Of a stretch of 64,000 nucleotides of DNA, positions 1-64,000 are shown one piece after another. This DNA is from Plasmodiophora brassicae. Taxonomy: Eukaryota. Position numbers and translations under genes: made by a program. Positions within the stretch are counted from its first letter, which is position 1; each line of letters starts with the position of its first letter. Location: positions 62,001 to 126,000 of the forward strand of contig CP145419.1 in NCBI GenBank assembly GCA_036867785.1, given 5' to 3'. The notes under the pieces are model-generated. The model ran no database searches, had not been told where the DNA came from, and was given only the letters and a program-made list of their open reading frames with translations.

Positions 1-335
1 GCCGCAGCAGGTGCAGCGTCGCGGCTCGGGCCCTTGTGTAGGAATTGCGGTCCTGCAGCGCAATGGGACTGCGCGGGGTTGTCTGACCACCTGTCACCGC
101 CCGCGACGACGCGTCCCGCATCGGATGTCTGTCTCACCCGCCCATGCAGTGCACTGCCGTCCCTCGCCGTGGAAGTCTCCTTGGCACGGCACCACCGCCG
201 GCCGTCGGCCGTCCCCTTTGGCGGCAGTGAGTAGTCGTCGCACATTTTGGGTCGGTGGTGAACGCGAGCCGCCCCAATACAGATTGCGCGCCGGCCGCCC
301 CCCGCCGCGCACATCGTCAGGCGGCGTGCGGCATC

Positions 336-1649
336 ATGGCGCAGCTGCACTGGATCGAGGCGGGCCTGCTGCTGTCGGCGTTCCTCGACCTGGTCGAGGA
401 CCTCGCCTGGGTCACGTCGGGCGTCGCCATCGTCCTCCTGTCCCTGCATCGGTGGCGGGTCTCGCTGACGGCCCTGTATACGTCGCTGGCGGTCGGCGCC
501 CTGGCCCGCCTCGGCGTCATCGTCGCCATGCCCGGCGTCCGCGTCGCGTTCCTCGTCGTCGCCGTCCTGTTCGCGCTGCTGCACCCGATCGCCGTCTTCC
601 CCGACCTGTCCGGCCCGTACCTCGTCGGGTGCCGCACCGAGCGCCTGCGCGGCATCGACTGTCGCATCCTGTACCCGACGACGCGTGCGTCGTCGTCGTC
701 GGGCGCGGACCTCGTCCCGTACCTCGAGTGGCACCGGCACACGCCGGCGGGCATCGCCAAGTACGCCGGCATGCCCGCGTTCCTGTTCGCCCACCTGCCG
801 TCGTTCCGCCTGCGCGCCTACCGCCATGCGCCCGTCGCCGACGACCAGGCGTCGCACCCGCTGATCGTCTTCTCCCACGGTGCGTAGGGCGGGCGGGGCA
901 CGCCACCGAACCGATGATTGCTGACGCCCCTCGTGAGGTCAGGCCTGGGCGGCACGTTCGAGATGTACTCGGCGCTGCTCGAGGACTGGGCGTCGCGCGG
1001 CTTCGTCGTCCTGGCCGTCAACCACGGCGACGGCAGCGCGGCCGCGTTCCGCCGCGCCGACTCGGACGACACGGTCCTGTACGTGCCCGTCGACGACGAC
1101 GGGCAGCGACGCGTGCAACTCGAGCACCGCGTCGCCGAGCTGTCCAGGGCGGTGAGCGCGTTCCTCGACGTGGGCCCGCCGTCCATCCCGGTCGACCCGG
1201 CCCGCGTCTTTGTCGTCGGGCACTCGTTCGGCGGCGCCACGGCCGTTGCCGCCGCCGCCGACGACCCGCGCTTCCGGGCCGTCGTCGCCTACGACATGTG
1301 GATGATGCCGGTGCCGCCCGAGACGCTGTCGTCGGCGCGCCTTCGCGACCTGCCCGTCGCGCATTGCATCTCGCGGGCCTGGCGCGAGTCGGCGACGTTC
1401 CCCGCGTTCCTGCAGGCGTGCGGGTCGGCGTCGGGCGGCGTCTGGCTCATCGACCAGGCCGACCACGTGTCGTTCAGCGACGTGTACCTGTACTCGCCGT
1501 TCCTGGCGCGCCTGGCGCTGCGCGGCGCCGACCCGGCGACCCGCCCGATCCTGCAGGCGGCCAGCGCGTTCGCCGCCGACTTCCTGTCGGGAGGGCACGA
1601 CGCGACCCGGGCCCCGTCGCCATACATCCGACGCCTGTCGTCGTCGTGA
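336..1649 (+). CDS. Platelet-activating-factor acetylhydrolase-like alpha/beta hydrolase with N-terminal TM segments; 2 exons (intron 880-942)
   Basis: Splicing GTGCGT...AG (880-942, CTGAC branch at 921) joins PLIVFSH-G-LGG. Also FVVLAVNHGDGSA, the nucleophile elbow GHSFGG, AYDMW and a C-terminal H.SFSD, which match the PAF-AH II family. Confidence 0.85.
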
Positions 1650-1700
1650 ACCTCGCCTGTACTGTGTGTGTGTGTGTGTGCTGCCGCTGCCGCTGCCTGG

Positions 1701-2882
1701 TCACAGGTCGGCGTCCGGCAGCGCCGGGTGCGACTCCAGCAGGGCGTTGAAGCGCGCCATCAGCGACTGGATGCGCTGTGCGTTCGTCGGCGGGGGCGCA
1801 CCCGGCGCCACGGCCGCCGCTGTCTTCTTCGCCCTCGCCGTCGTCGCGCCCTTCGCCCGGGCGCCCGGCTGTGCCCTGCGCCCGGCCGACGGCGGCGCAC
1901 CCGGCGGCTTCTTCTGCGCCGCCTTCTTCGTCGTCGTCGTCTTCTTCACCTTCGCACCGTCCCGCTGGGTGGCCGCGGATCGTGGCCGCTGGTGCCGCCG
2001 GCGCGGCACGGCAGCACCGACGTCGTCGTCGTCGCCGACAACGGGGGTGACCTCGGACGCGCTGAGGAGCGACCGGTACGTCGACGGGGGCGATTCAACG
2101 GCGGGCGTCGGTGGCAACAGCGGCGCCGCGCGGACGACGTCAGCGGCGCCCGCGCGTTCAACGGCGCGGAACGCACCGAGTAGGTCCCGCATCCGGGACG
2201 CCGTCTCGTCCAGGAAGGCGATCGCGGATTCGCAGACGGCGACGGCGTCGCCGATCGGCGCCTGTCCTGGCCCCGGCACGGCAGGCGCCGCACCTGCTGG
2301 CACCGGCCGACGGTGCTGCGGCTGCTGCTGCTGCTGCTGCGGGCCGCGCCTGCCGGGCTCCGGCGTGCGCGGCGTCATCAACGCACCGGGTGCGGCGGCG
2401 GGTTCCGGCGTGCGCGGTGCCATCAACGCACCGGGTGCGACGCGCTCCGGCGTGCGCGGCGCTGTCAACGCACCGGGTGCGGCGGGCGCCGGGGTGCGCG
2501 GTCGGCAGTCGCGGATCCGCAGGACGAGCTGGGCGGCGGCACCGTCGGCGCCGGACGCGTAGCTGAGCAGCTGGAACCCGGTCGTGGGCACGGGCAGAAC
2601 CTCTGCACCCGGCGGTGGGGGGCGGCCGCCGACGCACGGTTAGCGAGTCGGTGCGGGGGCGGCAGGCGGCGCGCGCTACGTACCGGCCAGGATCTGCCAG
2701 TTGTTCAGCTTGCTGTGCAGGGATTCGGCGTTGGCGTCCAGGCGCGCCAGGTCGAGGGCGCCGCGGCCGGCCAGGATCTCGCCGACCAGGACGCCGTCGC
2801 TGAGGTCGCGGGCCAGCCTGTCCGCCTGGACGCGCCGCGACACGCCGGCCCCGTTGATGAAGTCGGCGGCGGCCTGCTCCAT
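1701..2882 (-). CDS. Calponin-homology (Spef1/CH_2-like) protein with a low-complexity Pro/Ala/Lys-rich tail; 2 exons (intron 2603-2683)
   Basis: Exon 1 contains LARDLSDGVLVGEIL and SKLNNWQIL, typical of the Spef1-type CH domain. The GTACGT...CAG intron restores frame into ORF 1701..2591. Confidence 0.65.
2356..2500. repeat. Coding tandem repeat, ~3.5 copies of a 42-45 nt unit encoding APGAL(T/M)xPRTPE
   Basis: Repeated CCGGCGTGCGCGG...TCAACGCACCGGGTGCG units are visible. Confidence 0.8.
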
Positions 2883-3522
2883 GGCCCGGATCTCTGTTCG
2901 GCCCGTGCGTGCGCCGTGCACGTCGTCGTAGGACCTGCTGCTCCTGCTGCTGCTGAACGAGTCGCAACGCCCTGTGACGGAACCGTGCAGGCAGGGCGGC
3001 GCACGAGCCACCGCATCGGCATCGGATGGGACGTCAATTGGCAACACGCACACACACACGTACTCGCACGCACACACTCAGCGTGCTGAATGGAAGGGGG
3101 GCACCACCCGTCCAGTTGTGCGGTGGCCCTCGTCGAGGACGACGACGGCCGCGTATCGCTTGCGCGATCAGGACGGGCGTATGCGCCACCGGCGCCGGGA
3201 CCCCCGGGCACCACTTCCGTTCAATCGCGCCCGCGTTGCCGTCGTTCGGCAGGGCCGGTCAGCACGTGGTGGTGCCATGAACTCGTTGCACGTACCGGTG
3301 CGTGTGCCTCTGTGCGAGTTTGTATGTGTACTGTACTACAGTATGACGATGGCAGCCCGGTCGGGTGTGGCCCGGGACGATGACGTCCTTCACCTTGTGA
3401 CGGTCAGTTGCGAGGCCGGGTTCCCCTTCGTGTTGTGGCTGTCGTTGATCCCCCGCGCCCGGCCGGCTCCCGCGCATCGTCCGACACACCCGCGAGAGCG
3501 AGGAGGGCGGCTTGCGCGCACG

Positions 3523-5137
3523 ATGAACGTCGACGAGATCACCGGCGAGCTTCAGCATGCGATCCGCGAGGCATTGGAACACGCGCGCTCCTGTACGGTC
3601 GTCGTGCGCGCGGCGTCGTGCGCGTATCACCCGACCGATTCGTGTCGCACCGCGCAGGTCACCCAGCGGCGCCCAAGGACGTCATCGCCGCCCTGGCCGT
3701 CCAGGCGCTGGGCAGCGTCCTCCACGAGGACGCCATGGCGTCGGTATCGCCGCCGGCGACGCCCCTGGCCAGTCTGCCGCCGGCGATCCGCTCCCGTCCC
3801 ATACGCGTCTACATCGACGGGTGCTTCGACATCATGCACAGCGGGCACTACAACGCCCTGCGCCAGGCCAAAGTCAGGTGCCGGGCGCAGCGAACCCCCT
3901 GACCGGCGACTGACGGCGCGTTGCTGCGCGGCAGACGCTGGGCCACGTGCTCGTTGCCGGCGTCCACAGCGACGCGGAGATCACGAGGCAGAAGGGGCCG
4001 CCGGTCATGAACGACGACGAGCGCCTGGAGGCGGTGCGCGCCTGTAAATGGGTCGACGAAGTCGTGTTCGACACGCCGTACACGCCGTCCCTGCAGCTGC
4101 TGGTCAGCGCGCCGCCTGTCTGTGTGTCGTTGCATTCTTAGCACCCGGGTGGCCCCACAGGACAAGCTCAACTGCGACTTTGTCGTGCACGGCGACGACA
4201 TGCCGACGTCGGCCGACGGGTCCAACGTCTACGACGAGGTGCGCGCGGCGGTCGTTCTCGTCGTCGTCGCCGGATGCGGGTTGTGCTGAGCGGCGTTCGT
4301 TTCGTCCCGCCCCACAGGTCATGTCGGCGGGGCGCCTCCGCATCATCAAGCGGACGGACGGCGTGTCGACAACGGACCTGGTCGGGCGCCTGCTGATGAT
4401 GACCACGGAGCACCACATTGCCAGCGGGCGGCTGCACCGGGCGACGTCCGGCGAGATGGGCGCCCAGCACAAGCTGGCGCTGACGTCGCGGGTGCTGCCG
4501 TCCAGCTCGTTCATGGCGACGACCCGGCGCATATCGCAGTTCTCGAACAACAGGTCGATCACGCCGGACGACCGCGTCGTCTACCTGGCCGGGTCGTTCG
4601 ACCTGTTCCACGTCGGACACATGGAGACCCTGATCAAGGCCAAGGCGCTCGGCACGTTCCTCTACGTGGGCATCCTGGACGACCAGACCGTCAACAAGAT
4701 GTACGGGTCGAACCTGCCCATCATGAACCTGCACGAACGCGTCCTGAACGTCCTGTCCTGCCGGGCGGTCGACGAGGTCCTCCTGTGCGCCCCCTGGGCC
4801 GTCACCGAGGCCCTCATCAAATCGCTGCACGTCGCCGTCGTCGCGTCCGGCGGCAACGTCGACGAGCCGTGCGAGGGCGACAAGGGCCGATTCGACGTTG
4901 CAATCGCCATGGTAAGCGGGCGGATTGCACCCCGGCGTGCGTTCGCGAGTGTGACGCGTGTGACGCGTGTCCCAGGGCATACACCAGCCGCTCGGCCGGG
5001 ACCGGCACCTGACCACGTCGGACGTGATCACGCGCATCGTCAACAACCGGAAGCAGTTCGAGCTGAAGCACGCCAAGCGGGCGCCGAAGGAGGCCAAGTA
5101 CATGGCCGAACGCGACAACAACATTGTCGAGGTATAA
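3523..5137 (+). CDS. PCYT2: Ethanolamine-phosphate cytidylyltransferase (two cytidylyltransferase domains), multi-exon
   Basis: RVYIDGCFDIMHSGHYNALRQAK, GVHSDAEI, CKWVDEVV, HGDD, KRTDGVSTTDLVGR, and a second domain GSFDLFHVGH...PIMNLHERVLNVLSCRAVDEV, separated by short GT-AG introns. Confidence 0.93.
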
Positions 5138-5234
5138 ACCAGCGTCCGCAATGGGCCAACCGGGGACAGCGCTGCCTACGGTAGGTATGTACATTGGCAT
5201 CAGGGCATCGCAGCACCACCCGCCCACCCGCCCA

Positions 5235-8200
5235 TTACTGGGCCAGGAAGTCGCAGGTCTGCGCCAGCCAGGGCAGCTGATAGTGCCGGGCGATGCGATC
5301 GAAGACGGCCAGCTGCCGGCGGTACTGGGCGATATCGGTGCGCGCGCGAAGGCTGCCACTGCACGTGCACGTCGCCGACATGTTCGTACGCGCCACCGAC
5401 CCACACTTGCCGCACACCAGGTCCTGCACCTGGTACGAATCCGACATCCAGCGAACCACCTGCAACAGACACACGCGTCTGGGCGACGACCACGAACAGG
5501 CTGCTGCGGCCGACCCTGGTGGTCGAGGCGTACCTTCAGCAACGCGGCCTCGATCGCGTCCATGTCGAGGACGTTCTGGCACATCGGGCAGCGGACGTCG
5601 CGGTTCGTGCCGTCGACTTCACGGCACAGGTCCACGTCGCGAACGTGCCTGCAGAACGAGCAGACGACGTCCATGAGGACGTACGTCCTGCAGGGGTTCA
5701 CCCAGCGCGACTCGTCGCTGAACGGCGACACGCGCAGCAGGCGCATGGCCGTCGACCGTATCGTGTCGACTTCGGCGGCGATGCTCGCGTCCAGGGACAG
5801 GACGTGGATGCACATCTTGGCGAACTCCAGAGCCGGGTTACGCCACCTCGAGGAGATGTGGGCCCCGGGCAGACCTTCCGGGAAGGCGGACGCCCGCGCC
5901 CGGTCGTCGTCCGAGTGGCGCGGGCCATGCGCGACCTCGATAACCTCATCGACCATGCCCAGGAGCCGGCGCAGGTAGTACGACAGGGCCTGGTCGCGCA
6001 GGTAGGCGACGCGGTTGGATTCGTCGCAGTCCTCCGGGTTGCCCGACCGCCAGTACAGGTACGGCCGGACCAGGAACTCGGTCGTCAGCTCCAGGAACCG
6101 ATCCCGGGGCAGCTCTGGCAGGTACTCAGCAACGTTCCAGTGCGCTTCGGCAATGGGTTCCGTTTCGTCGCGATCGTCGCCCTGGTCGGGCGCCGCCGGA
6201 ACGCCCGCGTAATTCGCCGCGTCCATGTACAGCAGCGACAGCCAGACACGGTCGAACCTGAGGGCAAGACGGTATCAGTCGACACAGGGCCCCGCGTACG
6301 ACACCACCACCTGCACCTGAATATCAGCATGCGAAACAGGTCGTTCTCTTGGACGCTTGCGGCTGCTGATCTGATGAACGCCATGGCATGCGGAAGAGTT
6401 GGTTTGCGAGCGTGTAGGACCAGCTTTGTGAAGGAGCCGTAGACCACCTACCCGGGCGGGTTCAGTCCACGCGGACACACAGACGTCCCATTGCCTAGGC
6501 ACGAGGAGAACCTGGGCGCCGAGCGACCTGAAATCGGCACACAGCCGCAGGAACACCTTCCGCATTAGGTCGTGCAGCATGCGATGCACGTTCGGTTCGT
6601 AAAACAGCGACGACGGCGACGAAATCCACTAGGTCGGACAGGGGTCAGCCGCACATAGAGGAGGTCGACATTGACGGCCGACCTGGTAGATTTGGCAGAT
6701 GAGCATATCGGCCAGGTCGTTCTTGTTCTTTCGTATTTCCTCAAACAGGTTCACAGTCAGCTGCTGAAGGACGGCAAAGGCCTGCGACGACGTTCGACAG
6801 TCCGCTGGCCGATCCCGGTAACGTAGCAGCCCTGCAAATGCCCCGTGTCACGTGCTGGTCGCATGCTATGCGGGGCAATCTGGGGACTGACGGTGCGCCT
6901 TCCGGTCCTCAGGAGCCGGTTCCGGATCGCTGATCGTCCCCTCGATCAGACTGATGCAATCGGATGACAGCAGGGCATTCGCCGCCATGTTGAGGATCTC
7001 GATTTCAATGCAGGCGTCGCGATAGCATCTACGAATTTCAGCCACGCTGCCAAACCGTACGGCGCATCATTACCCTGGTGAGACTTTCACCGGATTCGAG
7101 AGTGGCTCCTGAAAGAAGAACGAGTCGTCGTCCGTACAGCGTTTGTCAAACCCGAGATCTGTAGCCGAACGGCGTCAGTTCGCCGAGGCGGACACGCGTG
7201 GCAACAGAGGGTACCAGGGCGGTCGGTCGACGAGCACCACCACACATGATCCTGGGAGCGTAGCAGCCTGGCAAAGAAGACGTCCATGATGAAGGAGGAC
7301 ATGTTGCTGCTGATGTTGCCAATAGGCACAAGACCGTATCTGCTGAATGAAGCAATCTGGGATACGATCGAGCGAACCGATAAGAAGCGCGCCGTCAGCG
7401 TGCGACAAGCAGCCGGCAGCCATTGCAGCGCCCGGTACCGGTCATCATTGATATTCGTGGGGATCTCCACAATCGGAAGTGAGAGCGCGTGCGCTGTGCA
7501 ACAATGAGTCGCTGGGAGGCCGAATGGTTCCATCGATGAGTTACAGAGTTGGTTGATTTTCGATCTGCCCAGGCACTGTTCCAGGGACGCAGAGATCTGG
7601 GTAACCAGCATGGTCGGCGAATGCTGTTTCGCAACTTTGTGCAACCTGTAGACGAAATGACTGGGCGCCACCAGGGAAGCAATGTACACGAGACGGGGTA
7701 CCTGTCTCGAAGGAGATTAACGGCAGCATCAAACGACCGGACGACCTTGTATTCCGCATCGATGTTCGGCACATCGATGCCCGGTCCCAGCTCTTCCCGA
7801 TGCACGATATCCGCGGCAATGGCCTGAAGATCAGGTCGTTCACCGGGAGTGCCCTTGGCGCTGACGACCACCACGAAGATCGCGGTTGCGCCGCCTTCCG
7901 ACGGGTTCGAAGCACATAGCGCAATGACAGATCGGTCCAGGTTGCCACTGGCGTACAGAAACAGTCGCGCCATCGCGTCAATCTTGTCAAGGTACACCCG
8001 GGACTGTGATTGGGGGCCACATTCCAGATCATGCAGGTCACAGGGCCCGCCGCGAAACAGATCAGCCCGGCCAGCAGACCGGACGACGTTACCGACGGCC
8101 ACGATCGCCGTGAACGACAGCGGCACCTGTGATTCGAACACGCCATCGATCTGGTCGCTAGCGCGAAGAGCCGCCACTTCGTCGTCGGACGGGTTGACCA

Positions 8201-11200
8201 ATTCAAACAGATATCGAGCGAGGCGCCCTCGCGGAAGTACACGAGTCGACGTCAACGGGTGCGCATGCGGAATAGGGCAACTGTTCACCTTGGAGTTAAC
8301 AATGACCTTGCGGGGGACTCGAACGCGGAACGAGCGAAATTCATCCCGCCCGTCATCGTACACCCTACGTGGGCACGTTAACGGACACGGTGCTCATATC
8401 CTAGTACAACAATACGAACCAGAAGACAAGAGGGCCACCGTCCTTGGGGTCGTAGATTTGGACGATCTGGAAGTCGGGCTGCTTGTGGAGACGACGAACC
8501 GCACTGGCACGACTAGCGCCTGATCTGCGATTCGGCGACGCTGGATTGCGCGCGACCGAACGTTCAGCCCGTAGCTCGCGCCATCGTTTCTTCTCGAAAG
8601 AGAGAAACGCCTGAAAATCGTCCAACATTCGAGGTGCGTCTGCAGCCGACAGCCGATCTGGCTGTGTCGGGGAACGCCCCGGCTTTTCTGGCCGATTACG
8701 TTCCGGTCGGGCAGGTGGCGATGCGCGTTCAGTGCGGGTGTCCTGCAGCTGTGGAACGGCTTGTTCAATATCAGTGACAGGACGAAGGAATGAAGCAATG
8801 GACGATTGCTTGAAGGCCGATGACTCGGTCGCAACGCGCTTCGTAAGCCACTCGGGGTGCATCACTCGAGGAACCGGATTGGAAATGTGCTGGGCCGCAG
8901 CAGGGACTGAGGCCAACAGGGAGCCACCGGTGAGAAAACGGAAGTGGACAGTCCAACGATTCCCTTACTCGTTATGATCTTTTGAATTGCGGACCCGAGA
9001 CGGGTCGAATAATACGACCAATCGAGAATAGAGCGTATGTCAAAAGACTTCAAGGAACTGTCCCCCAGCCACTTGCGCAGGTACGTTTGACGAATACCCT
9101 GTAATCGAACAGTGAACTGAAAGACTAAACGGGTAAAGGGGAGACTGACCTCTTCGGCGCCGAATATCTTGACAGGAATCGCGCGCTCACTAACTGGGGC
9201 GCCCTGGGGGTTTCGTGATATAATGAACTGGCACGACAGCTTATCGTTGAGAAGGTCGGCACCGAGGAAGGACGCAAGGCGGCGCGCTGTCGTAATGGCG
9301 GTCGACTTCTGATTGCCGTACGCAGATATGCTCTAATGCAACGATTACAACGTGCACGGGACCAGACGTGGTATCACGTACCTGTGACATGGATTTCGTT
9401 TCGGACAGAAGCTCGAACACTTCTTCGTCTGTCAGGTCGGCCCCCTTCCGTTCCAGCACGTCAAGCCACCTGTTTGCAACTGTTCCAACGGCAGCATAGC
9501 ATTCCTTCAACGTGGAACCTTCCAGGAACGCTGGGAACACTTGCGCTGACGAGACGGTTAGATGGGTAACGGGACCCGCCATCATAGCACACGAACATTG
9601 AAAGACTTTGATAACGCTGAGTTCTCCACGTCGCTTAATCTCGAATCCCTTGAGCTCTGCCAGGGACCCATCGAAGTTGAACACAGCATATCGCTTTTTC
9701 AGCATCTTGCCCTCCTCGGGTGCCGCGGGGATGACCATGGCCTTGTACGGCCCGTCAACTGGAACAATGTCATATTACGGGACGTCTGGACAGTTCACGC
9801 AGGACGCCGACCTTCGAAGAAAATATCATTCTTGGTCGATCTTCTATACGTGTGCGACTCTTGGTCTTCCAGCGTCAAGTACTGGTCATTCGTGAAAATT
9901 CGATGCACGATCCTGTTGAGTATTGTACAGGGATACGTCATTTCAAACCTAAGGACAGTGATATGAATTGTGGGTGAAACATGTGAATCTGTTGGGACTG
10001 CGAACTGACGATTTTTCCTGGCCCTTGTCCAAGAACTTGATCTGGAATTTATCAGGGAAGCCGGATGGTAAAATGCACCAAATTCCATCGGTGTCTAATT
10101 CCAGGGGACGCCCAATCCTCTCGATAAGGTGCCGCGTCTCTTTGATAATGTTTGCACCTGGATTATGTCAACATCGTGCGACATTTCAACGTCAGCGACA
10201 ACGATGTCCCAACCTGTGAGCGTAACAACGCCCGCCATTTCCATGGAATGCCAGCGAGCTCCTCTCCGCATGACGTACCCGTAAAACGAATTCAAAATAC
10301 ACTGGAAGGCGACCGTTAGAAGAATAAATGTGCTATTGCGCTGACGAACACCTTGTGGGCAAGCTGCATCGAATCGTACAGCAGCACCATAGAGTTCGCC
10401 TTTTGCTTCTCAGCCAGGGTCTTGCCATTCTTTGCCTTCTCCTTCCAGGTCTTATTAAGCGCTTTGTACTTGTATCGACGATCACGGAAGTTCAAGACCG
10501 TGTTCACATCTGCATTCAGGAACGTCATCGCAATACCCCTGTTCTCGATGCACGACAATAGACTTACAGAACGGATTTTCTCGCTGGCATATTGTTGCAG
10601 ACCGTGTTTCGATACTCTCTTCGTACTGCTTCTTGTACACCTGACGACATACGACTTCAGTACATATCACGTATCGATTATGGATGATGACTTTGGTAGA
10701 ATAGGCTTTGACTCGAGATACCAACAGTTCCGCCTGTTTCGTCAAAGACAGATCTTGATAGCGAACTGTAGGACCGTTCTCGCCACCGTCCTACAGGCAC
10801 TTGAATTACTATGCCGGACACTAATCAACTATCCGGAATGGTACCGCGTTCTTTGGAAACAATGATTCGTTCAGGTTGGCACGAATCTGCTCGATTTCCC
10901 GTCGTTTAGCAGGATAAAACCGGCTGCATTCAAAACCAACATATTACTATAGATCTTCGTCGACAACTGTGGATAGCAGGCAGACCCTTTCCAGGCCCAC
11001 TCCATGTGGCGCTGACAGACATCACTGTCGATGTTAAAGTCACAGGCGGCGCATGTACGAGAATCGACAATCGCCATAGGTTGAAGGCGATTCGTAAGGA
11101 TCAGGTTAGGGTACATGGCCTGCGAATTGCGGTTCCTGAACGATTCTGGATGCGAGCGAACCGACAACGCGGTCGTACCTGGACATCAAGGTGGTAGATC

Positions 11201-13791
11201 TTCGGGCAGGTTGTGACCGTCGGGCAAGATCGCAGAGTCTCTAGCTGCGCGACGATTTGCTCACGAACTTCTTCGGCATTTGTCACCTAGGGACACATGG
11301 CCGCTTAGCAGACGATACCGTCAGAACTTGCGTCACACTCGTGAAAACCTGATCTATCGTAATTCGTTTCTCCTTCTCAACCGCAAATCGGATGGCGTCA
11401 TCGGCAGTTGCAATAAGGTTATCGAGCTCTTCGACAGACATGACGAACTTCTCAGGAAGATCATCACGAAATACTCCCGCCTCAAGACACTCTACGTGCC
11501 TAGGTCTCGGCTTAGGGGAAAGTACGGGATCATAATTGAAGCGGAAACGTTTACCCCCCAATGTAGGTCTGTGACTCGAGAAGGTGGCCGTCATGAAACT
11601 GAATCAGATCCTCACGATCCTTGTTGGGGCACACGATATTGGCTCGAGACGCTTCCACCATTAGGAGCTACGCGAAACGTAAATGACAATAAATGCAGAG
11701 CACACACTCACGATCGAAACCATTTCGCAGAGCGTCCCGCTACCCTTGCGAAGGACATCGTCTGGCCCCAGTGGGATGATTGTGCACAGCGAGTAAACGA
11801 ACAGGTGGACGTATTTGCAGTACCTATGGGACACAATGTCAGCACCATCGAAAAAGATCGTCGTGCAGGCGATGACAACAGGTAGTATGTGGCAACAGCA
11901 TCAGATACAGAGTAGGATGCTAGTAACTGTGGCTGCGATGTGGCGAACGCGACCATGTCCTCCGGGTCGAGCTCCACAGGGTTATACGCCAACTTGGCCT
12001 TGGTAACCGCCTTCAGGCCCTGAGATCCCTGGGGCAGGTAGGAGTCGCGGCGAACCCAGCAGAACGCGTCCAAGTGGACGCAGAAGCGCCCACCGTATTC
12101 ATCGCCTGCGTGGAAGCAGTTAGACGACATCGCGAAGCGAGAGCAACGGCACGGCAGACCTGACTCCTTTAAACCGATTCCAATCCGCTTCTGCATCGAC
12201 CATCCGTACACAGCCATTCGAGCGTCGACAAACCTGGTAACGGACGTTAGAGTTGGACATCAATCGGCGAATGGAGATGAATGGCAACTTGAAGTCGAAG
12301 AAGTCGCCGTTGTACGTGGTGACGATATGTGGGCGCAACTCCTGTATGTGCGAAACGAACCGTTCGAGAAGAGCTCGTTCGTTACTCTGTAAGTCTGTCG
12401 TGAACCACTGGGCGCTGAAAATCGAGACGACGAACGGATGATACCTCATTGAACACGGTGAAGGGACCCGGGTAGTCCGGTTTCGGCGTGTACTCAAAGT
12501 CCTCAATGTCCTCCGCGACAATCTCCCTGTTGACGATCAAGAACCCGTCCCCATCGACCATGTACGAAATCATCATGATCGAGTCAACAGATGGGTCCTA
12601 CGGCAGGGACGGTGCCTAAGCACCCGGCACCGCAACCGCGCGATAGAGGCACGAACCGGAAATTTCAGAGGCGCCTTTGTCGTCTCGATATCGTATGCAA
12701 GTATTCGAAGATCAGGCACCTATTGAAGCGTCATGGACGATGAAGCGCTAGAACGCAGGGAGCCACATGCACCTCAACGATTTCAGTATCTCTTTCGATA
12801 GTGGCATTGCCCGCGGAAACCGAAACACGGTACCACAGCCCAGCGAAATATTGGTGTGCAATGCAGACCGCCTGTCGGCAATCAGCAACGGGCTCGCCTG
12901 GGCAGACGTACGACGTACCTGGGTATACGGGACATCGTACTCCCGGATATCAACAATAGCGCTTAGGCATTCAGATCGAGAAACTGGATGCGGAACGCCC
13001 ATGCCGTCTCGGTCCTCATCGTCGTACACTGCACTGCCTGAGTAACGAGGCAACACCCGGCATACCATAAAACGAACCCTCGGAGGTCGACAGGTTTGCC
13101 CTGTTCCGGTTAATGATCGGGTGCAGGACCTTCCGTACGCCGGCATGCGCTTGCGTATTCGCAAACGATAATTTCAGGAACACGCCCTTCAGTCCTGATC
13201 CGGTACGTAACGATAATAAGGGAGAGCGCTGAGGATCATATAGCAGCTGGGTGGCATATGTCGAACCTGACAGATGGTTGGGCAGGCCCAGGTCCTCCAT
13301 TTCGACGACCTCAATGGCTAGAACCTGGCCTTCGAACTTCTTCATCAGGTACTGCTCGACCTCGAGTCGCCTTTCCGGCTATCCCTGGTGTTGAGAACCG
13401 GGGCCCACCTGGGACAGAAAACGGGTGCGCATACCTTGACGCGAATCAGGAAGTATGGAGGGACGACAACGGTCACGCGGAACCCGGTGCCATCGTCCTG
13501 CATGAAGTAGAAGTTGACAGCGCTCTGTTCGCTGCGACTGTCACGATCGAACACGCTGGTCTGATGCATATTCAGCATCCATCCGAGGCGGGTCGGGCCC
13601 GACTCGAACAGCGGGAACCCGAACTCATCATCCTGCCTGTTCTCCGCCTCCACGACCGCCCTGCAGCATGCCATCACGAACGCGCCGCGAGTAACATCCA
13701 CCGACCGCGCATACTGCCTCGACTCAGAGCGCCCGGCTCGCCACGGCCCGGAACTGTCATTCGGCGGCGCCAGCCGACGGCTCTGCGTCAT
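5235..13791 (-). CDS. POLE: DNA polymerase epsilon catalytic subunit A, many introns
   Basis: RLGWMLNM (N-term), exonuclease [13 protein letters not shown] and [80 protein letters not shown]...[24 protein letters not shown], and C-terminal Cys clusters (CSFC...CPMC; CGKC...CTC). Confidence 0.97.
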
Positions 13792-14682
13792 GACGCGGGA
13801 GCCCTCGCCACGTCGAATCAACAACTGCCGCGCGCCGTGATCCGCACAGACCGCCTTCGAGATTTTGGCCCTGGACTGCCGGCTGCCGACGGGAAGGTCG
13901 GGACCGGTTTGGCAGACTCCTCCTGCAGCACGTGTCTATATTGCCACCCTGTACACACTTCTGTTGCTACCAAACGGCGCTCGACCATGCGCGTCGATTC
14001 AGTTGATCGTTTGCATAGCGGCGAATGGCCGTGACGAATATGGCGTCGTGCCAGGCCCTTTACTGGCGCATACAGGGATACCGGATCCTCCTGCGATGGG
14101 CAAACGTTCTTCGGGATCGGCGTTGCCGAACGCACGTGGTTCGAACCGTGGCTAAATGCTTTGCGTGCGCCCGTGGTAATCACCTCTTGCCAAGTCGGCG
14201 CCGCCACTGAACTATGTACGTCGGGCGCTGAACGACCGCAGGTAACGACCTTCAGTAGGAGCCGCATGGAGGTGCAGTACTGGGCCGCGTGTGAATGCTG
14301 ACAGCCCACCCAGTCAGATACTCCTGATCTAGGGCGGATGCCCTGCTCCGGTTCCAGTGAATGGCTGCACCTGCTGCGCGCAGCTGCTCACCATGCGCGT
14401 CATAACGAGTAAACGTTCTCACACGCAACGATGATCACGATCGCCCCGTCAACTAGCTGCCAACGAGCTGAACGTTCAGGGCTCTGGAGACACTTTACGT
14501 GAGAGCGTCCCGTGACAGGCGTCTGGGGTCGGCGATGCATCCGGTACGGTGCTGCAGAGTAGCCAAAGGGTGCGCTGGTGCTGCTGTGCAGTGACAGGAC
14601 GGGCTACGAGCTTTAGGGAATGGCCCAGTGCACCGGCGTTCCTTTATGCGGAGGCATACAAAGAATACGACCCGTGCCTGCA

Positions 14683-16164
14683 CTAGGCTTTGGCATCCTG
14701 CAGGATCTTGAAAAAGAATTCAGACTGTGAGCAGGGATGACGTTAGCACGCAGGGCAAGCGCCGAGGCATTACGAAACGAAGGCGTACCTCGAGCGTACC
14801 GTCCTCGTGGATATCGGTAGCGTGCAGGCCATTGTTGATGCGGTCGGTGCCGAACACGGCACGAAGCGTGTTCGGGCGTACGTGTTTCGCTGCATACGCG
14901 CAGCGTCAGTACCTGGAATTGCCTTGCAACGCGGTCCCGCTCAGCCGGGCCGTACCGATTTCCGGGTCATGCGGGCCGGTCACCTCCCGGAACCGCTCGA
15001 CGACGTCGGGCCCGCCATGGATCTGGATCGCGATCGATGCACCCGACGTGAAGTTCTCCACCAATGACTAGCAGCGACGATAGGGATCGTCAGATGGGGC
15101 CCATTGCCGTCAACGTCTCGTCTACGACTAACGCTGTACTGTGGAATGACGGTCTTGTAGACCTCCAGGAACTCCTCCTGTTGCGAAGTCAGGCCATGAC
15201 CTAGCAACATGCACGGCAACGTACGGCAGCGGGTCGGTCCAGGTAGAAGAGTTCGGCGGCTGTGATTTCGAACCCACGCTCGGCGATCGCCGAGATAATC
15301 TTCCCGGCCAGCCCGTCACGAACCGCATGCGGCTTGATAACCGCCATCGTGCAATCGCTCATGACGGCGGTCGGCGGCAGACCGCGCTCGAAGAACGTCT
15401 TCATGAACTGTCGAGCATCGTCAGCGAGCCTGACGGCTGCACACACAGGGGCGTCGGATCCAGCAACCTGAGTGTAATTCGCGGGCGATTCCGCTGCGAT
15501 CAGGCTCATACGAAGCACGGGCGTCTTATCACACAGTGATTTCAACGTGGCCACAGCATCGGGTGCCACCAGTTCCAGCGCCGTCCCGATGCCATTGACA
15601 AGCGGGTCAGTGACAGCCCTGAAACGCAGTCGTCAGCGAGCGGGAACACCACATGTGGAATGCTGGCCTACTCTTGCTCCCCCTCGGGTTGGATGGACTT
15701 GATAAGCGAATCGGTGAGGCGTACGGTGAGCAGGCGAGACAGGGAGAACCCGTTCTGGATGAGGCTGTCGATGACCGGGCCCAGGCTGGCCTGCGCGCTC
15801 GGTTTGATCAGGCAGGCCGTCCTGGCCAGGCGCTGCCGGAGCTGGCCGGCCGTGAACGGGTCGGCAAAGCCGACCACTTTGATCTGCCGCGAGTACACGC
15901 AGACGCAGGCACCGATGAACAGGCTGTCCAGCTTCACTGAGGGGTACTCGACGCGCTTCAGGAAAGTTCGCCGGTTCTTTATGTCGTACTGTGGACGTCG
16001 TCGGGAGCGGCGTTAGCATTGCCCAGAACGGGGTACGTTCGAGATGGTACCATTTCGATGGAGTTGGTGGCCGGCCAGAAGAACAGGTTGTACTTCTTCA
16101 GCAACGACGCCTGCGGGTCGAACCATTCGACGATAAACGCATAGCGAACGTCCTCCGTCGCCAT
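14683..16164 (-). CDS. NME7: Nucleoside diphosphate kinase 7 (DM10 plus two NDK domains), multi-exon
   Basis: N-terminal RYAFIVEWFDPQASLLKKYNLFFW (DM10), CTMAVIKPHAVRDGLAGKII, RPNTLRAVFG, GLHATDIHEDGTLE/SEFFFKIL. Confidence 0.92.
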
Positions 16165-16495
16165 TCCGCACACAGGGCGCACACACACACAACACGTGCT
16201 CGCACCCGTCGAACAAAGGGCTAGGTCCCAGTACAGATAGCACTGGTGGTACCGTCGTCGATCTGGATCGGTCACAGAGTCCCGCTCCACCTGCAACCAT
16301 GTCCCATTGGTCGATAACGATGGATCTCGCGAGCAACAGCCGAAGCAGGGCTCTGATGGGCGAAAAGCATGGCAGGTTGTTATACAAACAACACACAGCG
16401 TTTTTATTGTCTAGTGGCATTCGAGAACCAGACCTGTTTGGTTTCCTTGTCGGCCACACAATCGCGGACAAAGCAGATGAGCTGAAGCTATCGTA

Positions 16496-17368
16496 TCAGG
16501 CCCCCGGCTTTGACGTCCCAATGGCATCGATGCCAGACGCATGATACAGCAGCTCGACAACCCACATCTCTCCTCGACGAGTCGCCAATTGCAGCAAGTT
16601 CCAGAGCTTCTCGAGTCCTACATCGTTTCTGATGGGGGATACGCGGTCGCCGTGCACGATGTTAAATATCATGAATCTGCTGCACGATCGCCTGCAACTG
16701 TTCATCTGACTGACCCCAGCTGCCGAAGGCGGATCATGCCAGGGGCGTTGTCCACGATGAACCGCAGCGCGTCCTTGGGCATGTGTTGGCGCATGGTAGT
16801 GAAGTCGCACCAGAAGCGATTCGTGAACCGCGACAGCCTTCATCAAAGGATGCATGCCGAAGTTGTACGCGAGTGTCACCAGGCGGTACTGCACCTCGAT
16901 ACCCGTTGCTTTGAGGTTGTCCTCAACCCTGGCGGCGGCGGCGTCGACCTGTCACGAACCAATCAGAGTGTGCAGTGAGTGCCGGGCATGTCTGTGCAGA
17001 CGTACGTCATTCAGTGCGACCGTGTCGATGAACTCGACGATCGGTTTCAGCTCAGCACTGGGCATGTTCGGCAGGAGGATGGCGCCACGACTTTTGACGA
17101 TCGTTCCTTTAAGCAGTTCGGAATGGGCGACCGCCGCCCAGGTCTTGACGACAAGGGACGCGTCGAGGCAGCGGATCGTGACGGCATCAACGAGAGCCAC
17201 TTGCTCGAGCGCGGCGGTCACCGGGTCCACGACACGGGCCCGCGTCGAACGCAAAGGCCAACAGGCATTCTCGTAACGACAACCGGCAGGTGCGAAGGAG
17301 CGGCTTGTGATATTCAGAATGACCCCTGCCTGCTGGCGAGACAATGCCGCCAGCGGTGCTTCGCCCAT
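16496..17368 (-). CDS. Hypothetical protein, possible SKP1/BTB-like fold; spliced, boundaries uncertain
   Basis: VTIRCLD...AAVAHSELLKG...ILLPNMPSAELKPIVEFID followed by LVTLAYNFGMHPL resembles the SKP1/BTB pattern. Two ORFs are separated by an intron-like segment. Confidence 0.4.
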
Positions 17369-17640
17369 CGCCGGGCCCCTCAATTACTTAAGTAGACTGC
17401 TGTCCTACCTATGCCGCGGGAGAAAGGGTCCCGGGTGACCGGATCTGTCTGGGCAGTATAGTTGGCCCACAGGTCCAGTGCGAACACTCGACACTCCGGC
17501 AGGGGACATGTTTCCCAACCAGGACCCGGAAGCGGATAGCCCCTGCGCGATCAAACGATCCCCTGTTGTGGAGGCACTGCATGACGCAGGTGGTTCTATT
17601 GTGATGTGTTGGACAATGATGTTCCGCCCCACGTGGCGTC

Positions 17641-18607
17641 TCAAAACTTGAAGACGTGGTCGGACGTGTACCCGAGCTGGGCCAGAATGCCCGTCAGAGG
17701 CCCTTGCGACTTGTCCGGGTTCTTATCGCCCGAGATCGCCTTCATCATGGGTGGCGGCCCTACGAGCACGCCCCTGAATTCAGCCACAAAGACCCCCATG
17801 AATACTGGAAAGCTGATGCAATTCGTACCGCAAACAAAGATGGACATGTCGGGGGCGGGAGCGGGCAGGAGACTTTTCAGAAGGTCGGCGGTGACGTACC
17901 CTTTCGAGGCCTTGACTTTGGACAAGCCCTCGGTCTTCTCGAGGACGTAACGGATCTCGAGACGGCCCGGCGCGGAGCGCGCAAATCCCTCAAGGCGCTC
18001 CCGAAGGAGAATGTCACCCTCGGTGACGTTCGCAAAGATCAGGAGGAACTTGGTCGTGTCGTTGGGGTGGTTCAACGACTCCTCGATCACCTGCAGCATC
18101 GGCGTGATCCCGGTGCCGCCCGCAATCATCGCAATGCACTTCTTCTTCTTCGGCACGTACTCGACCTTCTTGAACGGGCCCTGCACAAACGAGAAATGCG
18201 CTCAGACCTGCAACCGATGAAGGCGCCCGGCGAGATCAACAACCTGGAACTCGAGCGTCTGTCCGGGCTTGAGCGTGGCGAAGTGGGCGCTAAGCTTGCC
18301 GGCCGGGTACGACTTGATCATGAGGTCGAAGTGCCCCTTGACACGGTTCGACGTGATGGGCGTGTACGGGCGGGTCACCAACTCATCGCCGATTTTTCCC
18401 CTAGAGCGATGCCAGTGATATGTATGGGTACCGCGCCCTACACATGGTATGGCCTGCCTACCGAACGAGAACGCAGCTGGCGACGGGCAGGCCCAGGCTG
18501 ACCTGGTCGGGGAGTTTGAACCGGTAGATCTTCGTGTTGTGATTGACCGGGACGATCTCGGCCAGCGAGAACGGCGTGAACTCGGACGGGGTTAGGACGC
18601 TGGTCAT
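17641..18607 (-). CDS. NADH-cytochrome b5 reductase, multi-exon
   Basis: HNTKIYRFKLP, LGLPVASC, RPYTP (FAD-binding), LMIKSYPAGKLS, MIAGGTGITPMLQ, CG/PPPMM, GILAQLGY. Confidence 0.93.
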
Positions 18608-18889
18608 GCTGGCCGATATGATGTGGACCAGTCGCCGACGAACGCCTTGCGCAACGGCCGTGGCTGCGACAGAGAGAGTGGACAGAGCGCAACGCGGCGG
18701 GGGCCAACCTGTCGCTCCGCGACGCCGCTGGACCAAAATGGCAAATCCATCAGGCGCAACCCCGGCGGCCGGACGGATCGGCAATACACGAGGCCATGTG
18801 CCTTGTTGCAGTGATGGGTTTACTGAGGCCTTACTTACTGGGCACGTCGTGTGCCGTTGCATCTGACGCCGTTACAGGGCACTGGCGCA

Positions 18890-19927
18890 CTAGACCATGG
18901 AGGAGCTGGGCGGCAGGAATGGTATTCGCGTGAATTCCGCTGCGGCATACTCCCGCCGGTCGCTGTCACTCAACAGGGCGTCGTCGCTGAACACGCGGGC
19001 AGCGGGTGCGGGGGCCGGCGTCGACGATGTTGCTTGCCCAAACACAGACGTTGCAGGTGTGGTCACCTGGCCAAAGGGCGCAGCAGCAGGCGTCGATGGA
19101 GCAGGTTGCTGGCGGGCAGGGAATGCTGACTGGGTTTGGAAGACCGAAGTTTGAGGCGGCGCAGGTGCTTGAGCGAAGGCCGACTGGACCATATTCCCTG
19201 TCGAGACAGGCGCAGAGGGCGTACCCGTCATAGGTGAGGCGAACGACGACGGAGGGGCTGCTTGTGCGAAAGGATTCGCAGGCGCCGAGAATGCGCTCGA
19301 CGTTGACTGGAACGTCGTCGTGGATAATGCAGCGAATGGATTACTGGTGGTGCCGGTAGTAGGGGCAGCGGGTACTGCTGTTTGGAAGGGAGATGGGGCC
19401 TGAAAAGCACCGGTGCTCATCGAGGAGGATTGTGCCAAGAATGGATTCGGCTGCGCAGGCGCTGGAGGACGCCCGAACACGGTAGACGCAGAGCCGAACG
19501 CGCCGCCGCCGATGGACGACGGCTGCCCGAAGACGCCGGACGGTGCTTGCCCAAAGGCGCTGGTCGACTGCGCACCAAACGCACCGAGACCAGACGACTG
19601 CCCGAACTTGGCCTGAAATGGGTTCGACGATGCGCTGCCAAACCCGCCTGACGGATTGAACGGATTGCTGCTGGATGGGGCGGGACCGTGCTGGACACAG
19701 ACTGCGCATCAGGGAACGCAGAGGAGAACGAGGACGGCGCGATCCGTTACTTGAAAACGGCACGATGCTCCATTGCGGCAGTTACCCTGCTGGTAGAATT
19801 TGCAGGGTTGTGCCTCGTGCGAGAACTGGCAGTCGGCCTTGCGGCAGCCGCCAGGCGTGTTCACGAACTTGCATCGCGGTGGCGACGACGACGACCCGCT
19901 GACCACGCGCTTGTGAAACGCGTTCAT
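18890..19927 (-). CDS. CCCH zinc-finger FG-repeat nucleoporin, NUP42/NUPL2(CG1)-like
   Basis: N-terminal CCCH-type fingers (CKFVNTPGGCRKADCQFSH; CKFYQQGNCRNGASCRF), many FG/PF repeats, and a C-terminal F.RIPFLPP resembling the Gle1-binding tail. Confidence 0.75.
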
Positions 19928-20209
19928 CGAGGCGCGTTGGATCACGCTGGCGGGCCTGTCGGCATGAACGGCGCACGACAGGGATCAACCCTGACGCCGG
20001 TCACCGGGCAGCGGTGGGCACACGAGCAACCTGACGCGCAACGGCCAATGACGATGACGCCGGGTCCGCCCCGCACTCCGCGACTGCAGTGTGAGCCGGC
20101 AGGCTGCAGCCAACAGCTGTGAGACCTTCACAAGAGGGTTCGCTATATTATATCAATGTATAATATATATGCTAGTGGGGCTGAGAGGAAGCGCGCCAGC
20201 GGTGGAGCA

Positions 20210-21982
20210 TTATAACCACCTGTGAAGCACGGAGGCGAGGTCCGCCATGGTGAACGGCTTCGTCAGCATATCGTTCATACCAGCACTGAAGCACAGTTCG
20301 CGGTCACGGTGCATGGCGCTGGCCGTCATGGCGACAACCGGTACGTGCGGTCTGTCGGATCGGGATTCCATGTTGCGCAGCGCCATGGTGGCGCCACACC
20401 CGTCGAGCTCGGGCATCTGACAGTCCATCAGCACGAGGTCAACCGGACCAGACGCCTCGAACGTCGACACCGCTTCCTCCCCGTTGCATGCCTCGAGCAC
20501 GTTCCGATAGCCGAGCTTGGACAGCTGTCTGCTCACCAACCGCCGAATGATCGCGTTGTCGTCGACAACGAGTATGGCTTTCTCGGCGTTGAGTGATTTG
20601 TCTGCAGAAACCTCAGGAGCATCTGCTGCAATGGATTCCCCAGCTGGGTCAACGGCGTCGAAAGGTAAATCGACCCAGAAGACGGAACCCTGACCGACCA
20701 CGCTGTGGACACCAATCTGGCCGTTCATCAACTCGACCAAGTTCCGGACGATGTGCAGACCGAGGCCCGCGCCGCCGTACCTCCTCGTGTCCGATGAGTC
20801 CACCTGGAAGAAAGGATCGAAGAGGCCCTCCAGGTTCTCGTGGGCAATCCCGATCCCGCTATCGGCAATCTTGAATCGGACGCGGATGACCCTGTCTTCT
20901 GAATCGTCTCCTTTGATGCGGCTGACGGTCAAAGTGACACTTCCCGAGTCCGTGAACTTGATGGCGTTGTTGAGCAGGTTCGTCAAGATCTGTCGCAGGC
21001 GGTTCGGGTCGCCCCGCACCATCGGAGGCACATCGTCTTCGATATCGACATGAAGCGACAGCGACTTCAGCTTCGCCTGCCCTTGAAGCAGCCGCTCGCA
21101 TTTGCGGACCACTTTGCCAACCAGGAACGGCGTGTGCTCAAGGACGACCTTGCCGGCGTCCAGCCTCGTCATGTCAAGAAGGTCGTTGACCAGGGTGTGA
21201 AGAACGCGCGCCGAATCTCCAATCATATTCACCAGGTGGGCCTGGTCGTCCGAGAGGGGCGTCGCACTGAGCAGGTCGTTGAAGCCGACGATGCCAGTCA
21301 GCGGCGTGCGCAACTCGTGGCTGATCGTTGCGACGAACGTCGACTTGCTGTTGGATGCGTCGACGGCCTTGTCCCGCGCTTCAGTCAGGTCTCCATTCAT
21401 CTTCTCCAGCTCATGGGCTTGCTTCTGGACCTGTTCGGCGCGCTGTAGTACCTCCCACTCCATGCGGCGAAGCGTCTCCTCCTCTCGTTTGGCCGAAGGG
21501 TCACGATCGCGAGCGATGACCAACTCGGTGACGTCCTCGACACGAATGATAATATTGACGAGGTCGCCTGTGTTCGGATCCAGGACTGGGCCTATCAGGC
21601 TGCTCCAGTACTTCGTCTCGAACTCGCCATCTGCGTTCCTGACGTCGTACCTCTGGACGGCCTGGGCGTACGTCTTCCGGTGCTGCAGGACGTAGTCCAA
21701 CGAGGCTTCCATAGAATGGGCGCCATCGGCAGAAGGATCGCTGGGGTTCTGGGGATACACGTCGAAGACATAGCGTCCTGTGATGTCGTCTCTGCATTTC
21801 ATTGTCGCCTCCAGGTAGGAATCGCTCGCAGTGACGACGTGCAGGTTCGGATCCAGAACGAGGCATCGGGCCGGAATCACCTCGAACAGGAGACGGTAGT
21901 CGACCGTTGCCTGCTTGGCGGTTGCATTGCTGGCGCCTGGCAACTCGCGGCGTCGACCATGGCGACGTTTCCAGAAAGGCAT
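20210..21982 (-). CDS. Hybrid sensor histidine kinase HK1 (PAS-HisKA-HATPase_c-REC), intronless, ~590 aa from MPFWKRR
   Basis: PAS ending EDVTE; H box ATISHELRTP; N box TNLLNNAIKFT; G1 DSGIGI; F box FFQVD; G2 GGAGLGL; receiver VVDDN...LMDCQMP...AMTAS...KPF. Confidence 0.95.
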   Translation of the reverse strand: MPFWKRRHGRRRELPGASNATAKQATVDYRLLFEVIPARCLVLDPNLHVVTASDSYLEATMKCRDDITGRYVFDVYPQNPSDPSADGAHSMEASLDYVLQHRKTYAQAVQRYDVRNADGEFETKYWSSLIGPVLDPNTGDLVNIIIRVEDVTELVIARDRDPSAKREEETLRRMEWEVLQRAEQVQKQAHELEKMNGDLTEARDKAVDASNSKSTFVATISHELRTPLTGIVGFNDLLSATPLSDDQAHLVNMIGDSARVLHTLVNDLLDMTRLDAGKVVLEHTPFLVGKVVRKCERLLQGQAKLKSLSLHVDIEDDVPPMVRGDPNRLRQILTNLLNNAIKFTDSGSVTLTVSRIKGDDSEDRVIRVRFKIADSGIGIAHENLEGLFDPFFQVDSSDTRRYGGAGLGLHIVRNLVELMNGQIGVHSVVGQGSVFWVDLPFDAVDPAGESIAADAPEVSADKSLNAEKAILVVDDNAIIRRLVSRQLSKLGYRNVLEACNGEEAVSTFEASGPVDLVLMDCQMPELDGCGATMALRNMESRSDRPHVPVVAMTASAMHRDRELCFSAGMNDMLTKPFTMADLASVLHRWL

Positions 21983-22404
21983 GAGCGCGGCACCCGGCCC
22001 GGTAGTTTTGCAATAGACGATGCGGTCGGGGTCTGCATGTATGCCCCCCGGCGGCATCTGCGATGCAACGACGCGCCACAAAACGGGGCTACGGACGGGC
22101 GCAGATTGCAGATCCGTAGGTACGGACCGAAACGTCGCGGCTCCGCGAGAAACTTCCCCGCGGCGCGCGCTGCTGCGTGTCGTGTTCGCGCCATCTCGGA
22201 TCGGATGCCGCATGATGGCCCGGATCGGCGATCGGGTAGCTGCCTCGTGCAGGATGTGCAAAAACCCCGCCGGTCGAAATTTATTTGCGCCTGCCCGCCG
22301 CTCGCCGAGCAACGATAAGGCGCCGGGCCTGACGCAAACATGCTGCCCTTCGGTGCCGACTATTGCTGCATGCAGTCGCTCTCCACATGGGGAGGGTCAG
22401 CAGC

Positions 22405-22830
22405 TGGCGACGAACGTTGGCCTACTGTCGGATGCCAAATGGCAATGTCTTGCGCCTCAGCCAGTCCTCCATCCATCCTTACGGCGCGCTGCGGTACCTC
22501 CACTCCATGCGGCGAAGCGTCGCCTCCTCTCGTTCGGAAGTGGGGCCCCGATTTCGTGCAAGGACCAGCTCGTCGACGTCCTCGACACGAATGATCCCCT
22601 GTGTTCGGATCCCGGACTGGACCCATCATCAGGTTGCGCTAGTAGCTTCGCACAAACGTTCCGTCAGCGTTCCCGACGTCGTACTTCTGGACGGCCTGCG
22701 CATGTGTCCCGCGATGTTGCAGAGCGAACTTTAGCGATGCTTGCAGAATACTGGCACCATCAACAGATGGGTCGTCGGGGTTGTCGGGGAACACTGGTGG
22801 CGGTCCACGCGGGCTGTGGCGGCAATCATC
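22405..22830 (-). pseudogene. Decayed HK relic A (PAS, linker and start of HisKA)
   Basis: Translates to FPDNPDDPSVDGASILQASLKFALQHRGTHAQAVQKYDVGNADGTF then a stop. Frameshifted homology continues to RRMEW-coding and SKSTFVA-coding DNA. Confidence 0.8.
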
Positions 22831-23158
22831 TGGTGCCGGGTCGGCCATCTGGCAGCCTCAGGCGCCGCCGAAACATCCGAAGGGCCTGTTCGAATGCCTA
22901 TAAGGTTTCTCACCATCCGTCCGATACACCACCCATGCGATTAAACGTCCCAGCTGGAGAACCCAGAGCGTCTGCCGTGCTGCTGGTACGTCACGACGTG
23001 TGCATGTGGCAACTGCCCACATAGGAAGGCAGCGCAGGTCGTGCCAGTCGGTGCGACATGATGGGAAGAACGTCGGCCTGGGAACCGCCCGACGATGCTG
23101 ACGTTGTATGTCCCATGCAAGTTTATTAGGTAGCAGGAACTGAAGCTGAACAAGCGCA

Positions 23159-23240
23159 GAGCCATTTATGGAGAATGGAAGAGAGATCGGCCAGTGTGAA
23201 CGGCTTTGTCTGTACATCGTTCATGCCGGCTCGGCATAGA
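23159..23240 (-). pseudogene. Decayed HK relic B (receiver-domain C-terminus only)
   Basis: Minus strand reads LCRAGMNDVQTKPFTLADLSSILHKWL, matching the end of the intact kinases. Confidence 0.75.
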
Positions 23241-23646
23241 GTGCCTGGTCATGCCAATGCACAGAGGCGGCAGGTCCGGACGCAATCCGGCTCGGGTGAG
23301 ATCAGGTGTTGGCGCGAGAGGCCGACCCGGACCGGGACACGGTACACGGCGGGAACCCGAATCAGCCTGCGGACGCACATGTCGTCGTCGTGCGTGAAGC
23401 AACCGCGATCCCATGGATCGGCAGCGCGCCCAGCTGGTCGCCACAGTTGGCCTGCCCCAGGAAATACTGCCATGGAAGCGAGCCGATGGGGACAGCTCAG
23501 CAACGTCGGCGCCGTGCTCCGAGAGCAGTTCAGAGACACCAGGGCAGGCCGACAGCTTTGTCATGAGGATCGCCCACGCGTAATTGTCTCCTCTTGAGCC
23601 GGTACGATGCATTGGTTCATTACCGATGTACGTAGGCATATTATCA

Positions 23647-25500
23647 CTAAGAACGACTGTAGCTTTGAGCGTTTGCGCGAGAGGTACAGGACCGGCGTAG
23701 CCATCTCTGAAGCATGGACGCGAGGTCGGCCACGGTGAACGGTTTCGCCAGCAGGTCGTTCATGCCAGCACGCAGGCAAATCTCGCGATCACGATGCATG
23801 GCGCTGGCCGTCATGGCGATAATGGGAACAGGCGGGTTGCTAGATCGGGATTCGATGTCGCGCACGGCGATGGTGGCGCCACATCCATCGAGTTCCGGCA
23901 TCTGGCAGTCCATCAGGATGAGGTCCACCGGCCCCGACGCTGCGACTATCGATACCGCTTCCTTTCCATTGCACGCCTCGAGCACGTTCCGATAGCCCAG
24001 CGTGGACAGCTGCCTGCACACCAGCCGCCGAATAATCAGGTTGTCGTCAACGACGAGTATGGCTGTCGTAGCCCGCTGCGTCTTATCCGCACAATGCGAG
24101 ATGGGTTCGGGAACACCCGCTTCCAGGGTCCCTCCAACGTGCCTGACGATGCCGAACGGGATCTCGACCCAGAAGACGGAACCCTGATCGATGACGCTCT
24201 GGACGCCGATCTGTCCATCCATCATCTCGACCAGGGTTTTGACGATGTGCAGGCCGAGGCCCGTGCCGCCGTACCTCCTCGTATCCGACGAGTCCACCTG
24301 GAAGAACGGTGTAAATAGGCCCGCCAGGTCTTGCTGGTCGATCCCGATCCCGCTATCAGCGACTTGGAACTTGATTCGGACGGTCTGGTCACCTGCATCT
24401 TGGCCTTTCACGCGGCTGACGTTCAAGGTGACACCGCCGGCATCGGTGAACTTGATGGCGTTGTTCAGCAGGTTCGTCAGTACCTGCCGTAGGCGATTCG
24501 AGTCGCCCCGCACCAGCACCGGCACGTCGTCATCGATCACGACACGGAACGGTAGGGATTTCAGCTGCGCCTGTCCTTGCAGTAGATGTTGACAATTGCT
24601 GACTATCTTGCGAATTAGGAACGGGGACTGCTCGAGGACGACCTTGCCGGCTTCCAGTTTCGACACGTCGAGAAGGTCGTTGACCAGAGTGTGGAGAACG
24701 CGTGCCGAATCACCGATCAGGTTGACGAGGTCGGTCTGATCGTCCGAGAGGGGCGTCGCACTCAGCAGGTCGGTGAAGCCGACGATGCCAGTCAGGGGTG
24801 TGCGCAACTCGTGGCTGATCGTCGCGACGAACGTCGATTTGCTGTTGGATGCCTCGACAGCCTTGTCCCGTGCTTCAGCCAGCTCAACATTTATCCTCTC
24901 AAGCTCATGTGCCTGGCGCTGGACCTGTTCGGCGCGTTGCAGCACCTCCCATTCCATGCGACGGACCGTCTCCTCGGCGCCGACCCGACGTTGCATTTCC
25001 TGTTCAAACGCAGTTTCATCGCGATCGCGAGCGACCATCAACTCAGTGACGTCCTCACAGCGAATGATGATGTTGATGAGGTCGCCTGTGCTCCGATCCA
25101 GGACGGGCCCAAACAGAGCGCTCCAGTACCTGGTTTCAAACACGCCATCTGCGTTCCTGATGTCGTACTTCTGGACAGCATGGGCGTGCGTCTTCCGATG
25201 CTGCAGGACGTAATTCAGCGATGCCTGCAGACTAAGGGCGCTGTTTGCCGATGGGTCGCTGGGGTTTTCCGGGAACACGTCGAAGATATTTCTCCCGATG
25301 ATGGCATCTCTGCTGGTCATCGTCGCTTCCAGGAAGGCATCGCTGACCGCCAAAATATGCAGGTTCAGGTCCAGGACGGCGCATCGGGCCGGGATCACCT
25401 CGAATAGGTGACGGAAGTCGATCGTTGCAGACCGGGCGGCTGCGTCGCTGGCAGTGGATGCACCCGTTCGCTGACGAGGGCGACGTTTCCAGAATGGCAT
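23647..25500 (-). CDS. Hybrid sensor histidine kinase HK2, intronless, ~617 aa
   Basis: Same motif set as HK1, all catalytic residues present; begins MPFWKRR; extended C-terminus. Confidence 0.95.
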   Translation of the reverse strand: MPFWKRRPRQRTGASTASDAAARSATIDFRHLFEVIPARCAVLDLNLHILAVSDAFLEATMTSRDAIIGRNIFDVFPENPSDPSANSALSLQASLNYVLQHRKTHAHAVQKYDIRNADGVFETRYWSALFGPVLDRSTGDLINIIIRCEDVTELMVARDRDETAFEQEMQRRVGAEETVRRMEWEVLQRAEQVQRQAHELERINVELAEARDKAVEASNSKSTFVATISHELRTPLTGIVGFTDLLSATPLSDDQTDLVNLIGDSARVLHTLVNDLLDVSKLEAGKVVLEQSPFLIRKIVSNCQHLLQGQAQLKSLPFRVVIDDDVPVLVRGDSNRLRQVLTNLLNNAIKFTDAGGVTLNVSRVKGQDAGDQTVRIKFQVADSGIGIDQQDLAGLFTPFFQVDSSDTRRYGGTGLGLHIVKTLVEMMDGQIGVQSVIDQGSVFWVEIPFGIVRHVGGTLEAGVPEPISHCADKTQRATTAILVVDDNLIIRRLVCRQLSTLGYRNVLEACNGKEAVSIVAASGPVDLILMDCQMPELDGCGATIAVRDIESRSSNPPVPIIAMTASAMHRDREICLRAGMNDLLAKPFTVADLASMLQRWLRRSCTSRANAQSYSRS

Positions 25501-26077
25501 GGCAGCGTAATTCGTTCTCCTGCTGACGAAGCGGCCTCTCGAACGGGACCCTCCAATGGACAAGTTGTGACAGACCGGGCGCTGTGGGAATCCGTTCCGG
25601 CGGAGAATCGTTTTGACCGCACAGTGCACACGCTGCTTGCTGCCCAGTGGGGCAGTGGCCAGTGCGGACGGCGACGATTTCTCCGCCCGCGCAATGCGGA
25701 CCTCGGGGTTCCTGTCCTGAATCCGGAAGGACGAAGGTCCACCGTCGCAGACGCAGCTGTGTGCTTACGGCTTGGCCCTCTTGGTACAACATTGGTCGTT
25801 GACTTACTTCAGTCTGTGTCCATAGAAACCGGCAAGACAAGACTAGGAAATCTGCAGGCCGGAATCCTGGATCGAACTGTGTCCCGTTGATAAGCGGAGC
25901 GGCTGACGAACAGGTCTCGGGGTACCCTGGGGATGCGCACATCGCCCCTCTATCATTTGGTACGGCGTGGTATCGTGTTCCTAGCATCGCCGGCAGCGTT
26001 TCCTTTATTGACACCTGCAGCAGAGTCTCGATGCCTTTTCGTACACTACCAGCGTACTGCCCGCTGTTAGAGGGCCA

Positions 26078-27877
26078 TCATATCCATTTCTGAAGCATGG
26101 ATGCGAGCTCGGCAACGGTGAACGGTTTCGCCAGCATGTCGTTCATACCAGCACGAAGGCACATCTCGCGGTCGCGGTGCATGGCGCTGGCCGTCATGGC
26201 GATAATGCGGATGGGCGGGTTGCCGGCCGATCGGGATTCGATTTCGCGCAGGGCCATCGTGGCCCCGCAGCCATCGAGTTCGGGCATCTGGCAATCCATC
26301 AAGATGATGTCAACCGGCCGCGACGTTTCAAATGTGGTCAGGGCTTCTTTCCCGTTGCATGCAAGAAGCACGTTGCGATAGCCGAGGCGGGATAGCTGCC
26401 TCGACACCAAACGCCGAATGATGGCGTTGTCGTCGACCACGAGTATGGATTTCTCTGCGTTCGGCGTTATCGCGTCTGCTGACCTCGGGCCGGCATATTC
26501 GAGAGCACCAGCTCCATCGGCCTGTCCGTCTTGCTGGACGATGCAGAACGGTAGGTCGACCCAGAATGTGGAACCTTGGCCGATGACGCTCTGGACGCCG
26601 ATCCGCCCTTTCATCAGGTCCACCAGCGTCTTCACGATGGGGAGGCCGAGGCCCGTGCCACCATATCTCCTGGTATCAGAGGAGTCCACCTGGAAGAAGG
26701 GCTCAAACAGACCGGGCAAATCCCGCTGGGCAATGCCGATCCCGGCATCGGCAACCTGGAACCGAATGTGAACGACATGATCGTCTGGATCTTGCGCTTG
26801 TGCTTTGCGTCGACTGACGGTCAACGAGACACCAATATTGGAATCTGTGAACTTGATGGCATTGTTCAGCAGGTTTGTTAGGATCTGCCGCAGGCGGTTC
26901 GGGTCGCCCCGCACCAGCACCGGTACGTCGTCATCGATATCAACACGGAGCGGTAACGATTTGAGTCGTGCCTGCCCCTGAAGCAAATGTTCGCACTTGC
27001 GGACCACCTCGCCGATCTGGAACGGGGTATGCTCCAAGACAACGGTGCCCGATTCCAACTTCGACATGTCGAGGAGGTCGTTGACCAGTGCATGTAGAAC
27101 GCGGGCCGAATCGCCAATGAGGTCCACAAGATGGGCCTGGTCCTCCGAGAGAGGCGTCGCGCTGAGCAGGTCGGTGAAGCCGACGATGCCGGTCAGGGGT
27201 GTGCGCAACTCGTGGCTAATCGTCGCGACGAACGTCGATTTGCTGTTGGATGCCTCGACGGCCTTGTCCCGAGCTTCAGTCAGCTCTCCATTCATCCTCT
27301 CCAGCTCATCGGCCTGCTTCTGGACCTGTTCGGCCCGCTGCAGTACCTCCCACTCCATGCGGCGAATCCGCTCCTCCTCTCGTTCAGACGAAGCGTCACG
27401 ATCGCGTGCAACGACCAACTCGGTGACATCTTCGATGCGAACGATGATACTGATGACGTCGCCTGTCTTCGGATCTAGGACCGGGCGCATCAGATTGCTC
27501 CAGTACCTCGTCTCGAACACGCCATCAGCGTTCCGGATATCGTACTTCTGTACGGCCTGGGCGTAAGTCTCCCGGCGTTGCAGGACGGAATTCAACGAGG
27601 CACGCAGACTACGGACGCCATCGGCGGACTGGTCGCTGGGGTTGTCGGGGAACACGTCGAAGAGGTGGCGACCGGTGATGTCCTCTCTGCGTCTCATTGT
27701 CGCGTCTAGGTAGGCATCGGTCATTGCCAATATGTTCAGGTTCGGGTCCAGGACGACACATCGGGCCGGGATCATCTCGAACAGGAGCCGATAGTCGAGA
27801 GCTGGCGACTTGCCGGCGCCATCGCCGTCGCTGGGCGTTTTGGTTTGCCGGCAAGTTCGACGTCTCCAGAACGGCAT
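26078..27877 (-). CDS. Hybrid sensor histidine kinase HK3, intronless, ~599 aa
   Basis: Same motif set; begins MPFWRRR. Confidence 0.95.
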   Translation of the reverse strand: MPFWRRRTCRQTKTPSDGDGAGKSPALDYRLLFEMIPARCVVLDPNLNILAMTDAYLDATMRRREDITGRHLFDVFPDNPSDQSADGVRSLRASLNSVLQRRETYAQAVQKYDIRNADGVFETRYWSNLMRPVLDPKTGDVISIIVRIEDVTELVVARDRDASSEREEERIRRMEWEVLQRAEQVQKQADELERMNGELTEARDKAVEASNSKSTFVATISHELRTPLTGIVGFTDLLSATPLSEDQAHLVDLIGDSARVLHALVNDLLDMSKLESGTVVLEHTPFQIGEVVRKCEHLLQGQARLKSLPLRVDIDDDVPVLVRGDPNRLRQILTNLLNNAIKFTDSNIGVSLTVSRRKAQAQDPDDHVVHIRFQVADAGIGIAQRDLPGLFEPFFQVDSSDTRRYGGTGLGLPIVKTLVDLMKGRIGVQSVIGQGSTFWVDLPFCIVQQDGQADGAGALEYAGPRSADAITPNAEKSILVVDDNAIIRRLVSRQLSRLGYRNVLLACNGKEALTTFETSRPVDIILMDCQMPELDGCGATMALREIESRSAGNPPIRIIAMTASAMHRDREMCLRAGMNDMLAKPFTVAELASMLQKWI

Positions 27878-29205
27878 TGCTGCACCGTACCTGAATTGCA
27901 TTGCGAGATTCAGCTCGGCGCCCCGAATGAGCCTTCTACAGCTTACAGGCAGTGCGATGGGTACCGTTTTCGCCGGTTATCCGTCCAGGCGGCGAATTCT
28001 GACCACACAAGCTGCTAGAGCGGGCAGCCCAGTGCGGCCCGAAAATAACGCGCCGAGTCCGTGGCACGGACGACAATTCCGATTCCTGGCCGCGCACCTC
28101 ATCAGCTGTGCGCCTGTGCCTCGCCAATGCGTATTGGTACACATATAAGCCAGTGGTTCCTGTATCATTTTGGGTATGACACGTAACGCGCCCTTCTGGC
28201 AGTACCGACTCGCGTCGCACGCGTCTTCAGGGCAATGCATGAATGTCGACTGGACCGTGATGCGGCCTGTAGTACTCTAGGTTAAGGCTGCTGATCCCAA
28301 GATGCATGGTACGTGTCCCAGCATCCATGCCATACATTTGTCGTGCCCGTCGAAGTGGGCCATGATCCCAAGTGCGTTTCCCGTCAGCGGCCGTAGCAAC
28401 GACCAGTCTCTGTGCGTACTCCAGCCCTCGCTGAACGCTCCACGAGGCAGCGACGACGTTGGGACTTGGCAGGAGTATCATTGTCCTGGTCGTATTGGTA
28501 TCTATGACCTTCGTAGACGGCGATGTTTTCACCTGACTGTCTAAGGAAGTTGCTGACCTCCTGTGAAGATGAAGATCCACCAGCGACAATCAGCAGATCC
28601 CCGGAACGCCCGAGTTCAACAGCACTCGACGATAAAATCGATCGCCCTGACGTGACGTTTCCACCATGCGAGATCCGCCAATCACGACAGAAACGAGACC
28701 AGCGGTTTCGCGAGCCCGGGCGTAGCGACAACGTTCCTCCCGTGTCCCGCATAGTTGCACTCACACTATGTTAAACTTACCATCCAAGGTCCGGATTCTC
28801 TCCAAATCCCGTTACAACCGTGCCACCGGTTTCCTTCGGTCCCAGCTTCGCGACAGCACCATTGCCGGAAAGTGCATGAACCCCGGGCTGCACCAACGGC
28901 TTGATTTTACAGAACGTAGCTGTCGAATGCTTTGCTCGGATCTGCATATTAACTTCGTTCATGGACGCACCTGCGTACGCTCGTTACGGTCGCAGCTGAT
29001 GTATGAGACAACTCGCACTCAGTGCCATCCTGGTTGTGGAATACGAGCACTGGTCGTCGAGAACATCGACGTATACCGCTATGGCCCCGCGCAGGACGCG
29101 GCCACCGCAATTGGCATCTGCGGCGACGTCTCGATGATCTCGTACGTGACTGGTGTCTATATGAATTATTACATTGGTCCTGAACGCTCCGACGTCGGTA
29201 CACGA

Positions 29206-31011
29206 TCACAGCCATTTATGAAGCACGGACGCGAGGTCGGCCACGGTGAACGGTTTCGCCAGCACGTCGTTCATGCCAGCACGCAGGCACATCTCGCGAT
29301 CCCGGTACATGGCGCTGGCCGTCATGGCGATGATGGGAACCGGGAATGGGTTGCCGGATCGGGATTCGATGTTGCGCAGGGCGATGGTGGCGCCACAACC
29401 ATCGAGTTCCGGCATCTGGCAGTCCATCAGGATGAGGTCCACCGGCCCCGACGTTTCGAATTTCGATACCGCCTCCTTCCCGTTGCATGCAAGAAGCACT
29501 CTCCGGCAGCCGAGGGTGAACAGCTGTCTGGACACCAATCGCAGTATGATCTCGTTGTCGTCGACAACGAGTACGCGTGTGCCTGCTGTCGGCATCGTGC
29601 CATCACACGTCGGGCCGGGATTCGGAACGCTGGTACGACCGGCTTCTCCAACGTGATCGACGACTCCGAACGGGATGTCGACGCAGAAGACGGAACCCTG
29701 ATCGACGACGCTCTGGACGCCGATATGCCCATTCATCATCTCGATCAGGGTCTTGACGATGTGCAGGCCGAGGCCGGTGCCGCCGTACCTCCTCGTATCC
29801 GACGAATCCACCTGAAAGAACGGGGTAAACAGGCTCGCCAGGTCTTGCTGGTCGATCCCGATCCCGCTGTCAGCGATTTGGAACCTGATTCGGACGGTCT
29901 GGTCACCGGCATCTCGGGCTTTCACGCGGCTGACGTTCAAGGTGACACCGCCGGCATCGGTGAACTTGATGGCGTTGTTCAGCAGGTTCGTCAGTACCTG
30001 CCGTAGACGATTTGAGTCGCCCCGCACCAGCACCGGCACGTCGTCATCGATCATGACACGGAACGGTAGGGATTTCAACTGCGCCTGCCCTTGAAGTAGA
30101 TGTTGACATTTGCTGACCACCTTGCGAATTAGGAACGGGGCCTGCTCGAGGACGACCTTGCCGGCTTCCAGTTTCGACACGTCGAGAAGGTCGTTGACCA
30201 GAGTGTGCAGAACGCGTGCCGAATCACCGATCAGGTTGAGGAGGTCGGTCTGATCGTCCGAGAGGGGCGTCGCACTCAGCAGGTCGGTGAAGCCGACGAT
30301 GCCAGTCAGGGGCGTGCGCAACTCGTGGCTGATCGTCGCGACCAACGTCGATTTGCTGTTGGATGCCTCGATGGCCTTGTCCCGTGCTTCAGTCAGTTCA
30401 GCGTTCATCTTTTCCATCTCCAAGGCCTGCTGCTGGACCTGTTCGGCACGTTGCAGTACCTCGCATTCCATGCGGCGAATCGTCTCCTCGGCACCGACCC
30501 GTCGCCGCTTCTCCTGTTCGAAGGATGACTCACGACCGCGAGCGACGATTAACTCGGTGACATCCTCAATGCGAATAATGATGTTGACCAGGCCGCCTGT
30601 GTTTGGATCCAGGACGGGGCAACTAACGCCGGACCAGTATTTCGTTTCGAACAGGCCGTCAGCGTTCCTGACGTCGAATTTCTGGACGGCCAACGCGTGC
30701 GACTTGCGGTGTTCCAGGACATATTTCAGCGACGCGCGCAGGTTGCGGACGCCATCGGCGGATGGATCACTGGGATTGTCGGGGAACACGTCGAACAGAT
30801 ATCGTCCGGTGATGTTCTCCTTGCGTGTCATCGTTGCTTCCAGGTAGGCGTCGCTCGCCGCCACGATGCGCAGTTCCAGGTCCAGGACGACGCATTGGGT
30901 CGGAATCGCCTGGAATATGAGGTGATAGTCGACCGTTGCCGGCTCGGCGGCCGCTTTACCGACGCATGGCATTCTGATGCCTTGCCCTGTGCGACGTTTC
31001 CAGAGCGGCAT
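29206..31011 (-). CDS. Hybrid sensor histidine kinase HK4, intronless, ~601 aa
   Basis: Same motif set; begins MPLWKRR. Confidence 0.95.
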   Translation of the reverse strand: MPLWKRRTGQGIRMPCVGKAAAEPATVDYHLIFQAIPTQCVVLDLELRIVAASDAYLEATMTRKENITGRYLFDVFPDNPSDPSADGVRNLRASLKYVLEHRKSHALAVQKFDVRNADGLFETKYWSGVSCPVLDPNTGGLVNIIIRIEDVTELIVARGRESSFEQEKRRRVGAEETIRRMECEVLQRAEQVQQQALEMEKMNAELTEARDKAIEASNSKSTLVATISHELRTPLTGIVGFTDLLSATPLSDDQTDLLNLIGDSARVLHTLVNDLLDVSKLEAGKVVLEQAPFLIRKVVSKCQHLLQGQAQLKSLPFRVMIDDDVPVLVRGDSNRLRQVLTNLLNNAIKFTDAGGVTLNVSRVKARDAGDQTVRIRFQIADSGIGIDQQDLASLFTPFFQVDSSDTRRYGGTGLGLHIVKTLIEMMNGHIGVQSVVDQGSVFCVDIPFGVVDHVGEAGRTSVPNPGPTCDGTMPTAGTRVLVVDDNEIILRLVSRQLFTLGCRRVLLACNGKEAVSKFETSGPVDLILMDCQMPELDGCGATIALRNIESRSGNPFPVPIIAMTASAMYRDREMCLRAGMNDVLAKPFTVADLASVLHKWL

Positions 31012-31885
31012 TGCACCGTAATCTGCCCCGCAGCCACCGGATCGGCGTCTTGTAGAATGGGTACCCGTTTCGTGCGGGGGTCGCCTTGCCCTTTGGTCGG
31101 CGAATCCTGACCGCACAACTGCCGGCAGGCGCAGCTACGTGCGGCCAAAAATAGTGTTCGCGGTCCGCGAAACTGGGAAGGTCGACGCCGGTGCGCCCCA
31201 TGAGTCCCTGACCCTTGCGCTCTTCCCATAGACATATTATTGGCCCGTCGCGGCGGATGTCGCCACTGTGCATTCGGATATCTTGCATCGGGACCCTGGC
31301 ACCGGGGAACAGGCTAGTACCGTTACGTATGGGCAAATAACCCGCACACAAGTGTGTTCCCCGGTCGCATCCAACTGTGTGCAGGTGGTTATCTGGCAGG
31401 ACGTCGCGCTTTCGGGGTCAACGGGTCCGCGCCGTCGAGGGACAACGGGGCTTGACGTTTCGCCTTAGGGGAAGGGACAATGACGGCTGCCATGTGGGCA
31501 ATGCGGGCCCGTTGGCCCCCGGCACGTTGACGTGAGCACGGCAGTGCAACCGGCGGCCCGACACATAGGCATCGTTCCACATCACGACGACTATGACATG
31601 ACGTGGGGCGATCAAGCCATTCTGGACGTCTTCCTACGTTGGCTGGAGGCGCCATTTCGTCTGCAGTGCCTGGCGCAATGCCACGGGGACAGTGCCTGCA
31701 GCATCCCCAGGCGACATCGGGACCGACGATGAGCCTTGCGCCCGTTTCCCTTCTGAGACTGTCATGCCATGCCCCGGCGGTTTATCCAGTGCCATGGAAT
31801 GGCGTTTATCTCGACCATCTCCTACATGACTGATGTTTATACGAATAATTAAATTGCTCCTGAACACTACGCCGTCGTTACACGA

Positions 31886-32921
31886 TCATAGCCATTTATG
31901 AAGCACGGAGGCGAGGTCGGCCACGGTGAACGGTTTCGCCAGCAGGTCGTTCATGCCAGCACGAAGGCACATCTCGCGATCCCGGTACAAAGCGCTGGCC
32001 GTCATGGCGATGATGGGAACCGGGAACGGGTTGCCGGATCGGGATTCGATGTTGCGCAGGGCGATGGTGGCGCCACAACCATCGAGTTCCGGCATCTGGC
32101 AGTCCATCAGGATGAGGTCCACCGGCCCCGACGTTTCGAATTTCGATACCGCCTCCTTCCCGTTGCATGCAAGAAGCACTCTCCGGCAGCGGTGAAGCCG
32201 ACGATGCCAGTCAGGGGCGTGCGCAACTCGTGGCTGATTGTCGCGACCAACGTTGATTTGCTGTCGGATGCCTCGATAGCCTTGTCTCGCGCTTCAACCA
32301 GTTCAGCGTTCATCTTTTCCATCTCCGAGGCCTGCTGCTGGACCTGCTCGGCACGTTGCAATACCTCGCATTCCATGCGGCGAATCGTCTCCTCGGCACC
32401 GACCCGTCGCCGCTTCTCTTGTTCGAAGGACGCCTCACGGTCGCGGGCGACGATTACCTCTGTGACATCCTCAATGCGAATAATGATGTTGACCGGGCGC
32501 GGCCGCCTGTGTTCGGATCCAGGACGGGGCAACTAACGCCTGACCAGTATTTCGTTTCGAACAGGCCGTCAGCGTTCCTGACGTCGAATTTCTGGACGGC
32601 CAACGCGTGCGACTTGTGGTGTTCCAGGACATATTTCAGCGACGCGAGCAGGTTGCGGACGCCATCGGCGGATGGATCACTGGGATTGTCGAGGAACATA
32701 TCGAACAGATATCGTCCGGTGATGTTTTCCTTGCGTGTCATCGTTGCTTCCAGGTACGCATCGCTCGCCGCCACGATGCGCAGGTCCAGGTCCAGGACGA
32801 CGCATTGGGTCGGGATCGCCTGGAATATGAGGTGATAGTTGACCGTTGCCGGTTCGGCGGCCGCTTTACCGACGCATGGTATTCTGATGCCTTGTCCTGT
32901 GCGACGTTTCCAGAGCGGCAT
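31886..32921 (-). pseudogene. HK5 pseudogene: near copy of HK4 with a +5 nt frameshift (~32495) and a 775 nt internal deletion (junction 32190/32191)
   Basis: The junction CTCCGGCAGC|GGTGAAGCCG joins sequences found in HK4 at 29510 and 30286, removing the HATPase domain and the start of REC. GACCGGGCGCGGCC replaces GACCAGGCC. Confidence 0.9.
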
Positions 32922-33902
32922 TGCACCGTAATCTGCCCCGCAGCCAACGGATCGGCGTCTCCACGGATCTGCAATGGACAAGTTGTAGAATGGGTACCCG
33001 TTTCGTACGGGTCCCCCTTGAACGGCGAATCCTGACCGCACAACTGCCGGCAGGCGCAGCTGCGCACGGCCAGAAATGGCGTTCGCAGTCCGCGAAATTG
33101 GGCAGGTCGACGCCGGTACGACACGTGGCTCTTGCGTCTTCCCATGGGCATATTATTGGCCCGTCGCGGCGGATGTCGCCACTGTGCATTCGGGTATCGT
33201 TCATCATCAGGACCTCGCACCGGGGAACAGACTGGTACCATTACGTACGGGCAAATAACCCGCGCACATGTGTGCTCCGCGGCCGTATCCAACTGTGTGC
33301 AGGTGGTTATCTGACATGACGTTGCGCTTTCGGGGGATAACGGGACTTGACGTTTCGCCTTACGGGGAGGGGACATTGACGGCTGTCTGCGGCTTCGGGG
33401 GCCGACGGGGCTTGACGTTTCGCCTTAGGGGAAGGGGCAATGACGGCTGCCTTATGGGCAATGCGGACCCGTTGGCGTCCGGCACGTTGACGTGAGCACG
33501 GCACTGCAACCGGCGGCTCGGCACATAGGCATCGTTCCTCATCACGACTACTATGACATGACGTGCGGCGCTCAAGCCATTCTGGACGTCTTCCTACGTT
33601 CGCCGGAGGCGCCATTTCGTCGGCAGTGCCTGGCGCAATGCCACGCGGACAGTCCCTGCAGCATAGACGACATCGGGACCGACGTCTACTGTTCAGTAGC
33701 AGAGATGAGCCTTGCGCCCTTTGCCCTTCTGAGACTGTCATGCCATGCCCGGCGGTTTATCCAGTGCCTAGGAATGGCGTTTAGCGGTGTGACAACAAAC
33801 GGTTTGGGTCAGGGTGAGGTGTTGGTCTTGATGATCTCCTGCATGACTGGTGTTTATACGAATTATTACATTGGTCCTGAACACTACGCCGTTGTTACAC
33901 GA

Positions 33903-35699
33903 TCATAGCCATTTATGAAGCACGGACGCGAGGTCGGCCACGGTGAACGGTTTCGCCAGCACGTCGTTCATGCCAGAACGAAGGCACATCTCGCGATCCC
34001 GGTACATGGCGCTGGCCGTCATGGCGATGATGGGAACCGGGAACGGGTTGCCGGATCGGGATTCGATGTTGCGTAGGGCGATGGTGGCGCCACAACCATC
34101 GAGTTCCGGCATCTGGCAGTCCATCAGGATGAGGTCCACCGGCCCCGACGTTTCGAATTTTGATACCGCCTCCTTCCCGTTGCATGCAAGAAGCACTCTC
34201 CGGCAGCCGAGGGTGAACAGCTGTCTGGACACCAATCGCAGTATGATTGCGTTGTCGTCGACAACGAGTACGCGTTTGCCTGCTGTCGGCACCCTGCCGC
34301 CACACCTCGGGCTGGGATTAGGAACGCTGGTACGACCGGCTTCTCCAACGTGATCGACGACTCCGAACGGGATGTCGACGCAGAAGACGGAACCCTGATC
34401 GACGACGCTCTGGACGCCGATCTGCCCATTCATCATCTCGACCACGGTCTTGACGATGTGTAGGCCGAGGCCGGTGCCGCCGTACCTCCTCGTATCCGAC
34501 GAATCCACCTGGAAGAACGGGGTAAATAGGCCCGCCAGGTCTTGCTGGTCGATCCCGATCCCGCTATCAGCGACTTGGAACCTGATTCGGACGGTCTGGT
34601 CACCGGCATCTCGGGATTTCACGCGGCTGACGTTCAAGGTGACACCGCCGGCATCGGTGAACTTGATGGCGTTGTTGAGCAGGTTCGTCAGTACCTGCCG
34701 TAGGCGATTCGAGTCGCCACGCACCAGCACCGGCACGTCGTCATCGATCACGACACGGAACGGTAGGGATTTCAGCTGCGCCTGGCCTTGAAGTAGATGT
34801 TGACATTTGCTGACCACCTTGCGAATTAGGAACGGGGCCTGCTCGAGGACGACCTTGCCGGCTTCCAGTTTCGACACGTCGAGAAGGTCGTTGACCAGAG
34901 TGTGGAGAACGCGTGCCGAATCACCGATCAGGTTGACAAGGTCGGTCTGGTCGTCCGAGAGAGGCGTCGCGCTGAGAAGGTCGGTGAAGCCGACGATGCC
35001 AGTCAGGGGTGTGCGCAACTCGTGGCTGATCGTCGCGACCAACGTCGATTTGCTGTTGGATGCCTCGATGGCCTTGTCCCGTGCTTCAGTCAGCTCAGCG
35101 TTCATCTTGTCCATCTCCAAGGCCTGCTGCTGGACCTGCTCGGCACGTTGCAGCACCTCCCACTCCATACGGCGCGCCGTCTCCTCGGCACCGACCCGTC
35201 GCCGCTTCTCTTTTTCGAAGGACGCCTCGCGATCACGAGCGATAATTAACTCAGTGACATCCTCACAGCGAATAACGATGTTGATCAGGTCGCCTGTGTT
35301 CGAATCCAGGACGGGGCAACCAACGCCGGACCAGTATCTCGTTTCGAACTGGCCGTCAGCGTTCCTAAGGTCATATTTCTGGACGGCCATCGAGTGCGAC
35401 TTGCGGTGTTCCAGGACGTACTTCAGCGACGCGCGCACGGTGCGGACGCCATCGGCGGATGGATCACTGGGATTGTCGGGGAACACGTCGAACAGATATC
35501 GTCCAATGATGTTCTCTCTGCGTGTCATCGTTGCTTCCAGGAACGCATCGCTCGCCGCCGTGATGCACAGGTTCATGTCCAGGACGACGCATCGGTCCGG
35601 AATCGCCTGGAATATGAGGCGATAGTTGACGGCTGCCGGTTCGGCGGCCGCTTTACCGACGCATGGTATTCTGACTGTGCGACGTTTCCAGAGCGGCAT
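33903..35699 (-). CDS. Hybrid sensor histidine kinase HK6, intronless, ~598 aa
   Basis: Same motif set; begins MPLWKRR. Confidence 0.95.
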   Translation of the reverse strand: MPLWKRRTVRIPCVGKAAAEPAAVNYRLIFQAIPDRCVVLDMNLCITAASDAFLEATMTRRENIIGRYLFDVFPDNPSDPSADGVRTVRASLKYVLEHRKSHSMAVQKYDLRNADGQFETRYWSGVGCPVLDSNTGDLINIVIRCEDVTELIIARDREASFEKEKRRRVGAEETARRMEWEVLQRAEQVQQQALEMDKMNAELTEARDKAIEASNSKSTLVATISHELRTPLTGIVGFTDLLSATPLSDDQTDLVNLIGDSARVLHTLVNDLLDVSKLEAGKVVLEQAPFLIRKVVSKCQHLLQGQAQLKSLPFRVVIDDDVPVLVRGDSNRLRQVLTNLLNNAIKFTDAGGVTLNVSRVKSRDAGDQTVRIRFQVADSGIGIDQQDLAGLFTPFFQVDSSDTRRYGGTGLGLHIVKTVVEMMNGQIGVQSVVDQGSVFCVDIPFGVVDHVGEAGRTSVPNPSPRCGGRVPTAGKRVLVVDDNAIILRLVSRQLFTLGCRRVLLACNGKEAVSKFETSGPVDLILMDCQMPELDGCGATIALRNIESRSGNPFPVPIIAMTASAMYRDREMCLRSGMNDVLAKPFTVADLASVLHKWL

Positions 35700-36453
35700 T
35701 GCACTGTAATCTGCCCCGCAGCCAACGGATCGACGTCTCCACTGGTCTGCAATGGACAAGGTGTAGAATGGGGTATCCGTTCCGTACTGGTCGCCCTTGA
35801 ACGGCGAATCCTGGCCGCACAAATGCCGGCAGGCGCAGCTGCGTTCGGCCAGAAATAGCGTTCGCAGTCCGCGAATTTGGGAAGGTCGACGCCGGTGCGC
35901 ACCCGTGCCGCTTGCGCCCTTCTTCCCATAGAAATATTATTTGTCCGTCGCCGCGGATGTCGCCACTGTGCATTCGGGTATCGTTCATCGGGACCTGGCA
36001 CCGGGGAAGAGGCTCGGACCATTACGTATGGGCAAAGAACCCGCACGTAGGTGGTTATCTGACAGGACGTTGCGCTTTCGGGGGACAACGGGGCTTGACG
36101 TTTCGCCGGAGAGGGACAATGGCGGCTGTGCCTTATGGGCAATGCGGGCCCGTTGGCGCCCGGCACGTTGACGTGAGCACGGCTGAAGTGGGCACTGCAA
36201 CCGGCGGCCAGGCACATTGGCATCGTTCCACGTCACGACTACTATGATATGACGCGCGACGCTCAAGCCATTCTGGACGTCTTCCTACGTCCGCCAGAGG
36301 CGCCATTTCGTCGGCAGTGTCTGGCGCAATGCTAGACGGGCAGCGCCTACAGCATCCCCAGCCGACGTCATCGGGACCGGCGTCTACCGCTCAGTAGCAG
36401 AGCTGAGCCTTGCGGCCGTTGCCTTCTGGGAGTGCCATGCCATGCCCGGCGGT

Positions 36454-37194
36454 TTATCCAGTGCCTAGGAATGGCTGTTTGAGCGGTGTGACAACAAACG
36501 GTTTGGGTCGGGGTGAGGTTTCCAGGAGGACCCGGAGCTGCCGGCGTTCCTCCCTGATCTGGTCCCTGGTGAGGGATTGACCAGTGGCCATCAGGAGCGG
36601 GGCTCGCCCGCCCAGTTTCGTCACTGCTGTGTGCCATGGTTGCACTGTGGGCGCTGCTGCGCGCTTCCGCTGCCGCCGCGTCTCCTGCGAGCGCAACGCG
36701 TCGGTGTCGACGGCGGGCATGAACAGAGTCGGGCCGAACAGGCCGAAATGCAGCCCTTTGGGGGATGGGTTCGCACACCGCCATGTAGGTCTGTTGCTCC
36801 TCCTTGGGTTTGCTCGCAGGTTGGACGTCGACGCCGCACGTCGGCTGGGCGTTCGGGCGCCCTCTTCGGCCATGTTCACGAAACCGGTCTCCCAGCGCAT
36901 CTTACGGCGAGGTGGTGCTACTGCGAATGGGTGCTTACCGCCGATCAGGGCGACGTGCGCCTTGTGCCGCTCGATCTCCTCCTGGTGCAGGCGCTCCAGG
37001 TCGTCATCCGTGATGGGCGATATGAAGTCGAACGAGCGGAACAGTTTCCGGCTGCAAGGCGACCCGCAGCGCCAGGCGACCGGAGCAGACCGCCCTCGCG
37101 GTTTCGGCGCAGTCGAACGCTCCTTCGATCGCGAGCGACGCCGTGACCGCGACCTGGCCGCCTTGCGCGACCCGCCTGCACCGGCCACCGCCAT
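36454..37194 (-). CDS. Hypothetical basic protein
   Basis: Open 246-codon frame with protein-like composition (ITDDDLERLHQEEIERHK); no recognised domain. Confidence 0.55.
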   Translation of the reverse strand: MAVAGAGGSRKAARSRSRRRSRSKERSTAPKPRGRSAPVAWRCGSPCSRKLFRSFDFISPITDDDLERLHQEEIERHKAHVALIGGKHPFAVAPPRRKMRWETGFVNMAEEGARTPSRRAASTSNLRANPRRSNRPTWRCANPSPKGLHFGLFGPTLFMPAVDTDALRSQETRRQRKRAAAPTVQPWHTAVTKLGGRAPLLMATGQSLTRDQIREERRQLRVLLETSPRPKPFVVTPLKQPFLGTG

Positions 37195-37453
37195 CGATGC
37201 CAACCTGAGCAGAGATACCAATCAGTCTGGGGGGCACGCGCGCCAAACAATATCAACGGCGCCGAACGTTCATTGCCCAGGCGGGACGGTCTGTCGAGCG
37301 CAGACGGCACAGTACATACCAATAGTGCGCATGTGCAGTCGCGGTGTTTGGCGGCAGTGCTGCGCCCGCGACTGGATCGGGAGGCAGTGAGCCCGGCGAC
37401 GGTGTTGCGCCCGGTGCGCGTGACGTCTTGCCGGCCGTCTTGCCGTTCGGCCA

Positions 37454-38486
37454 ATGTCGAATGGGACGGACGTGTCCGACCCCGACCTCCTCGTCTGCAT
37501 TGTCGAGTGCGGGCCGGTGGCCTGGGTCGACGCCGAGCGTGCCCACCCGTCCGTCTCGCTGGCCCGGACGCTGCACGACCTGGCCGTCTTCCTGAACGCG
37601 TTCCGAGGTCCGCATTGTTTGGCCGCACTCGCTGACGTTGGCCCTCTGACCGTGTACCTCGTGTCCAGCGCTTCAGGCCAGCAACCGCCTCGTCGTCATT
37701 GCGTCCCATCCAGTGCGGAACGACGTCTTGTTCTCGGATCTGGCACCGACGAACGTCGAGCCCGCGATGGCGCATTCGATTCTGGATCGGATTCGGTCGC
37801 TGCCGACAACGGGCCTGTCCGAGGCGGCCTCGCTGCTGAGTGGCGCGATGTCGCTGGCGATGTGTATCGTGCGGCGCCTGCAGGCCGACCAGCGCAACCT
37901 GCACGCCCGCCTCCTCGTCGTCCATACGGGGCGGGACGCGCCCGCCCAGTACACATCGACCATGAACTGTATCTTCTCGGCCCAGAAACTGACCGTCCCC
38001 GTTGACGCCGTCGTCCTGGGCGCCAGCGACTCCCTTCTCATGCAGCAGGCGTCGCACCTGACCGGCGGCGTCTACAACCGGGTTGGCGATCCCGGCGCCG
38101 ACCTGCTCGCTGTCCTGTTCACGCTCTTCCTGCCCGGCGCCTTCGACCGCACCGTCCTGGCCATGCCGCACCAGTCGCAGATCGACTACCGCGCCACCTG
38201 CTTCTGCCATCGCACCGTCCAGAACACGGGGTACACCTGCCCCGTCTGTCTGTCAGGTACGTGTGCGCGCCCAGGCACGCCGCCCGCCCGCCCGTCATTG
38301 CCGCTGACGTGTATGCCAACAGTCTTCTGCAAGCCGGAGCTATCGTGCCCCACCTGTCGCACCAGGTTCGCCGCGCCCCCGTTTATGCACTATGGCTGGT
38401 TCCGGCTCATGACGTGCTGTGCCAGGTTTCCCAGGATGCCGCGAAGGGCGCGAGCCCCGTTTGCCAGCACGCCCGCGCCGTCCTAG
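37454..38486 (+). CDS. GTF2H3: TFIIH subunit p34/Tfb4 (vWA plus C4 zinc finger), with introns
   Basis: AVFLNAF, LLSGAMSLAMC, QYTSTMNCIFSAQK, LMQQASHLTGGVY, IDYRATCFCH...GYTCPVCLS/VFC...CPTC; in-frame intron 38257-38322. Confidence 0.92.
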
Positions 38487-38592
38487 GCGCCCGTGTGATT
38501 GGGACCCGCGATTTCGAAAGATATTCTGGTTGCCTGCATGGTACTCGAGGGTCACAGCTTCACACACACAACGCACACACACGCGCGTCCCG

Positions 38593-40899
38593 ATGACGCG
38601 GCCGACATCGGATCGCCTGACCGGGACGTTCAGGCGGCGGCCGATGGGCGGCGGCGACGTCGAGCGGCGGTCGCCTTGCCGGCGGTCGGACGTGTGGCCC
38701 GAGACGAGACCGCACGGCGAAGGGTCGCCACCGGTACACGCGCAGGCGCTTCCCGTCGTCGTCGTTAGCCCACGACGCCGCCACCAGTTGGACATGGCGG
38801 CCGGGTTCGTCGACGTTGGCCCCGACCTGCTTCCCGCGGCGCAGAGCGCCCGGGAGTACGTTCGGTCGCATCACACCGAGGCCGAGCTGGACCTGCTCGC
38901 CATCCAGCGCCGCTGCCAGGCGCTGGGCGACGATCGCCCGCACCGGGAGGTCGTCCGCCCCGTCCTGCACCTGCTCGCCAAGGTCGCCCGCCGGGTTGGC
39001 CCCTACCGCCACGTTGTCGAGCGGATCGGCGCGATCCTCGAGCGGGGCGTGTTCGACCCGGCGACCCGCATGATGTTCTACGAGATCGCCCACACGTCGC
39101 GCTGCGAGCTGGCGTCCATGCGGGTCGACATGGAGTCGGCGCGCGCCCGCCTGCGCGACGTTGCCGATCGGGAGCGCGACGCCCACCACCTGGTCGTCCA
39201 GATGCAGGAGGCGCTCGCCGAGGCGAACGCCCGCGTCCGCGTCCTCGAGGTGCAGGCCCGGCAGCGCGATGCGATCGTCGGGCGGCAACGGGCGATGCTG
39301 GAGGCGGCGCAGGAGTCGGTCGACGCCCTGGAGCGGCAGCTGCACGACGCCGGCCAGCACGACGTGATGAACGGCGCCCTGAGGAAGCAGGTCGCCGACC
39401 TGCAGCAGCAGACGGCGCGCCAGGCCCGGGAGACGCTCGAGGCGCTCGAGCTCCTGCAGCAGGCCAACGAGCAGAACGCCGCCCTGCAGAGCGAGGTGGC
39501 CGAGTTGCGATCGCGGCCCCGGCGACGATCGTCGCGGTCGCGCACGTCGTCGATGATGCCCTGGAGGTTCACGGCGCGCGGCGACGCGCTCCCGAAACCG
39601 TCACCTGGCCAGGGCGACACCGCGCCCGGCGAACGAGGCGCTGCGGCGGGCGGCGGTGCTGCGACGACCGGGTCGGAGCCGGAGGCGCCGCTGACGCCCC
39701 GCCCGAACTGGGCGCGCGTCGCCCAGGAGACGCACCTGGACGTGGACCTGCTGTCGACGCAGGACGCCGTCCAGGCGCTGGTCGACGAGTTGCACGCCCG
39801 GCACCAGCGCGTCCGCATGCTGGAGCGCGAGGACAGCCTGCAGCTGGAGGAGATCGAGAACGAGCGCCTGGCCAAGGCGACCTACATGGACGACAAGACG
39901 ACGTGGCACCAGGGGCTGGGTACGGGCGACGCGGTGCCCAAGTACCTGAGGGTGGCGGGCCCGGTGCGCCGCCGCGTCCTCAGCAAGCGGCAGACGGAGG
40001 CGATCGTCCGGGAGGTGTGGCACATGAAGAAGGCGTACGACCGGCAGCATGGGGCGACCAGCCGCCTCGCCGACTACTTCTACACGTACCTGTCGTTGAA
40101 GCACGGGGCGACGACGGCGCTGCAGGAATGGGGGTACAGCCTGACCGAGGCGCTGAAGGCGTTCCGGTACGACGCCGACATCTACCTGTTCGACCTGATC
40201 CTGAGCGGCGAGGTCAGCGAGGACGTGTACGATGACCAGCGGCAGATGGTGGCCAAGCTGATGGACGCGTGCGCCCAGCAGGACACGAAGAAGACGGGGA
40301 CGATCAGCAGGCGCGACTTCATCCGGGTCCTGCTGCGCCAGTTCCCCGGCAAGCCCAAGGCGCACCTGCGCGCCCTGGACCGCTCCCTGGAGCAGGTCGC
40401 CAAGGAGTCGGGGGTCGTCCACTACGTGAAGCTGTTCGAGGAGGACCGCGACGGCGACCAGGGCCCGTTCGCCGAGGCGCTCAGGGACCAGCAGCTCCAG
40501 GAGATCATGCAGCTGCACAAGGAGATGAAGGACGCGCTGGAGCGGGAGGGCGCCGGCGAGGCGCTGACGGCCGCCCAGGTCCGGCGCGCGCTGCTCAGCG
40601 TCGACAGGAAGCTGCCGAGGAAGGAGGTGAACCAGATCCTGGAGGACGTGTTCGCCCTGCCCTGGAAGAGGATCGGGAAGCGGACCGCCGACGCCCAGCA
40701 CGTCATCAGGACGATCAAGAGCAAGGGTGTGCACAAGCGGCATTCCAGGAAGGCAAACGACGACGGCGTGGGCGCCCACGAGGACTACGAGGCCGACATG
40801 GCGGAGGCCGACAACGAGGTACGGCCCGCGGACGACGACCCCGACGACGACGACGAGTCGGACGCAGCCGAAACGCCCGCACCCGGCACAACAAACTAG
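38593..40899 (+). CDS. TSNAXIP1-like coiled-coil/EF-hand protein (start uncertain: 38593, 38644 or 38794)
   Basis: Long coiled coil, then GLGTGDAVPKYLR..G.VRRR.LSKR.TE..VREVW, YSL.EALK.FRYDADIYLF..IL.GEVSEDVY, an EF-like DTKKTGTIS and LFEEDRDGDQGPF. Confidence 0.75.
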   Translation: MTRPTSDRLTGTFRRRPMGGGDVERRSPCRRSDVWPETRPHGEGSPPVHAQALPVVVVSPRRRHQLDMAAGFVDVGPDLLPAAQSAREYVRSHHTEAELDLLAIQRRCQALGDDRPHREVVRPVLHLLAKVARRVGPYRHVVERIGAILERGVFDPATRMMFYEIAHTSRCELASMRVDMESARARLRDVADRERDAHHLVVQMQEALAEANARVRVLEVQARQRDAIVGRQRAMLEAAQESVDALERQLHDAGQHDVMNGALRKQVADLQQQTARQARETLEALELLQQANEQNAALQSEVAELRSRPRRRSSRSRTSSMMPWRFTARGDALPKPSPGQGDTAPGERGAAAGGGAATTGSEPEAPLTPRPNWARVAQETHLDVDLLSTQDAVQALVDELHARHQRVRMLEREDSLQLEEIENERLAKATYMDDKTTWHQGLGTGDAVPKYLRVAGPVRRRVLSKRQTEAIVREVWHMKKAYDRQHGATSRLADYFYTYLSLKHGATTALQEWGYSLTEALKAFRYDADIYLFDLILSGEVSEDVYDDQRQMVAKLMDACAQQDTKKTGTISRRDFIRVLLRQFPGKPKAHLRALDRSLEQVAKESGVVHYVKLFEEDRDGDQGPFAEALRDQQLQEIMQLHKEMKDALEREGAGEALTAAQVRRALLSVDRKLPRKEVNQILEDVFALPWKRIGKRTADAQHVIRTIKSKGVHKRHSRKANDDGVGAHEDYEADMAEADNEVRPADDDPDDDDESDAAETPAPGTTN

Positions 40900-41011
40900 G
40901 AGCAATCAGTAGCCATACGTGACGACGACTCGCTGGCCTGGTGTGTCGCTCTGCTGCTGCCGACACACACGAGTTGCCCCACTGGGAGCGAACGGCGCGG
41001 ATCCCGATCGG

Positions 41012-42113
41012 TCAGCGTATAATGACATGGCTGGGTTCGGCTTTGGCGATGTCGGCGGTGAAGCGGCTCAGGTGCGCGGGCACCCGGCGCCAGCCGCCCC
41101 CGATCAGGGCGGCGTACACGATCACCGTCTGCAGCAACGGGAGCAGCAGCAGCGGGTCGGCCAGCGCCTCCATCGTCGGGCTCTGATCCACGGAACTGTG
41201 CCAATCACCACGTCGGTTAACGGGTGACACAAGCGCGACCCCCGAAATGGCGTACCAGGCGAGCAGGTTGTTGAAGGAATGCAGGAGGAGTGGCTCCCAG
41301 ACTGACCCCGTCGCCAGGACCCGCATCGAGTAGAACGAGGCGATCAGGAACGAGACGGCAATTTGCATGCACACTGAGAACGCGGTGGTGAGGCGGGTGG
41401 TGCACAGGAACCCCCCCTGCGGTCGCACGTACCGTAACTGAACGAGTACCGCCCCGCGTTGAAGTTCAGCGCGTGAATGACGCTGAAGAAGAAGCTGGGC
41501 ATGAACACGGCCGCGCGACAATTATCGGGGAGGCGCCGGTGGACGATCAGTTGGAGGATGCCGCGGAACACGATCTCCTCGCGGATGGGCGCAACGATCA
41601 CCAGGTCGACGACCAGGTTCCACCGGACGCTGCCGGACGCGTCCAGCAAATGCTTGACGGACACGATATCGCTACCGAACTGGCGATGCAGGCCATACAG
41701 TGCACAATGCGACACGGCCTGCAACCCCACGAGGACCAGCGCCGCCTTGGTCAGCGACGGCACCCGGTACAGGCCCATCCTGTGGATTCCGCATTGAGGG
41801 TGACGCCAGGCGAACAGCAGCGGGCGACGAACATGTGAAGGAGGCGCGCGATGCTGACGTCGTAGGTGGTGGCCTGCCTGTAGAGCATCCAGGCGAGCAA
41901 CGTGACGCCGGCGCAGACTGCGGCGGCATTGCCGACGGGCCCGTTGCCGAGGTGGGACGCGCGGATCAGCGTCCCCTGCATCGACGCGATGACGACGTAC
42001 TCGACGACCGCGATCAGGCATTCGCTTATTGCCACCGACGACGCCAACGGCAACTCGACCGGGTCGGGCGTGGGCGCCGCAGCGTCGCTCGCCGCGTTCT
42101 TCCTGCGCCCCAT
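41012..42113 (-). CDS. CPBP/Abi family (type II CAAX protease-like) intramembrane protease, multi-exon
   Basis: APIREEIVFRG (EExxFRG), FFSVIH and LLHSFNN motifs, plus multiple hydrophobic helices. Confidence 0.85.
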
Positions 42114-42353
42114 CGACCCAGACGCACAAAGTCCGGGGTGATGATCACGTCCACGTTCAAGTTCGGATGCCCCGGGCAGCACCTGATTGGTCGACACGCG
42201 TCGGGCGTCCCTGTGAGGCGCGCGCGCGCCCTTCAGGTCCGCACATGCTGACCAAACATGGTTGACGACACCGACCTATGATGGGAACGTTAGGCCCCCA
42301 GGGCGTTCCTAACGTCCGCTACACGTCTCTATCCGACGTTCCGGAACACGAAT

Positions 42354-42926
42354 TTGACGTCGTCGTTGTCATTGACGTGCAGTCGAATCATCGTGGTGTG
42401 GTCGTCGGGGCGTCTCCGTCATGCCAACGTCCTGCTCGACGTGTGTTTCGACCCGGAGGTTCTGCAGAGCATCGTCGACGCCTGCAACGATGGACACCTT
42501 GCGCCACGTGTGCCCCGGCCGGATACCTTCGCACAGTACACAACATGTGCCGCCAGTGCATGGCAATCGTTTGACGCCCGCGGCAGAGCATCTCGACGCT
42601 GCTCCTTCTGCACGCGTCACAGCACCGTGTCGTCGATGGCGAATCGGCAGCCGTTGGCCGTCCCCAGCACTACAGTTAGGTCAGTACGAGTGGACTTGAC
42701 GGCGTCGACGCACAGGATGATGCAGAGTCGGCGTTCCAAACCCGCTGCATCACGAACCTGTCAGGCATTGACTGACACGCGGGGGGCAATACGCGCCTGT
42801 CCCCGGTCAAACGGTCGCGCGGTTGGTGTATTACTCGAAAACGACACCCTGGCACATTGGGCAACAGTTCCGCATCATAACGTCGGGAATGATACAGCGC
42901 GCATGGAACGTATGCCCGCAGATTAG
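42354..42926 (+). CDS. Possible hypothetical protein; structure unresolved
   Basis: 190-codon ORF with a protein-like core (HANVLLDVCFDPEVLQSIVDAC) but no clear start or domain. Confidence 0.25.
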   Translation: MTSSLSLTCSRIIVVWSSGRLRHANVLLDVCFDPEVLQSIVDACNDGHLAPRVPRPDTFAQYTTCAASAWQSFDARGRASRRCSFCTRHSTVSSMANRQPLAVPSTTVRSVRVDLTASTHRMMQSRRSKPAASRTCQALTDTRGAIRACPRSNGRAVGVLLENDTLAHWATVPHHNVGNDTARMERMPAD

Positions 42927-43030
42927 CGTCGTGACGCCGTCCGGGTTGGCGTAGTTGTCCAAGCAGATGGGGCATCTGTAGGGACGCTGTCAGATGATAC
43001 GTTGATGTCATATCGCATAAGCAGTCGTAG

Positions 43031-44203
43031 CTACTGGGTGCTGTCGTCTTCAAATGGGACGGGCGTCGACGCCCTAGAACCGAACCACTGAGGGCGAACA
43101 CGTCCAGGTATGAGGCTGGCGGCGTACTCGAGAGCCGCGGACGCCAACGTCCCAGTGGGGCCACGCCGCGAGCCCCATACGCGCTTGGACGCCGGTGCCG
43201 CCCCAGTCGGGCGTGTCTCGGACGCTGCCGACGCGGCAGTGGCGCGCTCGTTCAGTGCTGTGCGCAGGCCTGGGATCTGGTCCAGGATCATCAAACGTCC
43301 AAATGCCCGAAGCGCAGTGTCAGCATCCTGTGGGGTGAAAGTTGAGGCGATCGATAGAGCGTGTCTGCCAAGGGCCATGGGCGTGTTGGGGTAAGTCCAC
43401 AACGTCACCATCGCCCACACCATCTTGGCGATATCCTGAGACTTGAAATCACGCCAAAGTTCGAGAGCGCAACCGTTAAGCCGATAGACCATCTCGCCGA
43501 TGCTCTCCAATTGGTCGAACGTTTCGCGCTGATCGATCCATAATTTCGCAAGCGCCCATGCCGTATTGGCGACAGCCTGCGCGTCGAGTGCGTCCGTCCA
43601 ATCCATCGAGTACAGAATTCTACGCGCAAGGCCTTTGTACAGGTTCGGGGCGTGGATTCGTCGCCTGGTGAGTGCCTCGAAAACCATTGCCAATGTCTTG
43701 TAGTCGCCAAGGTCGGGGTAATCAGGGGCAAACGCTTCAGTAGTAACTGCAATGGCGGTAAGCAGATCTGTGAATGCGCCATTTAGAAGCTCATTCGTGA
43801 GGCGTATGCGACGTACTATGTGCATGGCGTAGACGTACCGTAACTGTCATCGTACTGCGACAGCTTGCCGACAAGGTCCGCTAGCAAAGGCACATCATTA
43901 TAACGATCTAGCTGGCCCATTACCAGATAGCGGGACGCGCTGTCGACGTAACGTGGGTCAGGGTGTTGAGGTCGGGTGCTTAGATGCTGGTCCAGGTCAT
44001 GCAGCGGCGACGCGTCCACACACGGCAGGATCTAGGTGAAGAGTCAGATTCATGCGGCGCCGTGACGTTGCACCAATTTGCCGGCCTGCACGCACGCATA
44101 GGACAACGGCGGGCAGGATGAGAGCAAACGCGGACGGCGGGCACCTCTCGCGCTGGGTGGAGCGGCAGCTGTAGTTGCCGCTATGGGGGACACTGTGCGA
44201 CAT
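43031..44203 (-). CDS. Putative secreted helical-repeat (OPR/FAST-like) protein; 3 exons (introns 44032-44095 and 43768-43838)
   Basis: Splicing creates hydrophobic AFALILPAVVLC-ILPCVDA/SP. Repeats AQAVANTAWALAKL, SQDIAKMVWAMVTL and PQDADTALRAFGRL follow. Confidence 0.65.
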
Positions 44204-44755
44204 CCTTCACGCGTCCAGATGTTCACGTTGGGCCTGTCTTCCTCGCGGTTCGTCTTGTGGTTCCGGAGCTCTGGAGTCCGCGACGGACTTGGGGATGTCT
44301 TGCCGCCACTGGGTCCCCGCCAAGTGCGCAGCGTGCGGAGTGAGCCCGTCAGTGGCGCTTGACTCTCGATCCAGCTAACCGAGGGCACATACCCTTCTGG
44401 CGTATGCATCCCAAAGGGACACTCACGTGTGTTTAATTTATCAGTTGCTCGAGCTACATCAGCCATTACAGCACTTTGTGTTACACACAGCAATCAGTGT
44501 CGATAGGTGCACACCGGCCGTCTGGAGGAGCGGGACCGTTAATCGGGCTCCCGACCGGCCTGTGTCGCCCAGGTCGATCCGTTGAAAGGCCTACGTGCGC
44601 TTATCAGGTGCCGTAACTACACACAGCTTGTGGACTATTGCAACACTTTGTACCGAACCGGGAATGCAGGAACGGGCCCCCTTTCTAAAGTTCGACGTCG
44701 CCATTGCAATGGTTGCTCAGACAGCAGATGATCGGGTCGAGACTCGATAAATATA

Positions 44756-46286
44756 TTACGAAGGTGTTGGGAATCCAGGAAATTCTCCATTGAATGATGC
44801 GTGTACCATGGCTGAGCACTTGTAGATGGACCCCATTTGTTCCGGGTCGACGAGCCTTTCGTACCCGGTAATAATCGTGTCGGCGTCATCGGGACACAAT
44901 TTGACCAAAGACTCGACACGCTGGGCGATGCCCATCCTCAGCAGGAAGTCGCCCTGCTGAATCGTGGGCATCACTCGAATCTGATCGGCGCCCCAGACGC
45001 GGGCGACCTTGCGCACCATGCTGAAATCGACGTCACCTGTGACTACAGAGGTACTACGTCAAGCAGTGTTCGGATCGCATTGGCGGTGCATACCGTCAAC
45101 TTGGCCAGGGCTTTCCAGGAATGGCACGAACTCGTGATTGCGCACACCACGAACAGACTGCCGCGATGGCCGATCCTGACCATAGTCAACGAGCAGAGCG
45201 GCGCCCTTCTGCATGACGACACGGCTGGAAATCTGCTCGACGGCAAGTTGTACTTCAGGGGACACCTCAATGCACTCGCCGACCGCAGGATTCGCAGGCA
45301 CGTCCACAACGGCGTCGCTTCCTAGCAGGAGGGCAGACGCAGGTGTCGGCTTCCGCGAAAGCACAACCTGTAGCGCTTCGTGCTCGCCGATTGCAAGCAT
45401 GCGCTCACGCCAGCCTTTCTCTGTGAACTGAAACTGGTGAATCGGAAGCGCATCAAGAAACTCATGGGCAACTGTGACGACGTTTAGCAGCGGCAGGACT
45501 GATTCAGAATATTGTACTTACAGAATATGGGGCATGTATCGCCCGTTTCAACGTTCGCCAATTGCGAATCCCATTGTACGGGAACGTCGGCGTGTTGCAC
45601 CGATAGAACCGCCTTTTGCTTCTCGCGCAGCATCGGGCTGGGCTCAATCAGGTGAATGCCGCTCGGTTTAAACCCGAGCCGTTTCACGGTCTAAGAAGAG
45701 CCCGGAATGAGAATGCAGCCAGATTGACCGGTGCCCAATACGCAAAGGTTGGAACCTTCAGGACGTCGCACATCATGGTGCCGTTGCCAGGTCCAAACTC
45801 CACGAGGCGCGTATCACGTGGGGAGCCCAGTCCATGCCACACAGCGGTCGCCCAAACGCCAACCATCTGCGTACGCACGTTCAAACACTAGAGAATGTCA
45901 CTGAACGCCTGCGATATATTCCACCCACTTCGCCGAATAACTGTGACACTTCTGGCGACGTAACAAAGTCGCCAGCGCTGCCGAAGGGCGTCGACCCGGT
46001 CGTGTAGTACCCGAGCTTCGGGTGCAGGAGCGCGCGACGCATGTACTCGGCGACGGATATCGGGCCAAACACGGATATGAACCGGTGGATCTCCTCCTGG
46101 AGCGGCGTCGCGAACGTGCCCTGGAACGCTACACGCCGGCCCGTCAGGTGAAGCTTCCGCGCGCCCAGCACACGCCATACGCGGTGCGAGAACGCCCAGC
46201 TCGGACCGGTCGACCGAGATCTCAACGGCGGCGGCCGCCTTCGTCGCCGCCCGTCGACACCATCGCCCTGCCGCACGGCCCAGCAT
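44756..46286 (-). CDS. NDUFAF7: Mitochondrial protein-arginine methyltransferase NDUFAF7/MidA, multi-exon
   Basis: GPISVAEYMRRALLHPKLGYY, FGSAGDFVTSPEVSQLFGE, LVEFGPGNGTMM, AHEFLDALPIHQF, GWRERM, LLVDYG, D.T.DVDF, RLVDPEQMGSIYK; Arg-rich N-terminal presequence. Confidence 0.93.
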
Positions 46287-46500
46287 GACGTGACGCCGTT
46301 GCCCCAACCGCCGCCCACAATCGACCGCGACGGCAGACGACAGACGCACACGCTGCTGTCTGCAAAGCCTCGTCGCGTGCCCGTCGCCTCCCTCGGAACC
46401 AACGTCCGTCCGCTCCAGCAGTGCCAGCAGCCGCCCTCCTGAAAAGGGTGTCCGCCGCCCGCCGCCGCCGGTCGTTGCCGGTGTCAGTTGCGTTTTGTCC

Positions 46501-47268
46501 ATGATGGTGTGGGGTCGCTGGGTGCGACGCGCGGCGGCCGTCGCCGTGGGCGCGGCGTCGTCATCGGTGGGTGTTGCTGCGGAGCAGCGCGCCCGTGAAC
46601 CCGTCGTCGAGCCATGGACGGGGGCGACGTTCTCGCCGACCTGCTCGTGCTGGGCGGTGCGGACGCCGACGGCGTGTTCGCGATCGAACCTGGTGCTGGT
46701 CGGTGTCGGCGCGCGCTGCATGCTGGACAACTGTGTGCTGCCGATCATGCGCGCGTACTCTCTGGCGCTGTACATTGACGCTGGCGTGGTGGCGTCCGAA
46801 GCGAGAACCCTCGAGCAGGCCGTGTTCCTGGACAGGTGGCCGGTGGCGCTCAAGATTGTCGTCAACCGCACCGTCTCTGCCGACCACTTCTCTGGCGGGT
46901 TCCGTCGGTCGATCTCGAAGCGCGTCGCGGCCGACGATGACGCTGACGTCAGGGGGCAACTCGAGATCGTCGTCGACGCATTCAAGCGTCGTGGCATGTT
47001 CCTGCCGGGCGATGAAATCGTCCTGACGTGGAGCGACGACGGCGCCCTGCTCGTGACGATATCCGGCGAGGTCGTTGCCGACGTGCAATCCGAGGCCCTG
47101 GGACGCGCCGTGCTCCACGCCTACCTAGGAGGCAACCCGATCTCGCGACGCGCCAAGGATTCGTTCGAGTCCGGCTGGCGCGACCTTATGGGTGCCAGCG
47201 TCGACCAGGTCGCTGTCCACGCGGACGTCTCGGTCCAGGCCAAGCGGGAGGACGCCGTCCCGGCCTAA
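46501..47268 (+). CDS. Chalcone-isomerase-fold protein (FAP/Aim18-Aim46-like), intronless
   Basis: VVEPWTGATF, LVGVGAR, AYSLALYID, SEALGRAVLHAYLGGNPISRRAK. Confidence 0.8.
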   Translation: MMVWGRWVRRAAAVAVGAASSSVGVAAEQRAREPVVEPWTGATFSPTCSCWAVRTPTACSRSNLVLVGVGARCMLDNCVLPIMRAYSLALYIDAGVVASEARTLEQAVFLDRWPVALKIVVNRTVSADHFSGGFRRSISKRVAADDDADVRGQLEIVVDAFKRRGMFLPGDEIVLTWSDDGALLVTISGEVVADVQSEALGRAVLHAYLGGNPISRRAKDSFESGWRDLMGASVDQVAVHADVSVQAKREDAVPA

Positions 47269-47283
47269 GCACTCGATAATACC

Positions 47284-47339
47284 TAGTCGCACCTTACCCT
47301 ATGCCGTATTGTAGTCGCACCTTACACTATGCCGTATTG
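47284..47339. repeat. Tandem 2 x 28 nt direct repeat (1 mismatch), intergenic
   Basis: TAGTCGCACCTTAC(C/A)CTATGCCGTATTG occurs twice. Confidence 0.9.
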
Positions 47340-47504
47340 TTTGTTCGCAAGTCAACGTGGGCGCCGCCGCCGATCGCAAGCCACAGGACACACAGCATTG
47401 GTGTTGGCGGCCGTTGTCGTCGTCGTCGTCGTCGCCAGGCTGTGTTGTGTGTCCGCCCGTCCAGGGTCGTTTTGTGTGTGGAGGGGAGGAGGCGCCTACC
47501 GGCG

Positions 47505-50500
47505 ATGGGCGCCCACGTGCGACGGAGTTGGTCGTCCCGCCTCGTTCGTCTGCGTTGGGTCGCGACGCGGCCCGGGCCCAGCGACGGGCCGCCCGCCCTG
47601 ATCGACTTCTTCCGGCGCCCGTCGATCCATGTCGCCATGCGCATCCTCGAGCAGGAGGACAGCGCCGACCGGGGTTGGGCCGTCTTCCGCCACGTCATCG
47701 ATTGCCGCCTGCGGCCCCGCGTCCCCTTCTTCCATCGCGTCCTGCAATTCTGCCGACGAACGGCACCTGGCAAGGCGCCCGACGTGATCCGCGCCGCTAT
47801 CGAGCAGGGCGTCCCGGTGGACGGCCCTGCCTTCTGCTCCTACCTCGGGTGCTGTCGACGTGCGGGGCGACGCGCCCTGCTCGACGACGCCCTGGCGCTG
47901 TATCGCCAGGTGGGCCCGCCTGCCCATAACGTCATCTGCACCCTGGCGGGTTTGTGTCGCGATCACGGGCGGCCGGCGTCGGCCTTGTTCCTCGTGGAGG
48001 ATGCCCTCCGGCAGGCGGTGGAGTTCACCGACGTGCTCTTGTCCGTCCTGGCCGCCTGCTGTGCGGAATCCGGCTGTACGGCCGGCGCCGACACGGCCGA
48101 ACGCCTCCTCGGCCTGGTCGCCTGCCGTCGCATCCCGGCCCATCGCAACCAGCAGACGTTCGGCAACCTCGTCAAGGCCCTGGTTGCGCAGGGGCGCTGC
48201 GTCCAGGCCGCCGCCGTTCTCCCGGTGATGGACTCGGTCCGGCTCGTCCCCGACCAGCACGTTTACGCGCTGGTCATCGGTGGGCTGGCCAGGCAGGGGA
48301 CGACCGCTGGCATTGGCCGGGCGCTCGCTGTGTTCCGGTCCATGACCGCCCGCGGCATCGACTTGCACGCTCCCGTGCTCCTGACGCTCGTCGCCGCCTG
48401 CGGGCACTGCTCGTGCGTCGGCGCCCTGGACGAGGTGGGCCGGGTCGCGACCGCCCACCCCGGCGTCTGGCACGACGACGTCTACCTCGTCAATGCCTTC
48501 CTGGCCGCGTACCACCGGTGCGGGCGCGCCGATGTCGCCGATGCCCTGTTCCGGCGGGTGCCGGCTCCCGACGCGACCACGTGCAACACGATGGTCAGCG
48601 CGTACGCCAAGGTCGGGCGCGTCGCTGACGCCCTGGACCTGGTCCGGTCGATGCGGTCCCGGGCGATGCGGGTGCACGCGCGCGTGTTCGCCAGTCTCGT
48701 CGCCGCCGCCGCCGCCTGCGCCCACGGCTCGTCGCTCGACTCGCTCCACGCCCTGCATCGATACGCCCTGGACGCCGCCGACGGGTCCCTGCTGGACCAC
48801 GCGTTCGTCGTCAGCGCGTTCGCGGCCGCGTTCGGCCGCTGCCTCGACGAGGCGTCGCTGCGGCAGGTGCACCGGCACGCGTCGGCACGGCCGCATCTCG
48901 TGGGCGACCCGAGCGTGACCAGCGCCCTGATCGCCGCCTACGGCCAGTGCGGCGACGCCGACAGCGCCGAGCGCGTCTTCAGCCGGTCCACGTTGCCGTA
49001 CGTGGACCCGTCGGCGTTCGCCAGCGTCGTCGCCGCGTACGGGCGCCTGGCGCGCCTGCCCGACCTTCGCCGGCTGCACCTGTACGCCCGGCGCGAGTCG
49101 CTCCTGCCGAACGTGTTCGTCCTGAACGCGTTCGTGGCCGCGTTCGCGCGCTGCTCCGACCTGTCGTCCATCCGGGCGCTGCACGCGTTCGCTCGCGACG
49201 CCGACCTGCTGCTGACGCAGCCTGGCGTGCTGGGCGCCCTCGTGTCGGCGTACGGGCGGTGTGGCGACGCCGGTGGCGCCGAGCGCGTCCTCAACGCGTA
49301 CGGCAACGCGGATCCGTCGGCGTTCGCCAGCGTCGTCGCCGCGTACGGTCGCCTGGCGCGCCGGGCGGACGTCGACCGGCTGTGCCAGGAGGCGGCGCGC
49401 GCCTCCCTCCTGTCGGACGCCCACGTCGTCAGCGCCCTGGTGGTCGCCCACGCGCGCTGCTCCGACCTGGCCGCCGTGCGCGCCCTGCACCGCGTCGCCT
49501 CGACCCGGGCGCTCCTGGCGAACGGGCGCGTGGCCAGCGCCGTCATCGCCGCCTACGCCTTGTGCGACCGACCCGAGGCGGCCGAGCGCGCCTTCGTCCA
49601 GGCGGGAGGTGCCGACGCGCACCCGTCCGCGTTCGCGTACGTCGTCGCCGCGTACAACCGCCCGGACGACATCGACCGCCTGCATCGGTACGGCGAGCGG
49701 CACGGCCTGCTGGCGAACGGGGCCGTCGTCAGCGCGTTCGCCGGCGCCTACGGGCGCGGCGGGCAGCGTGCCGCGCTCTGGCGCCTTCGTGAGCGGGCCG
49801 CGCGCGTCCTGACCGCGCCCGGCGTCGTGAACGCGTTCGCCGCCGCGCACGCTCGTTGCGACGACTGGGCCAGCGCCGAGCGCGTCGTCGACGACGCCAG
49901 GGCGGCGGCCCAGGTCGACCCGGGCACGCACGCCGACCTGATCGCCGCCTACGCGCGCCTGGGGTGCCTGGACCGCCTCGCCCTGTACGCCGAGCGGCAC
50001 CAGGCGCTGATGTCGAACGCCGTCGTGGTCGGCGCGTTGGCGGCCGCGTTCGGCCGCTGCTCGGCGCTGTCCTCCGTTGCCGCCCTGCATCGCTTCTGCA
50101 GGTCGACCTCGATGCTGTCCGACGTCGGCGTCGTGGCCGCGTTCGTCGGCGCGTACGCGCGCTGCGCCCACCTCGACCTGGCCGAGCGCGCCTACCGCTC
50201 GCTGACGGGGACGCCGAACCCCGCCGCCGCCGCCGCCTGCAACGCCATGATCGGCGCCTACGCCCACCATGGCCTGCTGTCGGCGGCCACGGCGACGTTC
50301 GCTGAGGCGGCGGGCCTGGCGCCGGACGCGACCACGCTGCTGGCCCTGCTGAGGGCCTGCGCCAACGCCGGCGACCTGCCGGCGGCGACGTCGATCCTGT
50401 CGCAGTTCGCGTCGGCCTGGCCGCACGTCCAGGTCGACGCGCGCCACACCGCCTGCCTCGTCGCCCTGTACGGGCGGGCCGGGCGCCTGGACGAGGCGGA

Positions 50501-51143
50501 ACGCCTGGCGATCAGCGCCGGCCGCCACGCCTGGGTGGCGCTCCTGGACGCCTGCCGGCAGTGGAGCGATGTCGCGCGCGCCGAACGCGCCCTGTCGGCC
50601 CTGCTGTCGTCGCCCGTGCCGCCTGCCGACCGGCACCGGGTCCTGCCGGGCGCGTACGCTCTCATGGATCAGGTGTACGCGGCGGTGGGCCGCGGGCGCC
50701 TTCACCGGGGCGGCGCGCTGACGGACCAGGTCGCCGATCCGGATCGCGCTGCGGCAACGTCGCTGGTGCTGCCCGATCGCACCGTCCGGTTCCAGTCGAT
50801 GGATCGCCTCGCGGATGCGTCGTTGGAGCGCGCGTATCGTCGCCTGCTGCGGGACCTGACCCGGCACGGGTACGCGCCCGACCCGGCCGTCGTCACGCGC
50901 CGCCGGGGACGCCGACCAGTGCGCCTGCACAGCGAGAAGGTCGCCCTGGCGTACGCGCTGACGGTGCAGGCGGCGGGCGCCCCGATCTACGCGACGCAGC
51001 GGCACCGCGTCTGCGCCGACTGCCACGACGTGCTCCGGCGCGTCTCGTCGGTGTACGGGCGCGACGTGCACGTGCGGGACCCGGTGCGGCACCACCACTT
51101 CCGCAACGGGCAGTGCTCCTGTGCGCGTCGTCCCTGCCGATGA
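47505..51143 (+). CDS. PLS-class pentatricopeptide-repeat protein with E and DYW-type deaminase domain, intronless, ~1212 aa
   Basis: Many 31-36 aa PPR motifs; terminal P2-L2-S2-E1-E2-like block; C-terminal GYAPD...LHSEKVALAYAL...RVCADCH...GRDVHVRD..RHHHFRNGQCSC; Arg/Ser-rich N-terminus. Confidence 0.92.
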   Translation: MGAHVRRSWSSRLVRLRWVATRPGPSDGPPALIDFFRRPSIHVAMRILEQEDSADRGWAVFRHVIDCRLRPRVPFFHRVLQFCRRTAPGKAPDVIRAAIEQGVPVDGPAFCSYLGCCRRAGRRALLDDALALYRQVGPPAHNVICTLAGLCRDHGRPASALFLVEDALRQAVEFTDVLLSVLAACCAESGCTAGADTAERLLGLVACRRIPAHRNQQTFGNLVKALVAQGRCVQAAAVLPVMDSVRLVPDQHVYALVIGGLARQGTTAGIGRALAVFRSMTARGIDLHAPVLLTLVAACGHCSCVGALDEVGRVATAHPGVWHDDVYLVNAFLAAYHRCGRADVADALFRRVPAPDATTCNTMVSAYAKVGRVADALDLVRSMRSRAMRVHARVFASLVAAAAACAHGSSLDSLHALHRYALDAADGSLLDHAFVVSAFAAAFGRCLDEASLRQVHRHASARPHLVGDPSVTSALIAAYGQCGDADSAERVFSRSTLPYVDPSAFASVVAAYGRLARLPDLRRLHLYARRESLLPNVFVLNAFVAAFARCSDLSSIRALHAFARDADLLLTQPGVLGALVSAYGRCGDAGGAERVLNAYGNADPSAFASVVAAYGRLARRADVDRLCQEAARASLLSDAHVVSALVVAHARCSDLAAVRALHRVASTRALLANGRVASAVIAAYALCDRPEAAERAFVQAGGADAHPSAFAYVVAAYNRPDDIDRLHRYGERHGLLANGAVVSAFAGAYGRGGQRAALWRLRERAARVLTAPGVVNAFAAAHARCDDWASAERVVDDARAAAQVDPGTHADLIAAYARLGCLDRLALYAERHQALMSNAVVVGALAAAFGRCSALSSVAALHRFCRSTSMLSDVGVVAAFVGAYARCAHLDLAERAYRSLTGTPNPAAAAACNAMIGAYAHHGLLSAATATFAEAAGLAPDATTLLALLRACANAGDLPAATSILSQFASAWPHVQVDARHTACLVALYGRAGRLDEAERLAISAGRHAWVALLDACRQWSDVARAERALSALLSSPVPPADRHRVLPGAYALMDQVYAAVGRGRLHRGGALTDQVADPDRAAATSLVLPDRTVRFQSMDRLADASLERAYRRLLRDLTRHGYAPDPAVVTRRRGRRPVRLHSEKVALAYALTVQAAGAPIYATQRHRVCADCHDVLRRVSSVYGRDVHVRDPVRHHHFRNGQCSCARRPCR

Positions 51144-51380
51144 TGATGATGACGCGGAGCAGAATGGCACACAAACACACATATTATATATTCTATGCCC
51201 TGAACAACAAGCTCGAACAGGTTCATCAGGGGCGCGACAACGTCGCCGGGCGCCTGGCTCGTGTCGTCACGCCTGGGCGGGCGGGGGTCGTCATCACGAC
51301 CCCCGGACGTCGAGCCATCGCGCTTGACGACACAATATGTACAAGGGGGCGGGTGTTCCAGCAGCACGACGACCGACACG

Positions 51381-52529
51381 TCATGATGCGGTCGGGGAGG
51401 TTCGCGCGTGCCAGTGGTCGACGTTGCTGTCGAGGTTCTGCAGCAGGACGGACGCCTCGGGCATGACGCCGACGACGATGTCGACGAGCGGCCGGGCGAT
51501 GTTGGCGGAGAACCCGGAGACGACCGCCTCCGGGTCGCTGCTCACCCGGGACAGGAACGCGTTCGGGACGTGTCCGAGGCCGACGACGGCGTCGTGGACG
51601 CGCATCAGCTCGTCGATCAGGCACTGGGCCCAGTGGACCGACACGGCCCAGGGCCGGCACACGTTGCCGATGTCGGCGAACTTGATGAACATCTGCAGGA
51701 CCAGGGTGACGCGGGTGTCGCGCGGCACCGACGCCGCATCGCCCGTGGCGCGCCCGCCCGGGAACAGGTCGTTCCACCTGGCCAGGATCCGGTGGTGCAC
51801 CGACATGTCGGTCGCCAGGATGCACTGCCCGACCAGGTCCAGGACGCGCTGTCGATCGGCGCGTGGCAGCCGGCCCAGGATGTCGCAGTCGGGGTCGTTC
51901 AGGATGACGCGCGCGCACGCCAGGTGGTGCGTCTCGAGCGGCGACTCGCACGCCTGGTACTTGGTCGACAGGTGCGACTGGATCGACACCTGGAACGCAA
52001 AGTCGGTGCCCGGGTGCTCCAGGTCGTGGCAGATGGCGGCGACGACAAGCGCCAGCGCCTCGACGGGCGTCAGCGACGCCGCCCGCTGCCCGCCCAGCAC
52101 CAGCAGCATGTAGCAGAACTGTGTCACGTCGAACGCATGCCGGAACGAATGGTACGGGTTCAGGTACTTGGCGTACCCCATGCGCACCTGGCGCAGGAAC
52201 GCCAGGGCGACGTCGCGCTGGATCGCGAACGACCGCAGCAGGTCCGAGTCGCACAGGATCCACAGCAGGCCGGCGATCATGTCCGGTTCCGACCAGGCGA
52301 ACGCGTCGAACGCGATCCGGTCGAGGTTGCCGGCGAATTCGTCAGGCGCACGGGACGACGGCGCGTCGCCGGCGCCGGCGGCCATCGCGCAGATCGCGTT
52401 GCGCCGGCCGTGCAGGTCGCGCCGCGACCGCGACGACGACGACGCCGTTGCCGACGATTCGGATCGCGACCGCAGGACGGCAAGCGGCTTGCCGTGCGAA
52501 TGGCCGCCGTCGACAACGATAACGGCCAT
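51381..52529 (-). CDS. Class I 3',5'-cyclic nucleotide phosphodiesterase (catalytic domain only), intronless
   Basis: NPYHSFRHAFDV, AAICHDLEHPG, LETHH, ILATDMSVH, IKFADIGNVCRPW. Confidence 0.92.
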   Translation of the reverse strand: MAVIVVDGGHSHGKPLAVLRSRSESSATASSSSRSRRDLHGRRNAICAMAAGAGDAPSSRAPDEFAGNLDRIAFDAFAWSEPDMIAGLLWILCDSDLLRSFAIQRDVALAFLRQVRMGYAKYLNPYHSFRHAFDVTQFCYMLLVLGGQRAASLTPVEALALVVAAICHDLEHPGTDFAFQVSIQSHLSTKYQACESPLETHHLACARVILNDPDCDILGRLPRADRQRVLDLVGQCILATDMSVHHRILARWNDLFPGGRATGDAASVPRDTRVTLVLQMFIKFADIGNVCRPWAVSVHWAQCLIDELMRVHDAVVGLGHVPNAFLSRVSSDPEAVVSGFSANIARPLVDIVVGVMPEASVLLQNLDSNVDHWHARTSPTAS

Positions 52530-53005
52530 CGGCGGCGACGACGGTCGGTCCGCCAGGTCCGATATGGCGCCGTGCGGAGACACACAGCGCACTGACGGTC
52601 GTTGTTGGTGTGTCCGACGACTGCCGCCCGACCGACGCGCAGCCCGCGTCCGCAAACGGGCTCCTATTTTCGGACCCACGGGCCCCGCGGCCGAAGTCCG
52701 GCGAACCGTCGGTCGCGCACTCCTCGTATGGGGCTGCAGTCAGTGGGACCCAGTTGCGGCACTGCAGCGAGCAGTTTCGCGGACGGCGGATCGGTGGGGC
52801 ACCCTCCGCGGGCGTCCTGCCTGCCCCACCAAAAAAGGACGATCGTAGCTGCGAACGCGCTGCAGAAATATGTGCCTTACCAGTTCACGTGTGCGCAGTG
52901 ATTGTGGCGTCCAGTGGACCTGCTTGCGCTGCGCAGTCCGACCAGGCGACCACGGCGTTCCCCGCTATTACCTCTCTACCTTCTACTGCCTTCTGCCGCT
53001 CAGCG

Positions 53006-53512
53006 ATGTCGCCCGCCGCCGCCGCCGTGTCTGTGGCCGTGCTCGCTCTGGCCGTTTCGGCGGTGACGGAACAGCGGACGATTCGATTCGGGTCCGTGCC
53101 GGACGCTGTCAGCCCAACGATGAGTCGGCCCCACGTGGTGCGTTGGGTAACGGCTCTCGGCGGTAGGCGTGCTCCGGGGACGGTCGGCCCACCCGGGTTC
53201 AACCGTGCGCTTTCCGCGAGGACGCGCGCGGTCCCCATGCAACGGCAGATACGTCAACCGATGCGATCCGAGCAGGGCAGTCTCGAGAGCGCCACCGTCA
53301 TCGTCGACGTGGTTTCGGACGATGTGAACGCGGACCCGACGTCCTGTCAAGCACCGGCCGGCAACCTGGACGCGAACGGCGACCCGTTAACGGCGGCAAC
53401 GACCACGTCTATGGCCAGCGTCGATGGACCGCAACTGGATGCCAACGGTAACCAGGTGATCTACACCGAACAGGTCGGGCCACATTTCACAGACATTCTG
53501 GTACTGCGATAG
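53006..53512 (+). CDS. Small putative secreted protein (3' end may be spliced further)
   Basis: N-terminal MSPAAAAVSVAVLALAVSA looks like a signal peptide; LDANG occurs twice. Confidence 0.5.
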   Translation: MSPAAAAVSVAVLALAVSAVTEQRTIRFGSVPDAVSPTMSRPHVVRWVTALGGRRAPGTVGPPGFNRALSARTRAVPMQRQIRQPMRSEQGSLESATVIVDVVSDDVNADPTSCQAPAGNLDANGDPLTAATTTSMASVDGPQLDANGNQVIYTEQVGPHFTDILVLR

Positions 53513-53547
53513 GCCAGGCCGACTGCACGATACACAGTAGCGTTCAT

Positions 53548-54523
53548 TTACCGCCCAATGGCAACACGTAGGTCGGGACGCAAGACGCACAGGTTGTTGA
53601 GCTCCGTCAGCAGGCGTGCGCTGGTCTTTGTCGCTTTGATTCGGTAGATACCTGCGAGGTCAACGCCCCGGGTCAGGTACGTGCAATACGTACTGTCGGG
53701 GGCGCCAAGTTCGTACTGTCTACAGGGGCCTCCGCCCGACCGATGCCGCATCGCTGGAGCTCCTCCAATGTGAACGCAGCAAAGACCATGTATTGCTGCT
53801 GCTGCTGCCTGCGGCCCACAATGTTCAGCGTGCACGATTCCGGGCGCGCAAACCAACGGTGGCGAACCAACACAGGAGTGGCTGCGAGCTGTGCACGCAG
53901 CTGGTCGCGGTCTGCCTCACGCGCCGCAAGACAGAATAGGGTAGGGCGCGTATCCTGGGCGTCCGCCAGCACCGGCCACGATCCCATCGACAGGAGCAAC
54001 TTCACGCATGCTTGTCGTATTTCATCTGCCAGAACCTGTGCGGCATCTGCCCGCTGACCGGGACGGAACGCTGCCCAAGGTCGCACGTCAGGCACCCAGC
54101 AATCGGTGGAACGGCCAGCAGCACGTGCGCACACTGTTTGATCTTGGCTGCCAGCACGGAGGGCAGGGCGAACGCGTACGACCCTTTGCCATGGCGACGT
54201 CGCATACCATCAGGCACCGTGACACTGCCGCCCTGCGGCGCCCGACTCGGCACGGCGCTGAACGCGATCAGGAAGGCGCGCGGGAACCGCCTCCGCGTCA
54301 CCGTGCACCGTCGGACCGGCGTGGTCATCGGCGACAGCACGGCTGACAGCGCGAACGTGAGGCACAGGCGGGGCGGACCCGACCAGCGGCACCTACCAGC
54401 CTCATTCGGGTACAGCAATCGTTTCGTGTACGCGTCGATGACCTCGTCTGCGTATGTCGATAGGGCTCTCCTGCAGATGCTGATGCTGCTGCTGTTGGGC
54501 AGCGACGCCCAGCGCTGCAGCAT
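53548..54523 (-). CDS. Hypothetical multi-exon protein
   Basis: Overlapping minus-strand ORFs with protein-like segments (ALSTYADEVIDAYTKRLLYP; QVLADEIRQACVKLLL) and intron-like gaps. Confidence 0.45.
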
Positions 54524-54599
54524 GCGCAGTCGCGCAGTTGCAGTTCCGCAGTCGTACCTGTTACTGGTGGAGCTACGGCCAACGCGGGCACTGTTTTAT

Positions 54600-55349
54600 T
54601 CAGACGCACCCGCAGCAGAGGCAGGACGCCGGGTCGCCGCTGAAGATGGGGTTATATCCGAAAAGCTGGCGGAAGGCGTCGGCCCAGGCCAGCTGGACGA
54701 CGGGCAGGGCGACGAGGCCGCCGACGCCGAACCACAGGCTGCCGGCGAGGAGGATCAGCAAGGAGAGGGCCGCCAAGACGACGATGCTCCAGACGACGTG
54801 CCGTGACGTCCGGTACGACACGGCCATGCTGTCGAGGACGTTGATCCCATGGTTGTGGTACTCGATGAAGACCATCGGCGCGAAACTCAGCGTGGCCATG
54901 GCGTAGATGCCGGGCAGGACGAGCAACGCCAGGCCGACGACGGTCAGCAACCTGACGAGGAGCGTGATGACGATGATGGGGAAGAAGTACATGACCGGCG
55001 TGAACAGGAAGCTTCCGACATCGAACTCCCAGTCGTTGTCGCGGGATGTGTTCGCGGCGACGATAAACGGGGCGTACTGGAACGGCACCGATAGCAGCAG
55101 CAGCACAGGGGCTGCCAGCAGGACCTTTGCCGACTCGGCGAAGTACGCCAGTACCGCGACGTTCTGGAGGATAATGTAGATGAGCGCCCAGAACATGTAC
55201 GCCCAAGGGTGCTGCTCGAACATGGCCCAGCCGGCGCGAACGGCACCCTTCACGTCCAGCTTGGGTTCGCCGGTCGGATGCAGCAGACGCCCGACGACAT
55301 CGTCCAGCGCATGGTTGGAGCCAAGCAACGCCTGCGACTCGGTCGCCAT
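54600..55349 (-). CDS. Integral membrane protein (about 4-5 TM) with Cys-rich C-terminus, intronless
   Basis: Hydrophobic helices; GLALLVLPGIY...SFAP...DSMAVSYR...G.LVALPV pattern; ends CLCCGCV. Confidence 0.75.
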   Translation of the reverse strand: MATESQALLGSNHALDDVVGRLLHPTGEPKLDVKGAVRAGWAMFEQHPWAYMFWALIYIILQNVAVLAYFAESAKVLLAAPVLLLLSVPFQYAPFIVAANTSRDNDWEFDVGSFLFTPVMYFFPIIVITLLVRLLTVVGLALLVLPGIYAMATLSFAPMVFIEYHNHGINVLDSMAVSYRTSRHVVWSIVVLAALSLLILLAGSLWFGVGGLVALPVVQLAWADAFRQLFGYNPIFSGDPASCLCCGCV

Positions 55350-55585
55350 AGGGAGTGCCAGCAGTGAGGGGGTCCCGCCGCCGACGCCTCAGCCCAATCG
55401 GCGGTGTGGCAGCGCTCGGGCGCCGACACGTTCGCTGGGCCGCGCTGCCCGACATGTTTGTCCCGACACAGGTTCACGCGAGCGTTTGGTAATGCTGGCG
55501 AAACGGTGTCGCGCGCCGCCGGCTTACCGGTCAGGCGTACGTACGATCGACGACAGCGTACGATCGAGGATAGGCGACGCGGTCG

Positions 55586-56371
55586 ATGATGCCGGACGAC
55601 GGTCTGTCCATGTTCCTGTCGTTCTCGCACGACGACCTGGACCTGGCGCAGGGCCTGCACCGGGCCCTGCAGGCGGGCCGCGGCCAGGTCTGGGCCGACT
55701 GGGAGACGGTCGCCGCCACCGCCGCCTGGACCGACGAGATCCACCGCGCCGTCGCCCGCGCCGACCTGTTCGTCGCCCTGATCAGCCCCGAGTACCTGCT
55801 GAACGCCAGCTGCCAGGAGGAGATCGCCCTGGCCGCCCACCACCGCAAACGCGTCCTGGCGTTCTGCACGAAATCCCTGCCTCGGGACTGCCTGCCCGCC
55901 GGCATCGCCGACGCCGACATTGCCGTCCTGAAGCCGCCCCGCGCCGACGCCGACCTGCACGACGCCGTCTGGGGCGTCCTGGGCGCCGTCGAATGCGCCG
56001 ACGGCGACGCGATCCGGTCGCACACGCGCCTCCTGCTGGCCGCCCTGCAATGGGACAGGGACGGGCGCCCGCGCTGGCGCCTGCCGGACGCGCCGTCGGC
56101 CACAGAGCGCCGGTCGCGATGCAACCTGTCCGACCTGCAGGTCGCGTTCCTCGACGAATCCGACCGGGCGCGCCAGGGCCGGCGCGCGCGCGCCGCCCTC
56201 TGCGCCGTCGTCGCCCTCGTCGCCCTCGTCGGCATGGTCGCGGCCCCCGTCCCGATCGTCGTCTACCTGACCGTGATCGTCCCCGTCAGCCAGGCGCCGC
56301 TGCTGCTGCCCTTCCTGCGTCGTCGCCGGCGAGCGCCAGCGACAACGCTGACGTACGCGACGCCGACATGA
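55586..56371 (+). CDS. TIR-domain (TIR_2, bacterial type) protein with C-terminal hydrophobic anchor, intronless
   Basis: MFLSFSHDD, VWADWE, WTDEIHRAVARADLFVALISPEYL..ASCQEEIALA...KRV; C-terminal ALCAVVALVALVGMVAAPVPIVVYLTVIVPV. Confidence 0.88.
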   Translation: MMPDDGLSMFLSFSHDDLDLAQGLHRALQAGRGQVWADWETVAATAAWTDEIHRAVARADLFVALISPEYLLNASCQEEIALAAHHRKRVLAFCTKSLPRDCLPAGIADADIAVLKPPRADADLHDAVWGVLGAVECADGDAIRSHTRLLLAALQWDRDGRPRWRLPDAPSATERRSRCNLSDLQVAFLDESDRARQGRRARAALCAVVALVALVGMVAAPVPIVVYLTVIVPVSQAPLLLPFLRRRRRAPATTLTYATPT

Positions 56372-56435
56372 TGACGTACACACGACGACATAGCGCTATG
56401 AGATGTTGTTGTATGTGCGCGTGCGGGTACGGTTA

Positions 56436-58268
56436 TCAGGCGGCGGGCGCCGACGCGGGGACGACGCTGGCGTTGCCGGCGTAGAGCGACACCTGCTGGT
56501 CCCTCCTGTACAGCGTGACGGCGGGAACGACCACGCCCCGGATGCCATCGAACGCGACGCCCAGCCGGACGCCGTTCTTCGTGAACGATAGCGAGGCGGT
56601 GCCGTCGCCCCGGCACGACAGGTCCATGCCGATCGTGTCGCCGCGCGCGAACATCGGCCCGTATGCGGTCGGCTTCCCGGCGTGGACCTTCTTGCCCGTC
56701 GTGCACTGGACCGCCCACGACGTCAGCGACGTGCCGCCCAGCTGGACGCGGGCGCACGACGACAGGGTGGGGGGCGCGACGCTCACCCCCAGGTACATGC
56801 CCTGGACGTTGCGCAGGCCATCGGCGTCGATCTGGAACAGCCAAGAATGGTCGCGCGGCACCGACGTATCGACAGGCTGCCTGCCGAGCGCGGTCACGTG
56901 CCCGGGGGCGGCCGAGGCGCCCGCCACCCGGACCGTTCGTCGCCGGTTGGACAGGACCAGGGCGCCGGTGCCGGCCACGTCCGCCCACGTCGGCATGCCG
57001 CGCCGGCGCAGGCGACGCGCGAACGCGGGCGACACGCTGTCGAGCGCGTCGTGATCGTTGTCCTGCAGCGCTTTGGCCATGATGGCGCCGACGGAGACCA
57101 GGTCCTTCGGGACGGTCGAGGCGGCGGCGTTGGCGCCCATCAGGCGCGATGCGGACAGGAACGCGAACCGGCACGTCTTCCAGAGGAGGCGCCGCTCGTC
57201 GGCGGGCAGGGCGGCGCCGCGTGGCCCGCCCAGGTACGTCGCGATGCGATCGAAGACGTCGTCCTCCGACTCGACCTGCAGGTCGTCCTGGTCGAGGACG
57301 CCGGCCACTGTGGCCGGCGACAGCGACAGGAACGACGCCTGCGGCAGGCGGTCGATGTCCCGGGCGATGCTCGCCAGGCACCGTCGGTGCACCTTGCGCA
57401 GCTTGGCGTCGTCGTCGTCGTCGGCAACGCTGTCGTGCAGGCAGTCGAGGAAGAACAGCGCGTCGCCGCCGGCGATCGGGAACCGGTCGTCCTGCAGGAA
57501 CCCGAGCAAGGTCGCCGTCTGCGCCGGCGTCAGCGTGTCCCGGAAGTCGCGCAGGTACCGGGCCAGGAAGCAGGCCAGGGCGTCGCCGTCGTCGACGACC
57601 AGGTCGTCGTGGTCGAGCAGGACGGCGATGACGTCCGGCGACGTCAACCGCCACTGGTCGTACGACAGGTACGACAGGCGGCGCGCCAGGTGCGCCAGGC
57701 ACGCCTGGACGATGTCGCCCATCGAATGGTTCATCTCCAGGCAGCGCAGCAGAACGGCGTGCGCCGCATCCAGGCCGGCGTCGAACGTTCGCCGCAGGAA
57801 CGCATCGGCCAGGGCGCGCAGCGCCTCGACCTGCAGGTAGTCGGCCAGGACGAGGACGGGGACGACGGTCGTCTCCGTCAGCGTCCCCGGGGGCAGGTCG
57901 CCCTCGTACATGAACTCGAGCACGGCGGGGAACAGGCCCATCATCTGCCGGTCGATGTCGGCGATGCGGCACGCCAGCGACAGCGGGCAGGCGCAGGGGC
58001 CCGCGCATCGGCACAGCAGGGCGCGCCCGATCTCGAGCGTCGTGCAGCGCTCGGCGCTGTCGTACCCCATGGCGAACCGATTGTAGAAGTAGGCTGAGCT
58101 GCGCGGGCCGACCGCGATCACGAAGCGGTGGACGGGGAAGCGGCGCGTGCCGACCACGATGGTCCAGTCGGACAGGGCGCCGTTCCGCCACGACGCGTCG
58201 CCATGCGGGCAGTACCCATCCTCCAGCGAATCAGATAGCAACGCGCGTCTGCGCGCGTCGATACACAT
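56436..58268 (-). CDS. BTB-BACK-SPRY/B30.2 protein (probable in-frame intron near 57960-58020)
   Basis: SDWTIVVGTRRFPVHRFVI...SAYF; VLEFMYEG; VLADYLQV; DDLQVESEDDVF; C-terminal YGPMFARGDTIGMDL...LSFTKNGVRLGVAF...PAVTL. Confidence 0.88.
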   Translation of the reverse strand: MCIDARRRALLSDSLEDGYCPHGDASWRNGALSDWTIVVGTRRFPVHRFVIAVGPRSSAYFYNRFAMGYDSAERCTTLEIGRALLCRCAGPCACPLSLACRIADIDRQMMGLFPAVLEFMYEGDLPPGTLTETTVVPVLVLADYLQVEALRALADAFLRRTFDAGLDAAHAVLLRCLEMNHSMGDIVQACLAHLARRLSYLSYDQWRLTSPDVIAVLLDHDDLVVDDGDALACFLARYLRDFRDTLTPAQTATLLGFLQDDRFPIAGGDALFFLDCLHDSVADDDDDAKLRKVHRRCLASIARDIDRLPQASFLSLSPATVAGVLDQDDLQVESEDDVFDRIATYLGGPRGAALPADERRLLWKTCRFAFLSASRLMGANAAASTVPKDLVSVGAIMAKALQDNDHDALDSVSPAFARRLRRRGMPTWADVAGTGALVLSNRRRTVRVAGASAAPGHVTALGRQPVDTSVPRDHSWLFQIDADGLRNVQGMYLGVSVAPPTLSSCARVQLGGTSLTSWAVQCTTGKKVHAGKPTAYGPMFARGDTIGMDLSCRGDGTASLSFTKNGVRLGVAFDGIRGVVVPAVTLYRRDQQVSLYAGNASVVPASAPAA

Positions 58269-58455
58269 ATTATACGTCCGCGTCGACGATTAAGTTAGTG
58301 CTCGTCGCCGACACGACAGCGGACGGTCAGCGCGATGGATTTCACAGGTCAGGTCGACGCCCCGCGTGTGACTCAACCAGCACGAGCGCGCATGACGCAA
58401 CGACGACGCGCACGGAGCCGGTGACGTCACGATGGTTGTCCTCGCCGCCGGCCGT

Positions 58456-59400
58456 TTAGTACAATCTATGTGGTGGAGCCGTCGAGTAGCCACCCCCGCG
58501 ATGGTGGTGATCGGAATGGCCGGAACCGACAGACTCGCCGCCATGGGCATGGCCGAGGTCGACCACGCACGGCAGCAGCAGGCCGGCAACGACGGCGACG
58601 ATGGTGGTCCAGGACGTCGTGCCGGCGGCCCTCAGGGCCTCCGGCAGGATGTGCATGGCGGCCACGTACAGGAACGTGCCGCCCGAGAACAGCATCAGGT
58701 TGCCGAGCCGGGCGTGGTTCAGCTCGTGTTCGTTGCCGGCGAACAGGATGAAGGTTGCGATGGCGGCCAGGGGCGCCGACGCGGCGAACAGCAACAGGCA
58801 CCGCATCATCTCGGATCGCGGGCGGTTGTGCTGCGCGAAATGGGCCATCAGCGTGAAACTGGCGGGCGCCTTGTGCACCAGGAGGGCGATGAAGACGACG
58901 GCCTCGACGGACGACTGGTTCGACAGGGAGATGGCGCCCAGGGCGATACCGTCGGCGGCCGAGTGCACAAGCAGGCCGACGAACGCGGTCGACGTGCTCG
59001 GCGCGTGCGAGTGCCCATGAGACGAGGCGGTCGCAGGGTCCCTTAACGCGACCTGCTCCGCGTCGTCGGATTTGGGGCGCTCGGACGACGCGGCCCCGAA
59101 CGGGATGTGGTCGACGACAAGCATGAGCACCAGTCCGAGGGCGATGGCGACGCCGAACGACGACGGCAGGCCGTCGTCACACCCGTCCTGCAGGAGGAAC
59201 CGCGCCCCCTCCGGAATGATGATCGTGACGGCGGTGCCCATGAAGAGGCCGGCGCCGGCGGCGTTGACCAGCGGCATCAGTGTCGACGCGCGCGACGACG
59301 GCGCCGCGCGCCCGACAACCCACAACGGGATCAGGCCCGACGCGGCACTGCCCAGGAACATGCCGATCGACAGGACGACCAGGTCGACGATGGAGCCCAT
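58456..59400 (-). CDS. ZIP family zinc transporter (ZIP9-like), intronless
   Basis: GAGLFMGTAVTIIIPEG, His loop HGHSH, GLLVHSAADGIALG, ALLVHKAPASF, MLFSGGTFLYVAAMHILPE. Confidence 0.93.
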   Translation of the reverse strand: MGSIVDLVVLSIGMFLGSAASGLIPLWVVGRAAPSSRASTLMPLVNAAGAGLFMGTAVTIIIPEGARFLLQDGCDDGLPSSFGVAIALGLVLMLVVDHIPFGAASSERPKSDDAEQVALRDPATASSHGHSHAPSTSTAFVGLLVHSAADGIALGAISLSNQSSVEAVVFIALLVHKAPASFTLMAHFAQHNRPRSEMMRCLLLFAASAPLAAIATFILFAGNEHELNHARLGNLMLFSGGTFLYVAAMHILPEALRAAGTTSWTTIVAVVAGLLLPCVVDLGHAHGGESVGSGHSDHHHRGGGYSTAPPHRLY

Positions 59401-59634
59401 GACGAACACCCGGCGACCCACCCCTCCACCACTGCCCGCACACGGCACTTTCACATCTGGCCCCCCGCCGTTTGACGCTGCCTGACACGCGCACACGCAC
59501 GGAGTGTTACATGCGCGGTCGCAGCTGCTCACGCGCAGCACGAGGTACAGTCATCAGGACCGACTGGGGCGAGCTGCAACGCGTCACTGTCGAGCTGCAC
59601 ACACGGCTCCGGTGGACTAGGTCTGCTCCGGAGT

Positions 59635-62559
59635 TTATTGAGCAGTGCCCGGACCCGCGGGAGGATCCGGTCGCGGGGTCGCCTCGGCCTGACCAGGAGG
59701 TGGTGATGATGGTCGTCGCCGTCGTCGTCGACCAGGTGACCGATGACGTCGCTTGCAGTCTGCGACCTGGTTGCAGGCCTGGGCGCGTTCGTGCTCGGCA
59801 GTGGCGATGGCCTGGCGCAGGCGAATGATTTCGCGTTTGGCGTCAAGGAGCTGGGCCGCTGTCGTTTCTAGCTTGGCGTTGGCCGACGTTGCGTTTCGCA
59901 GCTCCTGCTCCAGCACGTCGATCCGGATGCCCAGCTGGACCTGGCGCTTCCGGGCGCGAGCCTGCAGGGTCGCCATTTGCGCCTGCCACTCGCCTTTCTG
60001 CTTCGCGACGCTCTCGTTCGCCTGCTCGACGCAGGTCTGCAACGCCTCCGCATACGACTTGATCTGATTGCTGGCCTGCGCCGCCTCCAGGTTCTGCGCT
60101 CATAACCGGCGTTAGGTCGGTTCGCATTCTGCGGTGTTTGCGTCGAACCTCTTGGCGTCGCAGGCCCTCGGACGTCTCGAACGCCGTCCGGACTGTGGAC
60201 AACCTGAGCGTCGCCGCCTAACACACACACACATGACGAAAGATGAGATCGTTCGTGGAGGTGCCTCCGACGCATCGTACGGGACCTGAACCAACTGTTG
60301 CATGTGCGCGATCTGCCTGCAATTCTGCTTGTCGCGCGCCTGGGCTTCCTGTTTGACGGGGGGAGCAAACGCATCAACCAGCAGCTGCCGACGAGTGTTT
60401 CAAGGACCCAGGGCCACCGACCGTGGCGGCCTGTAGCAGGTCGGCGTTCGTGCGCCTGAGATCGGCGTTCTTCTGCCTGAGCGCCGCGCTGGCCCACTCG
60501 GCTGACTGGCGCGCTCCGTCTAGCTCCTGTCGCCATCTCTGCAATCCGTCGCGTTGTCATCCCCCGGGATGTGCAACACAGTGTCCCCATTTCGGTACCG
60601 CATCGTTCTCAGCCAGGGCCGCTTCCAGCGACGACGACGTTTGGCGCCGAATGGCGTCGATCTCGGCGCGGAGGTCGTCGTTCTGCTGCAGGGCGTCGAG
60701 CAACCGGGCTTGAATTTCTTGTACGGCAGTGTTATGGGTCGACTGGAGCGCGTCGCGCTCCTTGACATGTTTGGCCCGTTCCTCAGTCAGGTCGCGTTGC
60801 AGGTTGAACGCGGTCTGCCGCCACACTTGCCGCTCCTGCTGGTGCTCCTGAATCGCATTCATCTTGTCGCGGTTGACACTGTCGACGAGTGCCAGGAGTC
60901 GCTCCTCCGCCTGCCGCCCTGCATAGCCGCATGCAGCAATCAGGTCTGTGTGCCGTTGGCTGAACATCCAATCGGTGACCCCCCAACCCTGTTCGATAGC
61001 CTGCTCTCGTCCCTCGTTGGACATGCGAACCATCTCCAACAGCTTCTGCTCCTGGGCTATATAACGCCATTAGAGCGCGTGCATTGCAGGAAGGAACGTC
61101 GCCAATCGTACCACTCCATCGAGAGCGCTCCGACGTGGCGCTTCGGTTCCCCGTATCGATCGTGGCTGGTGCCATCCCGTTCTGTTCAGCAGCACACGAC
61201 GGGCGCTGCTCTGCATCACCTCCATCGGTGTACACCGGTGGCGAGCCTGGCGAGGACTGGAAGCGGAATGCCTGCAGGCCAAGCGGGGCGTCGTACAGGA
61301 CCCAGATCGCATCCGTCCCCACATAAACGTCTGTGCATCGACCGGATGAGCGTCCACAACGCCAGGCAAACTGGGCCCGGGGCATTGCACCTCTGATCGT
61401 GGCCATGGCGTTCGGCAGCGTCTGCCTGGCGGCGTAATTCCTCGTGTCCCAAACGGCCACGTTGCCGGTGGCCGATACAGTAACGACATCTGCACCGGCC
61501 GAGCGGATGACCGCGATCGGATCCGATCCCGTGATCGTTGTCGTGCAGACGTGGACGTCGGCGTCCCAGATGGCGATACTGCCACAGCGGTACGCGCACC
61601 AGACCGTCCCGGTCGCCTCGACGTGCGCGACGTCGACCACTTCGTTGCCGTTCGTGTCGAGGCTGGCCACCAGGTGGTTCACCTCGTCGTAGACGCGGAT
61701 GCCTGCGGGCGGGCCGCCCAGCCAAACCTGTTCCCCCACCGCCCGCATCACGTTCACCTGCGCGCGTCATGATCAACAGTGCTGTGCCGCGACCGACGTG
61801 AACGGCGCCGACCTTGGAGATGGCGGCCGACGGCAGGGCGGTGGCGTTGGCCGGGGCCCCGAGACGGACGTCGCACGTGGCCAGTTCCAGATCGGAGGTC
61901 ACCGTCCACAGCGTGTTGCCGCTGTACGCCATGTGGACAAACGAGGCGCCTGGGCGCATGTCGTTCCGGCACGTCACCGCCGCCAGCGATGCCTGGACGT
62001 CGACAACCCAGAACTGAAGCCGGGCGTCCGACGTGCTGATCCAGAATCCGTCCGACGAGGCCGCCACCGACGTCACCGTTGGCGGGCCGCCGGATGCCGA
62101 CAGGAGATTGCCGCCCAGACCGACGGCGTCGTCAATGTCGGTCACCAGCGACGATGGATGCTCGTTGACGTTCCACTCGTGGGACTCGGCGATTGCCACT
62201 GCATGGCGCTCAGGGGAGTCGACGGCGGTGCCCCGCCCCCCGACCTACCTAGATCCGATGGAGGCAACGCGTCCGCGCGGGCGCATCGCTGCCTGGTTCG
62301 CGGGTCGAAGACCTGGATCTGGCCGGTCGCAGTGACGGCCACGACGTGCTGTTGTGCACCGCATCGGAACACGCACATGGGCACATGCTGGGCGTCGGCG
62401 CCGTCCACGTCCAACCGTTCGCCAATGGGATCCATTCGTTCGGCAGGGTCGGTCGATGACGATCCCGGTCTCTCTCTGTCTCGTTGATCGATCCCGGGTA
62501 CGCCTGGTAATGGCGTTCGCCTGCCGGGACGTGCGCGCCACGGTTCCTGCGTCTGGCAT
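59635..62559 (-). CDS. Multi-exon protein with N-terminal WD40-like beta-propeller and C-terminal coiled coil (may be two genes; ends approximate)
   Basis: GQIQVFD, ARLQFW, GIRVYD, GSIAIWD and GNVAVWD repeats, then long E/Q/R/L-rich heptad exons. Confidence 0.6.
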
Positions 62560-62720
62560 GTCGAGCGGCACGCGTGGTCGAGCTCTCAGGGGAGCGACAG
62601 AGGACCGGTGATTCGACGGGCGTCATTCCAAGACGACGACCTTGACGTGTGGGTTCCTAATCCGGCGCCACCATCGGCGGACGATGCGCGATGGCGGGCG
62701 GCGACCGTTGCACTAGGACG

Positions 62721-63197
62721 ATGACGATGATGATGATGACGGTGGTCCCATTGGTGGTCCATGCAGCGATGGCAATGGCGACGGCACCGAATCGTGCATC
62801 CGTCCATGGGCAGGCACTATCGTTCCCGTATGGCTCTGTGGGGCCCTATGTTCTTCCTGTGTCGGTGCCCGCCGCCTTCCGCACGGCCTCGGTGCGCGTG
62901 TCGGCCGGCAACGAGTTCCACGTCGCCATCTACCCGTACCGATCCGCTCAACCGATTCTGGCCCAGTGCTGCGACCACGGCGCGTACGTGTCGCCAGGCG
63001 ATCGTCTACCGGGCGCGTGCCTGGCTCTGCTCAACGGCATCACTCCATGGACATCGACCGCGTTTCCAGACAGGGTATTCGAGCTGAAACGGTTCTCCCT
63101 GCTGCTCAGCAACAGCCTGAACGACTACGAAGCGCATTCGAATCGGGACACTGGTGCGACCTCGAGTCCGCAGAGTGCCTTAGATCAGCAATCATAG
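62721..63197 (+). CDS. Putative secreted protein, possibly truncated by the adjacent retroelement
   Basis: Hydrophobic N-terminus (TVVPLVVHAAMAMATA) and a protein-like body up to ~63150. Confidence 0.45.
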   Translation: MTMMMMTVVPLVVHAAMAMATAPNRASVHGQALSFPYGSVGPYVLPVSVPAAFRTASVRVSAGNEFHVAIYPYRSAQPILAQCCDHGAYVSPGDRLPGACLALLNGITPWTSTAFPDRVFELKRFSLLLSNSLNDYEAHSNRDTGATSSPQSALDQQS

Positions 63198-63335
63198 GGC
63201 GCCTCCCACATATACCGCGCAACACTGCCGTACGGCGTCCGTGGCGCACCAATCATACATTTCTGCTATCTGGCCTTGTCTGGTCTTGTCCGTGTCCTGC
63301 GTGCTAATTGGTTATGGGCCCATCCCAAGCCTTAC

Positions 63336-63430
63336 CCCTGTCCCTGTTCCTGTCCCCGTCCCTGTCCCCGTCCCTGTCCCTGTTCCTGCCCCAGCCCCAG
63401 TTCCCGTACTGTCCCGTGTCCCAGCCCGTG
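63336..63430. repeat. Degenerate hexamer tandem repeat (CCTGTC/CCCGTC)n in the retroelement leader
   Basis: Directly visible. Confidence 0.85.
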
Positions 63431-63513
63431 TCGTGATCCAGTTCGCGTTGTGACCGCCCGCGCCCCACGCTCGGTTTGTACCCGTCCCTGTCCCCCTGCT
63501 CCCGCCGCCCGCA

Positions 63514-64000
63514 ATGGCGGAGGACTGGAACCAGATCGTCACAAACCTGAACTCTCAGATCCAGCACCTGCAACAGCAACAACAACAACAGCAGCAGCTT
63601 CTACAACAACAGCACGATCAACTGCTACAACAGCAACAACTACTGCAGCAGCAACCGTCCCCACAACAGCGAACGGTCTCACAGCATCATGTTTCCGAGC
63701 CCAAGGTCAAGCTTCCCCCCATCTACAACGGCGGCCGTGGAGAACTTCGCGGCTTCCTGAACCAAGTCAAGCTGGTTATCACCCAGCGGCCTGCCACCTA
63801 TGCGACCGACGCTCAGAAGGTCGCGCTGGTGGGACAGCTGCTGGGTGGTGATGCTCTTCGGTGGTTTAATCCGTTGTTCGAAAAGGACGACGCGGTGCTG
63901 ACGGAGTTCGTCGCCTTTATCAAGGCCTTCAAGACAAGGTTCGGTGACCCTCATCTAGCCGAGACTGCGGCACGGAAGCTACAGCATCTTCGTCAGGGCC
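63514..64000 (+). CDS. gag: Retrotransposon Gag (partial; absent from the ORF track because it has no stop in the window)
   Basis: MAEDWNQIV...polyQ...EPKVKLPPIYNGGRGELRGFLNQ...DAQKVALVGQLLGGDALRWF...FIKAFKTRFGD...AARKLQHLRQG. Confidence 0.88.
   Translation, partial: MAEDWNQIVTNLNSQIQHLQQQQQQQQQLLQQQHDQLLQQQQLLQQQPSPQQRTVSQHHVSEPKVKLPPIYNGGRGELRGFLNQVKLVITQRPATYATDAQKVALVGQLLGGDALRWFNPLFEKDDAVLTEFVAFIKAFKTRFGDPHLAETAARKLQHLRQG

Follow-up and report, generated by a model that had tools for sequence, protein, structure and literature searches.

The 64-kb stretch of Plasmodiophora brassicae DNA analysed here (the window) carries what is most likely a nuclear cluster of soluble hybrid histidine kinases (HKs) that derives from an old bacterial transfer, followed by tandem expansion and turnover. 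On the minus strand between 20210 and 35822, five intact PAS_4-HisKA-HATPase_c-REC genes are accompanied by a pseudogene with an internal deletion and by two short relics. Old transfer from a bacterium to a eukaryote, then local birth-and-death expansion with gene conversion, appears well supported. This is because the proteins nest among bacterial ones in maximum likelihood (ML) trees, no other eukaryote is named among the matches, GC and GC3 are host-like and HK3 carries an intron in its 5'UTR.

Results

Array layout and domain architecture

The limits of the five coding sequences, all on the minus strand, were set from the conserved start MP[FL]W[KR]RR. HK1 (CDS 20210-21982, ORF 20210-22312; older model PBRA_008116) starts with MPFWKRR and encodes 590 aa, HK2 (CDS 23647-25500, ORF 23647-25629) 617 aa, HK3 (CDS 26078-27877, ORF 26078-27901) 599 aa, HK4 (CDS 29206-31011, ORF 29206-31116) 601 aa and HK5 (CDS 33903-35699, ORF 33903-35822), which is 91% identical to HK4, 598 aa. 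Counted in this way, both ends agree with the array span of 20210-35699 given in a first-pass annotation, and ORFs, Pfam and tblastn recover the at least eight same-strand copies it described (five intact, one recent pseudogene, two relics).

All four Pfam families exceed the Pfam cut-offs in each of the five intact copies. PAS_4 (PF08448) scores 27.4-41.0 bits (E 1.5e-6 to 2.6e-10, cut-off 23.1), HisKA (PF00512) 71.8-76.3 bits (E about 1e-20, cut-off 26.9), HATPase_c (PF02518) 96.6-101.2 bits (E about 1e-28) and Response_reg (PF00072) 75.8-88.4 bits (E 1e-21 to 1e-25). The H-box SHELRTPL is invariant in HK1-HK5, as are VVDDN, LMDCQMPELDG, AMTA and KPF of the receiver, which hold the DD, phospho-Asp, Thr and Lys positions. 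NLLNNAIKFT, DxGIGI, LFxPFxQVD and GGxGLGL, which we take to be the N, G1, F and G2 boxes of HATPase_c, are conserved in 5/5 copies. The catalytic and phospho-accepting residues are intact in every full copy, as had been proposed, and by domains and motifs HK1-HK5 are predicted class I (HisKA-type) hybrid histidine kinases.

An AlphaFold2 model of the PAS domain (pLDDT 85.7) shows a five-stranded sheet with helices, and its best PDB matches are LOV, NifL and DosP PAS domains (E about 1e-8). LOV blue-light sensors carry a flavin-binding cysteine motif in the PAS core. We rejected a LOV-type sensor, as none of the PAS columns that are invariant or nearly so across 66 sequences is a cysteine and identity to LOV structures is only 14-25%. 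A cytokinin-receptor-type kinase, in which an extracellular CHASE domain sits between membrane helices, was likewise rejected: Pfam gives no CHASE match, and HK1-HK5 have no hydrophobic segment.

The highest 19-residue Kyte-Doolittle mean of HK1-HK5 is 1.17-1.45 and lies within the PAS domain; the scan detects neither a hydrophobic N-terminus nor a membrane segment. In a crude hydropathy and charge test, the first 30 residues are positively charged (net +3 to +6) and contain no hydrophobic stretch resembling a signal peptide, in line with the earlier observation that none is visible. HK1-HK5 are therefore predicted to be soluble, cytoplasmic hybrid histidine kinases.

Decayed copies, duplication and gene conversion

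The recent pseudogene (31889-33041, minus strand) was recovered by tblastn with 85-98% identity to HK4. It keeps the N-terminus, PAS domain and coiled-coil linker in two frames (residues 1-277), joined near 32190 to the receiver (residues 537-636). The skip from residue 277 to 537 indicates deletion of the HisKA/HATPase core. A PAS relic (22438-22794, minus strand) is 41-60% identical to the intact copies (tblastn E 4e-19 to 7e-21) and has 73% nucleotide identity to 21436-21760, while the last 28 residues of a receiver persist at 23159-23239 (minus strand; tblastn E 4e-6 to 2e-8, REC HMM 5e-9). Values this low would not arise by chance.

The upstream flank of HK5 (35700-36480, minus strand) matches 31012-31807 upstream of HK4 and appears to have been duplicated along with the gene; the segments 29128-31807 and 33825-36480 are 87.5% identical. 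Between HK copies, dS ranges from 0.12 (HK4-HK5) to 0.73 and dN/dS from 0.22 to 0.38, which seems fairly relaxed for a signalling enzyme and counts against our preferred explanation. For most pairs dN/dS is 0.04-0.26 in HisKA, HATPase and REC; in the PAS domain of the youngest pair it is 0.71. HK2 differs from HK4/HK5 by a dS of only 0.04-0.14 in the kinase core versus 0.73 in the PAS domain, and its core appears to have been homogenised with theirs through gene conversion. The proposed birth-and-death cluster is recognisable in the five intact copies, the recently deleted pseudogene and the two relics, with gene conversion besides.

Genomic setting and base composition

The array sits inside a 1.2-Mb P. 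brassicae contig, on which a protein with a 100% match was found, with spliced eukaryotic genes on either side. In its flanks are genes for a Pol-epsilon zinc finger, a PPR-DYW protein and a ZIP transporter, as well as a cytochrome-b5-reductase-like gene whose introns are spliced; no viral or mobile-element genes were found among the ORFs scanned around it. The left neighbour (17644-18871, minus strand) has three in-frame introns of 61-69 nt, and a fourth intron left of the array lies at 19691-19750. Among the 15 RNA joints listed, out of 21, there is no minus-strand intron inside any HK coding sequence; the genome mean is 4 introns per gene according to the available part of the genome report (PMC4471660). 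The contrast drawn previously between intron-free coding regions and an intron-rich left side holds for the left neighbour, but HK3 does have an intron in its 5'UTR. The HK genes have a GC content of 59.3-59.6% and GC3 of 72-75%. These values agree with the host (genome GC 58.5%, neighbour gene GC3 79%) and differ from the bacterial relatives (Obscuribacterales homologues, GC 42-48%). Given the spliced neighbours, the 5'UTR intron and the host-like GC3, the array is physically integrated in a P. brassicae chromosome and is not contamination.

Transcription and antisense RNA

The genes are probably transcribed: in HK1-3 bins, RNA depth reaches 28-968, and in bins 16200-17533 the same runs give 0-5.6. 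The RNA contigs are unstranded, so that coverage of HK1, HK2, HK4 and HK5 could be antisense RNA. Sense transcription is directly seen only for HK3, where a GT..AG intron of 56 nt (27891-27946, minus strand; joint 27887-27944) is spliced out 14 nt upstream of the start codon in 2/4 runs (X1, X15).

Unexpectedly, spliced plus-strand antisense RNAs cross HK2 and HK3. Eight GT..AG introns of one or more such RNAs span 23602-28202 (23602-23662, 24552-24618, 25759-25825, 25960-26023, 26551-26617, 27045-27097, 27961-28018 and 28137-28202), and the spliced product has a longest stop-to-stop ORF of 294 aa. In one run only (X1), another plus-strand GT..AG intron (33245-33302) was seen. Contigs with antisense splices from X8 and X10 reach at least 181-211 nt to either side of the HK2 joint. 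At HK2, such contigs dominate in two runs, whereas in a third they do not. These multi-intron RNAs may modulate the two genes that they overlap.

Bacterial relatives and phylogeny

Homologue searches with the whole protein and with the PAS domain only were run against 5.8 billion proteins. For the whole protein, 9 of the 120 matches listed are P. brassicae or window sequences; 13 of the other 111 have a named organism, which is bacterial in every case. The PAS-only search gave 53 matches, 7 of them from P. brassicae or the window, and the 11 organism names among the remaining 46 are again all bacterial. No other eukaryote is named among these 111 and 46 matches. The nearest Atlas clusters are 97-100% bacterial, and the pattern I[IV][HIV]RxEDVT[ED], combined with a receiver pattern, occurs in at least 600 stretches of prokaryotic genomes. 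The PAS-only search and these pattern matches bear out the suggestion of a specific bacterial PAS_4 type. Among the matches listed, Obscuribacterales MAG proteins of 570-572 aa rank best of the named relatives, with 40-42% identity over residues 20-596; full-length identity, PAS included, is 40-46% to proteins of identical architecture and length.

The careful ML tree comprises 41 rows (support given as UFBoot/SH-aLRT). In the ML trees all ten P. brassicae paralogues form one clade (100/100), and another tree groups the five window copies together within it (100/100). In the 41-row tree the P. brassicae clade is nested among bacterial proteins of the same architecture: it joins P0010-12 with 85/81 (52/9 and unresolved in that other tree), both together join Obscuribacterales with 100/99, and the P0021/P0030/P0036 group follows with 100/97, the named members being Obscuribacterales/Melainabacteria. 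The weak attachment of P0010-12, which could come from uncultured eukaryotes, makes the donor lineage approximate. A long stem (0.61-0.82 in ML trees) leads to the P. brassicae clade. Because these trees include no eukaryotic histidine kinase besides those of P. brassicae, absence from other eukaryotes rests on ranked match lists and not on a rooted tree. The nesting, the match lists and the tandem clade together favour the earlier proposal of a horizontally acquired bacterial sensor that subsequently expanded.

Discussion

Origin and proposed mechanism

From trees and similarity, the donor of a single ancestral gene with the same architecture was most likely an Obscuribacterales/Melainabacteria-related bacterium. 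The transfer would be old enough for base composition to have adapted fully. The basic N-terminal extension, and in HK3 the 5'UTR intron, would have been gained afterwards. The number of paralogues would then have grown to at least ten, including five that arose in place by tandem duplication, and continuing turnover would account for the deleted pseudogene, the two relics and the homogenised core that HK2 shares with HK4/HK5.

The predicted order is an N-terminal PAS_4 sensor, a coiled-coil linker, HisKA, HATPase_c and a C-terminal receiver. By analogy with the family, a small molecule or redox signal sensed by the PAS domain would alter autophosphorylation of the H-box histidine, from which the phosphoryl group would move within the protein to the receiver aspartate, then to a separate HPt protein and on to a parasite response regulator. 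No HPt and no stand-alone receiver turned up in the 64-kb window, either when 32 ORFs or exon pieces beyond the array were scanned with Pfam or when HPt and REC HMMs were run on its six frames, searches that short intron-split exons could escape; the first-pass annotation had recognised none either. With neither an HPt nor a response regulator seen, this downstream relay is an assumption, and the chemosensory phosphorelay put forward earlier finds no support in the window. Tandem copies diverge fastest in the PAS domain (dN/dS 0.71 in the youngest pair, compared with 0.04-0.22 in the catalytic domains). In a bolder version, one gene captured from an Obscuribacterales-like soil bacterium gave rise to at least ten paralogues that act as a panel of cytoplasmic receptors for cues from soil or host timing spore germination or plasmodial development, with antisense RNAs silencing individual copies in planta. 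The silencing is suggested by the antisense-spliced contigs that dominate HK2 in two runs and not in the third. We regard this full scenario as rather unlikely.

Alternative explanations

A hybrid kinase family of ancient eukaryotic origin, passed on by vertical descent but lost nearly everywhere else, would resemble bacterial proteins through the shared bacterial ancestry of two-component kinases. Trees without eukaryotic HKs, a fully host-like base composition and the long stem (0.61-0.82) would fit such a history. It has little probability given the 40-46% full-length identity, PAS included, to proteins of identical architecture and length, the position several nodes deep within bacterial groups (100/99, 100/97), P. 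brassicae as the sole eukaryote named (none among the 111 and 46 other matches listed) and intronless coding sequences against a mean of 4 introns per gene in the accessible genome report (PMC4471660). There is a negligible chance that the array stems from bacterial contamination, or from an assembly error that collapsed or expanded it. The sequence does look bacterial and its coding regions are intronless, and the 86-98% similarity of HK4, the pseudogene and HK5 makes assembly of the region difficult. However, the genes lie within a 1.2-Mb contig between spliced eukaryotic genes, GC3 is like that of the host, and spliced introns occur both in the HK3 5'UTR and, antisense, within copies. For RNA contigs of four runs from four studies, 48-56 of 51-57 pieces per run match at 99% or better, and at least 60% of sampled words of the sequence were found in 20 runs from 8 studies.

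The guess of an intracellular plant parasite proved right, the organism being P. brassicae, and this raises the question of effectors delivered into the host cell that feed or drain the plant AHP/ARR cytokinin relay. As reported in the part of a preprint that is available (10.1101/2025.11.18.684874), one predicted P. brassicae histidine kinase, PbPE48/CEP01791, is biotinylated by nucleus-targeted TurboID in infected Arabidopsis, which places it in host nuclei. The conserved basic N-terminal extension of HK1-HK5 is also missing from the bacterial relatives. Yet HK1-HK5 lack a hydrophobic signal-like N-terminus and a membrane segment, and CEP01791 is absent from the accessions returned for six database proteins (CEP00804, CEP00811, CEP00812, CEO96518, CEP02568, CEP01690). 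The suggested cross-talk with host AHP proteins thus finds no support, and delivery into the host is very improbable. A cluster that is largely decaying, redundant and weakly constrained, with mainly non-coding antisense transcription and little signalling role, would account for the pseudogene and two relics, for dN/dS values that reach 0.38 overall and, in the youngest pair, 0.71 in the PAS domain, and for X8/X10 antisense-spliced contigs extending at least 181-211 nt on both sides of the HK2 joint. Against this, five ORFs of 590-617 codons stay open with all catalytic residues invariant, most pairs have dN/dS of 0.04-0.26 in HisKA, HATPase and REC, and HK3 is sense-spliced in its 5'UTR in two runs; we consider general decay improbable.

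Significance and comparison with known systems

Under the preferred reading of old transfer and tandem expansion, at least ten P. brassicae kinases trace to one bacterial gene, compared with 16 HKs counted in an earlier assembly. The locus would be a clean, datable case of a eukaryote taking over a complete bacterial sensor, with N-terminal extension, HK3 5'UTR intron and host-adapted composition. Very little is known of signalling in P. brassicae, a crop parasite that cannot be cultivated. Two-component kinases are not known from animals, and they are discussed as anti-microbial targets. The array supplies a defined set of candidate receptors whose isolated PAS domain could be used for a ligand search, and it allows sense and antisense transcription to be compared between life stages. 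The general understanding of hybrid kinases is unchanged by it.

The suggestion that the system might be undescribed did not hold. The genes are annotated as histidine kinases, and 16 HKs including cytoplasmic PAS ones in two clades are catalogued in P. brassicae e3 (Kabbara et al. 2018, PMC6324907). The accessible part of that article mentions neither a bacterial donor nor a tandem array, pseudogenes or antisense RNA for them. The genes themselves had been catalogued before, the proposed bacterial origin had not. The same source, as far as its available text goes, describes intron-poor, virus-related histidine kinases in the brown alga Ectocarpus (PMC6324907). Similar to P. brassicae, the eukaryotic HK set is enlarged there by horizontally acquired, intron-poor genes, but their proposed source is inserted large DNA viruses, whereas the nearest relatives of the P. 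brassicae HKs are bacterial.

The nearest named group in the trees, kinases of 570-574 aa from Obscuribacterales/Melainabacteria MAGs (loci L001-L003; P0019, P0033, P0045), has the same four domains in the same order at near-equal length and shares the PAS motifs AVQKYDIR, RYWS..PV and RVEDVTE. These kinases lack the basic N-terminal extension of about 25 residues (MP[FL]W[KR]RR), and their PAS has a 3-residue insertion not found in P. brassicae. Unlike them, the P. brassicae HKs have host-like GC3, lie on a eukaryotic chromosome and include a gene with a 5'UTR intron (HK3). At L002, the bacterial gene is single and stands amid unrelated HlyD, TetR, methyltransferase, TPR protein and MscS genes. 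Streptomyces PAS_4-PP2C/SpoIIE phosphatases (P0146-P0162) contain a PAS_4 domain of the same subtype, with 41-45% identity to that of HK3, and have a serine/threonine phosphatase as output in contrast to the histidine kinase and receiver of P. brassicae. The occurrence of this subtype in both suggests that the sensor is a mobile bacterial module combined with different outputs.

Results

An ORF scan of the window finds five long minus-strand ORFs in the interval 20210–35822, and in all five copies PAS_4, HisKA, HATPase_c and Response_reg score above the curated Pfam cut-offs. The intact copies share a common start, MP[FL]W[KR]RR, from which coding sequences and lengths are counted. They are HK1 (20210–21982, 590 residues), HK2 (23647–25500, 617 residues), HK3 (26078–27877, 599 residues), HK4 (29206–31011, 601 residues) and HK5 (33903–35699, 598 residues), all on the minus strand. 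Decayed copies were sought by tblastn with two of the copies as queries against the window, and three pieces on the same strand were found. These are a pseudogene at 31889–33041 (minus), in which N-terminus, PAS and linker remain but are split between two reading frames and which is 85–98% identical to HK4, a PAS relic at 22438–22794 (minus) and a receiver tail relic of 28 residues at 23159–23239 (minus). The PAS/linker part of the pseudogene is fused directly to the receiver near 32190, which indicates deletion of the kinase core. Given the five intact ORFs and the three tblastn pieces, both the count of eight copies (five intact, one pseudogene, two relics) and the coordinates in the first-pass annotation are correct. 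The same annotation described the catalytic residues of the five full copies as intact. In the alignment, the H-box SHELRTPL with its phospho-His, the N, G1, F and G2 boxes and the receiver DD, phospho-Asp (MDCQMPELDG), Thr (AMTA) and Lys (KPF) are indeed invariant across the five copies and the bacterial relatives.

The Kyte–Doolittle mean stays at or below 1.45 for every 19-residue window of the HK proteins and their N-termini are basic, which argues for soluble proteins without a classical signal peptide. The basic MP[FL]W[KR]RR extension occupies the first ~25 residues of HK1–HK5 (for example 21908–21982, minus). It is conserved in the P. brassicae paralogues with a complete N-terminus and absent in the bacterial relatives, and would therefore have been acquired after transfer. 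A TGTGCGGTCAGGATTCGCCG-like conserved element precedes the start codons of HK2–HK5 and of the pseudogene by about 100–125 nt (for example 35800–35823). It is common to copies whose intergenic DNA otherwise defies alignment and may be a promoter or 5′UTR element.

The genomic setting is that of P. brassicae. HK3 is 100% identical to a P. brassicae protein encoded on a 1,206,894-bp contig, and the named near relatives are all titled ‘Histidine kinase [Plasmodiophora brassicae]’. The flanking genes are ordinary eukaryotic ones: a DNA-polymerase-epsilon zinc finger, a cytidylyltransferase, a cytochrome-b5-reductase-like gene, an Rce1-like protease, a PPR-DYW protein and a ZIP transporter. We placed contigs from four public runs of four studies, all unstranded, on 16200–36199. 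The left neighbour of the array is the cytochrome-b5-reductase-like gene (FAD_binding_6 and NAD_binding_1; 17644–18871, minus), which has high RNA contig depth. Contigs of the four runs reveal minus-strand introns of 60–69 nt in this gene, three of which (61–69 nt) keep the frame of a 345-codon ORF. From these introns and a poly-T loose end we conclude that the four runs contain spliced P. brassicae RNA. Among the 15 joints listed of 21, no minus-strand intron falls within the coding sequence of an HK; an average of four introns of 60 bp per P. brassicae gene is stated in a passage of PMC4471660. That the kinases lack introns while their neighbour is rich in them, as proposed, thus holds for the coding sequences, but not for the 5′UTR of HK3, which carries a 56-nt GT..AG intron (27891–27946, minus) 14 nt upstream of the ATG in two of the four runs.

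Elsewhere in the window, an uninterrupted ORF of 1287 codons (47280–51143, plus) encodes PPR repeats and, at the C-terminus, a DYW nucleic-acid deaminase domain (E 1.3e-21), the architecture of a plant-type RNA-editing factor in a rhizarian. Segments of 71–75% GC at 1–4000, 38000–40000, 48000–52000 and 56000–58000 contain long overlapping ORFs on both strands, and several of their ORFs of 400–1250 codons have no Pfam match.

Similarity searches point to bacteria. The first protein search listed 120 matches, nine of which are P. brassicae or window rows. Most matches are nameless; an organism name is given for 13 of the other 111, all 13 are bacterial, and none of the 111 has a eukaryotic name. 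Similarity to the bacterial proteins spans the whole length. The PAS motifs that had been taken as a bacterial signature (AVQKYDxR, YWS..PV, RVEDVTE) are shared in the alignment by bacterial proteins with the same four-domain order. A pattern scan in which each prokaryotic species was represented by one genome gave at least 600 matches, and 586 of the 600 listed encode a relative. The best among those listed are Obscuribacteraceae/Obscuribacterales MAG proteins of 570–572 aa that are 40–42% identical over residues 20–596. The PAS domain alone as query gave 53 matches: seven P. brassicae or window rows and 46 others. Organism names accompany 11 of the 46, every one of them bacterial, and ten belong to Streptomyces PP2C phosphatases carrying the same PAS; the sensor is therefore a mobile bacterial module. 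A metagenome scan with P0012, one of the three proteins that join the P. brassicae clade in the 41-row tree, gave best identities of 46–50% and no locus nearer to HK3 than the Obscuribacterales loci. Neighbours in the ESM Atlas are 97–100% bacterial, which we treat as a lead only.

Three ML trees were calculated, with the P. brassicae sequences as the only rows known to be eukaryotic. The quick tree of 64 rows holds 36 of 80 genome loci (match including the PAS domain) and 20 of the 111 database matches. This tree and a careful tree of 41 rows were built without the paralogues P0005 and P0006, both of which are in a careful tree of 26 rows. In the 41-row tree, the P. brassicae sequences form a clade (100/100, UFBoot/SH-aLRT) that groups with three metagenome proteins, P0010–12 (85/81). 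Together they are enclosed with an Obscuribacterales group (100/99), and the named members of the next enclosing group are Obscuribacterales/Melainabacteria (100/97).

Contamination is a rival explanation for bacterial-looking genes in a eukaryotic assembly. The kinase genes have a GC content of 59.3–59.6% and a GC3 of 72–75%, close to the 58.5% GC given for the P. brassicae genome in the literature and to the GC3 of 79% of the left neighbour. The Obscuribacterales homologues have 42–48% GC and 39–51% GC3. This host-like composition rules out contamination and points to an old transfer. Horizontal transfer from bacteria, as put forward in the first-pass annotation, is well supported by the searches, the composition and the ML trees.

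The family extends beyond the window. P0005 (PBRA_008123) and P0006 (PBRA_008125) are additional paralogues on the same 1.2-Mb contig, about 66% identical to the window copies. Counting these together with P0007, P0008/P0175 and P0009/P0176, the family comprises at least ten intact kinases, spread over four contigs. The window copies, all five, group as a single clade (100/100) in the 26-row tree, with P0005 plus P0007 as its sister (93/93), which indicates that the array expanded in place. Pairwise dS ranges from 0.12 (HK4–HK5) to about 0.7, with dN/dS of 0.22–0.38. HK4, the pseudogene and HK5 still have common flanks (29128–31807 versus 33825–36480, 87.5% match), whereas older copies are alike in coding sequence only. 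Between HK2 and HK4/HK5, dS is 0.04–0.14 in the HisKA–HATPase core versus 0.73 in the PAS domain, the hallmark of gene conversion in the core. Within the youngest pair, dN/dS is 0.71 for PAS, 0.04 for HisKA, 0.22 for HATPase and 0.11 for REC, from few substitutions; with that small number, the PAS value fits sensor divergence. The birth-and-death expansion proposed earlier is well supported by the intact copies, the pseudogene and the relics.

RNA covers part of the array. Summed contig depth is 28–968 in bins over HK1–HK3. Two bins at 16200–17533 reach only 0–5.6 in the same runs, which excludes DNA carry-over as the source of this cover. Direct sense RNA is seen only for HK3, through the spliced 5′UTR, as the contigs are unstranded. 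Depth is low or zero over HK4, the pseudogene and HK5, copies that are 86–98% alike and where contigs break.

Nine plus-strand GT..AG joints of 53–67 nt, each in one to four runs, lie within 23602–28202 and at 33245–33302, the latter outside the main span. They are evidence of spliced transcripts that run antisense to the kinase genes. One intron is inside the HK2 coding sequence (24552–24618, plus), two are inside that of HK3 (26551–26617 and 27045–27097, plus), and another reaches into the HK2 coding sequence at its 3′ end (23602–23662, plus). A coding antisense RNA was considered and set aside. The spliced product measures 5.3 kb and its longest stop-to-stop ORF is 294 aa, which does not exceed what the unspliced form offers; the product looks like a non-coding RNA. 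The HK2 antisense splice sites are common only to HK4/HK5, whose core was gene-converted, and the two HK3 sites are unique; old, conserved antisense introns are not evident among the paralogues compared. At the HK2 joint, spliced contigs of runs X8 and X10 reach 181–211 nt or more on both sides, and run X1 has an unspliced contig instead. The balance of sense and antisense RNA may therefore differ between samples, which we regard as a lead.

Contigs also depart from the window sequence at several points. A 3.4-kb contig of X1, which links HK1 with the 3′ end of HK2 across the relics, skips 65 nt (22884–22950) with non-canonical ends CC..TC. Either a strain deletion or non-canonical splicing could account for this skip, which is seen in X1 only. 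Divergent contigs, from two runs per site, occur at 33820, 35600 and 19876, where they continue for 211–255 letters that have no match in 16200–36199. Isolate structural differences, paralogue junctions or distant exons are possible sources.

Discussion

We conclude that the array is, on sequence grounds, a well-supported case of a bacterial-type hybrid kinase family acquired horizontally by a eukaryote. From what is known of such proteins, a PAS-controlled dimeric kinase would phosphorylate its own H-box histidine and pass the phosphate to its own receiver. From there it would move to an HPt protein and on to a response regulator, both predicted partners. An undescribed phosphorelay and cross-talk with the host, both raised in the first-pass annotation, have the standing of hypotheses. 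Neither an HPt nor a free receiver is found within the 64-kb window, and no HPt or response regulator is adjacent to the bacterial homologue in L002, an Obscuribacterales/Melainabacteria locus.

The predicted structure of the PAS domain is confident (pLDDT 85.7) and has a generic PAS fold. Its best fold matches in the PDB are LOV, NifL and DosP domains with 14–25% identity; by sequence, the PDB matches only the kinase and receiver parts, and the PAS part is without a solved relative. The LOV reading is rejected, as a comparison of 66 PAS sequences shows no conserved cysteine. The loop FPDNPxDP is common to these 66 sequences, as are the Q-K-Y-D and R-x-W-S motifs. From the common loop and motifs, the P. 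brassicae proteins probably bind the same ligand class as their bacterial relatives.

Histidine kinases are not mentioned in the main texts of the genome papers searched by term. One predicted HK, PbPE48/CEP01791, is labelled in host nuclei according to a preprint (10.1101/2025.11.18.684874); CEP01791 is not among the accessions returned for six database proteins. Beyond the catalogue of Kabbara et al. 2018 (PMC6324907), we found no literature that addresses where these kinases came from, how their array is built or their antisense RNA. The passages of that catalogue considered here count 16 HKs in P. brassicae e3, describe them as mostly cytoplasmic with the PAS-bearing ones clustering in two clades, and propose no bacterial donor. 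They also urge that laterally acquired HKs of eukaryotes be studied. In the family described here, the antisense RNA across the kinase genes is the unexpected feature.

Follow-up and report, generated by a model that had tools for sequence, protein, structure and literature searches.

The open reading frame at 55586..56371 (+) of the window, by which we mean the whole 64,000-nucleotide stretch of Plasmodiophora brassicae DNA analysed here (contig CP145419.1, positions 62,001 to 126,000), encodes a protein made of a TIR domain, a helical linker and a hydrophobic tail. The best overall explanation, to which we give a probability of roughly 0.45, is that it is a membrane-anchored TIR inherited within the rhizarian lineage and acting inside the parasite. 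TIR NADases, horizontally acquired protist TIRs and TIRs tethered by a transmembrane (TM) segment are already known; the wider finding is an unstudied, conserved family of membrane TIR proteins in Rhizaria, of which the query protein is a divergent relative.

Gene structure and genomic setting

The gene (locus PBRA_008101) is a single intronless frame of 261 residues, listed by NCBI in a 260-residue form that starts at the second ATG, and it is a genuine P. brassicae nuclear gene. Its neighbours are eukaryotic by Pfam (BTB-BACK-SPRY, ZIP transporter, phosphodiesterase (PDEase) and PPR-DYW proteins), it sits on a 1.2-Mb contig, and its GC3 (0.94) matches that of the neighbours (0.89-0.95), which together exclude bacterial contamination. 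The frame ends at residue 261, the next gene being a convergent BTB-SPRY gene, and tblastn of the 64-kb window revealed no second TIR.

The public gene model of PBRA_008101 gives a different product, a soluble protein of 151 residues from which the linker and most of the tail are removed by a 327-nt, in-frame intron at 55967..56293 (+). Although this intron has canonical GT..AG ends, its length stands against 54-73 nt for neighbouring introns (n=12 measured), its GC at the three codon positions (0.79/0.53/0.95) is of the coding type, and it encodes the conserved linker. Transcript evidence came from the contigs of four runs, from four studies, among 20 runs containing the stretch; no run among the 20 is recorded as RNA, and the four are taken to be RNA because of their GT-AG joints, those found in all four being CT..AC introns of adjacent minus-strand genes. 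A single unbroken contig crosses the supposed intron in 4/4 runs (one run's contig ends at 56352), and the 55967-56293 joint was found in 0/4 runs while neighbouring-gene joints were present in 4/4; such contigs report presence only, carry no transcribed strand, and could miss a rare spliced form. The idea that the 151-residue form is the main product, or that the locus is a bacterial contaminant, is thus largely refuted, and we regard it as very improbable. This corrects the public model, in which the 151-residue form hides both linker and anchor.

Several further observations concern the locus. In run X14, which represents a divergent isolate, the two differences within the TIR frame among the stronger ones listed are one silent and one conservative change, with no indel among them. 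The same run carries a divergent allele set across window positions 52000-60000, e.g. three contigs nearby with 7-9 differences per 600-670 bases, but only 7 differences over the 1,756 bases containing the TIR gene. A 55-nt GT..AG intron at 54852-54906 (+), spliced in 3/4 runs, lies inside and antisense to a 249-residue membrane-protein frame (54600-55349, -), and would mark either antisense transcription or an extended leader that precedes the TIR gene. Farther upstream, an uninterrupted frame at 47301-51143 (+) encodes a PPR protein that ends in a DYW deaminase domain (Pfam E 1.2e-21), a rhizarian example of an RNA-editing-type factor, and the gene at 53648-54523 (-), which has four introns, matches YlxR/DUF448 weakly.

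TIR domain and the putative catalytic glutamate

The TIR domain occupies 55607..55927 (+), corresponding to residues 8-114, and matches Pfam TIR_2 (PF13676) over residues 10-104, scoring 58.3 bits (cut-off 28; E 1.4e-15). The motif SCQEEI lies at residues 75-80, and its second glutamate, Glu79 (GAG, 55820..55822, +), takes the CxxE position of the putative catalytic residue; this column of the alignment holds Glu in 46/46 bacterial and 21/26 protist relatives. In two AlphaFold2 runs, each with a 12-row alignment, residues 8-114 adopt a TIR fold (pLDDT of 10-residue blocks about 80-93 over residues 11-100), followed by helices at 123-158 and 183-219, the latter continuing into the hydrophobic segment, and by a low-confidence end. 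The top Foldseek matches of the model are the TIR domains of SPARTA TIR-APAZ and SARM1 (best E 4e-6, 15-20% identity). Profile, alignment, model and structural matches therefore bear out the sequence-only reading in its claim of a TIR with the SCQEEI glutamate at 55820 in the CxxE position. A homodimer prediction in which the alignment was not used scored 0.10 against a mark of 0.32, which speaks neither for nor against binding.

Positions F10, S12, D17, W36, D38, W48, E51, S67, P68, C76 and E79 are kept, as are W39 and E40, while the IPP motif that the family has in its BB loop is eroded, lacking I-P; and of 44 positions conserved in both bacteria and protists the query keeps 27, fewest of all 73 rows, the next lowest keeping 32. 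Losses include the BB-loop proline, W112 and the LLRG..W core of the linker. That Glu79 and the pocket are retained while 17 of the 44 family-wide positions are gone suggests that function has been kept, and we predict an active NAD+ hydrolase at somewhat better than an even chance; low or no activity is a possible consequence of the erosion seen in the BB loop and the core of the linker. The same losses, together with the occurrence of Glu-less paralogues in the protist family (5/26 rows), underlie a rival explanation that would fit either origin discussed below, in which the query is a catalytically weak or dead paralogue, either decaying or confined to scaffolding or regulating the conserved P. 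brassicae copy. An intact frame with GC3 of 0.95-0.96 throughout, the selective keeping of pocket residues and the listed silent and conservative changes in run X14 all count against this, and we hold it to be rather unlikely.

Linker, hydrophobic tail and topology

Behind the TIR domain, a helical linker at 55943..56161 (+) carries HTRLL (56021-56035), W156 and LQVAFLDES. The sequence-only reading had described D..AIRSHTRLLLAALQWD and LQVAFLDES after the TIR, and both were found in the frame; the AIRSHTRLLLAALQWD motif can be aligned to the linker that follows the TIR in bacterial relatives, and D, H, R and W are invariant across a 26-row alignment. The linker is common to bacterial TIR-TM-WD40 proteins and the rhizarian family, its LLRG..L..A..W core being about ten residues shorter in the query, and it gave no significant match in Pfam, NCBIfam or PDB sequences. 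A likeness of the linker to the end of nSTAND-type NTPase proteins was considered and proved unsupported: 85/85 linker matches in bacterial loci lie directly behind a TIR, and four plasmid linker matches are TIR proteins.

The tail (56192..56317, +) is a run of 42 uncharged residues (203-244) with a mean hydropathy of 2.2, preceded by a basic patch and followed by RRRRR, in agreement with the basic-then-hydrophobic tail noted earlier; it may comprise a single TM helix and a further segment, or else fold as a hairpin. The run is as long as 42 residues in the query vs a median of 38 in protist relatives (n=69 proteins) and a median of 24, with a maximum of 35, in bacterial ones (n=69). By sequence the query tail did not match the protist tail profile (0.4 bits; 142/300 shuffles scored as high). 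No C-terminal WD40 or CHASE2 sensor is present in the frame, which comprises TIR, linker and tail and nothing beyond, so that the description as a membrane-tailed TIR lacking a sensor holds. By hydropathy, the N-terminus bears no hydrophobic signal (19-residue window means at most 0.3 over the first 40 residues). Under general membrane-topology rules, this lack of a hydrophobic N-terminus and the basic patches flanking the tail indicate that the TIR should face the parasite cytosol.

Relatives in bacteria

A protein search of 1.84 billion representatives returned 5,622 matches at E up to 0.001, of which the best 150 were examined. Among these 150, the best per-domain scores (85-91 bits) all belong to proteins that begin with the TIR and carry the bacterial linker, mostly with WD40 repeats, and the best relatives are bacterial TIR-linker-TM-WD40 proteins of up to 41% identity. 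Four of the six top relatives examined are full TIR-linker-WD40 proteins of about 950-980 residues; others listed are multi-TIR-CHASE2 proteins. The earlier suggestion that the post-TIR segment resembles the linker of bacterial TIR-WD40 or TIR-sensor proteins is borne out by its match to both TIR-TM-WD40 and TIR-CHASE2 linkers. Of 430 candidates in a genome scan, 403 were confirmed as relatives, and the 80 kept comprise Chloroflexota (46), Cyanobacteriota (13), Actinomycetota (10), Acidobacteriota (4) and others (7). In bacterial proteins (Chloroflexota, Cyanobacteriota, Actinomycetota) a WD40 or CHASE2 sensor follows this core beyond the membrane helix. When full-length rows were used as a profile against PDB, WD40-type proteins appeared among the best 60.

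With respect to bacterial defence, we saw no conserved operon around these relatives: 8/80 adjoining ORFs (19 loci) match PADLOC, mostly as generic enzymes. The query itself did not match Thoeris ThsB or other named defence TIR systems (NCBIfam 30.6 vs 130 and 15.1 vs 220; PADLOC at most 26 bits), and its scanned neighbours include no gene for a partner effector.

A conserved membrane TIR family in Rhizaria

The module also occurs in protists. The supplement of the TIR atlas (PMC13142454) contains the query gene in its 151-residue form, labelled 'Not in supported Clade' (supplement 1), as well as a second P. brassicae TIR (EP00473_P008780, 268 residues) of TIR-linker-membrane build and a Spongospora TIR (P005660, 265 residues) of the same build; its rows further show the module in chlorarachniophyte, Euglypha, Brevimastigomonas, Lapot, Colponema and Gloeochaete proteins. 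A family profile search returned 93 proteins, 73 of them of the rhizarian family, and a scan for the family tail motif returned 58 metagenome loci. Members have about 265 residues, mostly end after the membrane segment without a sensor, and share a mean internal identity of 67% with a near-invariant tail (26 rows); their genomic copies contain GT-AG introns. In the atlas supplement the rows of this family are left unclassified. Chlorarachniophyte forms are more bacteria-like than this conserved family. The WPSWGVFFF tail and the LGKEPKP linker signature of the family are absent from the query, which is hence not the family orthologue; that place is taken by the other P. brassicae copy. To this extent the homologues include eukaryotic TIRs, namely the conserved rhizarian family and the second P. 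brassicae copy, an outcome that the sequence-only reading had set against its proposal and that applies here in part.

EukProt entries of Mataza and Euplotes fall among the family cluster members, and entries labelled Euplotes, Coccolithus and Ploeotia, being nearly identical to cercozoan ones, may derive from co-cultured cells. Divergent paralogues without the catalytic Glu (the 5/26 rows above) retain linker and tail. Two rows of the atlas supplement (supplement 1, rows 3286 and 3613) show the TIR-linker module in larger proteins, fused in Colponema to an ion-transport domain with EF-hands and placed in Lotharella within a long protein with a PH domain; such fusions are possible TIR-coupled channels or receptors. 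The atlas authors labelled the tail of a Lapot copy Saf_2TM (PF18303; supplement 1, rows 3254-3255); our Pfam scan of two family members gave no match to it. ESM Atlas returned bacterial-labelled TIR_2 clusters for both the query and a protist family member, and hence does not separate the origins.

A literature search, with most subscription papers outside its range, found no paper on PBRA_008101, the cercozoan TIR family or the TIR-TM-WD40 family, and among the papers listed for P. brassicae with TIR domains the titles concern host resistance or plant immunity. The available part of PMC10907252 does not cover the rhizarian TIR-linker-membrane family, and the TIR atlas main text (PMC13142454), as available, contains 0 occurrences of Rhizaria or Plasmodiophora. 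Protist TIR enzymes outside Dictyostelium are almost unstudied, and the conserved family may be a better experimental target than the query gene.

Origin of the query gene

The tree comprised 73 rows (the query, 26 protist and 46 bacterial sequences) and 226 columns; the second P. brassicae, Spongospora and chlorarachniophyte copies are known as supplement rows only and stand outside all trees. The protist family forms one clade (SH-aLRT 100) nested in bacteria, and the rhizarian TIR-linker-membrane module is most likely of ultimately bacterial origin. The query is a long branch (2.42 changes per column), weakly placed beside a Burkholderiales protein. A tree constrained to unite it with the protists withstood rejection (p-AU 0.896); its higher likelihood is explained by the poor free search and is not counted as support. 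We also grafted the query on all 141 branches, 90 of them bacterial, of a backbone built without it. Bacterial branches received a weight of 0.88 (LG), 0.90 (six-class recoding), 0.99 (without TM columns) and 0.91 (C20), in a bacterial set picked for likeness to the query and with a query of GC-skewed composition; placement on the protist stem cost 1.6-8.8 log-likelihood units and was never rejected (p-AU 0.06-0.71), and the best place inside the protist crown cost 5.7-15.3 units. The horizontally acquired, truncated TIR proposed from the sequence is thus upheld as regards the bacterial kinship of the linker and the weight on bacterial branches; a transfer specific to this lineage is not shown, as the protist stem withstood every test and the rhizarian family shares the same build.

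On balance we slightly favour an old rhizarian origin, with the query as a fast-evolving second copy of a long-held module, mostly as a sister or chlorarachniophyte-like line; derivation from the crown of the conserved family appears improbable, and an origin other than the rhizarian lineage or a separate transfer very improbable. Separate transfer is the strongest competitor, and we place it somewhat below even odds. By this account, a bacterial TIR-linker-TM-WD40 gene entered the Plasmodiophora lineage later, lost its WD40 and extended its tail while serving the same function, and P. brassicae would hold two independent domestications of one bacterial module. The best-scoring matches, TIR-first with the bacterial linker and mostly with WD40, are in keeping with such a transfer, as is the mean identity of the query to bacteria of 27% (maximum 33%) vs 22% (maximum 26%) to the protist family. 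Diagnostic aligned sites divide into 15 bacteria-like and 10 protist-like, the former including HTR, LQ, TA.W and ISP; by eye, however, such bacteria-like states also occur in the chlorarachniophyte copies outside the tree and would be ancestral. The SPEYL motif is shared by the query and three chlorarachniophyte proteins, but is found in only 1/556 other modules. The placement weight likewise favours transfer, most of all when TM columns are removed, yet the likeness-picked bacterial set and the GC skew both pull towards bacteria, and no single donor stands out, the branch being long and 45-74 of the 90 bacterial branches not being rejected. Neither the best 150 of the 5,622 matches nor the family profile search holds an orthologue of the query copy in other protists. 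The query lacks introns where family copies have them, and prokaryote-derived genes are common in P. brassicae, the young ones being oftener intronless (10.1101/2023.01.27.525846, in the part available); several neighbouring long ORFs are, however, likewise uninterrupted. Tail length, finally, accords with the protist relatives, being close to their median and above the bacterial maximum.

A further scenario combines elements of these accounts: Rhizaria would have domesticated a bacterial TIR-linker-TM sensor early, dropped its outer sensor and retained the rest as a strongly conserved family of membrane NADases, P. brassicae would have independently acquired a second, fast-evolving version, and rare splicing of the 327-nt segment would free a soluble, active NADase. 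We consider it improbable; if true, splicing would act as a built-in switch between the restrained, membrane-bound protein and a soluble NADase, giving this obligate plant parasite a pathway of its own for death or defence.

Predicted mechanism and site of action

The family core consists of a TIR, a helical linker and a membrane segment. Under the preferred reading of a rhizarian-inherited TIR, the tail would insert in a parasite membrane with both ends cytosolic, and the linker would keep the TIR domains off or apart until clustering or release allows them to assemble; by analogy with TirC of Dictyostelium, anchor and linker probably hold the enzyme quiet until then. In TirC a membrane helix restrains toxicity in amoebae, a precedent for a TM-restrained TIR NADase (PMC13142454, in the part available). 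In the assembled state, Glu79 would cleave NAD+ to ADP-ribose and nicotinamide rather than produce 2'/3'-cADPR. This expectation derives from the position four residues before the glutamate, which is S75 in the query, not an aromatic residue, and mostly V or I in relatives. In the available part of 10.1101/2022.05.07.491051, an aromatic residue occupies this position in every cyclising TIR assayed, TIRs without one tend to be non-cyclising, and the W204A substitution in AbTir removed most cyclisation and some activity. The output may consist of a local drop in NAD+ or of an ADPR signal within the parasite, with a possible role in stress, self-defence or programmed death.

The sequence-only reading had also raised host NAD manipulation, and in this respect we depart from it. 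Such a role would make the protein an effector delivered into the plant, depleting NAD+ or making an immune-suppressing cADPR isomer as bacterial TIR effectors do; the organism is an intracellular plant parasite, a glutamate is present at the catalytic position, and NAD-manipulating effectors occur in plant-pathogenic bacteria. Against this, the protein has no N-terminal hydrophobic signal, its C-terminal anchor predicts a TIR facing the parasite cytosol, the residue at Glu-4 is not aromatic, and the rhizarian family is common in free-living Cercozoa without a plant host. An effector role is therefore unlikely, and a site of action within the parasite is more likely than delivery into the plant as a weapon. 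Should the protein prove to be a restrained NADase that is active, the clubroot pathogen would carry in it a self-destruct element relevant to disease control; as a divergent family member and putative enzyme, the query gene itself is of correspondingly limited interest.

Comparison with known systems

The bacterial TIR-linker-TM-WD40 and TIR(n)-linker-TM-CHASE2 proteins, themselves putative enzymes, share with the query a TIR_2 domain with WxDW and CxxE, the HTRLL..A.EW...LQ..(F/Y)..S linker, the basic patch and the TM helix; the query differs in having no sensor, a longer hydrophobic tail and a shortened linker. With the rhizarian family (P008780, P005660, Euglypha, Brevimastigomonas, Lapot, Mataza) it has in common its length, its architecture, its end after a hydrophobic tail of about 40 residues and, for one member, the species, whereas identity is 17-28%, the WPSWG tail motif and the derived residues are lacking, and the family has introns. 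SARM1, SPARTA TIR-APAZ and AbTir NADases have the same fold and catalytic Glu position; unlike these, the query is a putative enzyme without the WxxxE aromatic and without an ARM/SAM or APAZ regulator. AbTir and HopAM1-type cADPR-isomer TIRs carry the aromatic residue four before the Glu (WxxxE), where the query has S75.

Dictyostelium TirC resembles the query in being a bacterially derived protist TIR that is tethered by a membrane helix. It belongs to the CAP12/Pycsar (TIR-STING) clade, has its helix at the N-terminus and has been shown to be active, whereas the query, a putative enzyme, is a TIR_2 protein outside the classified groups and is anchored at its C-terminus (PMC13142454, in the part available). 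No match to PF10137, which marks the Dictyostelium TirBCD clade (CAP12/Pycsar), was found in the query. Set beside TirC, the rhizarian family offers a test of membrane tethering as a recurring eukaryotic way to tame bacterial TIR NADases.
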